From: Selaginella moellendorffii
Taxonomy: Eukaryota > Plantae > Lycopodiophyta
Reading direction: 5' to 3'
Assembly (NCBI RefSeq): GCF_000143415.4
Contig: NW_003314315.1
Span: 186,001-250,000, forward strand
DNA length: 64,000 nucleotides
In this document: positions 1 through 64,000 of the stretch, one piece after another
How the letters are laid out: each line of letters begins with the position of its first letter
How positions within the stretch are numbered: the stretch's first letter is position 1
Program-made: the position numbers and the translations under genes
The notes under the pieces: model-generated
Databases searched by the model: none
What the model was told of the DNA's origin: nothing
The model's input: the letters and a program-made list of their open reading frames with translations, nothing else

Positions 1-728
1 TTCCTCGAGGGCAATTTGAGTCCGTCGGCTTCTCCATTCATAGCTCCCGAGACAGTCGGCTCGACTGCTGTGGTAGCCGTGCTGGGACCAAACCGGATCA
101 TCGTCGCCAACTGTGGTGACTCGAGGGCCGTCCTTTCGAGAGGGGGGCGAGCCATTCCTCTCTCCGTGGACCACAAAGTGAGTTTTCTTCTTCTTCTTGC
201 TTTGATTTTGTTCTGATTTTGTATGCGCTTGTTTTGTTTTGCAGCCAGATCGAGAGGACGAGCTGGCCCGAGTTGAGGCTGCCGGAGGGAGGGTGTTTTT
301 TTGGAACGGTTATAGAGTCTTAGGAGTTCTGGCAATGTCGAGAGCAATTGGTACGTTATGCAGCAGCCTTTGTGTGTTTTTTCTCGTTGTCTCGGAGTTA
401 CTCGACACATTTTATTAATCTTGTTTTCATCACAGGTGATAGATACCTCAAGCCGTTTATAATCCCAGAGCCGGACGTTACTTGTACAGAGAGAAGTTCG
501 GAGGACGAGTGCCTGATATTGGCCAGCGACGGCCTGTGGGACGTGCTCACCAACGAGGTGGCGTGTGACATTGCACGGAAGTGTCTCGTTAGGCATCGAG
601 CTCGGCAGGGCGGCGAGAGTGCCGCAGACATGGCTGCTGGATTACTGACCAAGGTCGCGATTGCCAAAGGCAGCACTGACAACATCAGTGTGGTGGTGGT
701 GGATCTAAGCTCATCCTTGCGAAGGTGA
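1..728 (+). CDS. Clade A protein phosphatase 2C (ABI1/HAB-like), 5'-truncated by the window; exons <1-177, 245-350, 436-728
   Basis: Spliced translation gives [82 protein letters not shown]. The Trp in FWNG is the clade-A residue that contacts the PYL-ABA complex. GT-AG introns at 178-244 and 351-435. Confidence 0.93.
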
Positions 729-1651
729 CGGGAGAGACTTTGGTGTATTTGAGAAATTTTTTCTCTTTTCTTCCCTCTCTCTCTCGCTCGCTCTCTCCAT
801 TCCTTTCTCAAATTTCGTCCTCCCAGCTATCTGTGTTCTTCTTGCCATGCAAAAGAAAAAAAATTGTTATACACTAGAGGAAGTCTATTGAAGTTTTTGA
901 GGGATAAGAAAAGGACTGCTCTAGAATCAACATGGCAAGAACACCATTCTCCAACATGGCAAGAACTATGAGGGTTCAACATGGCATCGATCGATCGATT
1001 CAGCAACTAGACTACGATAGATCGATGCCGAAGCTTTTGTCGGGATTTGAACTTGGGCTAATATCAAAGTGTCGGGATTTCTGTTTTGTTAAACTTTTGG
1101 AAATATCACAAGTCTTTTGGATTGCATCATCCTCAAACTATATAAAGTCGAGGGGTGTTGTCGCCTGGATGTGTGGTTCCATTCAAGGGCTTACACATGG
1201 CGCACACAAAGAAGAAAAAAAGAAGAAAAAGAGGGAAGCTTAGCATCTTTCACGTGGAGCACTATCTCCAGACAAAATCTTTGGCTTCATATCACACTAC
1301 CACGGTCATGGCTGCTCTGTCATTTGCAATCTAAAAATCAATAACACGGTGCAGCGATTCATTTCACGGGGATGGCATACAAATTTAGCCATTGTTCACA
1401 GTTCTTTTTCCATAAAAGGTAATAATAATTTAGATTCAACTTCTGGAAGCTGCGGATTGGCATTTACAGCTTTTTTTTTTGTGTGGAGTGGTCATTGGGA
1501 ATTTTGTAACCACGAACACACTTTTTCGTTGGCAAAATTTTCTTGGATATATGGAAAGTAAAAGTAACCATTCAAGAATCTTATCTCTAAAGCTAATATT
1601 TATTCGACCAAATGCAACTTATCTGATTCGCTTTATGGAATGGAATCAGCC

Positions 1652-1751
1652 NNNNNNNNNNNNNNNNNNNNNNNNNNNNNNNNNNNNNNNNNNNNNNNNN
1701 NNNNNNNNNNNNNNNNNNNNNNNNNNNNNNNNNNNNNNNNNNNNNNNNNNN
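1652..1751. other. Assembly gap (100 N)
   Basis: Run of N. Confidence 1.
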
Positions 1752-3488
1752 TTCCCCCCCCCCCCCTTAAAGTTGCATAGTTGCTGCCCTCGAGGTCCAG
1801 GTATTCCGACGAGAAAGCTTACGCAGCAAAGGTGCGAATATAAACCGTGGCGAATGTTTGTGCGTCTCCCTTTGGCCGGATGGGTTGATTGATCGATCGC
1901 ATCAAATCGAGCAACAGTTGAAAAACAAACATAGAAAGGTAAAAAAACGAATAAAACTTTCCATGCTAAATCAAGAACACCAAGGTCGTGCCATTTGGTA
2001 GGACTGCACATCACTGCACCAGTGTCTCGCTACCACTTGAACACGATTCCAAAGTTGCCTATGGAAGTTTTACTTTTCCATCTCTAGCGCGTGGAGAAAG
2101 ATTGCAACTAAGAGTACCATGTCCCAGGGTTGCTTGTAGCCCGCCTCTCTTCTCTCGTCTCGAGGTCTCCTTGCTTGCCTTGACCAACCTGCTAACAGTG
2201 TTACACCCAGGTCTTTCTCTTCGCCAAGAAAACCACGCTGATTGGACGAGGCAATGTACTAAGGTTTGCTGTAAAACTTCCGGCGAGACACGCATACTAT
2301 ATACAATATTATAAATTAATTTTTACTTCTAAATTTAAATTTTAATTGTAATTTTATTAGGAAAAGTATTGTGGTAAATCCAATCCAAGCCACTAGCAAT
2401 ACCAATAATTTTGCAAGGTAGAGATTCAGACCATGTCATCGGATTAGAAGGTAGTCACACCATCGCTGTGTGTGCTTGTCTTGTTGTCTGCGATCTCTAA
2501 GTACTTTTTGCGTGATTGCATAGGAATACTTAAGCTATTTGATAGAATCGCTACGATCGGATACTCCGGGGCTCGACGTACGCCTCCGGGAGGGCGACAC
2601 TTCCGTACGAGTTGAATGTCACAGATCATGCTCGGAGCACTCAGCCTTTGGCGAGCTCGATTTGCTCACACCCCAAGTGTGGACCAAGATCCAGCCAAGT
2701 GGCATCTGTGGTGCTCAAAGTCGGCGATTAAACAATGCGTCGCGAGGGGCGCGAGGGCATTTTTCTAACACGCTTCACTAACCTAAACCGTAAAATATAT
2801 GGAGATGGGTGATGCTTAAACAAATGCCCAATAGATCTTTGGAGAGCGTTCTTGGCTTCTTGTCGAGTTTGTAGCAGGAATCCTGTGCCGAAACTGGTCA
2901 ACACCCATAGCTTTAAATGCCAAAAGAAGGAGAGGGAAGAAGACAATAGTTGCATTTTCCTCTCTCCCTCGTTTTGGAATTCTCAGTGAGAATTGAAGAA
3001 AATTGTAAAAAAGGCCACTCAGATCCACGGAAGGGAAGTGAGGAGATGGCTTGCTTCTAATCCAGTTCATCTCCATCCAAATTTTCATGGCCTGGAGCAC
3101 GTTGACTGGCTGCTATGCTGCCACTTTGGGGTATACCCATTCAGGGCATATGTCTTAAAAGGGGCCGGCTCTCCTCGGCTAGAAAACACGCCCATGATAT
3201 TTTGGCAATTTGTTGCGAGCAGGAGAAGCCTCTGGCGAACTCGAAAGCAACAAAACAAAGATAAAAACACCGAAATATATATATAAAAGTATATATATAT
3301 CTTCTTTGTTTTCATTTTAATGTACACAAGCAAAAAAACCAAGGAAAAAAAGCTCGAGGGAAAGAGAGAGGGGACCGGGGGCCGATTCCAATGGCTATAT
3401 GCACAAGAGCGGCTCTCCACTTGTCCCCCCACGAAAAACTTCGCAAACCTTTCCTCTCTCGACGATGGACGCTGCATTCTCTCGTCCA

Positions 3489-5558
3489 TCAGTCGCTCTG
3501 GCTGGCCAGTTCCTCCTCGGACACGAAGGTGCCGTGGAAGCCATACGGCACCCGCGCCGGAAGCTGGACCGAGGCCAGGAGCTCCAGGTTGTCAGTGGCG
3601 GCGTCCAGCACCAGGAGCTCCGACACTCCCGTGCTCTCGTTGTGAACGAACGTGAGGACGTAGCCATCGTCCTCGGCCGCGTCCGGGTCGGACGTCCGGG
3701 GCACGAAGAAGGGCTCGCCACCAAAGCAATTCTCGCCGTGCACGCGACGGCCCACAACACAGTCGGATACCACCTCGGCCTCCGCCACCTCGGTCTCCAC
3801 CTCGGCCTTCTCCTTCTTTAGCGAGAGGTCCACCTTGGCGATGCCCGAGATCTTTGGCCACGGGTCCGCCACCGCCAGGTAGAGGTAGCGGCACTGGCGG
3901 CCCAGGACGCGGCGGTTCACAGTCCCGGCCTCGAGGTTGAGCCCGGCGATGGGTGTCCGAGTTGACGTGCCCGTGGTCAAGTTGAGCCGGATTTCGCACA
4001 GCACGCTGCTCATCTCCTCGTGTCCATTCGGGGACTCGTTGAAGACGCAGTCGGGCGGAGTCATGCACGATCCCAGCACCACGATCTCATCCTCGCTCGC
4101 CTCCCATGCATTCCAGACGTGGAAGCAGAAGCAATCCGGCACCTCCACCCACTTGAGCTCGTCCGAGGTGGTGGCATACTTCGGGAGCACTCCAAAGCGG
4201 GCCTTCTTCTTGGGATCGTAGACCACGGGCGATTTGCCCAGGAGCATCCGCAGGAGCTGGAACACCACCTGCTGGTCCGGGATCACCACGAACCTGTCGG
4301 TGATGGCGAAGTCGTGCATCATGGTCGCCCCGGGGAGCGGGATCTCCACGTCCGGCCGCTTGGTTCCATCCGCCGCGAAGCTGAAGTACCTGAGATACGG
4401 CTTCTTGACCACGTCGTAGCTGAGCGCGAAGAGCTCCCCGGTGCGCGGGTCCTTCTTGGGGTGCGCGATCATGGAGCTCGCTTTGAGCTGCCCGTGGAAG
4501 TCGTAGCGCCCAATAGTGGAGACGTCGCCATCGCCCTCGATCCGGAGCGCGTAGGGCTGATCGTCCTCGGACATGGCCAGGAGCTTGCCATCGAAGAAGA
4601 CGACGCCGGCGTTGGCCGGACCCATCCCCTTGCCCGCGTCCACCAGCCCGGCCAGGGAGCGGAGGTAGTAGAGCGCGAGGCGGGCGGCGCCGCCATGGCC
4701 GTGGAGCTCCCCCACCGCCTTGGGGAAGAAGGCGCGGCCCAGCCGCTCCTCCTGGCACAGCCGGTTTGTCCGCGTGAAGCGCGAGCAGTACGTGGCGGTA
4801 CCGCCCGAGAGCCGCACGGCATGGAGCATACCGTCGCCGTCAAAGAGGTGGTGGCCGGCGACGGGCTTAAACCGCGGGTTGGCGCCGTTGCGCACGTACA
4901 GCCCGTCAAGCCCGTCGGGGAGACGGCCCGTGACGGGCAGTCGGATGCCCGAGGCCGGGCACTCAGGCACCGGCGCGAAATTGCCCTCGAGCTGGACAGC
5001 CGGATTGGCGGTGGAGGGGAGGTGATCGCCCTCCAGGATGGGGATGACGCGCTGCTCGATCCAGTCTAGTGCTCCCGCCGCCATCTTCTGGGCGGGTTTC
5101 CATTGCTCGATCGCGATCCCTGGCGTTTGCCCCGGCTTTGTGAAGGATTCGCGAAGGTTCCACAGGGGAATGTCGTCCCACGAGAGCGATGACTTGGGGG
5201 CGATGGAGATTGCCCGTGTGATGCTCGCCTCGAGCGCTTGGATGCAATCCTCGATGGATGGAGCTGCCGCCGCCGCTGATAGGAGACTGGCCAGAGGGGA
5301 GCTGCTGGATTCCTGGGGCGATGGCGATGGCGATGGTGGGCAGTCGATTAAATGCGCCTGGATCCCTCTCCTGGCGCTCCTCTTGATCGTCCCCTTGGGC
5401 AATTGGGCTTGGAGCCGCGATCTGGAGCAGAGGCTGTGGTGAATTTGGCGCCTGGAGGTGAAACAAGACGAAGACGAGGAGCTGGAAGAGGACGAGGCAG
5501 AGCTCGCGATCATCAAGCTCGTGATCCCCCTGCTGCTGCATTCCATGGCTGCTGCCAT
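3489..5558 (-). CDS. NCED: 9-cis-epoxycarotenoid dioxygenase (ABA biosynthesis), intronless, 689 aa with Ser-rich plastid transit peptide
   Basis: Motifs [28 protein letters not shown] and [11 protein letters not shown]. The four Fe-binding His motifs are present ([29 protein letters not shown]). First ATG is at 5558; the ORF-track start at 5660 is a non-ATG codon. Confidence 0.93.
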
Positions 5559-5679
5559 GGGACGATCGAAGGAAGGAGAAGAGGAGAAATGGGGGAGAAG
5601 AGGAGGGGGAGGGGAAAAGGAAGAGATTTCTCGGAGTTGGCGAGAATTCGACAAGAACAAACCAGGGCTCTGCTGCTCT

Positions 5680-6060
5680 CACAATATATACGTGTTTGCT
5701 GCTCCCAAGAGATGAAGACAAATTACCATTCGCTGGCCAACCAACTGGAGGGATGGTGGAAATTTTTTTACGCAGCAGCCACGAGAAACAAGGGGGAATT
5801 TTAAGAAGGAAGCCTCTTGTGCGCGATTAGAAATTCCTGGAACAAGGAAACACGAAGAAGAGGGCCGTGGAGCTCTCGCTCTCTCTCTCTCTCTCGCTCA
5901 CTCTTCTCGCAAGTATATCCCTTTCCAGGAATTCTGGGCCAAAAATTTAGCGCTGGGCTTTGTGTTGTGGTGGGCTTCAGGGGCGTGTATATATATATAC
6001 GTGGAGGATTAGGGCAAAAAGAGTGCCAAGTTGGAAATCTCGCGGCACGACACGTGGATG
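5680..6060 (-). promoter_or_regulatory. Putative NCED core promoter with TATA-like boxes and ACGT/ABRE elements
   Basis: TATATACGTG occurs at ~5685 and ~5994, GACACGTGG (ABRE/G-box) at 6049-6057, and a (CT)n tract at ~5872-5897. Confidence 0.5.
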
Positions 6061-7597
6061 GATGCCCCACACGGCTTAACTGAAGGTTTTTGGAGACAAT
6101 GCGATGGTGTGTTGTGCGCCTGTGTGTGAAATTGGGATTGATCGATGGAGATTGGGTGGTGTAGACAGAGGGTTGACTCAAGGAATAACCTTCTTTATTC
6201 CGGGAAAAAGAAAAGGTAGATTTGTATAATGGGCTTCTTTGGAGGAGACGCGCTTTTTCAACACCTTGCTTTCATGTCCGAGTTTGAATTCAATCCACTT
6301 TGTGTTGTCGTTGTTGTTGCTGCTGCTGGTTCTATTTCAGTTGTTGCTGACAACGAAAGATCTTAGACAACTTCTCCTGGACAAAGATCAAGTTCTTGGA
6401 CAAAAACGTTGAGATCAACTCCTTCCCCTGGAGAATCCATGTGTGGTAATCTCGTTAAAGGGATTCCGTGCAACGAACCTGGTGGATTAGTTTTGATCTT
6501 GCTTTATAGGGTTCTTGGGCCGGGGTCACGTATTTGTCAAGTGATGTGAGAACAGTGAAAGGAGACGAGATCGCAAAATCTTTTAGCGCGGCTCCCCTTT
6601 TGTGTTTTTGTTTTTTCTTAGGTGTATGAGAAAATTACACATGCTTCACGTTGGCTTCTGATGTACGGGGGCTCACAAATGTGTATGCATACAAAGATGT
6701 TTCATTCAAGCAATGTTCTTCCGAAAGAATTTGGGCGCTTCCTGGATTGGCGTGTGCAGCAAACACGTTGTCCATCCGGCCACCTTCGTCCCAACCCGAG
6801 GTCGGTGCAGTGGGATGGTTCTTTCATGGTCAAAATGTTTGAAAGTCTTGCTTGGTACAGTAAACAGATCTTAATCAGGGCGAATTCAAATTCTTTGGGA
6901 AAAGAATAAAACGTGCAGGAAAGCATCACATGGAAGTTATTGGAAATCTAACACTGATTCATTTGAATTTGTAAACTAGTGGAGGCCGCCATGTTCAAAC
7001 TGCAACCTCCCCTGGGCTTGACTTGAGTTGGAAGAACATCGGATCACGATGATTGGGGAGGGAAAACTTTCAACAAAGGCCAAGAACATGGATTAGTACT
7101 AATAAAATCTCTCCACCCACATGCCCTCTGGGCAGCTATCACATTGCCATCAACATTGATGGGGCAGATTGGCCAGGATCTATAAAACCATGTAAGTTTT
7201 TTTCTAGTTCTGGATTTCAGAAGATTCACCTTTTTATTGAATTAAGATTCACAAACACCGACAAACTACCTCCTGCGAACTCCCTCTTTATAGCAAGCAA
7301 CAGCAAAACAACAACCAACTTAACGAGTTCAAAGATGCTCATCCACTTAAACTATATCATCATCATGTTTGACTAGCAATAAATCTGACCATCCCCACAT
7401 TCAAATTGCAGCAACTTTTGCCTTCATTCCTGCCGCCACCACCTTTTCTGCTTCGTAGAGGACCTCTTGCTTGGCGGCCACCCGACTAAATGTCTTATAT
7501 GTGCCACAGCAAGCAAGCCGCAGCATGGAAACAGAAACAGACAACGACATTTTCTGCCGCATCTGCATCTACTTTGCCCAGAGCCTGACAAGATATG

Positions 7598-8185
7598 CAT
7601 GCATGCGTGATGCTGAAATGTCTAGGGCTCAGAACGGAGGTGAGCGGGGATTTTGGTCTCCCATGCCGTCACCGCCCCTCCATGTGGGCTATAATCCACG
7701 GCCCTTACAGAGAAATTGGAAGAATCTAGAATGGAGATGTTGCACTGATTTAGGCCGGGAGAGCTCCTGCTCTGACGCTTGGTTGTTGCTTGAATTTAGC
7801 AATTTCCACCTTGCCCACTACAACCACGCAAACGCAAGGCCGCCACCCCCCTCCATGTGAACAAAGCATGGAGATGCTTAACTCGTGCATGTGACAAAAT
7901 ACCGCATTTAATGCTTTTTTTAAAACTAGTATGTTATCTAGGGTTTTTGCTTTTTTTAAAATGGAGATTCACGTCCATAACTGATATAACTGAAAAGCAA
8001 GGGGGACCCAGGGAATATGCTACCTCCGACATATTTTTGAAATTTTGGTTTGAAGGAAATATTTTTGGGTAGCCAATCACAGAAGTGCGTGTGGAATGTC
8101 GTGGCAAGTTGAGGATATAGCATTTGAATGAAACACATGGCAATGGCGGCGGGCCACCACGGGGAGAGAATCTACTACACGTGGC
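7598..8185. promoter_or_regulatory. Distal RY and ABRE elements in the gene-free region upstream of NCED
   Basis: CATGCATG (RY) at 7598-7605 and ACACGTGGC (ABRE) at 8177-8185. Motif matches only. Confidence 0.3.
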
Positions 8186-8361
8186 GTGATCACATCAGTT
8201 CCAAGTAGCTCTTGTCGGTCAGCATTTTGACCAACACATGGGACGCTGTAAAAAAAAGTGCATTTTCTTTTCCTCCACTCCCTTTTTTTCTTCATTGCCT
8301 TGTTTCCAAAAGGTGGCACGTCCCAAATCATTCCATGTCTTCATTTTCCATAATCCATATA

Positions 8362-8386
8362 TCAATCTATCTATCTATCTATCTAC
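8362..8386. repeat. (TATC)n microsatellite
   Basis: tcaatctatctatctatctatctac. Confidence 0.8.
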
Positions 8387-9369
8387 ATGCTGTTTAGATA
8401 AAGAAAAACATGAAAAGAATAACAAAGAAGAAAAGAGAAAAAGCTTTCAGAAATTAGCTTTCTCTCTGAATGGCGCACACAAGAATTTCTAGAGAACACT
8501 CTCACACAAAAGTCATCTTTTGTTACTTTCCTGGTCGACCACCACCCAGGCCAGACTTACATGTTTCCGTGAGCGTGTGCTAGAATAAATTGCAAGGCTG
8601 TCTGTCCCTCAGGAAGAAGGAGAATGACAAGCAATTGACCTGACCTGCGAGCTGCAGATTTTGAAAGCAAGTTCTGAATCAAAGAAAGAAAGGAAAAAAA
8701 GGAAAAACCATTATGACTCCATTTCCTGTGAAGTTGGAGCCAGGAGGTCGGGCAGCGTTGTGGAGCTCGCAGAGACTGTCCTTTTCTTTGTGGATCCATC
8801 CCTTCCATGCCTGTCGGCGCAAATGGCTCCACGGCATCGATCACATACACTAGTCGCACACTCATCTAGATCCAACACACTCATGCTTCCAGTACCATCA
8901 TTTTCTGTGTGACAAACCTCCACCGCTGTGGAGACCTTTCCTGTTGCGAAACCATCCCGATCTTGGCGAGGAAACCCCCACGAAGAACGAGGAGAGTTGG
9001 TTTGACTGTGCAAATCGCTTGGGTCAAAAGATTCTTTCCTCGCACCGCCCTTTGAATCGGAGAGTGAAACCTATCAAGGCAGAAGAAAAAGTATAACAAG
9101 TTGGAGAACGCCTGCTTTCGCCAGCTTGAGTGTTGTCGGTCAGTGCTGTAACGAAAAGTGTAGTTACAGTGCGGCAGCCAAGTGACCCTCTTTTCGTGTT
9201 TTTATGAACCAGTGGATGTGATGTGCGACAGATGGAAATGGATATTGATAAGAAATTTAGAGAGAAAAGTGGCGAGGAAGTCCAAGTGTAGCGTGTTCTC
9301 TTTTTTGTGGAACACTTGGGCAGAAGTAGTTTGTTTGGATTGAGTGTTTGACCAGGTGACGAGTTTTCA

Positions 9370-10355
9370 AACACCTGAAAGGTGAAATCGGACTCTCAAT
9401 CCTCTCCCAACCCTCATTTCATGAGATGTTTGGCTGTGCAAGCGACGAGAAGGATGCTTGTGTGTCAGTGCAAGTTGATCCTCGCTCTGCTGTGTCATAT
9501 CAGAGCCACAGTGGACCTGAAAGCTGATGTCTCATTACTTGCAACATAAAAACGCATGCTCGTGTTTCGCGCAATAGCTAACGGGGGCATGATTTGGACG
9601 AGTAGTTCTAAACCAGGTGGATGATAATATCGTCGGCTCTGTAGCATGACATAACCCTCGATGAACACGATGCTTTGCTGGCCCGGGTAACAGATATATT
9701 CGTTCCACACCAAAGATTTCTCCGTAACAAACCCTAATGCTATCATGATGTGGGAGCTCTAGAAACGTGCAAAAAGCTAGTGATTCTAAAATCATCTAGA
9801 GGGACAAAACTTTGATTTATGTCTACAATAATACATGTTTTTGGGAAATGTTCCTAAGTTCAGTGTAAAACAATTTTCTATAATGTGAATTTTCTGTCTA
9901 CGTTTTCCCAAAAAGGTGGTATGGTATGGTTGCACACTTGGTAAGGCGGTTTGACGAGGTGGACCAAGTGTTCCAAACACCTGAAAACTGGAGATGGCGT
10001 GGAGTCTCTGTCAATCCAATCCCAATTCCACATTCCTTGCAATCCTGCTTTTGTGGACGTTTGGTGCGAGTCACGGGAAGGATGCTTCTATGTCAGTGCA
10101 AGTTGCACCAGTGTGTGCGTGTCTGTGATGAGTGAAAGGAAGCGTCTTCTTTGTGTCAAGCTCTGCCATGTCAAATCGAAACAACAGTATTGTTCCTCAC
10201 TTTTATTTTATTTTTTTTCTTTTTGACAAGTAGAAAAAAAACGTGTCAAAATGTAAAGGGCATGATCGTGTTAAGGAATGATTTGGACCAGTGGTGGATA
10301 ATCTTCAAGAGGTCTGTAGCATGACACGGACCATCCACAAACTGCTGCCCGGGAA
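9370..10355. repeat. Diverged direct duplication of a non-coding segment (~9370-9690 and ~9975-10355)
   Basis: Shared blocks in the same order: aaacacctgaaa; gaaggatgctt..tgtcagtgcaagttg; atgatttggac; tctgtagcatgaca; ctg(g)cccggg. Confidence 0.75.
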
Positions 10356-10479
10356 ATCGTAGATTCTTGTTATGACGTGGTGTGCTGCAAACATGCCTTC
10401 TATAACCAATTTTGATTGGAAGGCAGAAGCCGAAAGCGATGGATTTCATCAAACGAGATATGCCAAAGATATTTGCGAT

Positions 10480-11124
10480 TCATATGAGCCCTATTGATAT
10501 TTTGACCAAGAGCCCTAAACTAACGTACATGATTGCGGGAAAACCGGCATTGGCGGCAGCGGATGATTGCAGCGGTTCTGGAATCACAGGGCAGAGAGCA
10601 GCAGTTTTGTGATCCCTGCTCTGCCAGATCGAAGCGTTTGTAGCATCGAGCAGCACTAGATTCGCGGGGGTGCCCTGGAGCGCCGCTCTCACCACGCCTC
10701 TCCCGGATGTGTTCGTGCTCCAGCGCACGAATCCGGAGACTAGAACCTGGAGCTCGCCCTGGTCCGTGAAATTGAAGTTAAATCCATAGTTGTAGCCGGA
10801 GGAGTAGCTGTCGGAGTAGGTTGATGCGCTACGATTGCGCTGGATTGTCTCGCAGGGAGAGCTCCATTTCACGAACCCGGATTGCATGACGATCCGGAGC
10901 TGCGCCCCAGATCCAAAAAACGCCCAGAAGATGAGGGAGTAGGATCCGCCGGGTGATGTCAGGATTTCCGGAGCCATTCCAGCGTTGGCATTGGCATCGA
11001 GCTGTGAGTCCCTGCTGCTCATGCCGAAGCCATAAAACTTCCCTACTACTAACTCGGATTCAGCGGTGGTGGAAGAAAAATCGAGCATCACGAGAAGAAC
11101 GAGCATGGTGATTCGGATTGCCAT
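10480..11124 (-). CDS. Small secreted bulb-type (B) lectin-like protein, 214 aa, possible GPI anchor
   Basis: Signal peptide MAIRITMLVLLVMLDFSSTTA. B-lectin-like motifs FNFTDQGELQV..RWSTNTSG..NLVLLDATNASIWQS. The C-terminus is small residues followed by a hydrophobic tail. Confidence 0.7.
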   Translation of the reverse strand: MAIRITMLVLLVMLDFSSTTAESELVVGKFYGFGMSSRDSQLDANANAGMAPEILTSPGGSYSLIFWAFFGSGAQLRIVMQSGFVKWSSPCETIQRNRSASTYSDSYSSGYNYGFNFNFTDQGELQVLVSGFVRWSTNTSGRGVVRAALQGTPANLVLLDATNASIWQSRDHKTAALCPVIPEPLQSSAAANAGFPAIMYVSLGLLVKISIGLI

Positions 11125-11279
11125 GGAGCGATTGATCTAGAGAGAGCCAAATCAAGCCCTTGTGGTTTAGATATTGGAAGGATTTGACAACTGTGTAGTC
11201 TTGGATTGCAAGTTTGATGTTTGACATTTGCACTGCCATCACGTTCTTGGTTACAGGAGAAGAAATTTATGTTTATTCC

Positions 11280-13100
11280 TAGCATGTGCTATTAGATATT
11301 GATTGCAACTTACTAATATATGGAGGAAATAAAATCTTATGGTCAACAAATAAAAACTATATTTTCAATCTTCTTATAGTCTCAAAGCACAACTAATACC
11401 TTTATTAAATGTCTCTTACAATGAAAACGTTATTTGGGCTTTCAATAACTTATTATAAATAAGTTTTTTTTAACCTTCATGTTTAAGCATAAAAGAATTT
11501 AATATTTAATTTATGACTTCGATATGAGATGTTTAAAAGAAATCACTATAAGGATTAAGTTAGTTTTCAAAAAACATAAACTCATATATATTCTATTAAA
11601 CCATAACTATTATTTCTCAAGATATATCACTATAACTATTTCATCGTGATAATTAATATGTCTAAATTTCTGATAACAAAGGAACTTCATGTAAGGAAAT
11701 TAAATTTGTGATTATAAAGTAAATCAATAAAAGACATCTAAATATAACCTCCAAGCTTATAAATTATATTACTTTGAATATAATTATATTGATAATAATG
11801 ATCTCCTTGAAAATTTGGTGTTTGTTGTTCTTTTTCCTTTAATCTTAAGTTTGGAGAGTTTAAAAAAAAACATTGCATTTTGGAATAATAAATATATAAA
11901 TTTTTAATATGGTGTTATGAGGTCCAAGTGTACAACTACGGTGCCATATATTATTACTAAGATAGTGGGATTTTGGTAAGTATCAGATTAGGACCACTTG
12001 CTCTTATATATAAGTTAGGGTGTTTGGACTAATTGAATGTTGTATCCATGCACTCACAGATATAAGATAAATAAAATAATATGGTAAGAATGTAATAAAT
12101 TTTATTGGTAAGAACTTTATAACATTAAAAAATTTCACACTATAAATTTCTTAAGGTTGCCACTTGAATTGAAAATATAAAACCTGATTTATAATTCTAT
12201 GCTTAAATCCTATATATTCAAGCTATAAAAAATAAAAAATCATGTTAATTATGAAAACCTATAGAATATAGTGCCTCCTTCCTTAACATTAAAATAAGCA
12301 TAATAACTCTAAATACGAGCTCCTTATAGTTGAAAAAGAAAGAGAAGGTAATGAAGAAAACTTAAAAGTAAGAAAAAGATGACACTAAAAGTTTATGTTC
12401 AACACACACACACACACATATGTGTTATTTGTTATAATTTTTGGGATATTGAGCATTAGAAGATATATAGAATAAATAGTTCTCAATTACACATTTTTAA
12501 ATTGGTTTAAATAGCATTAATATGGGAATAAACTGGATAATTTACCTTCAAGTATTATACATTTCTAACTTTATACTATAATTATACCTATTAAACATTC
12601 ATGGTGTATCCATTGTTGAGATTTAAATATACAATTATAGCAGATATAAAAGTAAAGTACAATAATAATGTGTTTATTGAAATTTGTTAATATTCTTAGT
12701 ATAATTAATTCAATTAGTAGAAATAGATTAAGTTTGATTAAGAAAATTCTTTTGTAAGGTTTTGCTATAAATTATTTATGATTATATGATGGTAGATACA
12801 AATACTTAAAAAGATAATTTTAATCTAAGATATACTAAAGCTCTTTATAAAGAAGTTCTTTTACATCATATTAATAGTTATCATAGGGAAACACTTATTA
12901 AATATAATCTAGTTAATTCACCTTTAACACCTAGAACTATATTATTTTTGTGCTATAGTTTGTATTTGTTGTGGAAAATGTTTCTTTTTGTTTTTAACTT
13001 ATAAAAAATAATAGTTGCTATGTGATTTTGAATAGGAAGTTTGAAACTAAGATTTTATACTGATACATACATATGCTAGAATATGCTAGTATTTCAGTAA
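11280..13100. other. AT-rich, CpG-poor island with no ORFs; probable decayed repeat or TE. Includes (AC)n at ~12401-12419
   Basis: Abrupt compositional change. The ORF track has no ORF >=60 aa between 11285 and 13179. Confidence 0.55.
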
Positions 13101-13178
13101 AGTTATGTTACGTGGAAGAATGGAGGTCGTCTATTTGCTATCGTGCTGTGTGTGTTGGGCGAAGAGGTGTAGGTCGCC

Positions 13179-14853
13179 ATGGCGGGAAGGTTTGTGTCGG
13201 ATTTCACACATAATGGGCTAATCGGGAATCACCAGGTACATACTACATTGTCACGATTGATCATCCTGCAAGATTTTCTTCCTGTACATGATCAGTGTAG
13301 AAATCCATGGCGCCGGCGGCCACAGGGTGTTGTCAACACAAAAGCGTCTCTGGGGGCTCCGGAAAGGGCTAAAAAGATTTTGATGATGGGAGGGAGTCGA
13401 TTCATCGGTGTTTACCTGGCTAGGACGCTTGTCAAGGCCGGTCATGAGGTGAATGAAAAAACAAATAGGTACTTTCTCGATGCAGTGATTTAAATTTTTC
13501 TTGTCTCTCCGCTCCCTCTTTTGTTGGATCTAGGTGAGCCTTTTCACTCGTGGAAAGACGCCAATTACGCAGCAGCTCGCTGGCGAATCGAACGAAGCTT
13601 ATGCCGAGTATCAACTCCGAGTACACGCTTTGGCTAATTTTTTTAATACGCTTTTCTCTGCTAAGTTTTGGCTGGTTTTTAGGTGAAACACATTCAAGGG
13701 GATCGACAAGACTTTGAAGCTCTCAAGAGCAAGATTGGCGAAGCTGGTTTTGAGGTGGTCTACGATATCAATGGTATCGAGAAAAAAAACTTCGTTTATA
13801 AAGCTATATTTCACTATAATCATACAGGAAGAGAGGCCGCGGAAGTGGAACCCATCGTTGACGCGCTTCCGGATCTCCAGCAGTAAGAATCACAGTTAGT
13901 CAATTACTTCTCCAGTGAATTTTTCCACTTTTCACAGGTACATCTACTGCTCATCAGCTGGAGTATACTTAAAGTCAGACCTTCTTCCACATTTTGAGGT
14001 GATTTAGTTTGCTCCTTTCGGTTTTGAGATTGTTTTAGCTTGTGTGCTAATTCTCAGGTGGATGCTGTGGATCCGAAAAGCAGGCACAAAGGAAAACTTG
14101 ACACTGAATCTTTGCTCCAAGACAAGGGAGTAACTTGGACGTCAATCAGGCCAGTTTACATATACGGACCTCTCAACTACAATCCAGTGGAAGAGTGGTT
14201 TTTCCATCGCCTCAAAGCAGGGAGACCAATTCCAGTTCCTGGATCTGGTCTTCAAATCACGCAGCTGGGCCATGTCAAGGTAACCAGTTCTCATCAACCT
14301 TTGCTTCTTTTGACGTGAAAATGATGTGATCTAGGACTTGGCTGATGCGTTTGTAAAGGTGATGGACAATCCAAAAGCTTTCAATCAGGTCTTCAACATC
14401 TCTGGATCCAAGTACGTTACTTTTGATGGGATTGCTCGAGCGTGCGCGAAGGTAAAGTATAGTTTACAATATTTTTTTTCTAGACAAAAATCTTGCGAGA
14501 AAGGTTTTTGACAAACACACACACAGGCTGGTGGATTCCCGGACCCGGAGATCGTGCACTACAACCCAAAAAACTTCGACTTTGGAAAGAAAAAAGCTTT
14601 TCCTCTTCGCGACCAAGTAAAAGCTCCATTTTTCTTCCTTCTCTTCCATAGAAATGGTTTGTTTTTCCAGCATTTCTTTGCGTCGATCGACAAGGCCAAG
14701 CAGGAGCTAGACTGGACACCGAGATTTAATCTCGTGGATGGTCTCAGAGATTCCTACGAGCTCGATTTTGGACGTGGGAAGTTCCGCAAAGAGGCCGATT
14801 TCTCGACAGACGAGATGATACTGAGCGCTGGACGAGTACACGCCACAGTCTAA
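13179..14853 (+). CDS. CSP41B: Chloroplast stem-loop binding protein of 41 kDa b (NAD-epimerase fold), multi-exon
   Basis: KKILMMGGSRFIG..LVKAGHEVSLFTRGK, HIQGDRQDF, YIYCSSAGVYLKSD, DPKSRHKGKL, IRPVYIYGPLNYNPVEEWFFHRLKAGRPIPVP, KKAFPLRDQHFFAS, FRKEADFSTD. Confidence 0.95.
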
Positions 14854-14948
14854 TAGAACGCTTCTATTTCCCATGCACACTACAAAGCCCTTCGTTTATT
14901 ATCACTGTGAAAACTCTCTAGATCATAATCATTTGCTGGTTTCCTTCT

Positions 14949-17375
14949 TCACGACGTACATCCTCCTGGAAGGAGGCTCTCGCCGGTTCTCCGAGCGGAA
15001 GCGGAAGCTTGCGCGTCCCCGTGTAGCGTGTCCATCACCAGCTCGATAAACAGGCCATCGAGCTCGGATGATTTGTTGGAGATGAGCACCTCCTCCACCA
15101 AAAACTGGACAACTTCGTCCATTCGCGGCCGCAGCACCGGGAGTAGCTCCGTACACATGGTGGCCAGCTGAGCGATCTTCTTCACTTCCCACACGGGAGA
15201 CTTTCTCAGCTCCTCGTCGATAAGCTCTCCACTCTCACATGTTTGCAGCACCTATAGATGAAGAAAAAATCGAGTGAAATGGAAGTGGAAGAAGAATTTC
15301 CATACCCAGTCTCTTAGCATAACTCCGGCGGACCTGACAGTTTCCAACAGAAACCACGGTGGCTGTCCCGTGATCATCTGGATCAGAAAGACTCCAAATC
15401 CATAGCTATCGCCTTTGGAGCTCATTAGAGTTCCAGTGCTTGCCTCTGAGACAAATCCAAATCGCGATTAGAACTCGCGAGCTTTCGTTCTCACCCGGTG
15501 GATCGTAGACTGCGTTGCGTACATCACGTGCTTGCGACGACGTTTGCTGTAGAAGCCTGTAGAGGCCATGGTCCGTTAGCTTTGGCGTGAAGTCGTCGTC
15601 AATCAGAATGTTGCTTGGTTTTAAGGAGCCGTGAATGATTTCCATGCCTGACGAGTGCAGATACGCCAGGCCTTTTGCAACTCCGAGGATCACTATTTTC
15701 CTCTTGTCCCAATCAAACTCTTTGCGACGCTGCCCTGACAAGACACATGGAGAAAGGCTGGATTCCAGAAATTTAATCTCAAGTTTCTCACCGGAAAGGA
15801 ATGCGGTCAAGTTGGGACCTGGAACATATTCAGACACCAAGAATTTGTCGTCTCTCGAATTGCAAAAGCCCAAAAGGCCCGCCACATTTTTATGCCTCGC
15901 TCTCGAGAGAATCTCTATTTCCTTCGCGAAACCAGCCTGATGAACAAGATACTCCAGTTAAAAAGATGGCGACAAATCAAAGAATGTTTTTATCACCTTG
16001 AACTCAACGTTTATCAGCTGTTTTACAGCCACGTTGTATCCCCCACTGGATCTTCCTCGATAGACAACCCCACTTGCGCCTTGGCCCAGGATGTTTGTCT
16101 CGTCAAACTCAGCTGTCGCTAGCTTGAGCTCGTCTAAAGAGTAGTCCGTGGGACACTCATAAGCACCATTATGACTAACTGCAAAAAAGGAGCGCTGTAG
16201 GCAAGTTATAGAGTGCATCATGCGGGAAAGAAGGTCGAATAAATACGTTTTCTTGATGCAAGCTCGGTGAACGATCTTGTCGTTCGTCTTCGCCACCTTA
16301 TGACGCCTACAATGGCTAGAAAGCAAAGCAGAGCCAGCACCGAGCCCATAACCGCCAGCATGGCTGTGCTGAAAGAGTGTGCTTCAACGCCTAGAAAAAG
16401 AGAAAACACAGCGAGCCATACGAGAATAAATGACAATTCATATGGCAAAGATTGGTAGAGTACCTGAACAAGATTCTGAGGTACAAAGGTCGGGATTACC
16501 CTTGAACCTGCACGTTTAGCATGTTACTCATCAAAACGTAATTTTGTAACCAGAAACTTACGAATCAGCTGAGAGCCCCTGGGGAACATTGCCACTAAGT
16601 CGATTGTATGATAAATCACTGTGACATCAAAGCAAAATGGCACCATGCAAAACTAATAAAACCTTGAAACAACACCTACAGTTTTCTTAGCTTCTTCAGT
16701 TTCGTGATTGCTTCGGGAATGTGTCCATCGAATCTATTGCCGTGGAGATCCCTGCGAAAAGAAAAAGTGGTCAATATCATGCTCAGCGAAGACCACTGTA
16801 ACCATACAGGACTTTCAAGTTGACAAGGTTTCCTATCTCCGCGGGAATTGCTCCCACTAACGCGTTTCTGGAAAGATTCCTGTAGAACAACACACAGGAA
16901 GATCCACTGCTCTAAATCCTCGTACACGAGAAATACCAAATGAAAGAATGACAAGACTCACAGATGCAAGAGAGACGAAAGCTTCCCAACGTCAGCACAC
17001 AGTGTCCCGGACAAATAGTGCCCCGACAACTCCCTGTAGGATGGAAAAGGATAGAACAGAGGTTTCACCGCGTCACAACAACAAACTTACAAGCTCATCA
17101 CTCTTTGGTTGCTGCTACACTTGACTCCTTGCCAAGAGCACGGGCTACTGGACGCCTCCCAGCTCAAGAGCGACCTCGACGCATTCCCAAAGCAGTATTT
17201 CAGCCGCAGCAATGCAGCGACTGCGAAGGGAACGATTGAGAGAAGCAAATCAGCGAAAAATTCGAAGATAAAACGCACCGTCCGGATCGGCGCCAATGCG
17301 CGCCACCGCCGACGCCGCAACAGCGATCCAATGTAGCAACAGCGGCAGCAGGAGATTGGAGCTTGCTCGTGTCAT
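14949..17375 (-). CDS. Short-ectodomain LRR receptor-like kinase (~4 LRRs, one per exon); predicted pseudokinase
   Basis: Signal peptide MTRASSNLLLPLLLHWIAVAASA. N-cap SWEASSSPCSWQGVKC. LRR exons such as NLSRNALVGAIPAEIGNLVNLKVL and DLHGNRFDGHIPEAI. TM AMLAVMGSVLALLCFLAIVGVI. Kinase motifs GQGASGVVY, VAVK, IIHGSLKPSNILI, TDHG. Confidence 0.88.
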
Positions 17376-17546
17376 CACTTCCCTAGCGAGCTCCAGCTCC
17401 TACATTGTCCTCCCGCATCCTCGTAAACCCTAGCTCTTGCTGTCAGCTCCACAAAATCCCGGCCGTCGCTAATTACGCCACGTGGCGCATTACATTCCCG
17501 CCACGACAGGCGGGCATATTCGCTTTAGCCCCGGTAAATGCTGTAG
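17376..17546. promoter_or_regulatory. 171-bp bidirectional promoter (RLK / PPR) with telo-box and palindromic G-box
   Basis: AAACCCTA at 17425-17432 and the perfect palindrome CGCCACGTGGCG at 17476-17487, between divergent ATGs. Confidence 0.6.
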
Positions 17547-19487
17547 ATGAGCCAGAGGTTTTCTCCACAGGTGGATGCGTTTGCCCGCGCTCTCAAGAGC
17601 TGTGCTTTGGCCAGGGATCTCTCCAGGGGCAAGAAGCTCCACTCGCAAATCCTCGCAAGCCCACACAACTATGACAGATACCTCGGGAATCTCCTCGTGG
17701 ACATGTACGGCAAATGCGGCTGCCTGGAGAACGCGCGATCCACATTCGATGCCATCGTCGATCCCAATGTATATTCCTGGAATCTTATCCTGGGCGCGTA
17801 CATCCAATGCGGTGGGTTCGCAGACGTGGCGGGGTGCTTCGATTCCATGCCCAAGAGGGACGTGGTATCGTGGAACGCGATTCTCGCGGCATATACCGCG
17901 ACTGGGCATCTGGAAGATGCTATAAGAGTCTTTGAGGGAATGCCGCAGAGGGACGTGGTGTCGTGGAACTCGCTGCTAAATCTGTACGGGCAGAATGGCG
18001 ATGCCGTCCTGGCCAAATCTATGTACGATAGCATGCCCGAGAGGGACATAATCTCCATGAACGCCATGGGTCAAGCATATGCCCAGGCCGGGCATTACAA
18101 AAGTGCTAAAGATGCCTTTGATCGAATGCCACACCACAGCGTTGTGTCCTGGAACGCTATGATTAAAGTCTACACAATGGCCGGCGACACTACACTGGCT
18201 CTCCAGGCTTTCAATGATATGAAGCAAAGGGACGTGCTTTCGTGGACGGCTTTGCTCTCAGCATATGCCCTGGCTGGGCATCTGGAGGAATCTCGCTCCT
18301 TGTTTGAGAAGATGCCACAGCGGGATCTGGTGTCGTGGAACGCTATCGCGCAGGCTCATGCCCTCGGCGGCCAAGTCGAACGGGCGACGCGAATATTCTC
18401 GGACATGCCCGATCGAGATGCCATTTCGTGGACCGCAATCATCCAGGCATATGGACGGACTGGGAGCCCGGATAGATCCAAGCATTACTTTGATTCCATG
18501 CCTAGAAAGGACGTACTGTCCTGGGTGGCCTTGCTCCAAGCATATTCCCAGGCGGGAGTCCTTGACACTGCCAGTAGATTGTTTGAGTTGGTGCCAGTGA
18601 GGGATGGAGCAGCACACAATGCGATGCTCCAGGCATATGCCAACACTGGGAATCTGGAAGATACTAGGAGGATCTTCCACGCAATGCCCCAGCGAGACAT
18701 CGTTGCCTGGAATCTGGTGATCCAGGCATATTCTCAGTCGGGTAGCGCACCGGGTGCCCAAATGGTACACGAGAAGATGCCCGCGTGGGACGTGGTGTCG
18801 TGGACGTGTACGATGGCCACCCACGCGCAGTACGGCAGATTCCAGGACGCCAAGGGAATGTTCGAGGAGATGCCCGAGCGGAATATCGTGTCGTGGACGG
18901 CTATGATTCACGCGTACGTCCAGGCGGGGAATGTCCACCAGGCCCGGGCCATGTTTGACGACTTGCAAGGGAAAGATTCCATCTCGTGGAACACTATGAT
19001 CCAATCGTGTGCCGCGAATGGCCAATGGGAGAGTGTGCTGGAGCTCTCCCATTTGATGGTCTTGGACGGCCATAGACCCAACGAGTTGACCTTTGTGGGG
19101 ATCTTGACCGGGTGTAGCCACGTCGGCATGCTCGAGGAGAGCCGGTCCCATTTCCTGGCCATGCAAGACGCGTACGGACTGGCCCCCATTGTTGACCACT
19201 ACTGCTGCATGGTGGACATTTTGGGCCGCGCAAAGCAGCTGAAGGAGGCCGAGGAGCTTATCGACACAATGCCGTGCGTTCCGTACCCCGTGGTGTGGAC
19301 CATCTTGTTAGGAGCGTGTAGGATCCATGGTGACGTGGTGAGGGCCGCGAGGGCTGCTGACATGGCGGTGGCGATGGATGCCAGCCAGGAGGAGTCCGCG
19401 CCCTACATTCTCATGTCCAGTGTGTATGCCGAGGCCGGGAGGAAGGCCATGTCATTGGCACGTGGCAGGGAGAAAGAAGCCAGCTAG
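17547..19487 (+). CDS. PLS-class PPR protein, mostly tandem 31-aa S-type motifs, E domain, no DYW
   Basis: Repeated 'MPxRDVVSWNA..AYA..G'. C-terminal TFVGILTGCSHVG..DHYCCMVDILGRA..WTILLGACRIHGD..APYILMSSVY. Intronless, 646 aa. Confidence 0.93.
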   Translation: MSQRFSPQVDAFARALKSCALARDLSRGKKLHSQILASPHNYDRYLGNLLVDMYGKCGCLENARSTFDAIVDPNVYSWNLILGAYIQCGGFADVAGCFDSMPKRDVVSWNAILAAYTATGHLEDAIRVFEGMPQRDVVSWNSLLNLYGQNGDAVLAKSMYDSMPERDIISMNAMGQAYAQAGHYKSAKDAFDRMPHHSVVSWNAMIKVYTMAGDTTLALQAFNDMKQRDVLSWTALLSAYALAGHLEESRSLFEKMPQRDLVSWNAIAQAHALGGQVERATRIFSDMPDRDAISWTAIIQAYGRTGSPDRSKHYFDSMPRKDVLSWVALLQAYSQAGVLDTASRLFELVPVRDGAAHNAMLQAYANTGNLEDTRRIFHAMPQRDIVAWNLVIQAYSQSGSAPGAQMVHEKMPAWDVVSWTCTMATHAQYGRFQDAKGMFEEMPERNIVSWTAMIHAYVQAGNVHQARAMFDDLQGKDSISWNTMIQSCAANGQWESVLELSHLMVLDGHRPNELTFVGILTGCSHVGMLEESRSHFLAMQDAYGLAPIVDHYCCMVDILGRAKQLKEAEELIDTMPCVPYPVVWTILLGACRIHGDVVRAARAADMAVAMDASQEESAPYILMSSVYAEAGRKAMSLARGREKEAS

Positions 19488-19578
19488 GAAGGTAGCGCCA
19501 GCTCAGCTTTCTTTACACTCTTTTAGGGTTCTAGGCGCTATTTGAAAATGTGTGGCAGTTGCGTTCTAGGGCTCTCAA

Positions 19579-20442
19579 ATGTGGAGGATGGCGTCATGGC
19601 GCGCGCTGTGGAGGAGGGATTTCTCGCAGTTTGCGCCAGGCTACACTCTCATCACTCCAAAATCTCTGAATTCCATTCTCAAGGTGGAGAGTGTCAAGAA
19701 CAAATCGGCGGATGAGCTCACTTTCATCTGGAATCAGGTACGCATTGTAGCTCTTTCGTGGCGAGCTAGCGGAGCTAGCGCGATTCGTTTGTTCTTCCTT
19801 GTTTTTGCAGTATCACATTGGCCGAGGGCATGTAAGTGCCGTGATGAGCACCGATTTTTTCAAGAGATTCCAGGAGCGCGCCAGAGAATGGTGAGGGCTT
19901 ATCTTTGTGTGGATGCTTTGGAACTGATCTTCGCTCGCATTTAGTCCCAACTTTGTGCTGCCGCTAAGAAAGCCCAAAGGCTACATCAGCTTCTTCCTCC
20001 AAGGTAAAAATCTTTCAATCTTCTTTTCTCTTGATGGTGTTCTTGGTGGAGAAGTTCTCAGTGGATTTCTTTTTCAGCTCAGATGCCATTCCTCCTCCTC
20101 ACTTCGCTCGAAGACTACAAGCTTAAAGGCTCCAACGCTGCTCCATATCTCACCATAGCTCACTACACCGACTTTGCGGACTCCAAAGGCATCGTTCTAG
20201 TTCGCGGCGACATTGTCTTCCCCAGCCAGCTTAGCGACGACGAGGTTCGTGATTTCGCCCTCTCGAGAATCATCAAAGTTTTCATTGTTTCTGTGTTCTT
20301 CCAGGGGAATTCACTGCTGAAATACGCCCATTCTTTCTACATCCGCGACGATCGATACCTCCTCGTCAAGGCATTCACGCACAACAGCGAAGATTTCAAT
20401 TTCAAGGACGTGGTGAGAGAGCTGGATTACGACTACGTGTAG
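19579..20442 (+). CDS. ATP11: Mitochondrial F1-ATPase assembly factor 1 (ATP11/ATPAF1), multi-exon
   Basis: PKSLNSILKVE..IWNQYHIGRGHV, PNFVLPL, LLLTSLEDYKLKG..APYLTIAHYTDFADSKGIVLVRGDIV, F..N.EDFNFKDVV. Arg-rich presequence. Confidence 0.9.
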
Positions 20443-20768
20443 CGCCTCGTCCTAACTTGGACTTAACCTTCCCTTTAAAAATTTAACCGACACCCCTTTT
20501 ATTGCTAGATGCCAGGGGAATATCCGCAGTGGGGGATGGAGTCTCGTCTTCCCCTACGACGATGGCGGGCGCTGGCGAGCGGCTCCTCTAGCGCCTTGTG
20601 AGGTTCGTTTGTAGCATCCATCCTGGACGCCCGTGGCAAGGATGAAGGTTTTGCGCGCGAGGTAGGGGTTTCGCGACGCGCCTAGGGTTTGATCGTCGCG
20701 GGGGAAGGATTCTCGCCACGGATTCCTGCCTCAATGCCGGTGGAATAGGGTTCCAGGAATCGAGCGGC

Positions 20769-23700
20769 ATGGCCACGGAGCTTGATTCGCAGGGCGCCAC
20801 TTCGAATTCCTGCAATGGGGTTTGTGATGAGCTCACGCTGTCTCCCAGTTTTCTGGAGCACAGCTACACGCCAATGCGCATCACAAGGAGCAAGGCGTCT
20901 CTCCGGATGGCGTTCGCTGTCATCTCTGGAGGGGAGACTACTACCAATGCTCCTACTGCAGCTCCAGTGAAGAATGGGGCTAGCGTTTCCGGGAAGAATG
21001 GCTCGAATGGTTCCGTGAAGAATGGTTCCTCCAATGGTTCTTCTACCAGCGTTGTTATCAGGAGAACCGGCAAAAGGAGTGTAAGCAGAGGCTTGCGCTC
21101 GGGATGGAGCAGCAAGCCGGGGAAAGTGGTCGATGCTCCAAAAGCCAGCCAGAAGAAGTCTGGATCTACAGGAAGTAGAAGCCACGGGTTAAGTCAGCTA
21201 AAGATCTCAGCGGGAGATGGTAGTGTCAAGCTAAAGCTCACAGCCGCGAATGATGCGGACAGTGGTCATGGTGGCGAGGATGTCTCAAGTGGAGTCACCG
21301 AAGGAGAGACGACGAGAACGAGTAACAAGGCCGATGCTCCTGTTTTGACGAAAGTGAAGCCCTCTGCAGTTGGCTGGGTTATGTGCGACGATTGCCGGAA
21401 ATGGCGATGCATTTCTGCCGAGCTTGCTGATTCTATCGAATCATCTGATATTCGCTGGTAAGTTTTCCTCGTTTATCTTTCTCTTCCCTTATTGTCTATG
21501 TTGTTGTTTTTCCAGGACTTGCCGAGAAAATCCGAACAGGAAGTTTTCCGACTGTTCTGTGCCTCAAGAGAAAAGCAATGCTGAGATCAACGCGGAACTA
21601 AACATCTCGGAAATATCTTCTTCCGAGTGCGACGATAATGAACCCGCTGTTAACTCTAAATGTGGAGGTATGACATGATTTGGCTCCACTGGGAAATGAT
21701 GTGTGCTCTTTGCAGTTTCATGGACACAGATTCGTCATAACATCTTTCAGCACCGCCACCAAAAGACTCTTGACGACGATGACGTATGCTCTTGGTTTGA
21801 TATTCTACTTGTTTACGAGAGTCTTGTGTTTTTTCAGACGTTAATATGCCTTTGCAAGCCACCAAAAGATGGTAGTCCTGGGTGTGGAGAAGACTGTTTA
21901 AACCGAATGGTGAACGTGGAGTGCTCACCGGATACATGCCCTTGCGGAGAGCGTTGTTCAAACCAGCAGGTGAGTTTTGTTGCTAAAGGTACAAACTGAT
22001 GCGATTTTACTTCCTCTCTTGTTTAGTTTGGCAAAAGGGAGTATTCCAATGTCGCTCTTGTCAGGTGTGGCAAGAAAGGCTTTGGATTGAAAGCGCTGGA
22101 AAACATTGCGAAGGGCTCTTTCGTGATTGAATACGTTGGAGAGGTTTGCTTTTTATTTTCTTGTTTGCGCTTAATTTTCTCACTCGGTGCATCTCCAGGT
22201 ACTAGACAGTCGATCATTTGAACTGCGTCAGAAGGAGTACGCTCGTCAGAGACAAAAGCATTTCTATTTCATGACACTTAATAGTAGTGAAGTAAGGGTT
22301 TGATGGTTTAGACGGCTTCTAAATCTGTTCCAATATTTTCTTTTGCAGGTGATTGACGCATGCAGGAAAGGTAATCTTGGACGATTTATCAATCACAGTT
22401 GTGAACCCAATTGTCAGACTGAAAAGGTAAGGAACTTACAAGCATTCCATTCGACTGCTAAAGGTTTTCTTTTTTCTTTATTCAGTGGTGTGTGAACGGA
22501 GAAATATGCATTGGTCTGTTTGCTATTAGGGACGTTGCGAAGGTATTATTTACAAAGCCGATTATGTGCTTGAATAACTTCCTTTCGCTTTGTTTTCCGG
22601 TGATTTAGAATGAAGAGATTACATTCAATTACAACTTTGAACGACTTTATGGGGCAGCCGCCAAGAAATGTCACTGTGGATCTGCTCATTGTCGTGGCTA
22701 TATTGGTGGAGATCCTTCAAATCCTAGGGACGTTGTACAGACTGACTCTGAGGAAGATCTAGAGCCGATTATGCTGAAAGATGATGAGAGTGAAGACGAG
22801 GACATCGTTGATACTGAGGTTGTACAAGAAACACCAAAGTCTTGTACACCGCCTGAAGCATTGTTTGAGGAGCCGAAGCCCGAACTACTGGTAAAAGAGA
22901 TTCCGATACCCAAGCCGAAGCCTCTGGCTAAAGTGAAGCGACCAAAACCTTCTGGCCGACCGAAGAAGGTGCCATTCAAAGGCTTCTTTTCGTCGAACAA
23001 ATCTGAGGGGTACAGACCATCGCGTTACAGCGAAGGTAAGTAATGTCTGTCGGTTTCTTCCGTTTCACAAACTTCGCTTATGCAGTTGAGGATAAACTTG
23101 ATAAGCTGCTTAACGATAAAGGGGGACTCGTAAAGAAAAAGGTAATTTGCCACGTTTGTTTTTGGCCAGTTGTTTGACAAGTGTAACTGGTTCTGTAGGA
23201 AACTCCGAAACAGTACTTGAAACTTTTGGTCATATCAACCGCGTCCGGGGACGAATCGAAAGAGGGGACATCTTGCAGGTAGAGGTTTTCCTTTTGTTTA
23301 AATGACACCTTTATACATTCGGGACATGTAGTATGCGGGATCTTTCACTGCTTTTGGATGCGATGCTCAAGACGACATCCCGTAGCATTCTAACGGAAGT
23401 TATTCAAAAGAACGGTAAGCTTAGTTTGATAGTCATCTCTTTCCCACTTTCTTTTTTTCTAAACAGGACTTCAGCTACTTCACAATCTGGTGAAGCAGAG
23501 CCGGAAAAGCTACACAAAGATTCCAATTCTTCGGAAGTTGATGAAGGTGAGCTGGATAATCCCTGTATGATTAAGGAGATATTTATACTTCAATGCCCTT
23601 CAAAGGTTCTCGAGGCACTTGCTGAGAAGACGGTTTTGAAAAGCAAGCACATGACGTCAACACCACCAAGGAACGGCATGGAAAGGTAAAAAAAATGTTT

Positions 23701-24956
23701 CTTTACTGGACAATACTTTACTTGATTGCATGCAGTTTTGTAAAATCAATATTCGAGCTGACACGGCACGACGATATAGAGGTACATAGAAGCTACCATA
23801 CTGTCAAAGAGTTGATCATGTTAATGTTAATGCAGGTTCAACAAATCTCCCGCCGGTTCCAAAAGAACTGGTTACCTAACATGTTTGACTTACTCGCGAA
23901 TGAGAAGTGTTCCGAGAGCCCAAAATTCTGGGGTCCAGAGAGGTAAGTCACCCTGGCATTCGTAGCGCAAATTCCGACTCCGTGGTTTGTTTTACAGGTT
24001 TTCACAGAAAAGAGAACTTTTCCGTTCGTCGAAGCCGGAAGAAAAGCCCAGGAGACCNNNNNNNNNNNNNNNNNNNNNNNNNNNNNNNNNNNNNNNNNNN
24101 NNNNNNNNNNNNNNNNNNNNNNNNNNNNNNNNNNNNNNNNNNNNNNNNNNNNNNNNNGCTGTTCAGAAACGACAGCAACGATGCCGAGGGGAAGAACTCA
24201 ACCTCGGAACAAGTCCGCAAGAGAAGAAGGCGGATGAGCCGGTGGGACGAGCTCCCTTCCACTCAGGATCCCGTGCCTGCTTTGACGTCTTCGACGCCCT
24301 CGACGTCAACTCCGTCAACCCAGCACTCTTCCAGTCCTCTCCAAGAGCAGGCTCTGGCTCCCGCTCTCATCGACGAGACAGTCACCGAGTTTGATCGGGC
24401 CGAGCCGCCTGGGTACTCTTCGACGTCCCCACACAGCAATAGATACGAGCAGCCGAGGAGCTTGTCGCAGCAGCACAGCCAGCAGCACTACGATCACTGC
24501 AGCAGCAGCAGCCATCACCAGCAGTACCAGTCTAGAGGGGATCACTGGAACGCTGCCCCTCCTTTCCGTCCTCCACATCGTCCGGAAGCTGGGAATGGCT
24601 ACATGGGAAGACACCAGCACCACTCACAGCAGGGACAGGGATACCATTATCACAGTGAGATGCCACCGAGGGCCTCGCAACACTCTTCTCCCTCGGGTCC
24701 ATATCTTCCTGGAATGCCGCCGCACCAGCAGCACCACCACCACCACAACCAAGCTCCAAAGTACCAAAACCATCACCATCATCCACAACCAGTCCGGCCA
24801 CCGCTCAACGGGTGCTACAACAATGGCGCTCATCACTTTGGACCGCCGCCTCACTATCGAGGCACGGGTGGCTACTATCCGGCACAGCAGCAGCAGGAAA
24901 ACTCTTACCACCATCACCAGCAAGCGGATGAAGAGCCACCCGTGCCAGGTCTGTGA
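20769..24956 (+). CDS. ASHH2: Histone H3K36 methyltransferase ASHH2/SDG8/EFS-like (CW, AWS, SET, post-SET); spans an assembly gap
   Basis: CW: [27 protein letters not shown]: [29 protein letters not shown]: [34 protein letters not shown]. Post-SET: [13 protein letters not shown]. The C-terminus is His/Gln/Pro-rich. Confidence 0.9.
24058..24157. other. Assembly gap (100 N) inside ASHH2
   Basis: Run of N. Confidence 1.
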
Positions 24957-27284
24957 GTGGAAGCTCTCGATTTGTTACATTTTTTTTTTTGCTGGATTCT
25001 ACTTACACATGATCACCAAGGCTGGCAGTTTGATTACCGTTTGTTTAGTCTTCGGGAAGAAAAGCAAAAATTTCTTCTGGATCGGTCCAGGAATAAGAAT
25101 TCGCAACTGTAACACAAACACATTCAAGAAAGAAGCCGAGTCTCTGTTTATTAAGTAGTTACCTTTTTTTGTTTGTATATAACTCGTGACTGTCGTGGTG
25201 AGCTCCTGGGGATTGCTGTGGCTGTTCTTGAGCGTACAGGAGAAACCACCACACCATGGTGTTGATCATGAGAGACCAATGTGAAACATAACACCATGGT
25301 TATGCCAAGCAAATTAGATATTTCTTCTTTTTTTTTATCTCTTTTTCTTTTATGCTTTTTTCTGTTTTTTTTTTTCTAGACTGGTTGAACTTGAAACAAA
25401 TTAAATCTAATGTATAATTTATTAATCTTCCTATGGGAATGTTTCTTACACAAAAATGAAAAATTGCACCAACTAGAAGAAAAATTGTGTAGGAAAGGAA
25501 GTCCAAAATTATTGTATAGAGGGTTTAAATATTGAATCCTTCATATGATTAAAGATCATTGCCATATAGTATTTAGTGCAAGAAATTTTTTTATATAAAA
25601 TACAATATTTAGTGTAAGACCTTTAGAGCCAAAATAAATGATATTTATTACCACTTTAGATATTATCATTTGTGGTTGCTCTGTAGTTTGTGTAGCAATT
25701 GCTATGACCTGTGTAGTTGCTTTGATTAGTTTTACTACATGGCAATCATAAACTATGGCTACTATGCTTTGTAAATAATTTGTATCCCAAACCCCATTCC
25801 TGTAAATTCTATTACCACTACTATTAGTAGCCACTGAAATTTTTTAATTAAAGATGACTACTATTTATATTTTACAACTTGCATTTTAGCAGTTTCATGA
25901 TGATTAAAGAACAAATATAGTTGTAAGTGCTAGTATAATTATTTCTTTATTAACTTTTACAATATGTTTTCTTTTTCTTTTTTTGTTTTATGTTTTTTTT
26001 ACTTTTTTCTTTTTTATTTTTTATTGAGATAACTTTAAAAAGGCCAATTGAACCGGAATCAAATCAAGTGTATATTTTACCAGTGCTCATGTAGGAATAC
26101 CTTTTAAATGAGAGTGAAAAATTTTACTTACTAAAAGCAACATCGTGTGGAAAAGAAGTTTAGAAGCATTGTATGAAGGGCCAAAATACACACTTATTGT
26201 ATAATAAAAAATTCTCACCATATCAATGTTTATTGTAATACCTCTAGTGCTAAAGAAATGATATCAATTGGTTGTGCCACCACTTTAGGTATCATCATTT
26301 GTGTTTGCCTTATAGCTTATGTAGCAATTGTTTTTGTTGCTTCTGTTGCATAAACTTGAGCACAATCATAAACTATAGCTACTATACTTTATGAATTATT
26401 TGTCTCTCAAACCCTATACCTGTTAAATATAGAAATTTGGCCACCACTGCCATTAATAGCCATTGAATTTTTTTAACCAATGGTGACTACCATTTATATT
26501 TCACCACATGTATTTTAGTATTTTATGATGATTAGAGAATAAGTGCAATTGTAAGCACTAGTGTAAGTTTTTCTTGATTTTTGTTTACTTTTTTGAAATT
26601 TTTACTTTTTTAAATTATTTTTATTTTTGTTTCTTTTAGATTGGTTGAGATAACTTTTGGAAGGCCGATTGAACTGGAAAAAAATTAAATATATAATTTG
26701 TTAGTGTTTCTATAAGAATGCCTCCTATACAAGAGTGAAAAATTTTATTTACTAAAATTATCGTTATGTAGAAAGAAAGTCCAAGAGCATTGCATGGAAA
26801 GCTAAATAACTTGACCCCCTATATGATTGTAAATCCTTACCATATGGTATATGTTGTGAAAATTTTAGTGCCAAAAGAAATTACATCAACTAGTTGTGCC
26901 ACCACTTTAGGTATCACCACTTGTGTCTGCCTTATAGTCTATATAACAACTATTTTTGCTGTTTTTACTACACAAATTTGACCATAATCATAAACTATGT
27001 TTACCATACTTTGTAAATTGTTTGTTTCTCAAACCCTATACTTATTATATATAGAAATTTGGCCATCACTACCACTAGTAGTTGTTGAAGCTTTTTAACT
27101 AATGGTGACCACTACTTATATTTCACCACATGTATTTTAGTAATTTTATGATGATTATAGAATAAGTGCAGTTGTAAGTGCTAAACTAATTTTTTCTTGA
27201 TTTTCTTTTACATATGTTTTGCTTTTTCTTTTTTACTTTTTCACAATTTTTACTTTTTTTCATTACTTTTTTTTTTGTTTCTTC

Positions 27285-28660
27285 TAGATTGGTTGAGATA
27301 ACTTTTGGAAAGCTAATTAAAATGGAAAAAAATCAAATATATAATTTGCCGGTGTTTATATAGGAATATTTCCTACACGAGAGTGAAAAATTTTATTTAC
27401 TAAAAGTAGTGTCATGTAGAAAGGAAGTTCAAGAGTATTTCATGGAAGGCTAAATAACTTGACCTTTTATATGATTGCGGATCATCATTATATGTTACCT
27501 ATTGTAAGAATTCTAGTGCCAAAAAAATGATATCGATTAGTTGTGCCATAATTTTAGGTATCACCACTTATAGCTGCTTTGCTAGCTGTGCAATAACTGT
27601 TACAACTTATGTAATTGATTTTGATGTTTTTATTATAAAGAGTTTAGTGTGATTACAAATTGTGGCTACAACCATCTATATCCCAAACTCCGTACTTATT
27701 AAATATAGTAAAATTAGACAATGTATTATTAATATTTTAGTACCAATTCAAGTTGTCGTAAATCTTTAAAATTAGGTAGTGTAATCAATCCTAAGCCATA
27801 AAATGTAAATAATGTGATCCCTTGGAAGTTGCAATTTCAAAGATCACCACTAGAAAATATCCATCATTAAGAAGGTTTTTATTTGATTGTCCAATGGCAC
27901 GAAAAACAACATATAGTATTAAGATGTATCAAGAAGTTCATATTTATAACCATTCCAATATAAACATATTATTACATCATAAGTTAGCTATCAATATACA
28001 CTATAGCATTTTTATGAAGACGTTCAAAAAACTTTCTTAAAATGATTTCTTTTTCAATCCACTCTATATTAAAGTTATTCTTTTCTACCCACCTTGCAAA
28101 AACAATATTTAAAAATGTTTTCCCAATTTTCTTCTCAGCTATTGTTATTCTCTTATTTGAATAATTGATTTTATTTGTATCTTTCTAGCATTTGATCAAG
28201 AGTTTAGCTATTACTTTTCAATTTATCACCACATATCCTACTAACAGCATAGGTATGAGAAACTAAGGAGGTGAAAACAAGAAGTGAGGATAAAAGATAA
28301 AGAAAGATTAAATGTCCTAAAGATGAGCTTTAGTTTAATGATACCTAGTTGATTAATGCTTTAATCACTATTTAAAACTTTCCAAATAAAAACCTAAAAC
28401 ACAAGAAGAGGATATGAAGTTATATGATATTTAAATTATTTTGTTTTTGTAGTGATTATTGATCACTTGATTCAATCATTTTTCCCATGACTATATTATA
28501 TATATACTTTAGCTAAGCACCATCAATAGTACTATCATTACAAAAGTTTATTAGTCAAGAAACTCTACCACTAGTACTATCAATATCTATTTAATTTTTT
28601 TAACCAATAGTGACCACCACCCATGTTTCACCACCACTATTTTAGTAGTTTTATGATTAT
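27285..28660 (-). pseudogene. Most complete decayed copy of the island's unknown intronless ORF (~450 codons)
   Basis: Comparing copies and reverting TAA/TAG/TGA to CAA/CAG/CGA/TGG gives a mostly continuous frame, e.g. ..LIPMLLGGDVVIDWRVVAKLWIK..VEWIEGEIILREF..GVWDT..LQSMVATVYDHAQ..QVVIPEVVAQP. Hand reconstruction. Confidence 0.5.
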
Positions 28661-31600
28661 TATAAAACAAATTATAAACAAATAAGTTATACAAACCAAA
28701 TTGCTAGTTGATCTTTTTCCTTTCTTTCTTTTAAACATTTTTTTTCTATATTTTCTTTTTTACATTTTTAATTTTTATACCTTTTTCTTTATAATTTTGC
28801 TTCTTTTTTTTTTTCTTCTAATTAAGACAACTTTCAAAAGGCCAATTGAATCAAAAATAAATCAAGTATATAATTTGCTAGTGTTTCTATGGGAATGCTT
28901 TTTACACGAAAGTTGAAAACTTTTACTCTAGAAGCAATATTGTGTTAAAAGAAAATATAAAAACATTGCATGGAAGGCCAAAATACCTAATTCCTAGTTT
29001 TTTGCTATATGGTAGTTAATGTGAGACTTACAGTGCCAAAAGAAATGATATCAATTGGTTATACTAGCAATTTAGGTATTATCACTTTGGAAGCTTATGA
29101 ATTTTGTTGTACTAAGATTTTAACTATCACTACTGTGGAAACTTAAAGGGCACATTGTTATTCATGAATTGTTTCCTTTTATATTTAAACTATGATAAAA
29201 GGTAATAGTAACAACTTTCTCGAGAGCCTTGCTTTTGACACCCTTAGGTTTAGCTTAGCTGGAACATATTGGACTACCATATATCAATCTCAATATATAA
29301 TATGGTGTGATTCCCCCAACTAACTAACAGAGTCAAACCTGAAATTACTCCAATATCAAATATAATCTAAACTTCTTGAGAGGTTACCCAACTTAATACT
29401 GTTCAAACCCAATTTTGCTTAACTCCAAATATCCCAAAATCCTTAACTTATTAAAATCTTTCATTTATAAATTCTTTCCCTCTGTCTTTCAAGTCGTTCC
29501 TTTTAGTTATTAACACACTTGTGGCTGTTATAGTAGTCATACTTTATGATCATGTTCAAGTGCGTATAAGAAAAGTAGCAAGAGTAGCTGTACAGGTTGC
29601 AACAACTATTGCATAGGTAGTATGCTTTATAAATCATCTATATCATAAATCCTGTGATAAAATTAAACAATGTATTACTAGTATTTTAGTATCTATTCAA
29701 GTAGACATAAATCTCTTAATTTAGATAGCATAATTTAATAAAATAATTCTAACCCAAATCACATAATCCCCTTAAATTGTAATTTCAAATACCACTACTA
29801 GGAACTTTCCATCATTAAGAAGGGTCTTGTTTAGAATATTTGATTGTCCAATGACACGAACAACAATATATAATATTGAGATGTTTTATGTGTTATGACA
29901 CTTTATGTCCATAGCCGTTCCAATGCAAATAAAAGATCTTTTTTATATCATGGCTACTAGTGTATATTATGACAATTCCATGAGGATGTTAAAAGAACTC
30001 TCTTAAAATAATCTCCCCTCAAGTCCACTCCAAATAAAATTTATTCTTTTCTACCCACTTTGCAAAATCAATGCTTAAAGATTTTCTTCCATCTTCTTTT
30101 CAACCATTGTCATCCTTTCTCTAAATTATTGATTTTATCTATATCTTTTTAGAGTTTAATTAAGAGCTTGGCCACTACTTTCTAATCTATCACCACATCT
30201 CCTAATAGCAGTATATGTATGAAAAACCAAGGAAGCAAAAGTAAAAAGTAAGGATAAAGAAAAAGCAAATGTCCCAAATATGAATTTTAGTTTAGTGATG
30301 TTTAGTCAAATAGTGTTTTAGTCACTATCTACAACTTTCTAGACAAAATCCAAGAACACAATAAGAGGATGTAAAATTGTTATATGATATTCAAATTTTT
30401 TGTTTCTGTAATGATTTTTAATCACTTGGTCTAATCATTTTTCCCATGACTATTTCATATATATAAAAACCCTAATGAATTGTCTCTCAATTTGTTTCTT
30501 TTGGTTGCTTATACATTTGTGGTTGGCATACTACTTATGCAGTAGCTGTATACAATTGTTCTTGCTATTTTTGTTATATGCATTTGACTGTGATTATAAA
30601 TTGTAGCTACCATGCTTTATAAACTATTTATGTGTTAAACTCCATATCTATTAAATATGGTAAGATTAGACAATTTATTGTAATACCTATTAAAATCTAT
30701 ATAAATCTCTAAACTTAAGTGGTGTAATCCAATGAGATAATCCTAAACCCTAGAATGCAAATCACCTAATCTCTCGAAAGTTGTAGGTTAAAAGACTACT
30801 ACTAAAACTATCTACCATTGGGAAGGTTCCTATTTAGAATGTTTAACTATCTAATAGTACAAATAAACAATATATAGTATCGAGATGTTTCATATATTAT
30901 GGAACTTCATATCTATAGTCATTTTAATACAAACAAAAGCTCCTTATTGCATCATAAGTTGGCTACCAATATACACTATAGCATCTCTATAAAGATGTTA
31001 AGGGAATTTTTTCAAAATGATTTCCTTTTCAATCCACTCCACATTGAAGTTATTTTTTTCTACCCACCTTATAAGAGCAATGCTTAAAGATTTTCTCCCA
31101 ATCCTCTTTCCAACGATTGTCATCCTTTCCTTTAAATTATTAATATTATCTACATCTTTCTAGAGTTTGATTTAGAGCTTGGCCACTACTCTCCAATCTA
31201 TCACTATATCTCCTCCTAACAGTATGATTATGAGAAACTAAAGAAGTGAAAACAAAAAATAAAGATAGAGGTGTGAAATTGTTATATGATATTTTACGTT
31301 TTCATTTTCATAATGATTATCGATTGCTTGGTTCAACTTAACCACCATTACCACTAATAGCAATTTAATCTTTTTAACCAATAGTGACCACCATTCGTAT
31401 TTCACCACCACTATTTTAGTAGCTTTATGATTATTAAAAAACAAGAAACATTTTTTCTTTGTTTTCATTTTTACATTTTTACTTTTATACTTTTTTTGTA
31501 ATTTTGCTTCTTTTTTTTTTCTAGATTGGTTGAGACAACTTTCAAAAGGCTAATTAAACTAAAAATAAATCAAATATATAGTTTGTTAGTGTTTCTGTGA

Positions 31601-33489
31601 GAATATTTTTTATACGAAAGTGAAGAACTTCTACATGCCAAAAGCAATATTGTATTAAAAGGAAATTTAGGAGCATTTCATAAAGGGTAAAAATACAAAA
31701 AATCCTAGTATGATTGGGGACCTTGCCATATGGTATTTAGTGTGAGACTTACAATGCCAAAAAAAAATGATATTGATTAGTTGTGCTAGCATTTCAAATA
31801 TTACCACTTTGGAAGCTTTTGAATTTGAATTTTTTAGGAGGTCACCCAACCCACTACTACTTAAACCCAAAAATACTTAACCCTAAATATCCCAAAATCT
31901 TTAAGTAATTAGAAAAAAGGGTGCACTTTTATTTGAACCCCAATAAAACGTAAGAGTTACAGCTCTACCAGAAACCTTGCTTTTGACACCTTACCCTTGA
32001 GATATAGCCTGGCTGGAGCATACTAGACTGTTATATGTCAATCTCAATATGTGGTGTGGTGTGATTCCTCTAACCAACTAATAAAGTCCAACAAAAAACT
32101 ATTCAAATGCTAAATATAAATTTTTGAATTTGGACTTTTTGGGAACCCAATATTACTCAAACCCAATAATCTTTAACTCCAAATATCCTAAGACCCTTCA
32201 TAAGCCTTTTCTTTTTATATTTGAATTTTAATGAATTGTCTTTTGAGTTATTTCTTTTGGTTGCTTATGGCTGCTATATTGTTTATATAATATTTATTGC
32301 AACTTGAACAGTTGCTCTTGCTACTTTTGCTACATGCACTTGAGTATGATTATAAATTGTGACTACTATGCTTTTTAAATTATCTATATCCAAAAACCCC
32401 ATGATAAAATTAGACAATGTATTGCCTATATTTTAGTACTTATTCAAGCTAATGCAAATCTCTAAACTTAGGCAATATAATCCAATGAAATAATTCTAAG
32501 CTATAAAATGTAAATCACTTGATCCCTCAAAAGTTGCAATTTTAAAGACCACCACTAGAAACTATTTATCATTAGGAAGGTTCTTATTTAGAATGTTTGA
32601 TTGTTCAATAGCATGAACAATAACATCTAGTATTAAAATGTCTTATGTGTTATAGAACTTCATATTTATAACCATTCTAATGTAAACAAAAGCTCTCTAT
32701 TGCATCATAAATTTATTACTAATGTATACTGTAATACCTTTATAAGGACATTAAAAAAACTCTCTCAAAATGATCTCCCCTTCAATCCATTCTATATAAA
32801 CTTTATTCTTTTCTTCCCATCTTGCAAATACAATATTTGAAAATATTTTTCCAATCCTTTTTTCAGCCATCATTATCCTCTCCTCGAAACATCAATTTTA
32901 TCTGCATCTTTCTAGAGTTTTATTTGAAACATGGCCACTACTCTCCAATCTATCACCACATCTTCTCCTAGAAGTATGGGTAAAAGAAATCAAAACAGTG
33001 AAAATAAAAAGTGAAAATGGAAGCTTAAATGTCTCAAAGATGAGCTTTAGTCTAGTGATGCCTAGCTAATTAACATTTCAATCAATATTTAGAACTTTCC
33101 AAATAAAAACCAAAAACATAGGAAAAGGATGTAAAATTGTTACCTAATATTTAAAATTTTCATTTCTATAGTGATTATCAATCACTCAGTCTAGCTTATC
33201 TCATGTATATACTTCAACCTAGCACTACCATAGTATTATTGCTACAAAATATTATTAGTTGAGAAATTCCACCACCACTACTAGTAGTAACTATTGAAGC
33301 TTTTTAATTAATAGTGACCACCACCCATATTTCACCATCAATATTTGAGCAAATTCATGATGATCAAAGAACAAATAAAGTTGTAAGCAAAAAAGTTACA
33401 CAAACTAAATCACTAGTCATTTTTTTTCCTTTTTCACTTTTAAAATTGTTTTTCTTTGTTTTTTTGCTTTTTTCTTTCTATACTATTTT

Positions 33490-34130
33490 AGTTATCAAAG
33501 TTTTTGTTGATGAGGGATGACTAGCTTACATCATCATCTTGTCTAGACTCCTTTAAATGTCTTTTGGTGTCCTAGGCCCATACCAAGGATGTAGAGAGAG
33601 CTATTGTGGTGTCAAGTTCAATCAGAGAGCTAGATATTGTCTTTTAAAACTTGCTCTCCATACTCTTGCTCAAAAGAGGCTAAGCAAGTGCTACAAACAT
33701 TGCTTTATGGACATTGCCTCTCATTGCTTATGCTCAACAAGGGGATATTGACTAGTCCTATCTTCACTTTTATACCCAAACTCAACTAAATTGCTATGTT
33801 CATTGCATCTCCTCATCAAAACCAAGTTCATCATTTTTTTAATACCCAAATGGAATAAAGTCTTCTAGAATGCTCTCTTCTTAACTCATGCTCACTATGC
33901 CTTGTAGCTCACAACATCACATAACACACATGAAATAAGTCAAGCACTCCTATCATTGAGCTCTAGAATGTGAGATCCACCAATGTCATCGTATTGAAGA
34001 CCATAAAAAAGCCATTCCACTAAATCAACAATTTTTAAGTTGTCTTATGGCATATTTTCATCAATCTTTCATCCAGATTCTTAATATGTATAACTAGAAA
34101 AAGTTATTTCACATGTACATAGATTTACTT
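33490..34130 (+). pseudogene. Decayed PPR gene fragment homologous to the PPR at 38424-40142, in opposite orientation
   Basis: 33561-33673 (cttttggtgtcctaggccca..gagagagctattgtggtgtcaag..) aligns to the reverse complement of 39138-39251. Further blocks (aaacattgcttt, ggatattgactagtc, ctcatgctcac, ttcatccagattctt) match in order with small deletions. Confidence 0.85.
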
Positions 34131-37100
34131 ATGACTTGTTTGTCTAACCTTAGTGATTACTAAATAATTCCCCTTCTACTTCATTTAAAACCAAAGAGAC
34201 CAACTTAGCTTTCTCATATTTTCTTTTTCACGATTCTCACTTCTTTACTATGCTCAATGATATTCACTCTCAAGCAATTGCAACTCTTATGACTTATGAC
34301 CGATAAAGTTTTGATTCCTTCGCTTCAAACTTGCATTCCTTAGTTTCCTTTTTTACTTCTTATTTTTGCTTCTTTGTTTTTTCATATCTATTCTTTTAGG
34401 AGGAGATATAGTGATTGATTGGAGAACTGTAGCCAAGCCTTGGATTAAGTTTTAGAAAGATGTAAACAAAATCAATAATTTAAAGGAGAGGATAACAATG
34501 GTTAAAAATGGGATTGGGAGAACATCTTTAAGTGTTACTTTTGTAAGGTGTACGGAAAAGAATAAGTTTTATATAGAGTGGATCAAAGGAGAGATCATTT
34601 TGAGAGAGTTTTTCAACATCCTTAAGGAAATGTCATAGTGTATATTAGTAGCTAATTTCTAATATAATAGGGAGCTCTTCTTTGGGCTAGAATGGTTATA
34701 AATATGAAATTTCGTAATACATGAGATATTTAAATACCATATATTGTTATTTGTGTCATCGGATAATCAAACATTTTAAATAAGAACCTTCCTAATGATG
34801 GATAGTTTTTAGTAGTGGTCTTTGAAATTGCAACTTCTAAGGGATTAGGTAATTTATATTTTATAGCTTAGGATTATTTTATTGGATTACACTGCCTAAG
34901 TTTAAAAATTTATATTGGCTTGAATAAGTACTAAAATATAGGTAATACATTGTCTAATTTTACTATGGGATTTGGGACATAGATGATTTACAAATGGTAA
35001 CTATAATTTATAATTGTACTCAACTACATATAGCAAAAGTAGCAAAAATAGCAAAAGTAGCATATGGTGAGGATCCCCAATCATACGAGGAGTTGGGTAC
35101 TTTGGCCCTCCATACGACACTCTTAAATTTCCTTTCTATGTGATGTTATTTTTAGCAGGTAAAAAGTTTTCATTCTTATATAAAAGATATTCCCACAAAA
35201 ATACCAACAAACTATATACTTGATTTATTTTTGGTTCAATTGGCTTTCTGAAAGTTATCTCAAGCAATCTAAAATAAACCAATAAAAAAGGAAAATAACA
35301 AAAAAGTATAAGAAGCAAAAAATTAGAAAAATAAAGAAAAAAAAGAGAAAAAGACAAAAAGGAAGACTACCCATATAAGATGAAATTGCTAAAATAGTGA
35401 TGGTGAAATATAAATGGTGGTCACTATTGGTTAAAAAAAATTAAATAGTTACTAATGGTGAGCTTTTGTAGCAATAGTACTATTAGTAGTGATTGACTAG
35501 AGTATATACATAAGATAGTCATGGGAAAAGTGATTAGACCAAGCAACTAATAATCACTATAGAAATAAAAACTAAAAATATCAAGTAACAATCTCATATC
35601 CTCTTCCTTTATTCTTGGTTTTCATTTAGAAATTTCTAAATAATGACTATTCTTACTTCTTGTTTTCGCTTCCTTGGTTTCTTATACCCGTGCTACTATG
35701 AGGAAATGTGGTGATAAATTGGAGAATAGTGGCTAAACTTTAGATCAAGTTATAGAAAGATGTAGATAATATTAATGATTTAAGAGAGGACTAAAAAGAG
35801 GATTGGGAGAAGATTTTCAAACATTGCTTTTACAAGGTGGATAGAAAAGAAATAACTTTAATGTGGAGTGGATTGGAAGTGAAATCATTTTGAGAGAGTT
35901 CTCCTAACATCTTCATGGAGAGGCCATGATATACATTGATAGCCAACTTATGATGCAATAGAGAGCTTTTATTTATGTTGGAACAATTATAAAATTCCAT
36001 AACATATAAAACATCTCGATACTATATATTTTTGTTTATGTTATTCGACAGTCAAACATTCTAAATATGAATCTTCTCAATAATAGATAGTTACTAGTGG
36101 TGGTTTTTTAATATGCAACTTTCAAGAGAATTATAATACATTGTCTAATTTTACCATATTTAATAAGTATGAAATTTAACACATAAATAGTTTATAAAGT
36201 ATGGTAGCTATAATTTATAATCAAGCTCAACTCCATGTAGTAAGAGCACCTATACAGATTGTAGCAATTACTACATAGGCAGTAAGTGATGATACTTGAA
36301 GTGGTGGTATAACCAATTAATATTATATTTTTTGGCAATGGAATTTTCACATCAAATACCATGTGGTGAGAATCCTCAATCATAAGAAGGGTTAGGTATT
36401 TTAACCCTTCATACAACAGTTATAGACTTCCTTTTTACATAATATTATTTGTAGTAGGTAAAACTTTTTATTTGTATAGGAGGCATTCTTGCAGAAGCAC
36501 CAGAAAACTATACACTTGATTTATTTCCAGCTCAATTAGTTTTCTAGAAGTTATCTCAACCAGTCTAGAAAACAAAAATCAAAAAATCAAAAATCAAAAA
36601 AATCAAAAAAGTAAAAAAGGTTTAAAATAGAAATAAAAAAAAAGTTGGATTAATGATTGTTCTCTATTTATAACTCTATTTGTTCTTTAATCATTATGAA
36701 ACTGCTAGAATATAAATGGTGCAATACAAATAGTTGTCACTATTGGTTAAAAAACTTTAAAGGCCACCAATGGTAGTGGTGGTAAAGTATATCAACTAAT
36801 GAATTTTTAAAGGGATGGTATTGTTAGTGGTGTTTGGTTGGAGTATATACATGAGATAAGTAATCTTAAAACACATGATTGGATAGAGTGATCGATAATC
36901 ACTACAAAAGTGAAAACTTTAAATATCAAATAACAACTTCACATCTTTTTCCTGTATTCTTGGTTTTCATTTAGAAATTTCTAACTAGTAACTAAAATAA
37001 TGATCAACTTGCTATTCTAAGGTTATATTTACTCTTTCTTTACATTCCTCCCTCACTTCTTGTTTTTACTTCTTTGGTTTTTTATACCCATATTTCTAGG

Positions 37101-38423
37101 AGGAGGTATGGTGATAGATTAAAGAGCAATGGCTAAACTTTATATCAAGTTCTAGAAAAATGTAAATAAAATTGATGATTTCAAGGAGAAGATGACAATG
37201 GTTGAAAATGGGATTAGGAGAATATCTTCCAAGTGTTACTTTTGTGAGGTGTGCAAAAAAGAACAAGTTTCATATAAAGTGGATTTGATGGTAATTAATC
37301 TTATGAGCAATTATCATACTTTTGAAATTGTATATTTTTGCTACTTTACTTATAGATTCTATATTCATTTTAGTCATACTTTCTAATTTTATCGACAATA
37401 TCTTCAGTGACTCTCTTGTGATTTTCCTCATCTACAATAAATTCTTCAAGCTTATAAAACTTAAGCTTATATGAATATTAAAATATTTTTATCTCACTCT
37501 TATTGTCAACTCTAGTGCACCACATAATATGTTGTTAAGCATTGGATTTACCTTATGAATATAAACATTTTTTGCCTATAAAGATTGTCTTTTATAGTGA
37601 TAATTTTGCATATCTTTTATTCAAGGGATCAATAAGTTTTTTCTTAAGTTAGTGAATTGAAGTATTTAACTTTTTGATGGAAATTTACATTGGTTTATTA
37701 TGTTGTTACAACCCAAAAGATTACTAACAATTAATAAATGACTATTAGTTTAAGACAGTGGATAGAGTGCTATAAGTTGTGATATCTTAAGTTTAGGAAC
37801 CACATAGTAAGTATAGTAAGTATTTGGGGAAGTTGTGTGCAAAAATATTAAAAAATTCTTTTGCACAACCAATAAGCTTAAAGAAGAAATATATTCTATT
37901 GATTGTTTTTTTTTCACACCTTAAGCATAACAAATTATAATCATAATTAGTCTTGACTGCATTCAGTTTGATTCTTGATTAATGCCAATTGTGTCCAGCT
38001 GAAGGCCTAGTCAATGAAAATGGCTATAGTTATTTTAATCCAAAACCATAATTTTAACCCTAAAATTTACACAAAAGTGGTCTCAAGGGAGATCATTTTG
38101 AAAAAGTTCTTTCAACATCCTTAGGGAGATATCATAGTGTATATTGATAATTAATTTTGATGCAGTAGAGAGCTCTTCTTTGGGCTGGAATGTTTGTAAT
38201 ATGAAATTCTATGATACATGAGATATATAGATACCAAGTGCTATTGGACAATTAAACATTCAAAATGAAAACCTTTTCAATGATAGATAGTTTCTAGTTA
38301 TACATTTGATTTATTTCTCGTTTAATTTACCTTCTGGAAGTTATCTAAACCAAAACAAAAATTAAGAGAAGAAAGTAGTACCATTGTACAAGGAAGCCAG
38401 AAATAAAAACTCATTTATCCAAG

Positions 38424-40142
38424 CTACACATACATCCTAGCAGCATCCTTATGGTTTCTACATGCCACTAGCAGGCAAGTCCACTCAAGTGAATCAGCCA
38501 CAAACGGCATGGTATTGATCAAGTCTTCAGCATCTCCCAGCCTGCCTGATCGTCCCAGGATATCGACCATGCAGCAGAAATGAGGCTTGGTGGGAGGCAC
38601 TCCATAATCCAGGCTTAAAGATGTGAAGCAATTCCTTCCAGCATAGAGGCCCCCACTGTGGTTACATGCATGAAGAATCCGGATGAAGCAAATCTCGTCA
38701 ACTCTCTCGGCAGTGGCAGCCATCAAGTGAAACAAATCGAGCACTGAGTTGGCTTGCCCGACCTGGGCGTAAGCTCCCAACATCGAGCTCCAGGACATGA
38801 GATCCAGTGATGGCATCGTGTTGAAGATCTTGTATGACACTGCGAGCTGTGAGGCGTGGTGAGCATGAGCTGAGAGAAGCGCATTCCAAGAGACTTGGTT
38901 CCACTCGGGCATCTGGTAGAAGACGAGCTTTGTCTCGACGAGGAGGCCATGCTGGGCATAGGCGACGAGCATCGCAGTCCAGGATACCAGGTCGAGCTCA
39001 GGTATGGAGGCGAAGATTGCTGCAGACTGGTCAATATGCCCGTGCTGGGCATAAGCAACGAGAAGAGACGTCCATGAAGCAATGTTTCTGTGCGGCATCT
39101 CGTCGAAGACCTGCTTGGCCTCCTCAACACGAGCAGACTGAGCGAGAGCGTGGAGAAGTGAGTTCCAGGAGACGATGTCCTGCTCTCTCATCAAGCTTGA
39201 CACCACAATGGCTCTCTCGGCGTCCCCAGCCTGGGCATAGGACACCAAGAGGGTGTTCCAGGAGAAGAGATTGTGTTCAGGCATCTCAGTGGTGAAAAAG
39301 GTGAGAGCAGCATCGAAGTCCAAGAGCTGGAGGAGCCCAGACAAGATGATGTTGTACGTGATCAAGCTAGTCTCTTTCATCGATGAGAGCTCCTCCCTGG
39401 CTCTCTCCAGTCGACCACTCTGGGCAAGGGAAGAGAGCACCGCATTCTTTGCGACAGCGTCCCACTCGGGCATCATCAGGCACAGAGCTTCCATGGCAGG
39501 CAAGTCGATATCGTCCCTCTGGAGCAAGATCGCTAACAGAGTTGTCCAGGAGACGAGGTCCCGGAGCGGCATGAGATCGAAGACGTGCATGGCCTTCTCG
39601 ACATGCCCGGCTTGGGCATATGCAGCCAGCATGGTGTTCCAAGACACAATGTTCCTCCAAGGCATCCGATCAAACACAAGTAGAGCGCCGGATATCTGCC
39701 CAGTAGCGGCGTGTGCATGGAGGAGCAAGTTCCAGGATGCCGTATCCCAGGCGGGCATCTGATCAAAGATAGACTGTGCTTGATCCAGATGCCCGGCGTG
39801 GGCATATGCACCGGCTATAGTTGTCCAGGAGATAATGTCGTGATCGGGCATGGAGTGGAAGATCTGGGTGGCGTTTTGGAGTTGGCCGTGGTGGGCGTAG
39901 GCGGAGAGCATGAGCGCCCAGGTGAAGAAGTTTTTGGTGGCGGTGGTGTCGAAGATGTGGCGAGCGTGGTGGATTGCGCCGCAGCGAGCGTAGGCGTGGA
40001 GTAGTAAATTGGAGAGGTAGACATCGTTTTTGTTGCGATGGTGGTGGAGGAGACGAGAGTGTACGCTTGTGACTGCCGCGATGGTCTTGCATGAGTGGAG
40101 GTGTTTGGCCCATTCGTAATGGTTTGAAGGACTTTCGCCCAT
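38424..40142 (-). CDS. PLS-class PPR protein (S-motif array), 572 aa, E domain apparently truncated next to the island
   Basis: Repeated MPxxNIVSWNxLLxAYAQxG; CFIRILHACNHSG..HFCCMVDILGRSG..WTCLLVACRNHKDAARMYV*. Confidence 0.88.
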   Translation of the reverse strand: MGESPSNHYEWAKHLHSCKTIAAVTSVHSRLLHHHRNKNDVYLSNLLLHAYARCGAIHHARHIFDTTATKNFFTWALMLSAYAHHGQLQNATQIFHSMPDHDIISWTTIAGAYAHAGHLDQAQSIFDQMPAWDTASWNLLLHAHAATGQISGALLVFDRMPWRNIVSWNTMLAAYAQAGHVEKAMHVFDLMPLRDLVSWTTLLAILLQRDDIDLPAMEALCLMMPEWDAVAKNAVLSSLAQSGRLERAREELSSMKETSLITYNIILSGLLQLLDFDAALTFFTTEMPEHNLFSWNTLLVSYAQAGDAERAIVVSSLMREQDIVSWNSLLHALAQSARVEEAKQVFDEMPHRNIASWTSLLVAYAQHGHIDQSAAIFASIPELDLVSWTAMLVAYAQHGLLVETKLVFYQMPEWNQVSWNALLSAHAHHASQLAVSYKIFNTMPSLDLMSWSSMLGAYAQVGQANSVLDLFHLMAATAERVDEICFIRILHACNHSGGLYAGRNCFTSLSLDYGVPPTKPHFCCMVDILGRSGRLGDAEDLINTMPFVADSLEWTCLLVACRNHKDAARMYV

Positions 40143-40299
40143 TCACAAGTACTTTCTAAGCCATGTCACACCATAGCTCAAAGTTCCATCTCTAGTGAAA
40201 AAAACTGAAGAAATGGAACATTTGATTATATGGAATGGATGGATCGAGAAGGACATTGCCACAAAACTTGAGAAAGAGAGAGGTTACCGCGATGGTTGA

Positions 40300-41438
40300 T
40301 CACTTGGAGTTTGACGATCGCCCAAGCAGCCTCCTGACGTTGAGCAGCACTAGAACGCTCAAGAGCCTGACCGGGACGAAGAACACGCACTCGAGCAAGG
40401 TGGTGACGATCGATTCGGAAGGAAGCAAGCCTCTGGACAGCATCACAAGGACACCTCCAACTCTCCTGGTGGCGACGATGTACTCGCCCGCTTTGATCGC
40501 CTCCACCGTCCTGGCTGCCACGTCCGCCGGGGACTCCGTGTCCCTGGGATCGTAGTGGCACACGGATTTGAGCGTCTCGAGAACCTGTTGATCAGTGGTC
40601 GCTGCCATGAGCGAGCACTCAAGTCAGCTACTTTCCCGACAAGATCTTTGTGTGCTCACCATCGCCGAGCAGTGCCGTGTCGGTGAATCCCGGACAGATC
40701 AAGCTCACCCGGATGTTGTGAGGCAGCAGCTCCAGTCGCAGCGTTTCCGCCAGGCCTCGCAGCGCGTACTTTGTAGCCGCGTAGATGTTCGCACCGTAGA
40801 GTGTGTACTGTTGAAACGCACGTAAGTTTCATGACCCAAAAGAAAGAAAAAGATGATTTTGGTCACCATTCCAGCCAGTGATCCGATGAGCACGATGGAT
40901 TTTCCATGGCTGCTCTTGCTCTGCTCCTGCTTCATGTGTGGAAGAGCGGCATGAACCGAGTACGCGCAGCCCAGGAGATTTGTTCTCACCACTTGATCTA
41001 TGTCCTCGGCTCGGCATTCCCCAAAGAGTCCAGATCTCACCAGGCCGGCGTTGCACACGAGAACGTCGATCGGCCTCCACCTTGATGCCTGCTCGATCAC
41101 TCGCTTGGTTGCGGCAAAATCTCCCACGTCCAGTTCCTGGAGACCACCAAAGTTTCAAGACGCTTGTGAACAAAAAGTTTTACCTCCGCGACGATTTGCG
41201 TGGGGCTGCAAACGCATTCTTTGAGAAGCGACTCCTTGGCAGCGGCCAGCCTCGCCTTGTTGCGAGCGACGATTGTCACAGACGCACCCTGGATGAGGGC
41301 CCGTTTGGCGATTTCATAGCCGATGCCGCTCGAGCCTCCAGTCACAAATACGTGCTTGTTCATCAGAGACTCCATCACCTTCGTCTTCCTCCTGCACAAG
41401 GCAGCAAGGAGTATGACTCCCACGACAAGAAATAGCAT
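40300..41438 (-). CDS. TSC10: 3-dehydrosphinganine (3-ketodihydrosphingosine) reductase, SDR family, 4 exons
   Basis: N-terminal anchor, HVFVTGGSSGIG, VTIVARN, IDVLVCNAG, catalytic YAATKYALRGLAETLRLEL, LICPGFTDT, hydrophobic C-terminus. Includes a 47-nt intron at 41137-41183. Confidence 0.85.
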
Positions 41439-41952
41439 TTGGATTGGATTGCTTGAAATTCTCGTCTGACCAATTCAACCAAGAAAAAGGAGGAAGAAAC
41501 GGATTTAGCGGCAGCGACGATGCAATAGTCTTTACGTGAGCAAGAAAAACATGCAGAACCAACCAAGCATACTTTTTTGCGAGCTCACCTAACACGGAAA
41601 ACCATCTTCGTCAAATCTTTGTTCATGCTCAGCAACAGTGTCGGTGGGCTTGTCGTCTGTGTAGAACCCAAGCGTTTGGTCAGTAAAAACTACAAACACG
41701 AATGCTGGTTTAAGCTTACGTTACGTCCAAACCGTTCTCTTGACCGTCTGGAGCTAAGTTTCATACGCTTGAATGTTTTCCAGCCCTTGCTCTCCAGTTC
41801 TTCACAGCTAAACAACCTAAAGTACAGTGCCTTCTTGATCCAGAATCTTCCCTGTGTGATTGTCGTAGAATAATGTCCTGGGAGGCCTGCTCAAAGGATC
41901 GAAACCCAAAAGATATGGTCTGGATCGTCCGAGCACGCTGCTGGCTAAGAAC

Positions 41953-43470
41953 TCACTTCAGTGACAATCCCTTGAGCTCTTCCTCCAGGCCATCCTCGCC
42001 ATCCTCATTGCCATCTTCCTCATCGCCGCCTGCTTCCTCGTCGTTGTCTTCCAGCGGTCCGAGAACTGAGATCCCCACTCCGCTCTTGAGCACGCTCCGG
42101 ACTTCGTCCAATCCAAAGCTGGAGATGCGGTTGCCATCGATGCCGAGAAGCTTGAATCCTGGTTTCCCAGCCACTGCCTCCGCCGCAGCCAGCGCGCCAA
42201 CCCGGCTCAGTGAGTTGGAGCTCAGATCAAGCTCCTCCAGCTTTGAGCAGCTCGCTTTCACCGCCGCCGAGACCATCACAGCACCCTTGTCACCCAGCTC
42301 GTTCTCGGATAGATTCAACTTGGCCAGCTCCTTGTTCGCTGCAATGAAAGCCGCCAGCGCCTTGGCGGACGACTGCGTGATCTCGTTGTTTCCGAACTCG
42401 AGCACCTTGATACTCCGCGTCCCGCTTGCCAGCGCCTCGAGAACTGGCGTACTTCCAGCGTCCTCCAGGCTTAGATCGCTCAAGTAGACGTGCGTCAAGC
42501 CGCCATGTTGCCGCAAAGCCTTCCCAAGCGCAACACCACCTCCAGGACCATACATGTTGTCTCTCAAGTCGAGAACTTTGAGCTTGGATCCACCAGCGAT
42601 GGCCGAAGCCAGTGCCACCGCGCCTTCCTCCCCGACTCTAGTCGACGAGAAGCGGAAGTTCTCGAGCTGGATAGCCTTCTCGACGAGCTTCGCGAGAGAT
42701 CTGGCTCCTTGATCACCGGTCATGTTGTTGTGGAAGTGCAAGAGCTTGAGAGAGCTTCCAGTGGTGACGATGTCGCATATAGCACGAGCAGCCTCCTTGG
42801 AGATCCCATTGTTCATGAAGGAGAGCTCCTCGAGGGATTCCTGGGACTTTAGCAGCGGCGCAAAGGCCCTCACACCCTTCTCCCCGAGAGCATTGTCCGA
42901 GAGGTTTAGCGAGCGGAGCTTGCTCCCTTCCAATGCCAGCGCGAGTGTACGCATCACCTCCAGCGCCTCGTCCTCTGGCCGCCCAGCAACAATGTCCGAG
43001 AAATCCACGTCCTGTAGCGAGGATTTCACCTTCGAGAGAAATCTTCCCGCGACCACAGCAGCGTCCCTGCCGAAGCTCTTGTTGCTGAAGCAAATCCTGG
43101 AGTAGCGCGACGTCTCCAGCGGCAACAAGAGCTCCTCCGCGAGCTCCTTGGTGAGGAAAGCTCTCTGCCCGGCCGAAATATCGAAGCACTGTTCATCTTT
43201 TACAGTACCTGCCATCGCGAATCCCAGCGCTTCCAGCATCATCCGGCTCGCCTCTCGAGCATAGATCTTCACCGCCGCCACGGGATCCCCGCCATCGCCG
43301 GAGCTTGCTACCTGGAATGCGGACTCTTCGATCCTGGATCCCAGCTCCTTCGCATCGCCGTCGATCGGCGCCTTCCAAAAGAATGCCAGCGACGTGAGAT
43401 TCGTGGCGACGAGCTGCGCCGTCGCGTCTCGCTTCGGGGGCCAATCCGCTACCACCGACGCCGCCGCCAT
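41953..43470 (-). CDS. RANGAP: Ran GTPase-activating protein (WPP domain, LRRs, acidic tail), intronless
   Basis: DWPP..LVATNL, FDISAGQRAFL, ICFSNKSFG, DFSDIVAGRPEDEAL, LNLSDNALGEKGVRAF, HFHNNMTGD, C-terminal EDNDEE acidic stretch. Confidence 0.95.
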   Translation of the reverse strand: MAAASVVADWPPKRDATAQLVATNLTSLAFFWKAPIDGDAKELGSRIEESAFQVASSGDGGDPVAAVKIYAREASRMMLEALGFAMAGTVKDEQCFDISAGQRAFLTKELAEELLLPLETSRYSRICFSNKSFGRDAAVVAGRFLSKVKSSLQDVDFSDIVAGRPEDEALEVMRTLALALEGSKLRSLNLSDNALGEKGVRAFAPLLKSQESLEELSFMNNGISKEAARAICDIVTTGSSLKLLHFHNNMTGDQGARSLAKLVEKAIQLENFRFSSTRVGEEGAVALASAIAGGSKLKVLDLRDNMYGPGGGVALGKALRQHGGLTHVYLSDLSLEDAGSTPVLEALASGTRSIKVLEFGNNEITQSSAKALAAFIAANKELAKLNLSENELGDKGAVMVSAAVKASCSKLEELDLSSNSLSRVGALAAAEAVAGKPGFKLLGIDGNRISSFGLDEVRSVLKSGVGISVLGPLEDNDEEAGGDEEDGNEDGEDGLEEELKGLSLK

Positions 43471-43642
43471 TTCAAATCCAAGAACCCTAGTCCTCTGTTT
43501 TTAGGGCTCCAGCAGGTTTAAATAAACCCTAAATGCAGATTCTTATTCGTTGAAAGATTTTTGCTTCCTTTTTTTTCTTTTATTTCTTGAGTTATACAAA
43601 ATAATACAAGATTTATTTCAATGATGTTATGAGATAAATGGC

Positions 43643-45296
43643 CTATTTTTTCCTCATTATGGCATTTGCAGCCGCATTTTTTACCATGCTTCTGGTTGAA
43701 GGCTTTGTCTCTTTTGGGTTGATGGCCTTTCTGATCTTTGAAACAACCCAAGCAGTCGACAACACATGCCCAATCGAAGATAGCCCTTCGTGAGTAAATT
43801 CCCCGGCTTGCTCTCCAAATCTGGCAGAAATAAAAACAAAAAAGATAATAAAAAAAATTATACAAATAAATAAGCCAAGATAACTCACTTATGAGCCACC
43901 ACTCCGGTTGTGATCAGTGTGCCAGTAGATAGAATGTTTTGGGTGGCCATTTCCACTGCATCAAACACCTTGCCTGGAAGAAAAATAAGAGAGAGTAAAG
44001 TTGATTGGTCATAGAACAAAATTTACGTACTGAATGCATCCAGAGATGCAAGAGCGACTTCACCGGGCATCATCTTGAAGACTTTCTTCCCAACTTTCGA
44101 AGTCACCGCGGCGCTGGTGAAATATCCAGTTGCAGTCACAATTCCTGTCAAGATCCCTCTTGCAACTCTCTCGGACATTTGTGTAACTCTTCGCACTCTA
44201 CAGGAAATCAGCCTTGGTGAAAACTAAGAAAGAGAGAATGAAAATAAAAGAACCAACCTTTTGATGTTTCGCATCGTCGTGGGACTGAGTTGCACGGGCT
44301 TCTTAGCTGCTTTGGTGTGCTTCTTGACATACTCGCCACCTTTCTCAAGTTGGGCCGCCGTGGAGTTACTGCACCAAAACAGGGATCGAATTACGTGACC
44401 AGTGCCGGTTGCCACTCCTCTCGCAATGCTGCTGTTGTAATCCTCCACGTTTGGAGCTATGGCGGTCCAGTACAATCTCGACTTCGTCTCGGATGGCCTC
44501 TTGTTCATGTCCTGCGCGAGGCTGGGAGGAGGAACCAAAACCTGGCCTTGGATCTCGTCCGGCTTGATCATCCCCTCCGTCTCGAGCTTCTCCCGGATCT
44601 CCCCTTCGTCGCCTTGCATCATCTTGGGATTGGAGAAGAAAGTATACTTCTTGAGCAACTCATCGAGCTTGGATAGCTTCTCCTCGTTGCCTTTCACCTT
44701 GAATGTCACGCCATAGCTCAAGTTTTCGACGCTCACCTTCTTGGAAGGATTTTCTCTTTCGCTATGGCTCTGGGAGAGAGAATTCAGAGAAAAGAACGAG
44801 AAGAACTTTCACTTACATCGTCGCGATCGGTGTGATCGTCTGGATCAACTCTGAGCGAGAAGAAGTAGTGCCCAGCATCAAGCTTGGTGACGACCTCGTC
44901 CTTGAGAACCGGCCATTGCAACTTCTTGCCGACTCGCGCAAACACGGCCACCTCGTTCCCATTTTGCGTGAGCCGGACGAGAGAAAACGTACCGGAAGCC
45001 AACAGCACACTCTGCTCCTTGTCGATGAGATGCACCAGGGAGTGACTAATCTTCACCAATCTCTCCTCGCCAGCGACGAGCTCGCGCTCCTCCTCGGCGT
45101 CCACTGGGAAATCATCCGAGGCCCCCTCGGTTTGCTGCGGTGGTTCTTGATCATACTTTGGAATGGGTCTATCCGGTGATCTTACTCTGAGTTTGCTGTT
45201 GGGATCCATGTGGATGGAGGGATCTTCGTCGCCTGGCGGTGGCGAATTCGCGTTCTCGGCCGCATCTTGCTTGCTTTTGCTGGATTTGCCACCCAT
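43643..45296 (-). CDS. Senescence/dehydration-associated protein (ERD7/spartin-like), multi-exon
   Basis: VHLIDKEQSVLLASG.FSLVRL, LQWPVLKDEVVTKLD..HYFFSL, LSYGVTF, YWTAIAPNVEDYNS..ARGVATGTG, AWVVSKIRKAINPK. Begins MGGKSSK. Confidence 0.9.
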
Positions 45297-45593
45297 TTTG
45301 GCGATCACCTACGATAAAACAGAGAGTTCTTCGCTACAGTTTAGTCCCAAGGATTTAGATCAGTGCTGCCGTGCCACGTTCACAAAGACACTTGTCAGGA
45401 GATGCCGGTAAGACGGTGATCTGTCAAGAACTTTTGGATCTATTCCTGCTCAAAGAACAAGGAACATTTAAGTTGCAAGCGTCCAAAGCATCCTGGATTA
45501 TTGTCAAAAGCATGGTATAAGTCCAAGCGTAAGCTTAGAGCCAAGTAAAAGTACCTTATCCACGAGGATCACTTTGCTTGGCCACCTAAGCAT

Positions 45594-46790
45594 GGATGGA
45601 TCGAGAAAATCATTGTCCGAAGAATATAAAACTTGAGAACCGTGATGATCACTTGGAGTTTGACGATCGCCCAAGCAGCCTCCAGCACTAGAACCAAGTT
45701 TTGATCGCCTCCACCGCCCTGGCCGGACTCCTGTCTCTGTGATGGTAGTGGCACACGGACTTCCCAGCACGGGAGGAATATTTTGAGTCAGCTACTTGCC
45801 CGACAATATCTTTTTGCTTACCATCGTGTAGCAGTGCCGTGTCGGCGAATCTAGGACAGTTCAAGCTCACCCGGATGTCGTAGCTCAGTGTTTGCGCCAG
45901 GCCTCGAAACGTGTACTTTGTAGCCGCGTAGCTGTTAGCAGCGTCTAGTTACGAGCGACGATTGTCACAAACGCACAGAGACGATGACGCTCCAGTCACA
46001 CAACTACGTGCTTGTTCATCAGAGACCCCTGAACAAAACAGCAAGAACTATGAATCCCTAGAAAAGAATGGAATGCTTGTCAGAACCAAGACCAACAGAA
46101 AAGAGTAAGAACTCGCAAAAATGGAACTTTACGTGAGCAAGAACAACCAACCAAGCGTACAGTGCAAGCTCACCTAATAGGAAAAAAGCCATCGACATCT
46201 TCCATCAATCTTTGTTCTTGGCAGCACGATACCTCGAGTGTTCAAAGAAGTTTTCCATGAGAGATACAGCCAAAACCACAGCTCAACAATATCGATTGAC
46301 TTGTCGTTTGGGCAGAGGCCGAGCGTTTGGTCAGCTCCTGTAATAGAAACTGCACAATGGAAAGCTCAGGTTAAGCTGACAACCGAGTACACCACATCTC
46401 ACACACCTCTGAAGCTGATCAGGAGCTTTGCTCGTTGACAAAGAGAAATCACGCTTTGAGTTGGATGTCAAAGTTTCGCTACTCTCTTGATGCGTGAAAC
46501 GCAAAAATTCCTGTTCATCATCCCACTGCATCAGTACGTCCAAACAGTTCTCTTTACCGTATGAAGCTTAACGCTAAGTGTTTTCCAGTCCCTGCTCTCC
46601 AGTTCTTCCCGTGGCTGCTGCAGTGCTGCTACCAACACACACACAATTAAACAAATCTAAAAGTGTCAAGTACAGTGCCTTCTTACCTGTGAAGGATCGA
46701 GAATCGCACACACTGTCTTTTTCTCCTCTGGATCCCTGTGATTGTCGTAGAATGTCCTGGATGTTGGTAGTAGGGAGGCCTGATTGCCAT
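45594..46790 (-). pseudogene. Deleted duplicate of the TSC10/KDSR gene plus its upstream region (source ~40236-41890)
   Basis: Colinear matches: gatcacttggagtttgacgatcgcccaagcagcctcc; tcagctactt..agcagtgccgtgtcgg..caagctcacccggatg (intron retained); gcgacgattgtcaca; gtgcttgttcatcagagac; gttttccag..ctctccagttcttc; gattgtcgtagaat. Exon 2 is missing. Confidence 0.88.
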
Positions 46791-48328
46791 TCAAAAAGTT
46801 TGAAACATGGTTTGAAAAAAAAAAGAAAAGAAGGCAAGCGAGCTCTAAAGCACTTACTCCCCGTTTGATTCTTTTCGACACTCGCAGAATTCTTTTCATT
46901 CATTCCTCAAGTGACAACATTAAGCGGCCTCAGCAGCTCAGCTCCAGATCATACCTTCTCCTCTGCAAATCAATCCAGAATCTCGCCATTACATCGCCGA
47001 TCGAGCGAAACCGTCACACAGCCCGCAGGAATCATGGAGCGCGACACCATACCTCAGAATTTCCACTGCCTCGCACGATCCCGTCAAGCTCGGCAGCAAG
47101 CGCGGGCGCTCCCAAAGCAAAAAACACAAATGCCCCAAAATTTCAAACGCGCCGTACAGTCGGCCCAAAATCTAGTACGGACAGATTTGGCCTCTGTTTC
47201 GCCCTGGGCCACTTTAGGGTACAATTCTAACAGTCTGAAAATATCTAGGCTACATAGTAAAAAAATTAACCTGTCATGTCACCTCCACATTAATGGGTAC
47301 CAGGCGGACCCCATAGATCTCCAAATTGAAAAAATCCATGGTACACACTGGTGTGCTCACGTCACGTGCGAATATTCCCCGCACAACAGGCCGGCGCGTG
47401 TCCCCCGCGACGCCGTCGGATTCCAATCGTATGGTCAATCGCCTCGACATTATTTTTCGAAAGGTGTGGGAGGTATTCCCGGGCATTGGGTGTTTATGCG
47501 TGCTTTACCATTTCTGGAAAGGCTTTGCACATGGTAATTAAAGTAAAGCGCCCTTGTTACGTAAATACGGTGCGTAAGAGAAGCACTGTAGCGCGCGGCT
47601 ATGGAGTCAAAGAGAGGCAATGATTCGATGTGGGCATTCATCCCTTTGGTGGGAAAATGCCCCTACAAAAGCCGCAAGCTTAACAGCAAAATCCAACATC
47701 AGGAGTGACAGAACGGCATTCCAAATCCGGTTTTTTGCTTCGTTGCTCTTCCGGTTCCATCCTTCTCGCATTTGTGTGTTCTTGCCAAGAATCTCACAAG
47801 CCCGCCAGGAATCGGAGGTCATGGGTTGATCGCACGTCGCATTGGGTCTCTCGCGCTGCTGATTTCCCTGCGAGAAGGTACCGCCCACGCCGTAGAATCG
47901 AGCGAGACTAACTTGTGTGGTGTTCTTGTGCAGTTTGTAGCAGCAGGGCTCGGCGCTGGATCGAGGATCCACGGTTCTTTCCTTTCTGTGGATCAGGACG
48001 GATCCAAATTCGAATCTTTTGGATTTTTTTTTCTCTTTTTTTCTCCCTTTTGTTCTCGCGTGTGTGTGCTCGTTGCAGGAGGAACAGTATATCGTCTAGT
48101 TCTTCCACAGTGACAAAAGAAAAACTGTGAGAGGAGAGAACTTTTTGTTGGCTTCCTGTCGATTTTTGTTGTTTGGAGATAACCCACACAGCAGCTTTCT
48201 TCCATTTCTATCTCTCCGTTTAATTTTTTTTTTTTTTCCTTCTTACTTCGATCGTGAGCGAGGACGAGAGTTTTTGGTTTTTGAGGAGAGGAGAGCAAGA
48301 GATCTTCGCGATGTCTCCGTGAGGAGTA

Positions 48329-50642
48329 ATGCAGCAGCCGGTAGAAGATTGCCAGAGGGGTTCTTCCATTCGCAGCGACAACACCTTCCAGAGCTCCAGT
48401 TCTCCAGCGCTCCCGATCCAGATGCAGCACCACGATTTCATGGGCCAAGGTACCCTGGAGCATCCCCACGGCTTCGTCGATCACCACTACCATCTCTCGC
48501 CAGGGATGATCAGCACAAGATACGGCGCTATTTCCAACTCCATGGTCGCCTCACTGCAGTCGCCATACAACTTTCAGCTATTAAGGAGAACGCTTCTTCC
48601 GGTAAGTGCCTTCGCAGAACAGCAGCGAGCACAAGTCTCTTCGTCTCCTCCTTCGCCGCTTCTCAGCGATTCTCACCGCCAGATCGATCAGACGAGCGCG
48701 CAGCAGCAGCAGCAGCACGGCACTACCAATTTGTCCACTCTCAAATCTTTACTGAGGCAGCCGCAAGAGAATAGCCACGACGATCATCTTCCTTCCATGG
48801 ATCAAAGCCACCACCAGAGCGCTATCGTCAATCATCAGTCGCTGACTTTGTCCATGAGTTCCGGCTCACAGTCGAGCAACACCGATTCGTCTTCCATCGC
48901 CGCCCACCACGATCACCAGCCGCTCGTGACCTTCCAGGACCAGGAGCTACCACCGCCGCCATCCTCGTCCGCCACCATCACCGCCATCAATCTTCCAAGG
49001 ACCACCGGTAGCAAGAAGAGGCTCGGCAAGAACAAGGCGCCCAACTTGCGCAAATCGATCGATACTTTCGGGCAGCGAACATCGGTCTTTCGGGGTGTGA
49101 CCAGGTAAAAGAGCGAGAAAGATGGGATAGTTTCACATTCTCTCTTTGTTCTCTCGGTTTGAGTTCTAAGTTGCTGGAACTGAAACACTGATCCAAATGT
49201 TTAAGCTAGGCATCGCTGGACTGGGCGTTTTGAGGCTCATCTCTGGGACAATACTTGCCGAAAGGAAGGACAGACGAGGAAAGGAAGACAAGGTACTGCT
49301 TAAAAGTTTTGAGAGTTTTTTTTCATGGTTTTTTTTCTCTCTTGGGTGATTTTTCCGTCCTTGGATCTGGATGGTGTTTTTGGTGTGGTACTTGATCCAT
49401 CCTCCAGTGTACTTAGGTGAGTAATCTATCGAATTTTTCTCGATTGTGGAGCTAAACTTTTGGTGGTTTTCTTTGCGTTTTGCGTAGGGGGATATGATGC
49501 GGAGGAGAAGGCAGCAAGAGCTTACGATCTGGCAGCTCTCAAGTACTGGGGGCCTACGACAACTACAAACTTTCCGGTAAGAACTAATGTGACAACGTAA
49601 GTTTTTTCTTTGCAAGCTCACAGATTTTCTGGTTGTGTTGAAGGCTGTGGAGTATCACTCCAAGTTAAATGAGATGAAGAGTATGAGCAGACAGGCATTT
49701 GTTGCTGCGCTCAGGAGGTGCGAAACTTTTTCCATTTTGCTTTGTGCGAGTTCTAAAGTTTTGGGTGTTCTAAAGTTTATATGTGGTGTTCTAAAGCTTG
49801 TATGTGACTTTGTGTTTGGAAAACAGGAAGAGCAGTGGCTTCGCGAGAGGTGCATCGAGGTTCAGGGGTGTAACAAGGTAATGCTCATGATCAATTCATA
49901 TATTTTTTCACTTCGGTCTTTTTTCCCAGGCATCACCAGCAAGGAAGATGGCAAGCTCGGATCGGACGAGTTGCCGGGAATAAAGATCTGTACCTCGGAA
50001 CTTTCAGTAAGTTTTCGATCGAAAGCTTTCAAGTTCGTAAATGTTTTCCTTTTTTCGATGAAAGGTACTGAAGAAGAAGCTGCCGAAGCTTACGACATCG
50101 CAGCCATCAAGTTCCGCGGTGCAAGCGCGGTGACAAACTTCGACATGAGTCACTACGACTTGAGGCGGATTTGCTCCAGCCCGAGCTTGCTACTGGGTGA
50201 CACCGCCAGGATCAAGCACAAGGAAGCTCCCGACGCAGCGAACGATCAGAGCGCCACCACAGCAGCTGACGAACCGATATGTGATGATGGAGGAGCTCTC
50301 GTAACTTCTTCCGTTCCTCAAGACTCTCTCGCTAATCAGGAGCACAACTATGCTGGTGCCGCGGGGCCGGGAGTTCTTCGCAACCTCATTGGACTGGACA
50401 CGTTCTCTTGTCAAGCTGATCATCCTGAAGCTCCCGATACGAGCTCCTCGGATGGTGGTGGTGGAGGTGGCGGAGTTCCAAGTTCCTCCGTAGCTCAGCA
50501 CGACGATCAGCTTTATACTCCGGCGCCGCCAGATTACAGCACCGGATCCCTGATGCCATCACCGCTGCAAACTCTGCACGCGATGAGGTCCACAATCCCG
50601 GCACACATGCCTTACTTCTCAGCCTGGAACGAGTCGGAGTGA
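48329..50642 (+). CDS. euANT/AINTEGUMENTA-like (AIL/PLT) double-AP2 transcription factor
   Basis: Pre-domain motifs LSTLKSLLR and [67 protein letters not shown]. Second AP2: [46 protein letters not shown]. 9-nt VYL micro-exon at 49408-49416. Confidence 0.93.
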
Positions 50643-51714
50643 TCGATCACATATGCAACCGATCATCAGGAGAAAGTTTATGGTGTGGAAAACAAAAAAT
50701 CAATTCACTCAATCTTCTTTTCTCGCTTGACGAGCTATCGTTGTATCGAAATTCTCAACACCACATCTCGAGAAAACCAAAAAACAGTAACGAATTTCGA
50801 TCGAGACCATGGAAAGCGTGCATCTAGTTAGTTGATAAGGCGACTCTTTCGTTTCCTCTCTCGCTGGAGAACTAAGTGTTTCTTAGTGTTCTAAACTAAC
50901 ACAGGCTTGTTCGTTCGTTTTGGCTCGATTGAATGCTAAAAAAGTGAGCTTGGATCGGTCGTCGTGCCGAGCGAGAGAGACAGATGGACACGAATGGCAG
51001 TACAATTCTGCTGTTCCTGCTTCTTCTGATCGCTTCATTCGTCGCTATTGTTGACCAAAAGAACCACACTCCATTTCTCTTTCATGTTTGTCACAGTCAC
51101 TGGAGAGAGGGCTTGAAAGATGGATGGATAGAAAACAGAGCTTTCCATAGCTAGCTTGTCTCATCTCCACCATGTTCTTAATTAATATTACCAAACATTA
51201 TTTATACTAATTTTAATGTTATCATAGAGTACAGTAATTTAATTACCATTATAAATAACTATTATTATATAAATAATAGAGAATATAAATTGGTGGTGGC
51301 AATTATGTAACGGTGTCAATGTCAACACCACAAAGGAGCCTCCTGAAAGCTACTGCTCGCCAAAGCTTTTGATTAAATGGCATAGTTTGGATCATAGGTG
51401 TAGCGATGTGTATGAGAGTAGTATATTCCCTAAGCTTAGCTGAGATTTTTTGGTGCATGATCGGGCTGATGATTTCATCCTTTTAAAAAATCGCAGCTTT
51501 ATACGATCTTTCGGACAGAAGCACTTGTTTAGAAGATTCCGTGTAGTATAGTCGCATTTTCTGGCTCTCTCTCTATCTCATATGTGCTCATGTGGATGCC
51601 CCACCCAGGGAAGGGATTTTAATCGAGAAAAATAACCTCTTGTCAACACCATGGACAAGAACGCGCAAACACACAACTCTATCACACCTCTTTGTGCGTG
51701 TGATTGAGCAAAGC

Positions 51715-52260
51715 CCCCGTGTCGCCACGTCGGCGCCCGCGTGGCACGGGCCCTGTACGAAATATCCCGGGATGGTGGCCATGGCCGCCGCCGGCTGGGG
51801 CGCGTGGGGGCCCGTACGGGCGACAAAGTAGTGGCCCGGTTCCCAACGCGCCTTGTAGATTCTGCCGCGAACGTCACGCACCAAAAGCCATACAAACCAG
51901 GTGAGATAATCAGGTTTTTTAGTTGGGCAATTAGCAGCAAAGTATGTGATTGCCGTACAGACAAAAGAGACACCAATAAGATCCCTGTCTGTCTGTTCCC
52001 TGCGCTGTGATGTGTTGCTTGTGGGTGTTGTTGCTCATGTCTCACTTATTGGCGGGTGTACGGACCTTGTCAACGCGGCCACCAAGTAAGTAGCGCCCAC
52101 CACACCGAACGTGATGACAATGCCACTCGAATATCACTAACCCATCATTCTTTGGTCTCAATCAAGGGCGACAAAAGAATATTTTTGTAAAAAGATAGAT
52201 GACGTGGCAGTAACGTGGACACACGTCATCTTTTGCAAACACGACGCATTGACACGTCAC
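51715..52260. promoter_or_regulatory. Dense cis-element cluster between two convergent 3' ends
   Basis: GCCACGT at 51724; GGGCCC/GTGGCCCG TCP-like sites at ~51748-51838; ACGTGGC at 52202, ACGTGG at 52213, ACACGTCA at 52221 and 52252; several TGTCNN. Confidence 0.35.
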
Positions 52261-55200
52261 CGCCCGGTCAGCTTGCCCAATAACACGTAAGCGGACTCGG
52301 CCACGTCACTGCTGCCGGGTGCTGCCAGCAGGGACCGCATTGCGAAGCTGGCGCGCTCAAAGTCACCCCATTTCTGACACGCGGACAGGACGGTAAACCA
52401 CGTCAGCGCAGTCGGGGGCAGTGACATGGTATGGACCACTGCCACGGCGGCGTCCAGCTGGTTGGCCCGCCCGAGCGCGTCAACCACGCAGTGGTAGTGC
52501 TCCATGCCAGCTCGGATTCCATACACGCGCGGCATTGCGTCGAGGTAGCGCCGGGCTTTGTCCCAGAGCCCCGCGTGGCTGCAAGCCGTGAGAAGCGACA
52601 CCAAAGTTACACCATTTACCTCCAAGTTCTCGTCTCGCATTTGATGGAACGAGGAGAAAACCATCGCGATGGAACTTTGGTGACTATATCCCGCGATCAA
52701 ACAGTTCCAAGTCACGGTGTCTCTCGTCGCAAGAGCATCAAAGACGAGCTGGGCGTGGATCATGCTCCCGCATTTGCCAAGAACATCCACAGCAGAGTTA
52801 GCGACGGTGTGGAAGTTTTCAGCTCCATACCTGACCATCACGGCGAAGATCTCCCTGGCGGCGTCCATGGAGGCCATGTTTCCACACGCCTTTAGCACCG
52901 GGATGAAAGTTCCAGCGTCCGGTTGACAGCTACCTCGAGCTCGCATCGCAGAGAACGCTTCCAAGGCGAGCTTCTCCTCGCAGTTTTCGACGTAGCCGAG
53001 TAGCAGCGTGTTCCACAGCACCACGTCTCGGTCGGAAGCGGCGATGCTGTCGAAAACCTTACGAGCATCTGTGAGGCTCCGGCACTTCGCGTACATGTTG
53101 ACAAGCGTGCCTGTGATCACTCCTACGGAGCCATAGCCATTCTCCACGACTGCCGAGTGAATGGCCTTGCCTTTGTCCAAACTTTCGACTTTGACAAGCT
53201 TCCCATCGACTGGTTTTCCTTCTTCTTTTGCAGCTTGAGCGGTACAGGCCTTGAGAGCAGCGATGAAGGTCTGAGCATTCGGCTTACAACCTTCCAAGGC
53301 GGCGGCTAATAACTCCAAAGCCAGCTTTTCTTCCCCGTTCTCAACATAGCCGAGCATCAACGCGTTGAGCGAGAGAACGTTATAGCGAGGCGTTTTCTCG
53401 AAGACTCGAAGAGAATCGACCAAGCTTCCACATTTTGCGTAGCATTCGATCAGGCTGCTCGCCAGAAAAACGTCCGAGCCACAGCCAAGCTCCGCCGACT
53501 GGCGATGCAAGGCCAGAGCTTTGTCCAGTGACTCGAGCTTATAAAGCTTCCCATCAACCTGTGTCCCAGTCTCTTTCGCGGCCAAAGCTGTGCACGCTTT
53601 CAATCCAGCGCTGTAAGTTCGCACGTCCGGTGCAAACTGCATGGACGATATAAGTTCCAAAGCTAAGCCTTCCTCCCCGGCTTTCGTATAGCCCAGTAAA
53701 AGCGAGTTCCATGCTACGACGTTCCTGTTTTCCATGCCGTTGAAAACTCTCCAAGCATCCACCAGGTTCCAGCACTTGACGTACATATCGACCAGAGTGT
53801 TTGCCACGAAAACATCTGAATCCATTTCACACTTGGAAGCTTGACGATGGATAGCCGATCCTTTCTCTAAAGCCCGAGCTTTCACCAGCCTTCCATCAAC
53901 CTCCTTGGTAACCTCTTCTTTCACCGCTAGATTGGCGCAAGCCTTCAGAGAAGCGACGAAAGTTTGAGCATCTCCTTCAGCTGGCATAGTGTCTAGCAGA
54001 TCCAAAACCGCTGCTTCTTCCCAGTTCTCAACGTAGCCGAGTAACAAGGCCGTCCAGAGTGCCGCATTATGAGCGGGAAGCTTGTCGTAAACCCTGCGTG
54101 AATCCTTCATGCTCCCACATTTTGCGTACGTATCGATCAGCGTGGTCGCCAAGAAAACGTCGAGCTCAAATCCAGCATTTGCAGCTTCGAGATGGATGCT
54201 CATGGATCTTTCCAAAACCTTTCCCGCAGAGCCATCTTGCTGCCGAGGCTCTTCTTTGAGTGCCAGGAGAGAACAAGCCTTGAGTGCCGCAACGTAAGTT
54301 CGAGAGTCCCGGCAATTCTCCGCAACGCTTGCAAATAACTCAAGTGCTGTAGCTTCCTCCCCGTTGTCCACATATCCCAGGATTAAAGAGTTCCACACAA
54401 CGGTGTCTTGCTTGTGCATGCCGTTGAAAACTTCTCGAGCATTGTCCATGTTTCCACACTTCACGTACGCATCAACCAGTGCGCCGAGCAGAAAGATATC
54501 CGAGTCCATCCCACCGTTCTTCGTGCGAGAATGAATATCCATGACAGTATCCAGAGTCGCCGTCTTCACACACTTCCCATCAGCTTTTTCTTTTGCTGCA
54601 CGCCCACTGCAGGCTTTCAGTGCAGCTACGAAAGTCCAGACGTTCGGCGGACAGCCTTGGCTCGGCATGCGGGAGAACAAATCCAAAGCCAGATTCTCAC
54701 AGTCGTTCTCTGCGTACCCGAGTATCAGCGCTGTCCAGGATACCACCGTGTGAAGCGGCATAGTATCGAACACTTTCCGAGCGTCCTCCATGCTCACACA
54801 CTTCGCATATGCGTCCACTAAAGCGCTAGCAACGAAGATGTCAGTGTCGCAGCCAGCTTTTTGTGCCTGAGTGTGGATTCCCATGACTTTTTCCAGCGAG
54901 CAAACTCTGACGAGCTTTCCCTGGACCTGCTTTCCGCCTTCTTTTCCTGCGAGACCGCTGGAAGCCTTTAGAGCGGCAACGAAACTCCGACCATCTCGGA
55001 CGTGGCCCACAGTGCCCATGCGGGAGAATAAATCCAGTGCCTGCTCTTCGTCCTTGTTTTCCACATATCCCAACATCAGAGAATTCCAGGAGACCGGGCA
55101 GTGACTTGAAACCATGTCGAAGACCACGCAAGCATGGTACAGACTCCCACACTTTAGGTACATGTCGACCAGCGTGCTCGCAACAAAACCTTCGCTTTCG

Positions 55201-56175
55201 TACCCGAGCTTGGATGCTCTAGCGTGTATCGCCATGCCAATCCGTAATGCCTCCTGTTCTTCTTTTTTTTTCGCCAAAGCGCTGCAAGCTTTAAGCGCCC
55301 CCACAAAACTTCGAGCGTTTGGTCGGCATCCTCCTTCTGCTTCCATCCGGGAGAATAACTCAAGAGCTCTCCTTTCTTCCCCATTGTCGACGTACCCCAG
55401 CATCAAAGCGTTCCAGCAAACTTCATCACGCTGTAGAGCTTTGGAGAAAACCCCATCGCTGTCCAACATGCTTCCACACTTCGCAAACATGTCGATGAAG
55501 GAGCTCGCTACGAAAACTTCCGAGTCGCATCCCACCTTTGCAGCTTGGGCATGAATCTCTCGCCCGACCTCCAAAGCCGCCACCTTCAAGACCTTCGTTC
55601 CAATCTTCCTCCCAGCTTCTTTCACCGCCAAACCGGAGCAAGCTTTACCAGCAGCAGCAAAAGTTCGAGCATTCGGTCCAGGGCCTTCGCGTTGGATGCG
55701 GCTAAAGAGCTCCAGTGCCAGTTCTTCCTCTCCATTCTCGGCATAGCCCAGCATCAAAGCGTTCCACGAAACCACGCTGCGAGTCTGGATACCATGGAAA
55801 ACATTGGCCGCCTCTTCCATGAGCCGGCACTTCGCGTACATGCTGATCAGCGTGTTGGCCACGAAGATGTTTGCGTCGATTTCTCCTTGAGCGGCATCGC
55901 TGTGGATTTTTCTCCCGATCTCTGAGTCTTTGAGCTTGCTGCATGCTTGTAGTGCCGAAAGAGAAACACCGATGTTTGATCGGAGTGCCTCCGGAGAATG
56001 GCTGTGGCGTCCCCATTGCTCGAAAGAAGAACACAAATCGATAGCTGCTAAACTGTGGATGATCTGCGTGGCGAGAAAGAAGAAAATGTGATCGATCGAT
56101 TGCTAGATCAGCTAGTACCTGCGATCTTGCGCTGGAAACCAATGCCGCATTGCAGCGCCTCGAGGCGCTTCGCAT
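52257..56175 (-). CDS. Large PLS-class PPR protein (~1290 aa) with insertion-bearing L motifs, E domain, no DYW
   Basis: A 1259-codon ORF plus a proposed first exon 56119-56175 (MRSASRRCNAALVSSARSQ, presequence-like), joined in frame by a 55-nt GT-AG intron at 56064-56118. Repeated P-L-S triplets, ending HYHCVVDALGRANQL..WFTVLSACQKWGD. Confidence 0.88.
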
Positions 56176-56244
56176 CCCATTGCCCTAACGCAACGAAGAG
56201 AAATATTTTAGGGTTCTTGGAGAAATGCTCAAAGTGATCGAGCA

Positions 56245-57999
56245 ATGGATCTTTCGCCCGGCGATGGGCATCGAGGTACGCTCCCAGTGGAATCGCAGTC
56301 GCGCATCTTCGGATCGCCAGAGAAGCACGCTCTGGCCGTGATTTCTGGATTGAAGGCGTGCATTCGATCCAAGAATGCCGAGCAAGGGCGGAGAATCCAC
56401 GCCGACGCAGCAGCGCGTGGAATCGGCTCGAATATCTTCGTGGCCAGCACGCTGATCAACATGTACTGCAAGTGTGGCAGCCTGATCGATGCTCGCCGGG
56501 TCTTCGACGCCGTGAAATCCCGCAGCGTCGTCCCTTGGAACGTGATGATACTGGGATACGCAGAGAATGGAGATGGAGCTCTAGCTTTGGATTTTCTCGC
56601 CACGATGGACCTCCAGGGGTTTTCCCCGGATTCCCAGACGATAGTGGCTGCTCTCAAGGCGTGCGGTAGCTTGGTTTCGCAAGAACAAGGCAGGGAGATT
56701 GGTGGAAGGACTGTGAAGCTGGCTACTCTGGAGAAAGCTTTCGCGATTCACTCTCGAGCCAGGGGATTGATCAAGAACAGTTTTGTGGCGAGCAGCTTGG
56801 TGGATCTCTACGCGAAATGCGGAAGCATGGAGGACGCAGAGAGAGCTTTCGAGGGGATGGACTTTCGAGACGTGGTTTCGTGGAACGCATTGATGCTCGG
56901 CTATGCCGAGAACGGTGAAGAAGAGCTGGCGATGGAAGTCTTGAGAGCTATGGAGCTCCAGGGATGCCAGGCAAACTCCCGGAGCTTTGTGGCGGCTCTC
57001 AAGGCTTGCAGCGGATTGGGAGAGAAGGAAGCTGGGATAGAACTCGATGGAGTGATCGTCAAGGTGAGCTCCATCGAGAAAGGAATGGCTTTGCACTCGC
57101 GAGCAGCGAAGATTGGCAGTGACAGGGATAAGTTCGTGGCCAGCGCTGCGATGGACATGTACGTGAAGTGTGGGAGCATGGCGGATGCGCAGAGAGCTTT
57201 CGATCGGATGGCTTCTCGCGACGTCGTCTCGTGGAACGCTTTGATCCTCGGCTACGCAGAGACCAACGATCGCGAAAGATCTCTGGAGCTCCTCCAGCTG
57301 ATGATCCAAAATGGTGGCTGCGACCCAAACTCCCGGACGTTTCTAGCCGCTCTAAAGGCCTGCCGGAGCTCTCAAGCGCTCGCCTCGACGAAAGTGATCC
57401 ACGGCCTTGCGGCGAGACGCGGTTCTTCCGAGAAAGATGGAGTTCTCGCAAACTCGCTCGTCGACGTCTATGGAAAATGTGGCAGCTTGCTCGACGCGCA
57501 CCAGGTATTCGATTCACTCCATTCTAGTGACTCCATAACTTGGACCTCGCTTCTCGCAGGATACGCTCGCAAAGGCGACAGCCAGCGAGTCTTCGAGCTC
57601 TTTCGATCCATGCGAGACGAAGCCATCGAACCAAACAGCGCCACTTTCGTGTGCCTCCTCACGGCTTGCAGCCACAGCGGCGCAGTGGATCGATCGAAGC
57701 AGCTGCTCGAATCGATGCTGTCCAGCCATGGAATTCGCCCAAAGATCGAGCACTACATTTGCGTGATCGACTGCTTGAGCCGGGCCGGGAAGCTGGAAGA
57801 AGCGCTGCGCGTGGCTTATGACATGCCTTACGTGGCGGACGACGTGGCGTGGATGACGGTGCTCGGCGGCGCATGTCATAACGGCGGGGCGGCGTGGGCG
57901 GGCGGTCGCGCGTTCGAATCCGCGTTGGTGCTGGGCCACGGGTCGCTGGCTCCGTACGCGCTTATGGCCAACATTCTGGAGGGCGAGGGCGTACGGTAG
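56245..57999 (+). CDS. PLS-class PPR protein, 584 aa, same insertion-bearing family, E domain, no DYW
   Basis: FVASTLINMYCKCG..WNALMLGYAENG..FVAALKAC repeats; TFVCLLTACSHSG..EHYICVIDCLSRAG..APYALMANI. Confidence 0.9.
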   Translation: MDLSPGDGHRGTLPVESQSRIFGSPEKHALAVISGLKACIRSKNAEQGRRIHADAAARGIGSNIFVASTLINMYCKCGSLIDARRVFDAVKSRSVVPWNVMILGYAENGDGALALDFLATMDLQGFSPDSQTIVAALKACGSLVSQEQGREIGGRTVKLATLEKAFAIHSRARGLIKNSFVASSLVDLYAKCGSMEDAERAFEGMDFRDVVSWNALMLGYAENGEEELAMEVLRAMELQGCQANSRSFVAALKACSGLGEKEAGIELDGVIVKVSSIEKGMALHSRAAKIGSDRDKFVASAAMDMYVKCGSMADAQRAFDRMASRDVVSWNALILGYAETNDRERSLELLQLMIQNGGCDPNSRTFLAALKACRSSQALASTKVIHGLAARRGSSEKDGVLANSLVDVYGKCGSLLDAHQVFDSLHSSDSITWTSLLAGYARKGDSQRVFELFRSMRDEAIEPNSATFVCLLTACSHSGAVDRSKQLLESMLSSHGIRPKIEHYICVIDCLSRAGKLEEALRVAYDMPYVADDVAWMTVLGGACHNGGAAWAGGRAFESALVLGHGSLAPYALMANILEGEGVR

Positions 58000-58417
58000 G
58001 GCTTAATATCCCCGTCGCCGTGAGAAGCACTTGAACGTTTCCCAGGGAGGAGACGCAACGTTTACGGGCTACCGCCGGTGGCCTCGCGCGATCGATCAGT
58101 GGCGCCGCGGCGCCGCCGCGCTGCCTGGTCAATCCTCCGGATCTGCGACGAGCGGGCATCGATCTGAGCAGCAGCGCCGGGGATCTTGGAGCCGCGGGAT
58201 TTCCAGGTGCTTGTTCTTGCAATTAGGGTAGAGATTGTTGGAAATAATCCCCCTTCTCTTCGTGGATCTTGGCGCAGATGCGAGCGAGCGAGCGAGCTAG
58301 AGGAGCTTGCGCTCTAGGCGCCGCGCGGCCAGCGAGGGCATTTTCATTCTTGCCTTGTCGGTGAAGCGAACCTCTTGCCGACTGAGGAGGGAAGGAAGAA
58401 CAACGCGAAAAAAGAGG

Positions 58418-59824
58418 ATGCCTAAGGATGTCAGCAATCGATCGTCACGAAAATCTCGCGCGCCACACTACCATCCTTACCAGAGCTCCTCCAAAGAGTG
58501 TGGCGACGAGGCTCTAGTCTCGAAAGAATGGGAGGACGCGACATGCCCGATTTGCATGGAGATCCCACACAACGCAGTGCTACTCCTTTGCAGCTCCCAC
58601 GACAATGGATGCCGGCCTTACATGTGTGACACGAGCTATCGCCACTCGAATTGCCTGGACCAGTACAAGAAGCTCTCGGGGAGAGGCGGCGGGCAGTGTA
58701 GCAGCCGAGGCGAGGAGGTGATCCACGAGCCACTCTCGTCGGCCGCTGCTGGAGGACCGTCCAGCGCTAGAACTCGCGAGCGATCGGCCGTGAGGATGAG
58801 ACCTCTCCGGGAGCTCTTGCTCATAGGTGACAGCAACAGTAGCAGCAGCTCTAGACGAGGTGGTGGAAACAGTGGTGGTGGAAACGGTGGTCGCGATGGG
58901 TCTGGGACTCCGGGGCGAGCTCTCAGAGGAGTTCCGGGTGTAGGGGTTGTAGAGGAGGAGGCCGAGGCGGAGGTGGCCGACTTCCAGGAGCAGCCCGAGG
59001 CGAGGGAAGCGTCCGAGGAGCAGCCGGAAGTAAGGGGCAGCTGCAGTGGAATGGGGGAGTCACTCGACTTGATGTGTCCTCTGTGTAGAGGCAAAGTTGT
59101 GGGGTGGAAGGTGGTGGAGCCGGCTCGGCGGCATCTAAACTGCAAGTCGAGGAACTGCGCACAGGAGTCGTGTGGATTCACCGGGAGCTACGACGAGCTG
59201 CGGAAGCACGCTCGGTGTGTGCACCCGTTTGCTCGGCCCTCGGACGTGGATCCGGCCCGGCAGAGGGACTGGAGGCACCTGGAACGCGAGCGGGACATAG
59301 GGGACGTGTTGAGCACCATCCAGTCGGCCATGCCCGGAGCTCGGATCCTGGGTGACTACGTGATCGACGAGGACAACGATGACCAGGAAGATGAGGGTGA
59401 TGACAATGATTTTCCTGGCGACGATGGTAATTGGTGGACAGTCTTTTTGCTTTTTCAAGTGTTTGGTCCTGTAGCAGCGACTGGAGCGACTGCAGGTGGT
59501 AGTAGCATCCCAAGCAGGCTTAGAGGACTTTCGTCCAGGGTGGTGGCGGCGGCCGCGGCGTCGTCGGCTGCCCCGAGGGAAGCTTTGTGGGGGGAGGATA
59601 TCCAAATGAACCGTGTTGTTGGCGGTGACGAGGGAAGAACAGGGACTGTGACTAGTTCTTCGTCTGGAAGCGGTGGTGGAGCTAGCTCGAACTCCACTGC
59701 TGCTGCTGCTGCTGGTGAGAATGGAGGAGAGATTGTTGGGCCTTTGACAACTCGGAGACGACGAACCAGGCACCACCATCAGCACCAGCAGCACCATCAC
59801 CAGCGGCAGCAGCACCAGCAGTGA
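58418..59824 (+). CDS. DUF1644 family zinc-finger-like protein, 468 aa
   Basis: WEDATCPICMEIPHNAVLLLCSSHDNGCRPYMCDTSYRHSNCLDQY..CPLCRGKVVGWKVVEPARRHLN.K.R.C.QE.C.F.G.Y.ELRKHAR..HP..RPSDVDP. First in-frame ATG is at 58418. Confidence 0.92.
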   Translation: MPKDVSNRSSRKSRAPHYHPYQSSSKECGDEALVSKEWEDATCPICMEIPHNAVLLLCSSHDNGCRPYMCDTSYRHSNCLDQYKKLSGRGGGQCSSRGEEVIHEPLSSAAAGGPSSARTRERSAVRMRPLRELLLIGDSNSSSSSRRGGGNSGGGNGGRDGSGTPGRALRGVPGVGVVEEEAEAEVADFQEQPEAREASEEQPEVRGSCSGMGESLDLMCPLCRGKVVGWKVVEPARRHLNCKSRNCAQESCGFTGSYDELRKHARCVHPFARPSDVDPARQRDWRHLERERDIGDVLSTIQSAMPGARILGDYVIDEDNDDQEDEGDDNDFPGDDGNWWTVFLLFQVFGPVAATGATAGGSSIPSRLRGLSSRVVAAAAASSAAPREALWGEDIQMNRVVGGDEGRTGTVTSSSSGSGGGASSNSTAAAAAGENGGEIVGPLTTRRRRTRHHHQHQQHHHQRQQHQQ

Positions 59825-60426
59825 AAAGTTCTTCGTCCGGAGGAGAGATTTGCTCGTGAAGTGATCGACATTTGCTCGACGTCGAAGCGAGATCGAATTC
59901 TCGAGGTTGAGAAGTGGTTTTCGCTGGAGAGATCGCTACTTTGCTCCAAATGCCGAGGAGGAAAAGATCGAGCTCGAAAGACTCTTAGAACAATGGAGAC
60001 TCGCAGGCTCTAAATTATCAAAAAAAAATTTCCTCGTGGTTAAAGCTATTGTCGTCTTTGGTCTCTTCCTGGCCGTCGGATTCTCGGCTCGGGTATCCAA
60101 CGGCCGGCGTTGAAATGTATGCCGTACACCTTTTTGTTTTTGGCCCAGGTAGGGTTAGGGTCCTGTGCTAGTGTTCTTGGCGAAGGAGAGGAGCAGTGGC
60201 GATGCGGCTCGCCCGGATTCGGGCACATTCCCTGCCGTAAGAAAGCATTTCCTTGCAGGAATGGTCCGCGTCGCGATGGCGGAGGAGGCGGGGCGATTCC
60301 GGCACAGGCTGCGGCATTCGGATTTCTACTGGAAGAAGCGCAAGGGAATCAGGCGTAGGGAGGGCTGGATCGGTAGCTGGAGCTGAGATTTGGGGAAAAT
60401 GCAGGGGTAGAGGCGAGATTCTGGCT

Positions 60427-63400
60427 ATGTCGTGGTTCCTGTGGCTCCTGCTACTGGCTGCCTCTCTCAGTGCGTCCCTCGCGCAGCTATCCGGCGACGG
60501 CATTGCGCTCCTGGCAGTGAAGAAGGCGCTTGACCCCTCGGACGCTCTCTCTGGGTGGAACGCGGGCAGCGTTGATCCGTGCTTGTGGGCAGGTGTTAGT
60601 TGCGCACAGGATCGTAGAGTCACGTCTCTCAACTTGACAGGGGCCTTCTTGGGCACTTGTAGCAGCAGCCACAGCGACTCTTGGGAGAATGTCCAAACGC
60701 AGGAGCCGGGATCGTTGGCTTGTTTGCAAGGAGGGTCTTGCATCCTGGAAGGAGTTTTGGCACCGGAGATTGGCAACTTGTCCGAGTTGAGGAGTCTCGT
60801 CTTGGGGTATAACAGGTTCAGGGGTGGAATTCCCAGGGAGATTTCCAAGCTGCGCAAGCTCCAGGTGCTCAGCCTCCAGGAGAATTCCTTTTCGGGTGGG
60901 ATACCGGCAGAGCTTGGAGCTCTTTCCAGCTTAGAGGTGTTGGATCTGGAAGGGAATTCGCTCGACGGCCCAATCCCGCCAGCCATCGCAAGCTGCCGCA
61001 GCTTGGTCCATATCAGCCTTGGTAGAAACAAGCTCTCCGGGGGGATTCCAGCGAGTTTGGGAGGACTGTCACGCTTGCGTCACCTTTCTTTGACGTCCAA
61101 CCAGTTGAGCTCTGTCATTCCTCCGGGGCTACAGGGTCTTTGTGGAACATTGGAGTACTTGGACCTGGGAAGTAACTTTTTTATTCGCGGCATTCCACCT
61201 TGGCTGGGAAACTGCTCGAAGCTACAGGTTCTCGTCCTCGAATCGAACTATCTGCAAGGATTTATTCCTTCCGAGCTCGGCCGTCTGGGAATGCTTCAGG
61301 TGCTCGATGTGTCGATGAACAGGCTAACAGGTCAGGTTCCGGCAGCTTTAGGTGACTGCTTGGAGCTGTCCTTTCTGGTTTTGACACATCCGAGCTCGTG
61401 TGTTTCACCCTTCAACTGTACTACTGGGGATGGTGTCCGGGGTGTTGACAAGGCAGAGTTTAATCAGTTCGATGGTCCGCTTCCGAGCAGCATCTCTAAG
61501 TTGCCCAAGCTCCAAGTTCTCTGGGCACCTCATGCAGCGTTAACAGGAGGTATTCCCGACGGGTGGGGGGCCTGTGAGAGGCTGAGGAGCCTCAATCTTG
61601 CCGGTAACTCGTTCACGGGTGACTTTCCTCAGGGCCTCGGAAAGTGCTCGTCACTCACGTACTTAGATCTCAGCTTGAACAGGCTAGAGGCTCAGTTACC
61701 ACCACAGCTGCCAACTTCTTGTATGATCGTCTTCAACGTAAGCAGGAACAGCTTGTCCGGAGGTGTTCCACCCCGAAGGAGCATCGAGTGCAATGACACG
61801 CAAGAGCCAGTGGTTTACCCTTCGTTTTGCTCGGGAAGACCGTTTTGCGGGAAACGGAGAAGCGAGACGTGTCTCAGCTCTGGGTTAATCGTTGTGCATG
61901 ATCTAAGCGGCAACAATTTCTCGGGTCCTGTTCCAGCACCTTTAATAGGCGACGAGCTGCTGGAACAAGAACCGGTATACGAGCTCCTCATGTCGGAGAA
62001 TAGGCTGGCCGGCAACATCTCGTCCTCCTTTTTTGCCTTCTGTGGAAGGTTCAAGGCGTTCATGGCAAACTTGAGCGACAACCAGATTTCGGGCGAGCTG
62101 TCCGGCCAGGATATAGGAGGATGCAAATCCCTGGTACAGTTCAGTGCTTCGAACAATCTGATCGAGGAGGCTCTGCCCAAGGAGCTTGGGACTCTAGGCA
62201 ACTTGAGCCTCTTGGATCTTTCGCGCAATCGGCTAAGCGGCAGCATTCCAGGTGAACTCGGCGAGCTCCAGATGCTGACGAGCCTTTTCCTCGCGAATAA
62301 TTCTCTCGTGGGAGATATTCCGGAGAACCTGGGCCAGGCGTCCTCTCTGAGCCTGCTCGACCTCTCCGGCAACACTTTGCACGGGACCATTCCTTCCTCC
62401 CTCGCCAACCTCAGTCACCTCGAGTACTTGCTACTGAACAACAACGACTTCTCCGGGACAATACCCCCGGTGCTCTCCGACATCACTTCCTTGGTGGCCG
62501 TCAACCTCGCCTTCAACAACTTCTCCGGCTCCGTTCCAAGCTCGGGAAGCTGGGTGGGGATGTGCGACAAGGAGCACTTCCAGGGAAATCCATATCTCAA
62601 GCCGTGCCCGACGTCGCTGGCTGCTTTCGGACCCGGATACATGGAGGAAAATCTTGATCCGGTCGCGGCTCCACAGGACCCTCCGGCCGGTGGCGGACTG
62701 AGCGTCGTTGTGATTGTGGCGATCACGTCAGGCTGCGCTGTTGCCGTGGTGCTCCTGGTTCTCGTACTCCTGGTCCAGTGCACGAAACAGCGAGTTCCCA
62801 GGCCACCTAGAAACCGGGGTGGCAGGAAAGAGGTGGTCATTTTCACCAACATCGGTTTCCGGTTCACGTACGAGAACGTTGTCCGAGCGACTGGGAACTT
62901 TAGCGTGGACTACCTGATAGGAAACGGTGGCTTTGGAGCAACTTACAAGGCGGAGATGATGCCCGGCTTGGTGGTGGCCGTGAAGCGGCTCTCCATTGGG
63001 AGGTTTCAAGGCGTGCAGCAGTTCGACACGGAGATCCGGACGCTGGGGAGGATCCAGCACTCGAACCTGGTGAAGCTCATCGGCTACCACGCGAGCGAGG
63101 GGGAGATGTTCCTCATCTACAACTACTTCCCGCGGGGCAACCTGGAGAGCTTCATCCACAACCGGAGCCGGGGGGAGATGAGCTGGGCGGTGGTGCACAG
63201 GATCGCGCTGGGCATCGCGGAAGCGCTGGCCTACTTGCATGACGAGTGCCAGCCAAGGGTGCTCCACCGGGACATCAAGCCGAGCAACATCCTCCTGGAC
63301 AACAACTTGACGGCGTTTTTGGCCGACTTTGGGCTGGCCCGGCTGCTCGGTGCGTCCGAGACGCATGCCACGACGGACGTGGCTGGGACCTTCGGCTACG

Positions 63401-63750
63401 TCGCGCCGGAGTATGCCATGACGTGCCGGGTGTCGGACAAGGCGGACGTTTACAGCTATGGAGTGGTGCTGCTGGAGCTGCTATCGGGGAAGAAGGCGCT
63501 GGATCCGGCCTTCTCGGACTATGGACACGGGTTTACAATCGTCGGGTGGGCGTGCTTGCTCATCGGACAGGGACGAGCTCACGAGGTGTTCATCGTGGAG
63601 CTGTGGGAGATGGGCCCCGAGGCGTTCCTCCTGGAGACGCTCAAGCTGGCGGTGATGTGCACGGTGGATTCGCTCACGGTCAGGCCAACCATGCGGCAAG
63701 TGGTGGATCGTTTGAGACATATGGATCAATCGAGCCTCCCCTTCTCGTGA
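60427..63750 (+). CDS. RPK2: LRR receptor-like kinase RPK2/TOAD2-like, intronless, 1107 aa
   Basis: Signal peptide at the 60427 ATG, >20 LRRs with island regions, TM, then RKEVVIFTNIG..TYENVVRATGNF...LIGNGGFGATYKAEM.PG.VVAVKRLSIGRFQGVQQF, LHDECQPRVLHRDIKPSNILL, HATTDVAGTFGYVAPEYAMTCRVSDKADVYSYG. Confidence 0.95.
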   Translation: MSWFLWLLLLAASLSASLAQLSGDGIALLAVKKALDPSDALSGWNAGSVDPCLWAGVSCAQDRRVTSLNLTGAFLGTCSSSHSDSWENVQTQEPGSLACLQGGSCILEGVLAPEIGNLSELRSLVLGYNRFRGGIPREISKLRKLQVLSLQENSFSGGIPAELGALSSLEVLDLEGNSLDGPIPPAIASCRSLVHISLGRNKLSGGIPASLGGLSRLRHLSLTSNQLSSVIPPGLQGLCGTLEYLDLGSNFFIRGIPPWLGNCSKLQVLVLESNYLQGFIPSELGRLGMLQVLDVSMNRLTGQVPAALGDCLELSFLVLTHPSSCVSPFNCTTGDGVRGVDKAEFNQFDGPLPSSISKLPKLQVLWAPHAALTGGIPDGWGACERLRSLNLAGNSFTGDFPQGLGKCSSLTYLDLSLNRLEAQLPPQLPTSCMIVFNVSRNSLSGGVPPRRSIECNDTQEPVVYPSFCSGRPFCGKRRSETCLSSGLIVVHDLSGNNFSGPVPAPLIGDELLEQEPVYELLMSENRLAGNISSSFFAFCGRFKAFMANLSDNQISGELSGQDIGGCKSLVQFSASNNLIEEALPKELGTLGNLSLLDLSRNRLSGSIPGELGELQMLTSLFLANNSLVGDIPENLGQASSLSLLDLSGNTLHGTIPSSLANLSHLEYLLLNNNDFSGTIPPVLSDITSLVAVNLAFNNFSGSVPSSGSWVGMCDKEHFQGNPYLKPCPTSLAAFGPGYMEENLDPVAAPQDPPAGGGLSVVVIVAITSGCAVAVVLLVLVLLVQCTKQRVPRPPRNRGGRKEVVIFTNIGFRFTYENVVRATGNFSVDYLIGNGGFGATYKAEMMPGLVVAVKRLSIGRFQGVQQFDTEIRTLGRIQHSNLVKLIGYHASEGEMFLIYNYFPRGNLESFIHNRSRGEMSWAVVHRIALGIAEALAYLHDECQPRVLHRDIKPSNILLDNNLTAFLADFGLARLLGASETHATTDVAGTFGYVAPEYAMTCRVSDKADVYSYGVVLLELLSGKKALDPAFSDYGHGFTIVGWACLLIGQGRAHEVFIVELWEMGPEAFLLETLKLAVMCTVDSLTVRPTMRQVVDRLRHMDQSSLPFS

Positions 63751-64000
63751 CGCTACTACTCCATCCATCCCATTCCAGGTTCTCTCTTTTATCCTGTTTT
63801 TCTTTGTTTCTTTTTTTTTCTCTCTCTCTCTCTCTTTTCTCCTCGGACATTTTTTCTTTCTTGGTTTTTCTTTTTCTTTTCTTTCTTTTCTGGTTATTCT
63901 TGTTACTTCCTGGGGAGAGATGGAGGAGAGAGTGTCAAGCGAAACTTGCAGGAAGTTTGTCTATATATGATTTATAGAGCAGGGAAGGATTCCTTCTTGT

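Follow-up and report, generated by a model that had tools for sequence, protein, structure and literature searches.

The window analyzed here, a 64,000-nucleotide stretch of the Selaginella moellendorffii genome, contains an AT-rich island set among GC-richer genes. The GC content is 0.25–0.32 across the island (25.0–38.0 kb) compared to 0.42–0.60 in its flanks. The observed/expected (o/e) ratios of CpG and CHG are 0.04–0.28 and 0.20–0.47, against about 0.6–1.2 and 0.8–1.3, respectively, in the rest of the window. The surrounding DNA carries intact long host ORFs (3489–5678, 17547–19487, 41953–43500, 52257–56102, 56212–57999 and 60241–63750), which by eye we take to be carotenoid-dioxygenase-like, three PPR, RanGAP-like and LRR receptor kinase genes. 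Two 100-N assembly gaps are present (1652–1751 and 24058–24157), the latter within the gene left of the island. Contigs from the public runs X1 and X2 match the island over 638 and 587 nt with 0 differences, evidence against these parts being an assembly artefact. No published description of the locus was found in the texts available to our literature search.

Certain other repeats and AT-rich tracts are seen in the window. A second, intergenic AT-rich island (11250–13150, GC 0.23–0.30) is without similarity to the array described below and, X-read in six frames, matched no Pfam family credibly; CpG o/e is not low (0.80–0.87) in the 2-kb bins overlapping it, which take in GC-rich flanks. A direct repeat pair lies outside the main island (40622–40797 and 45786–45944, 176 bp, 79% identical), and a 9-bp direct repeat, with its copies 38 bp apart, lies just beyond the left end of the array (25250–25300).

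The main island is repetitive: of the 61 self-matches of at least 120 nt in the window, 52 are island-versus-island, with 66–79% identity. Alignment resolved ten partial or full units (u1–u10) of 0.62–1.95 kb, seven on the minus strand (25.3–33.4 kb) and three on the plus strand (34.3–38.4 kb). A full unit has the order C, upstream module U, B, A and A-rich tract. The features, with the bounds of u5–u7 and the other units taken from the alignment, are as follows:

25310–25935, minus: u7, short unit (C joined to late B, A, A-rich tail)
25935–26565, minus: u6, short unit
26565–27190, minus: u5, short unit, with 139 in-frame codons of late B and A at 26636–27052
27190–28690, minus: u4, long unit (C, U, B, A, A-rich), without the TRIM-like insert
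28690–30470, minus: u3, long unit without C, with a TRIM-like insert and a ~80-bp inversion (29530–29610)
29088–29515, minus: TRIM-like insert in u3, with a primer-binding-like site after the 5′ repeat
30465–31450, minus: u2, truncated, with C, part of U, B and then the 5′ end of the TRIM-like insert
30470–30513, minus: TRIM-like insert in u2, 5′ end alone, running from 30513 downward
31450–33400, minus: u1, most complete unit
31810–32268, minus: TRIM-like insert in u1, with two ~150-bp terminal direct repeats
33497–34186, plus: decayed duplicate of the 3′ half of the neighboring PPR gene (matches 39393 to 38578)
33497–38380, no strand assigned: inverted block of ~4.9 kb; flipping it restores a normal unit-to-unit junction
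34330–35370, plus: u8, long unit, 5′-truncated
35370–36670, plus: u9, long unit with internal deletions, without the TRIM-like insert
36670–37290, plus: u10, 5′ part (C, U, early B)
37290–38080, no strand assigned: unrelated AT-rich insert of ~790 bp, splitting u10
38080–38375, plus: u10, 3′ part (mid B, end of A, start of A-rich tail)
38424–40070, minus: intact PPR gene from which the pseudo-fragment derives; 96% identical to its best match, a PPR protein of S. moellendorffii

The preliminary description had seen the island as an array of decayed copies of one once-coding sequence, and the self-matches, the alignment and the codon-position signal presented below bear this out. Some particulars are to be revised. 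Unit-derived DNA makes up ~11.4 of the 13.1 kb, the remainder being the PPR pseudo-fragment and the 790-bp insert, such that the array is not the whole island. The units are not uniformly ~1.5 kb: the long ones measure 1.0–1.95 kb, and three (u5–u7) are ~625-bp deletion derivatives, in which C is fused to late B in frame. The repetition of the modules holds, with each present 6–8 times rather than the ~8–9 first counted. Pairwise identity by module is mostly 66–87%, lower in late B, and the tree is roughly star-like, with u4/u5 and u2/u9 as the only strongly supported pairs. Between copies of module B, 2983 transitions were counted versus 1060 transversions.

Un-inverting 33497–38380 yields a 334-nt match of 73% identity that spans the breakpoint; in the assembled order, the alignment stops there. 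The un-inverted array is uniformly head-to-tail, and its last element, the PPR duplicate, adjoins the parent gene. Besides this inversion, two micro-inversions of ~80 bp were observed, the one in u3 and another within the PPR duplicate (33927–34002). The 790-bp insert matches nothing else in the window and no Pfam family credibly; one of its minus-strand frames loosely recalls, to our eye and without Pfam support, the zinc-finger region of a retroelement integrase.

A further insert of ~430–460 bp is common to u1, u2 and u3 at one site, with the empty site preserved in u4–u7 and u9. It has a 5-bp target duplication and ends of the TG...CA type. The terminal repeats in u1 are identical at 105 of 146 aligned bases (score 117 versus a shuffled maximum of 60), and the 3′ repeat in u3 is no longer detectably like the 5′ repeat (not above shuffles). 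In a scan with a primer-binding-site motif, the site directly after the 5′ repeat was the best in u3 and tied best in u1, the match being imperfect. Contigs from elsewhere in the genome were sampled at ~2–2.3 Mb per run, with a query covering 7 of the 13 kb of the island; all 14 of the partial matches listed fell on this insert and none on B or A, with 6 further pieces beyond the listing. Some of them reach the ends of the u1 insert, sharing the same terminus with different flanks and a richer G+C content, which suggests younger copies elsewhere. The available text of PMC4717578 describes TRIMs as elements of <1 kb with a 4–6-bp target duplication and gives eight S. moellendorffii subfamilies, the two count columns standing at 1,177 and 10,158 copies. 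The insert fits such an element. The divergence between its repeats is close to that among the units; thus, insertion and amplification appear to be of similar age.

The PPR duplicate, which has an intact, GC-rich parent ORF next to it, serves to calibrate, from within the island, the mutation spectrum of one lycophyte's silenced DNA. Over 365 aligned bases, C>T changes were found at 39 of 117 sites and G>A at 36 of 90, compared to 8 of 85 for T>C and 2 of 73 for A>G. About 36% of C/G has changed, versus 6% for the reverse transitions. By context, the changes affect 19/42 CG, 17/34 CHG and 39/131 CHH sites, placing CG and CHG above CHH, and no preference for CpA was found in the duplicate (CA 22/58, CC 13/43, CG 19/42, CT 21/64). 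Together with the depletion of CG and CHG, this spectrum suggests that the decay likely stems from methylcytosine deamination on top of the usual C>T bias. In the portion of PMC5410703 available, S. moellendorffii is reported to possess a CMT and to have high mCHG.

We reconstructed the founder of the array column by column in a C/G-aware manner, with rates from this internal control; the copies were treated as a star tree, which is imperfect as u2/u9 and u4/u5 group. In the frame originally proposed, B and A (331 codons) show a bias of base by codon position (χ2 = 38.8, p = 8 × 10−7), compared to none in C and U (p = 0.28). A model trained on codon positions 1–2 of host genes agrees on this strand and frame for each half of B (P = 0.0002 and 0 of 5000 shuffles) and for A (P = 0.0066; all P ≤ 0.007), and the frame passes through B and A without a frameshift in the alignment. 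Stop depletion is not significant in the best of six frames (P = 0.42 for B and 0.09 for A), nor is the amino-acid composition of the reconstruction (P = 0.14 and 0.84). The codon-position signal establishes coding ancestry for ~330 codons: the ancestor of B and A coded for a protein.

This is less than the open consensus of ~450 codons first read from the island. The part in B and A stands, and the upstream module lacks codon signal in the proposed frame; further, the reconstruction is not open, as it retains 8 stops in 233 codons of B and 11 in 147 upstream codons, with 0 in the 94 codons of A. The longest frameshift-free run of the coding frame, stops included, lies in u1 and comprises 206 codons (32271–32888). 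In the proposed frame, the 76 codons that make up the second half of U include 6 stops and show no codon signal (P = 0.91). U ends in a pyrimidine-rich stretch and an AG before module B, and in 4 of 6 copies a GT in compatible phase lies upstream. From these features, U may hold an intron, although the +1 frame has just 1 stop in the 76 codons, and the description of the unit as intronless is unproven. In any case, the neighboring host genes include several single long ORFs (515–1281 codons), so that an intronless unit would be unremarkable at this locus. The A-rich tail, earlier read as a possible Lys-rich extension, has no coding signal in the same frame (P = 0.83). Read in antisense, the A-rich spacers of several units (27190–27290 and equivalents) contain a GTAAG resembling a splice donor, together with a T-rich tract and YAG; a gene antisense to the coding frame is not supported by codon signal. 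The reconstructed GC3 is 0.38 versus 0.71 in host genes, a value compatible with decay of the founder and also with a foreign or transposable-element origin.

The preliminary description had pointed to the stops being revertible through C>T or G>A, an observation without information since every stop codon begins with T. What is informative is their distribution. Six of the eight retained B stops are common to all or nearly all copies, their first base being T in 7/7, 5/6, 6/6, 5/6, 5/5 and 5/5 copies and C in none; at the control rates, each would have P = 0.002–0.019 had it arisen independently. Because these nonsense codons are shared, the founder was likely already dead before it multiplied. 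Likewise, TAG/CTA outnumber CAG/CTG by 24 to 8 across any frame of module B, and the CpG o/e of the reconstruction is 0.45; with the shared stops, these depletions point to a first round of decay preceding amplification. The copies then diverged neutrally: C>T/G>A changes relative to the reconstruction occur at 0.34, 0.35 and 0.33 of sites at codon positions 1, 2 and 3, and 23 deletions are frameshifting versus 11 in-frame. The weakest reading, that the copies were functional paralogues (or a giant repeat protein, or a gene in a code with TAR = Gln) dying singly after amplification, as the open ~450-codon consensus would imply, could draw on the unbroken frame through B and A, the in-frame junction of C to late B in the short units and the stop-poor upstream +1 frame, but is largely refuted and highly improbable given the shared stops, the lack of a third-position excess, the 2:1 ratio of frameshifting to in-frame deletions, the 11 upstream stops and, against recoding in particular, the loss of CAG/CTG in all frames of B and one stop being TGA.

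The earlier failure to recognize a family is upheld by our searches. With decayed copies as queries, no homologue of the unit protein was recovered in protein, family, PDB or viral searches: neither among 1.84 billion protein representatives nor in the host proteome was there a match, and viral contigs, phage records and PHROGs (best E = 0.09) returned none, as did predicted viral structures at E ≤ 0.001. No Rep-helicase, transposase or RT domain was found in the unit in the X-read frames scanned with Pfam, and no other viral-like genes were found in the island. Hence the viral and mobile-element origins raised earlier have gained no positive evidence from sequence, family or structure searches. 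The GC-rich intact source copy that had been envisaged was sought with a profile search and not found; in simulations, such a search recovers an intact source in 24/24, 23/24 or 18/24 trials, depending on founder decay. Structure modeling predicts, with low confidence, a β-meander followed by long helices. A ligand-binding role of the helix-grip type (START/VASt/PRELI-like) is rather doubtful: the match to START, VASt, PRELI and Bet v 1 structures has 7–8% identity and a Z-score in the range of common arrangements, was not reproduced by a second model and is accompanied by no Pfam match.

We favor, with a probability of roughly 0.6, the reading that the island descends from a dead copy of a lineage-specific Selaginella gene (~330 codons) that was multiplied locally in tandem and decayed neutrally by C>T/G>A changes. 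Of the three origins first suggested, a lineage-specific gene amplified and then silenced fits best, though the order looks reversed. The founder would have picked up nonsense codons, mostly at would-be CHG and CG sites. Repeated local duplication, probably by unequal crossing-over or replication slippage, would then have built the head-to-tail array and copied part of the adjoining PPR gene, its 3′ half, as well. The ancestor of u1–u3 would have received a TRIM-like retroelement, an internal deletion would have generated the short units, the 790-bp piece would have split u10, and the 4.9-kb inversion would have turned the right third of the array. Finally, the conversion of about a third of C and G to T and A would account for the AT-richness of the island, whose copies probably have no present function. 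The host-gene origin is reached by elimination, as no intact source was found.

The most serious competitor, if clearly less probable, is that the unit was the accessory ORF or cargo of an undescribed non-autonomous transposon (of Helitron, MULE or LTR-internal type); the element would have captured the PPR piece and become concatenated on site. Helitrons are known for tandem arrays and gene capture, and the low GC3, the lack of a host-proteome match and a founder already dead, as suits a non-autonomous master, would all agree with such an origin. Both tandem arrays and gene capture are also recorded for TRIMs in the available text of PMC4717578. However, although CTAG is present at the unit end, the preceding hairpin, tested on the reconstruction of decayed copies, is no more stable than shuffles (about half of which are equally stable) in either orientation; there is no transposase, RT or Rep match in the X-read frames scanned; and the contig matches from elsewhere, among those listed, lie on the TRIM-like insert and not on the unit. 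Further, the PPR piece comes from the next-door gene and stands in tandem with its parent after un-inversion. Since the duplication straddles the unit and this gene, which a fixed-end transposon does not predict, the array points to local tandem duplication and not to transposition or viral integration.

Improbable is a founder acquired horizontally from a virus (e.g., a giant DNA virus) or a microbe, silenced on arrival and duplicated locally. The low GC3 and the lack of a plant homologue would suit it, and the available portion of PMC4083422 reports that S. moellendorffii has multi-copy families which are NCLDV-like or were acquired horizontally, and that NCLDV-like regions of moss are methylated and silent. 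Against it stand the viral and protein searches, empty with decayed copies as queries, an island without other viral-like genes and the intron-like upstream module. It is similarly unlikely, if less so, that the array is the sole fossil of an undescribed mobile element or a horizontally acquired, possibly viral, gene, representing a ~330-residue family absent from the 1.8 billion representatives.

The array shows that decayed copies can still yield a protein without a detected living relative. A new family would be defined if an intact relative were found to reside in a mobile element or virus; if the fossil reading is true, the AT-rich islands of Selaginella would preserve extinct protein families readable only by the alignment of copies.

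Among known systems, the NCLDV-like insertions of moss and Selaginella, as described in the available text of PMC4083422, resemble the island in being silent-looking, AT-rich, multi-copy and of obscure function, but comprise clusters of different viral genes versus one repeated gene without a viral homologue here; comparison by description with the S. moellendorffii families in that text gave no link. Only the u1–u3 insert, with its TG...CA ends, 5-bp target duplication, dispersed relatives and, in u1, ~150-bp terminal repeats, resembles a TRIM; the likeness does not extend to the repeated unit. Fungal RIP makes duplicated DNA AT-rich by C>T, mutating both copies with a CpA preference. The island is likewise duplicated, AT-rich by C>T on both strands and set beside GC-rich genes; however, because its parent PPR gene is intact and the CpA preference is absent, the spectrum is not that of fungal-type RIP, which we rejected. 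Tandem pseudogene clusters in methylated plant heterochromatin consist of local head-to-tail copies with neutral decay and CG/CHG depletion. The island differs from them in having no detected living parent or family and a founder seemingly dead before amplification, and shares with them the head-to-tail copies, neutral decay, CG/CHG depletion, short deletions and nested retroelement insertions. Our verdict is a decayed pseudogene cluster of an orphan protein, in which the lost protein is unexplained and the process, duplication with neutral C>T decay, is ordinary.
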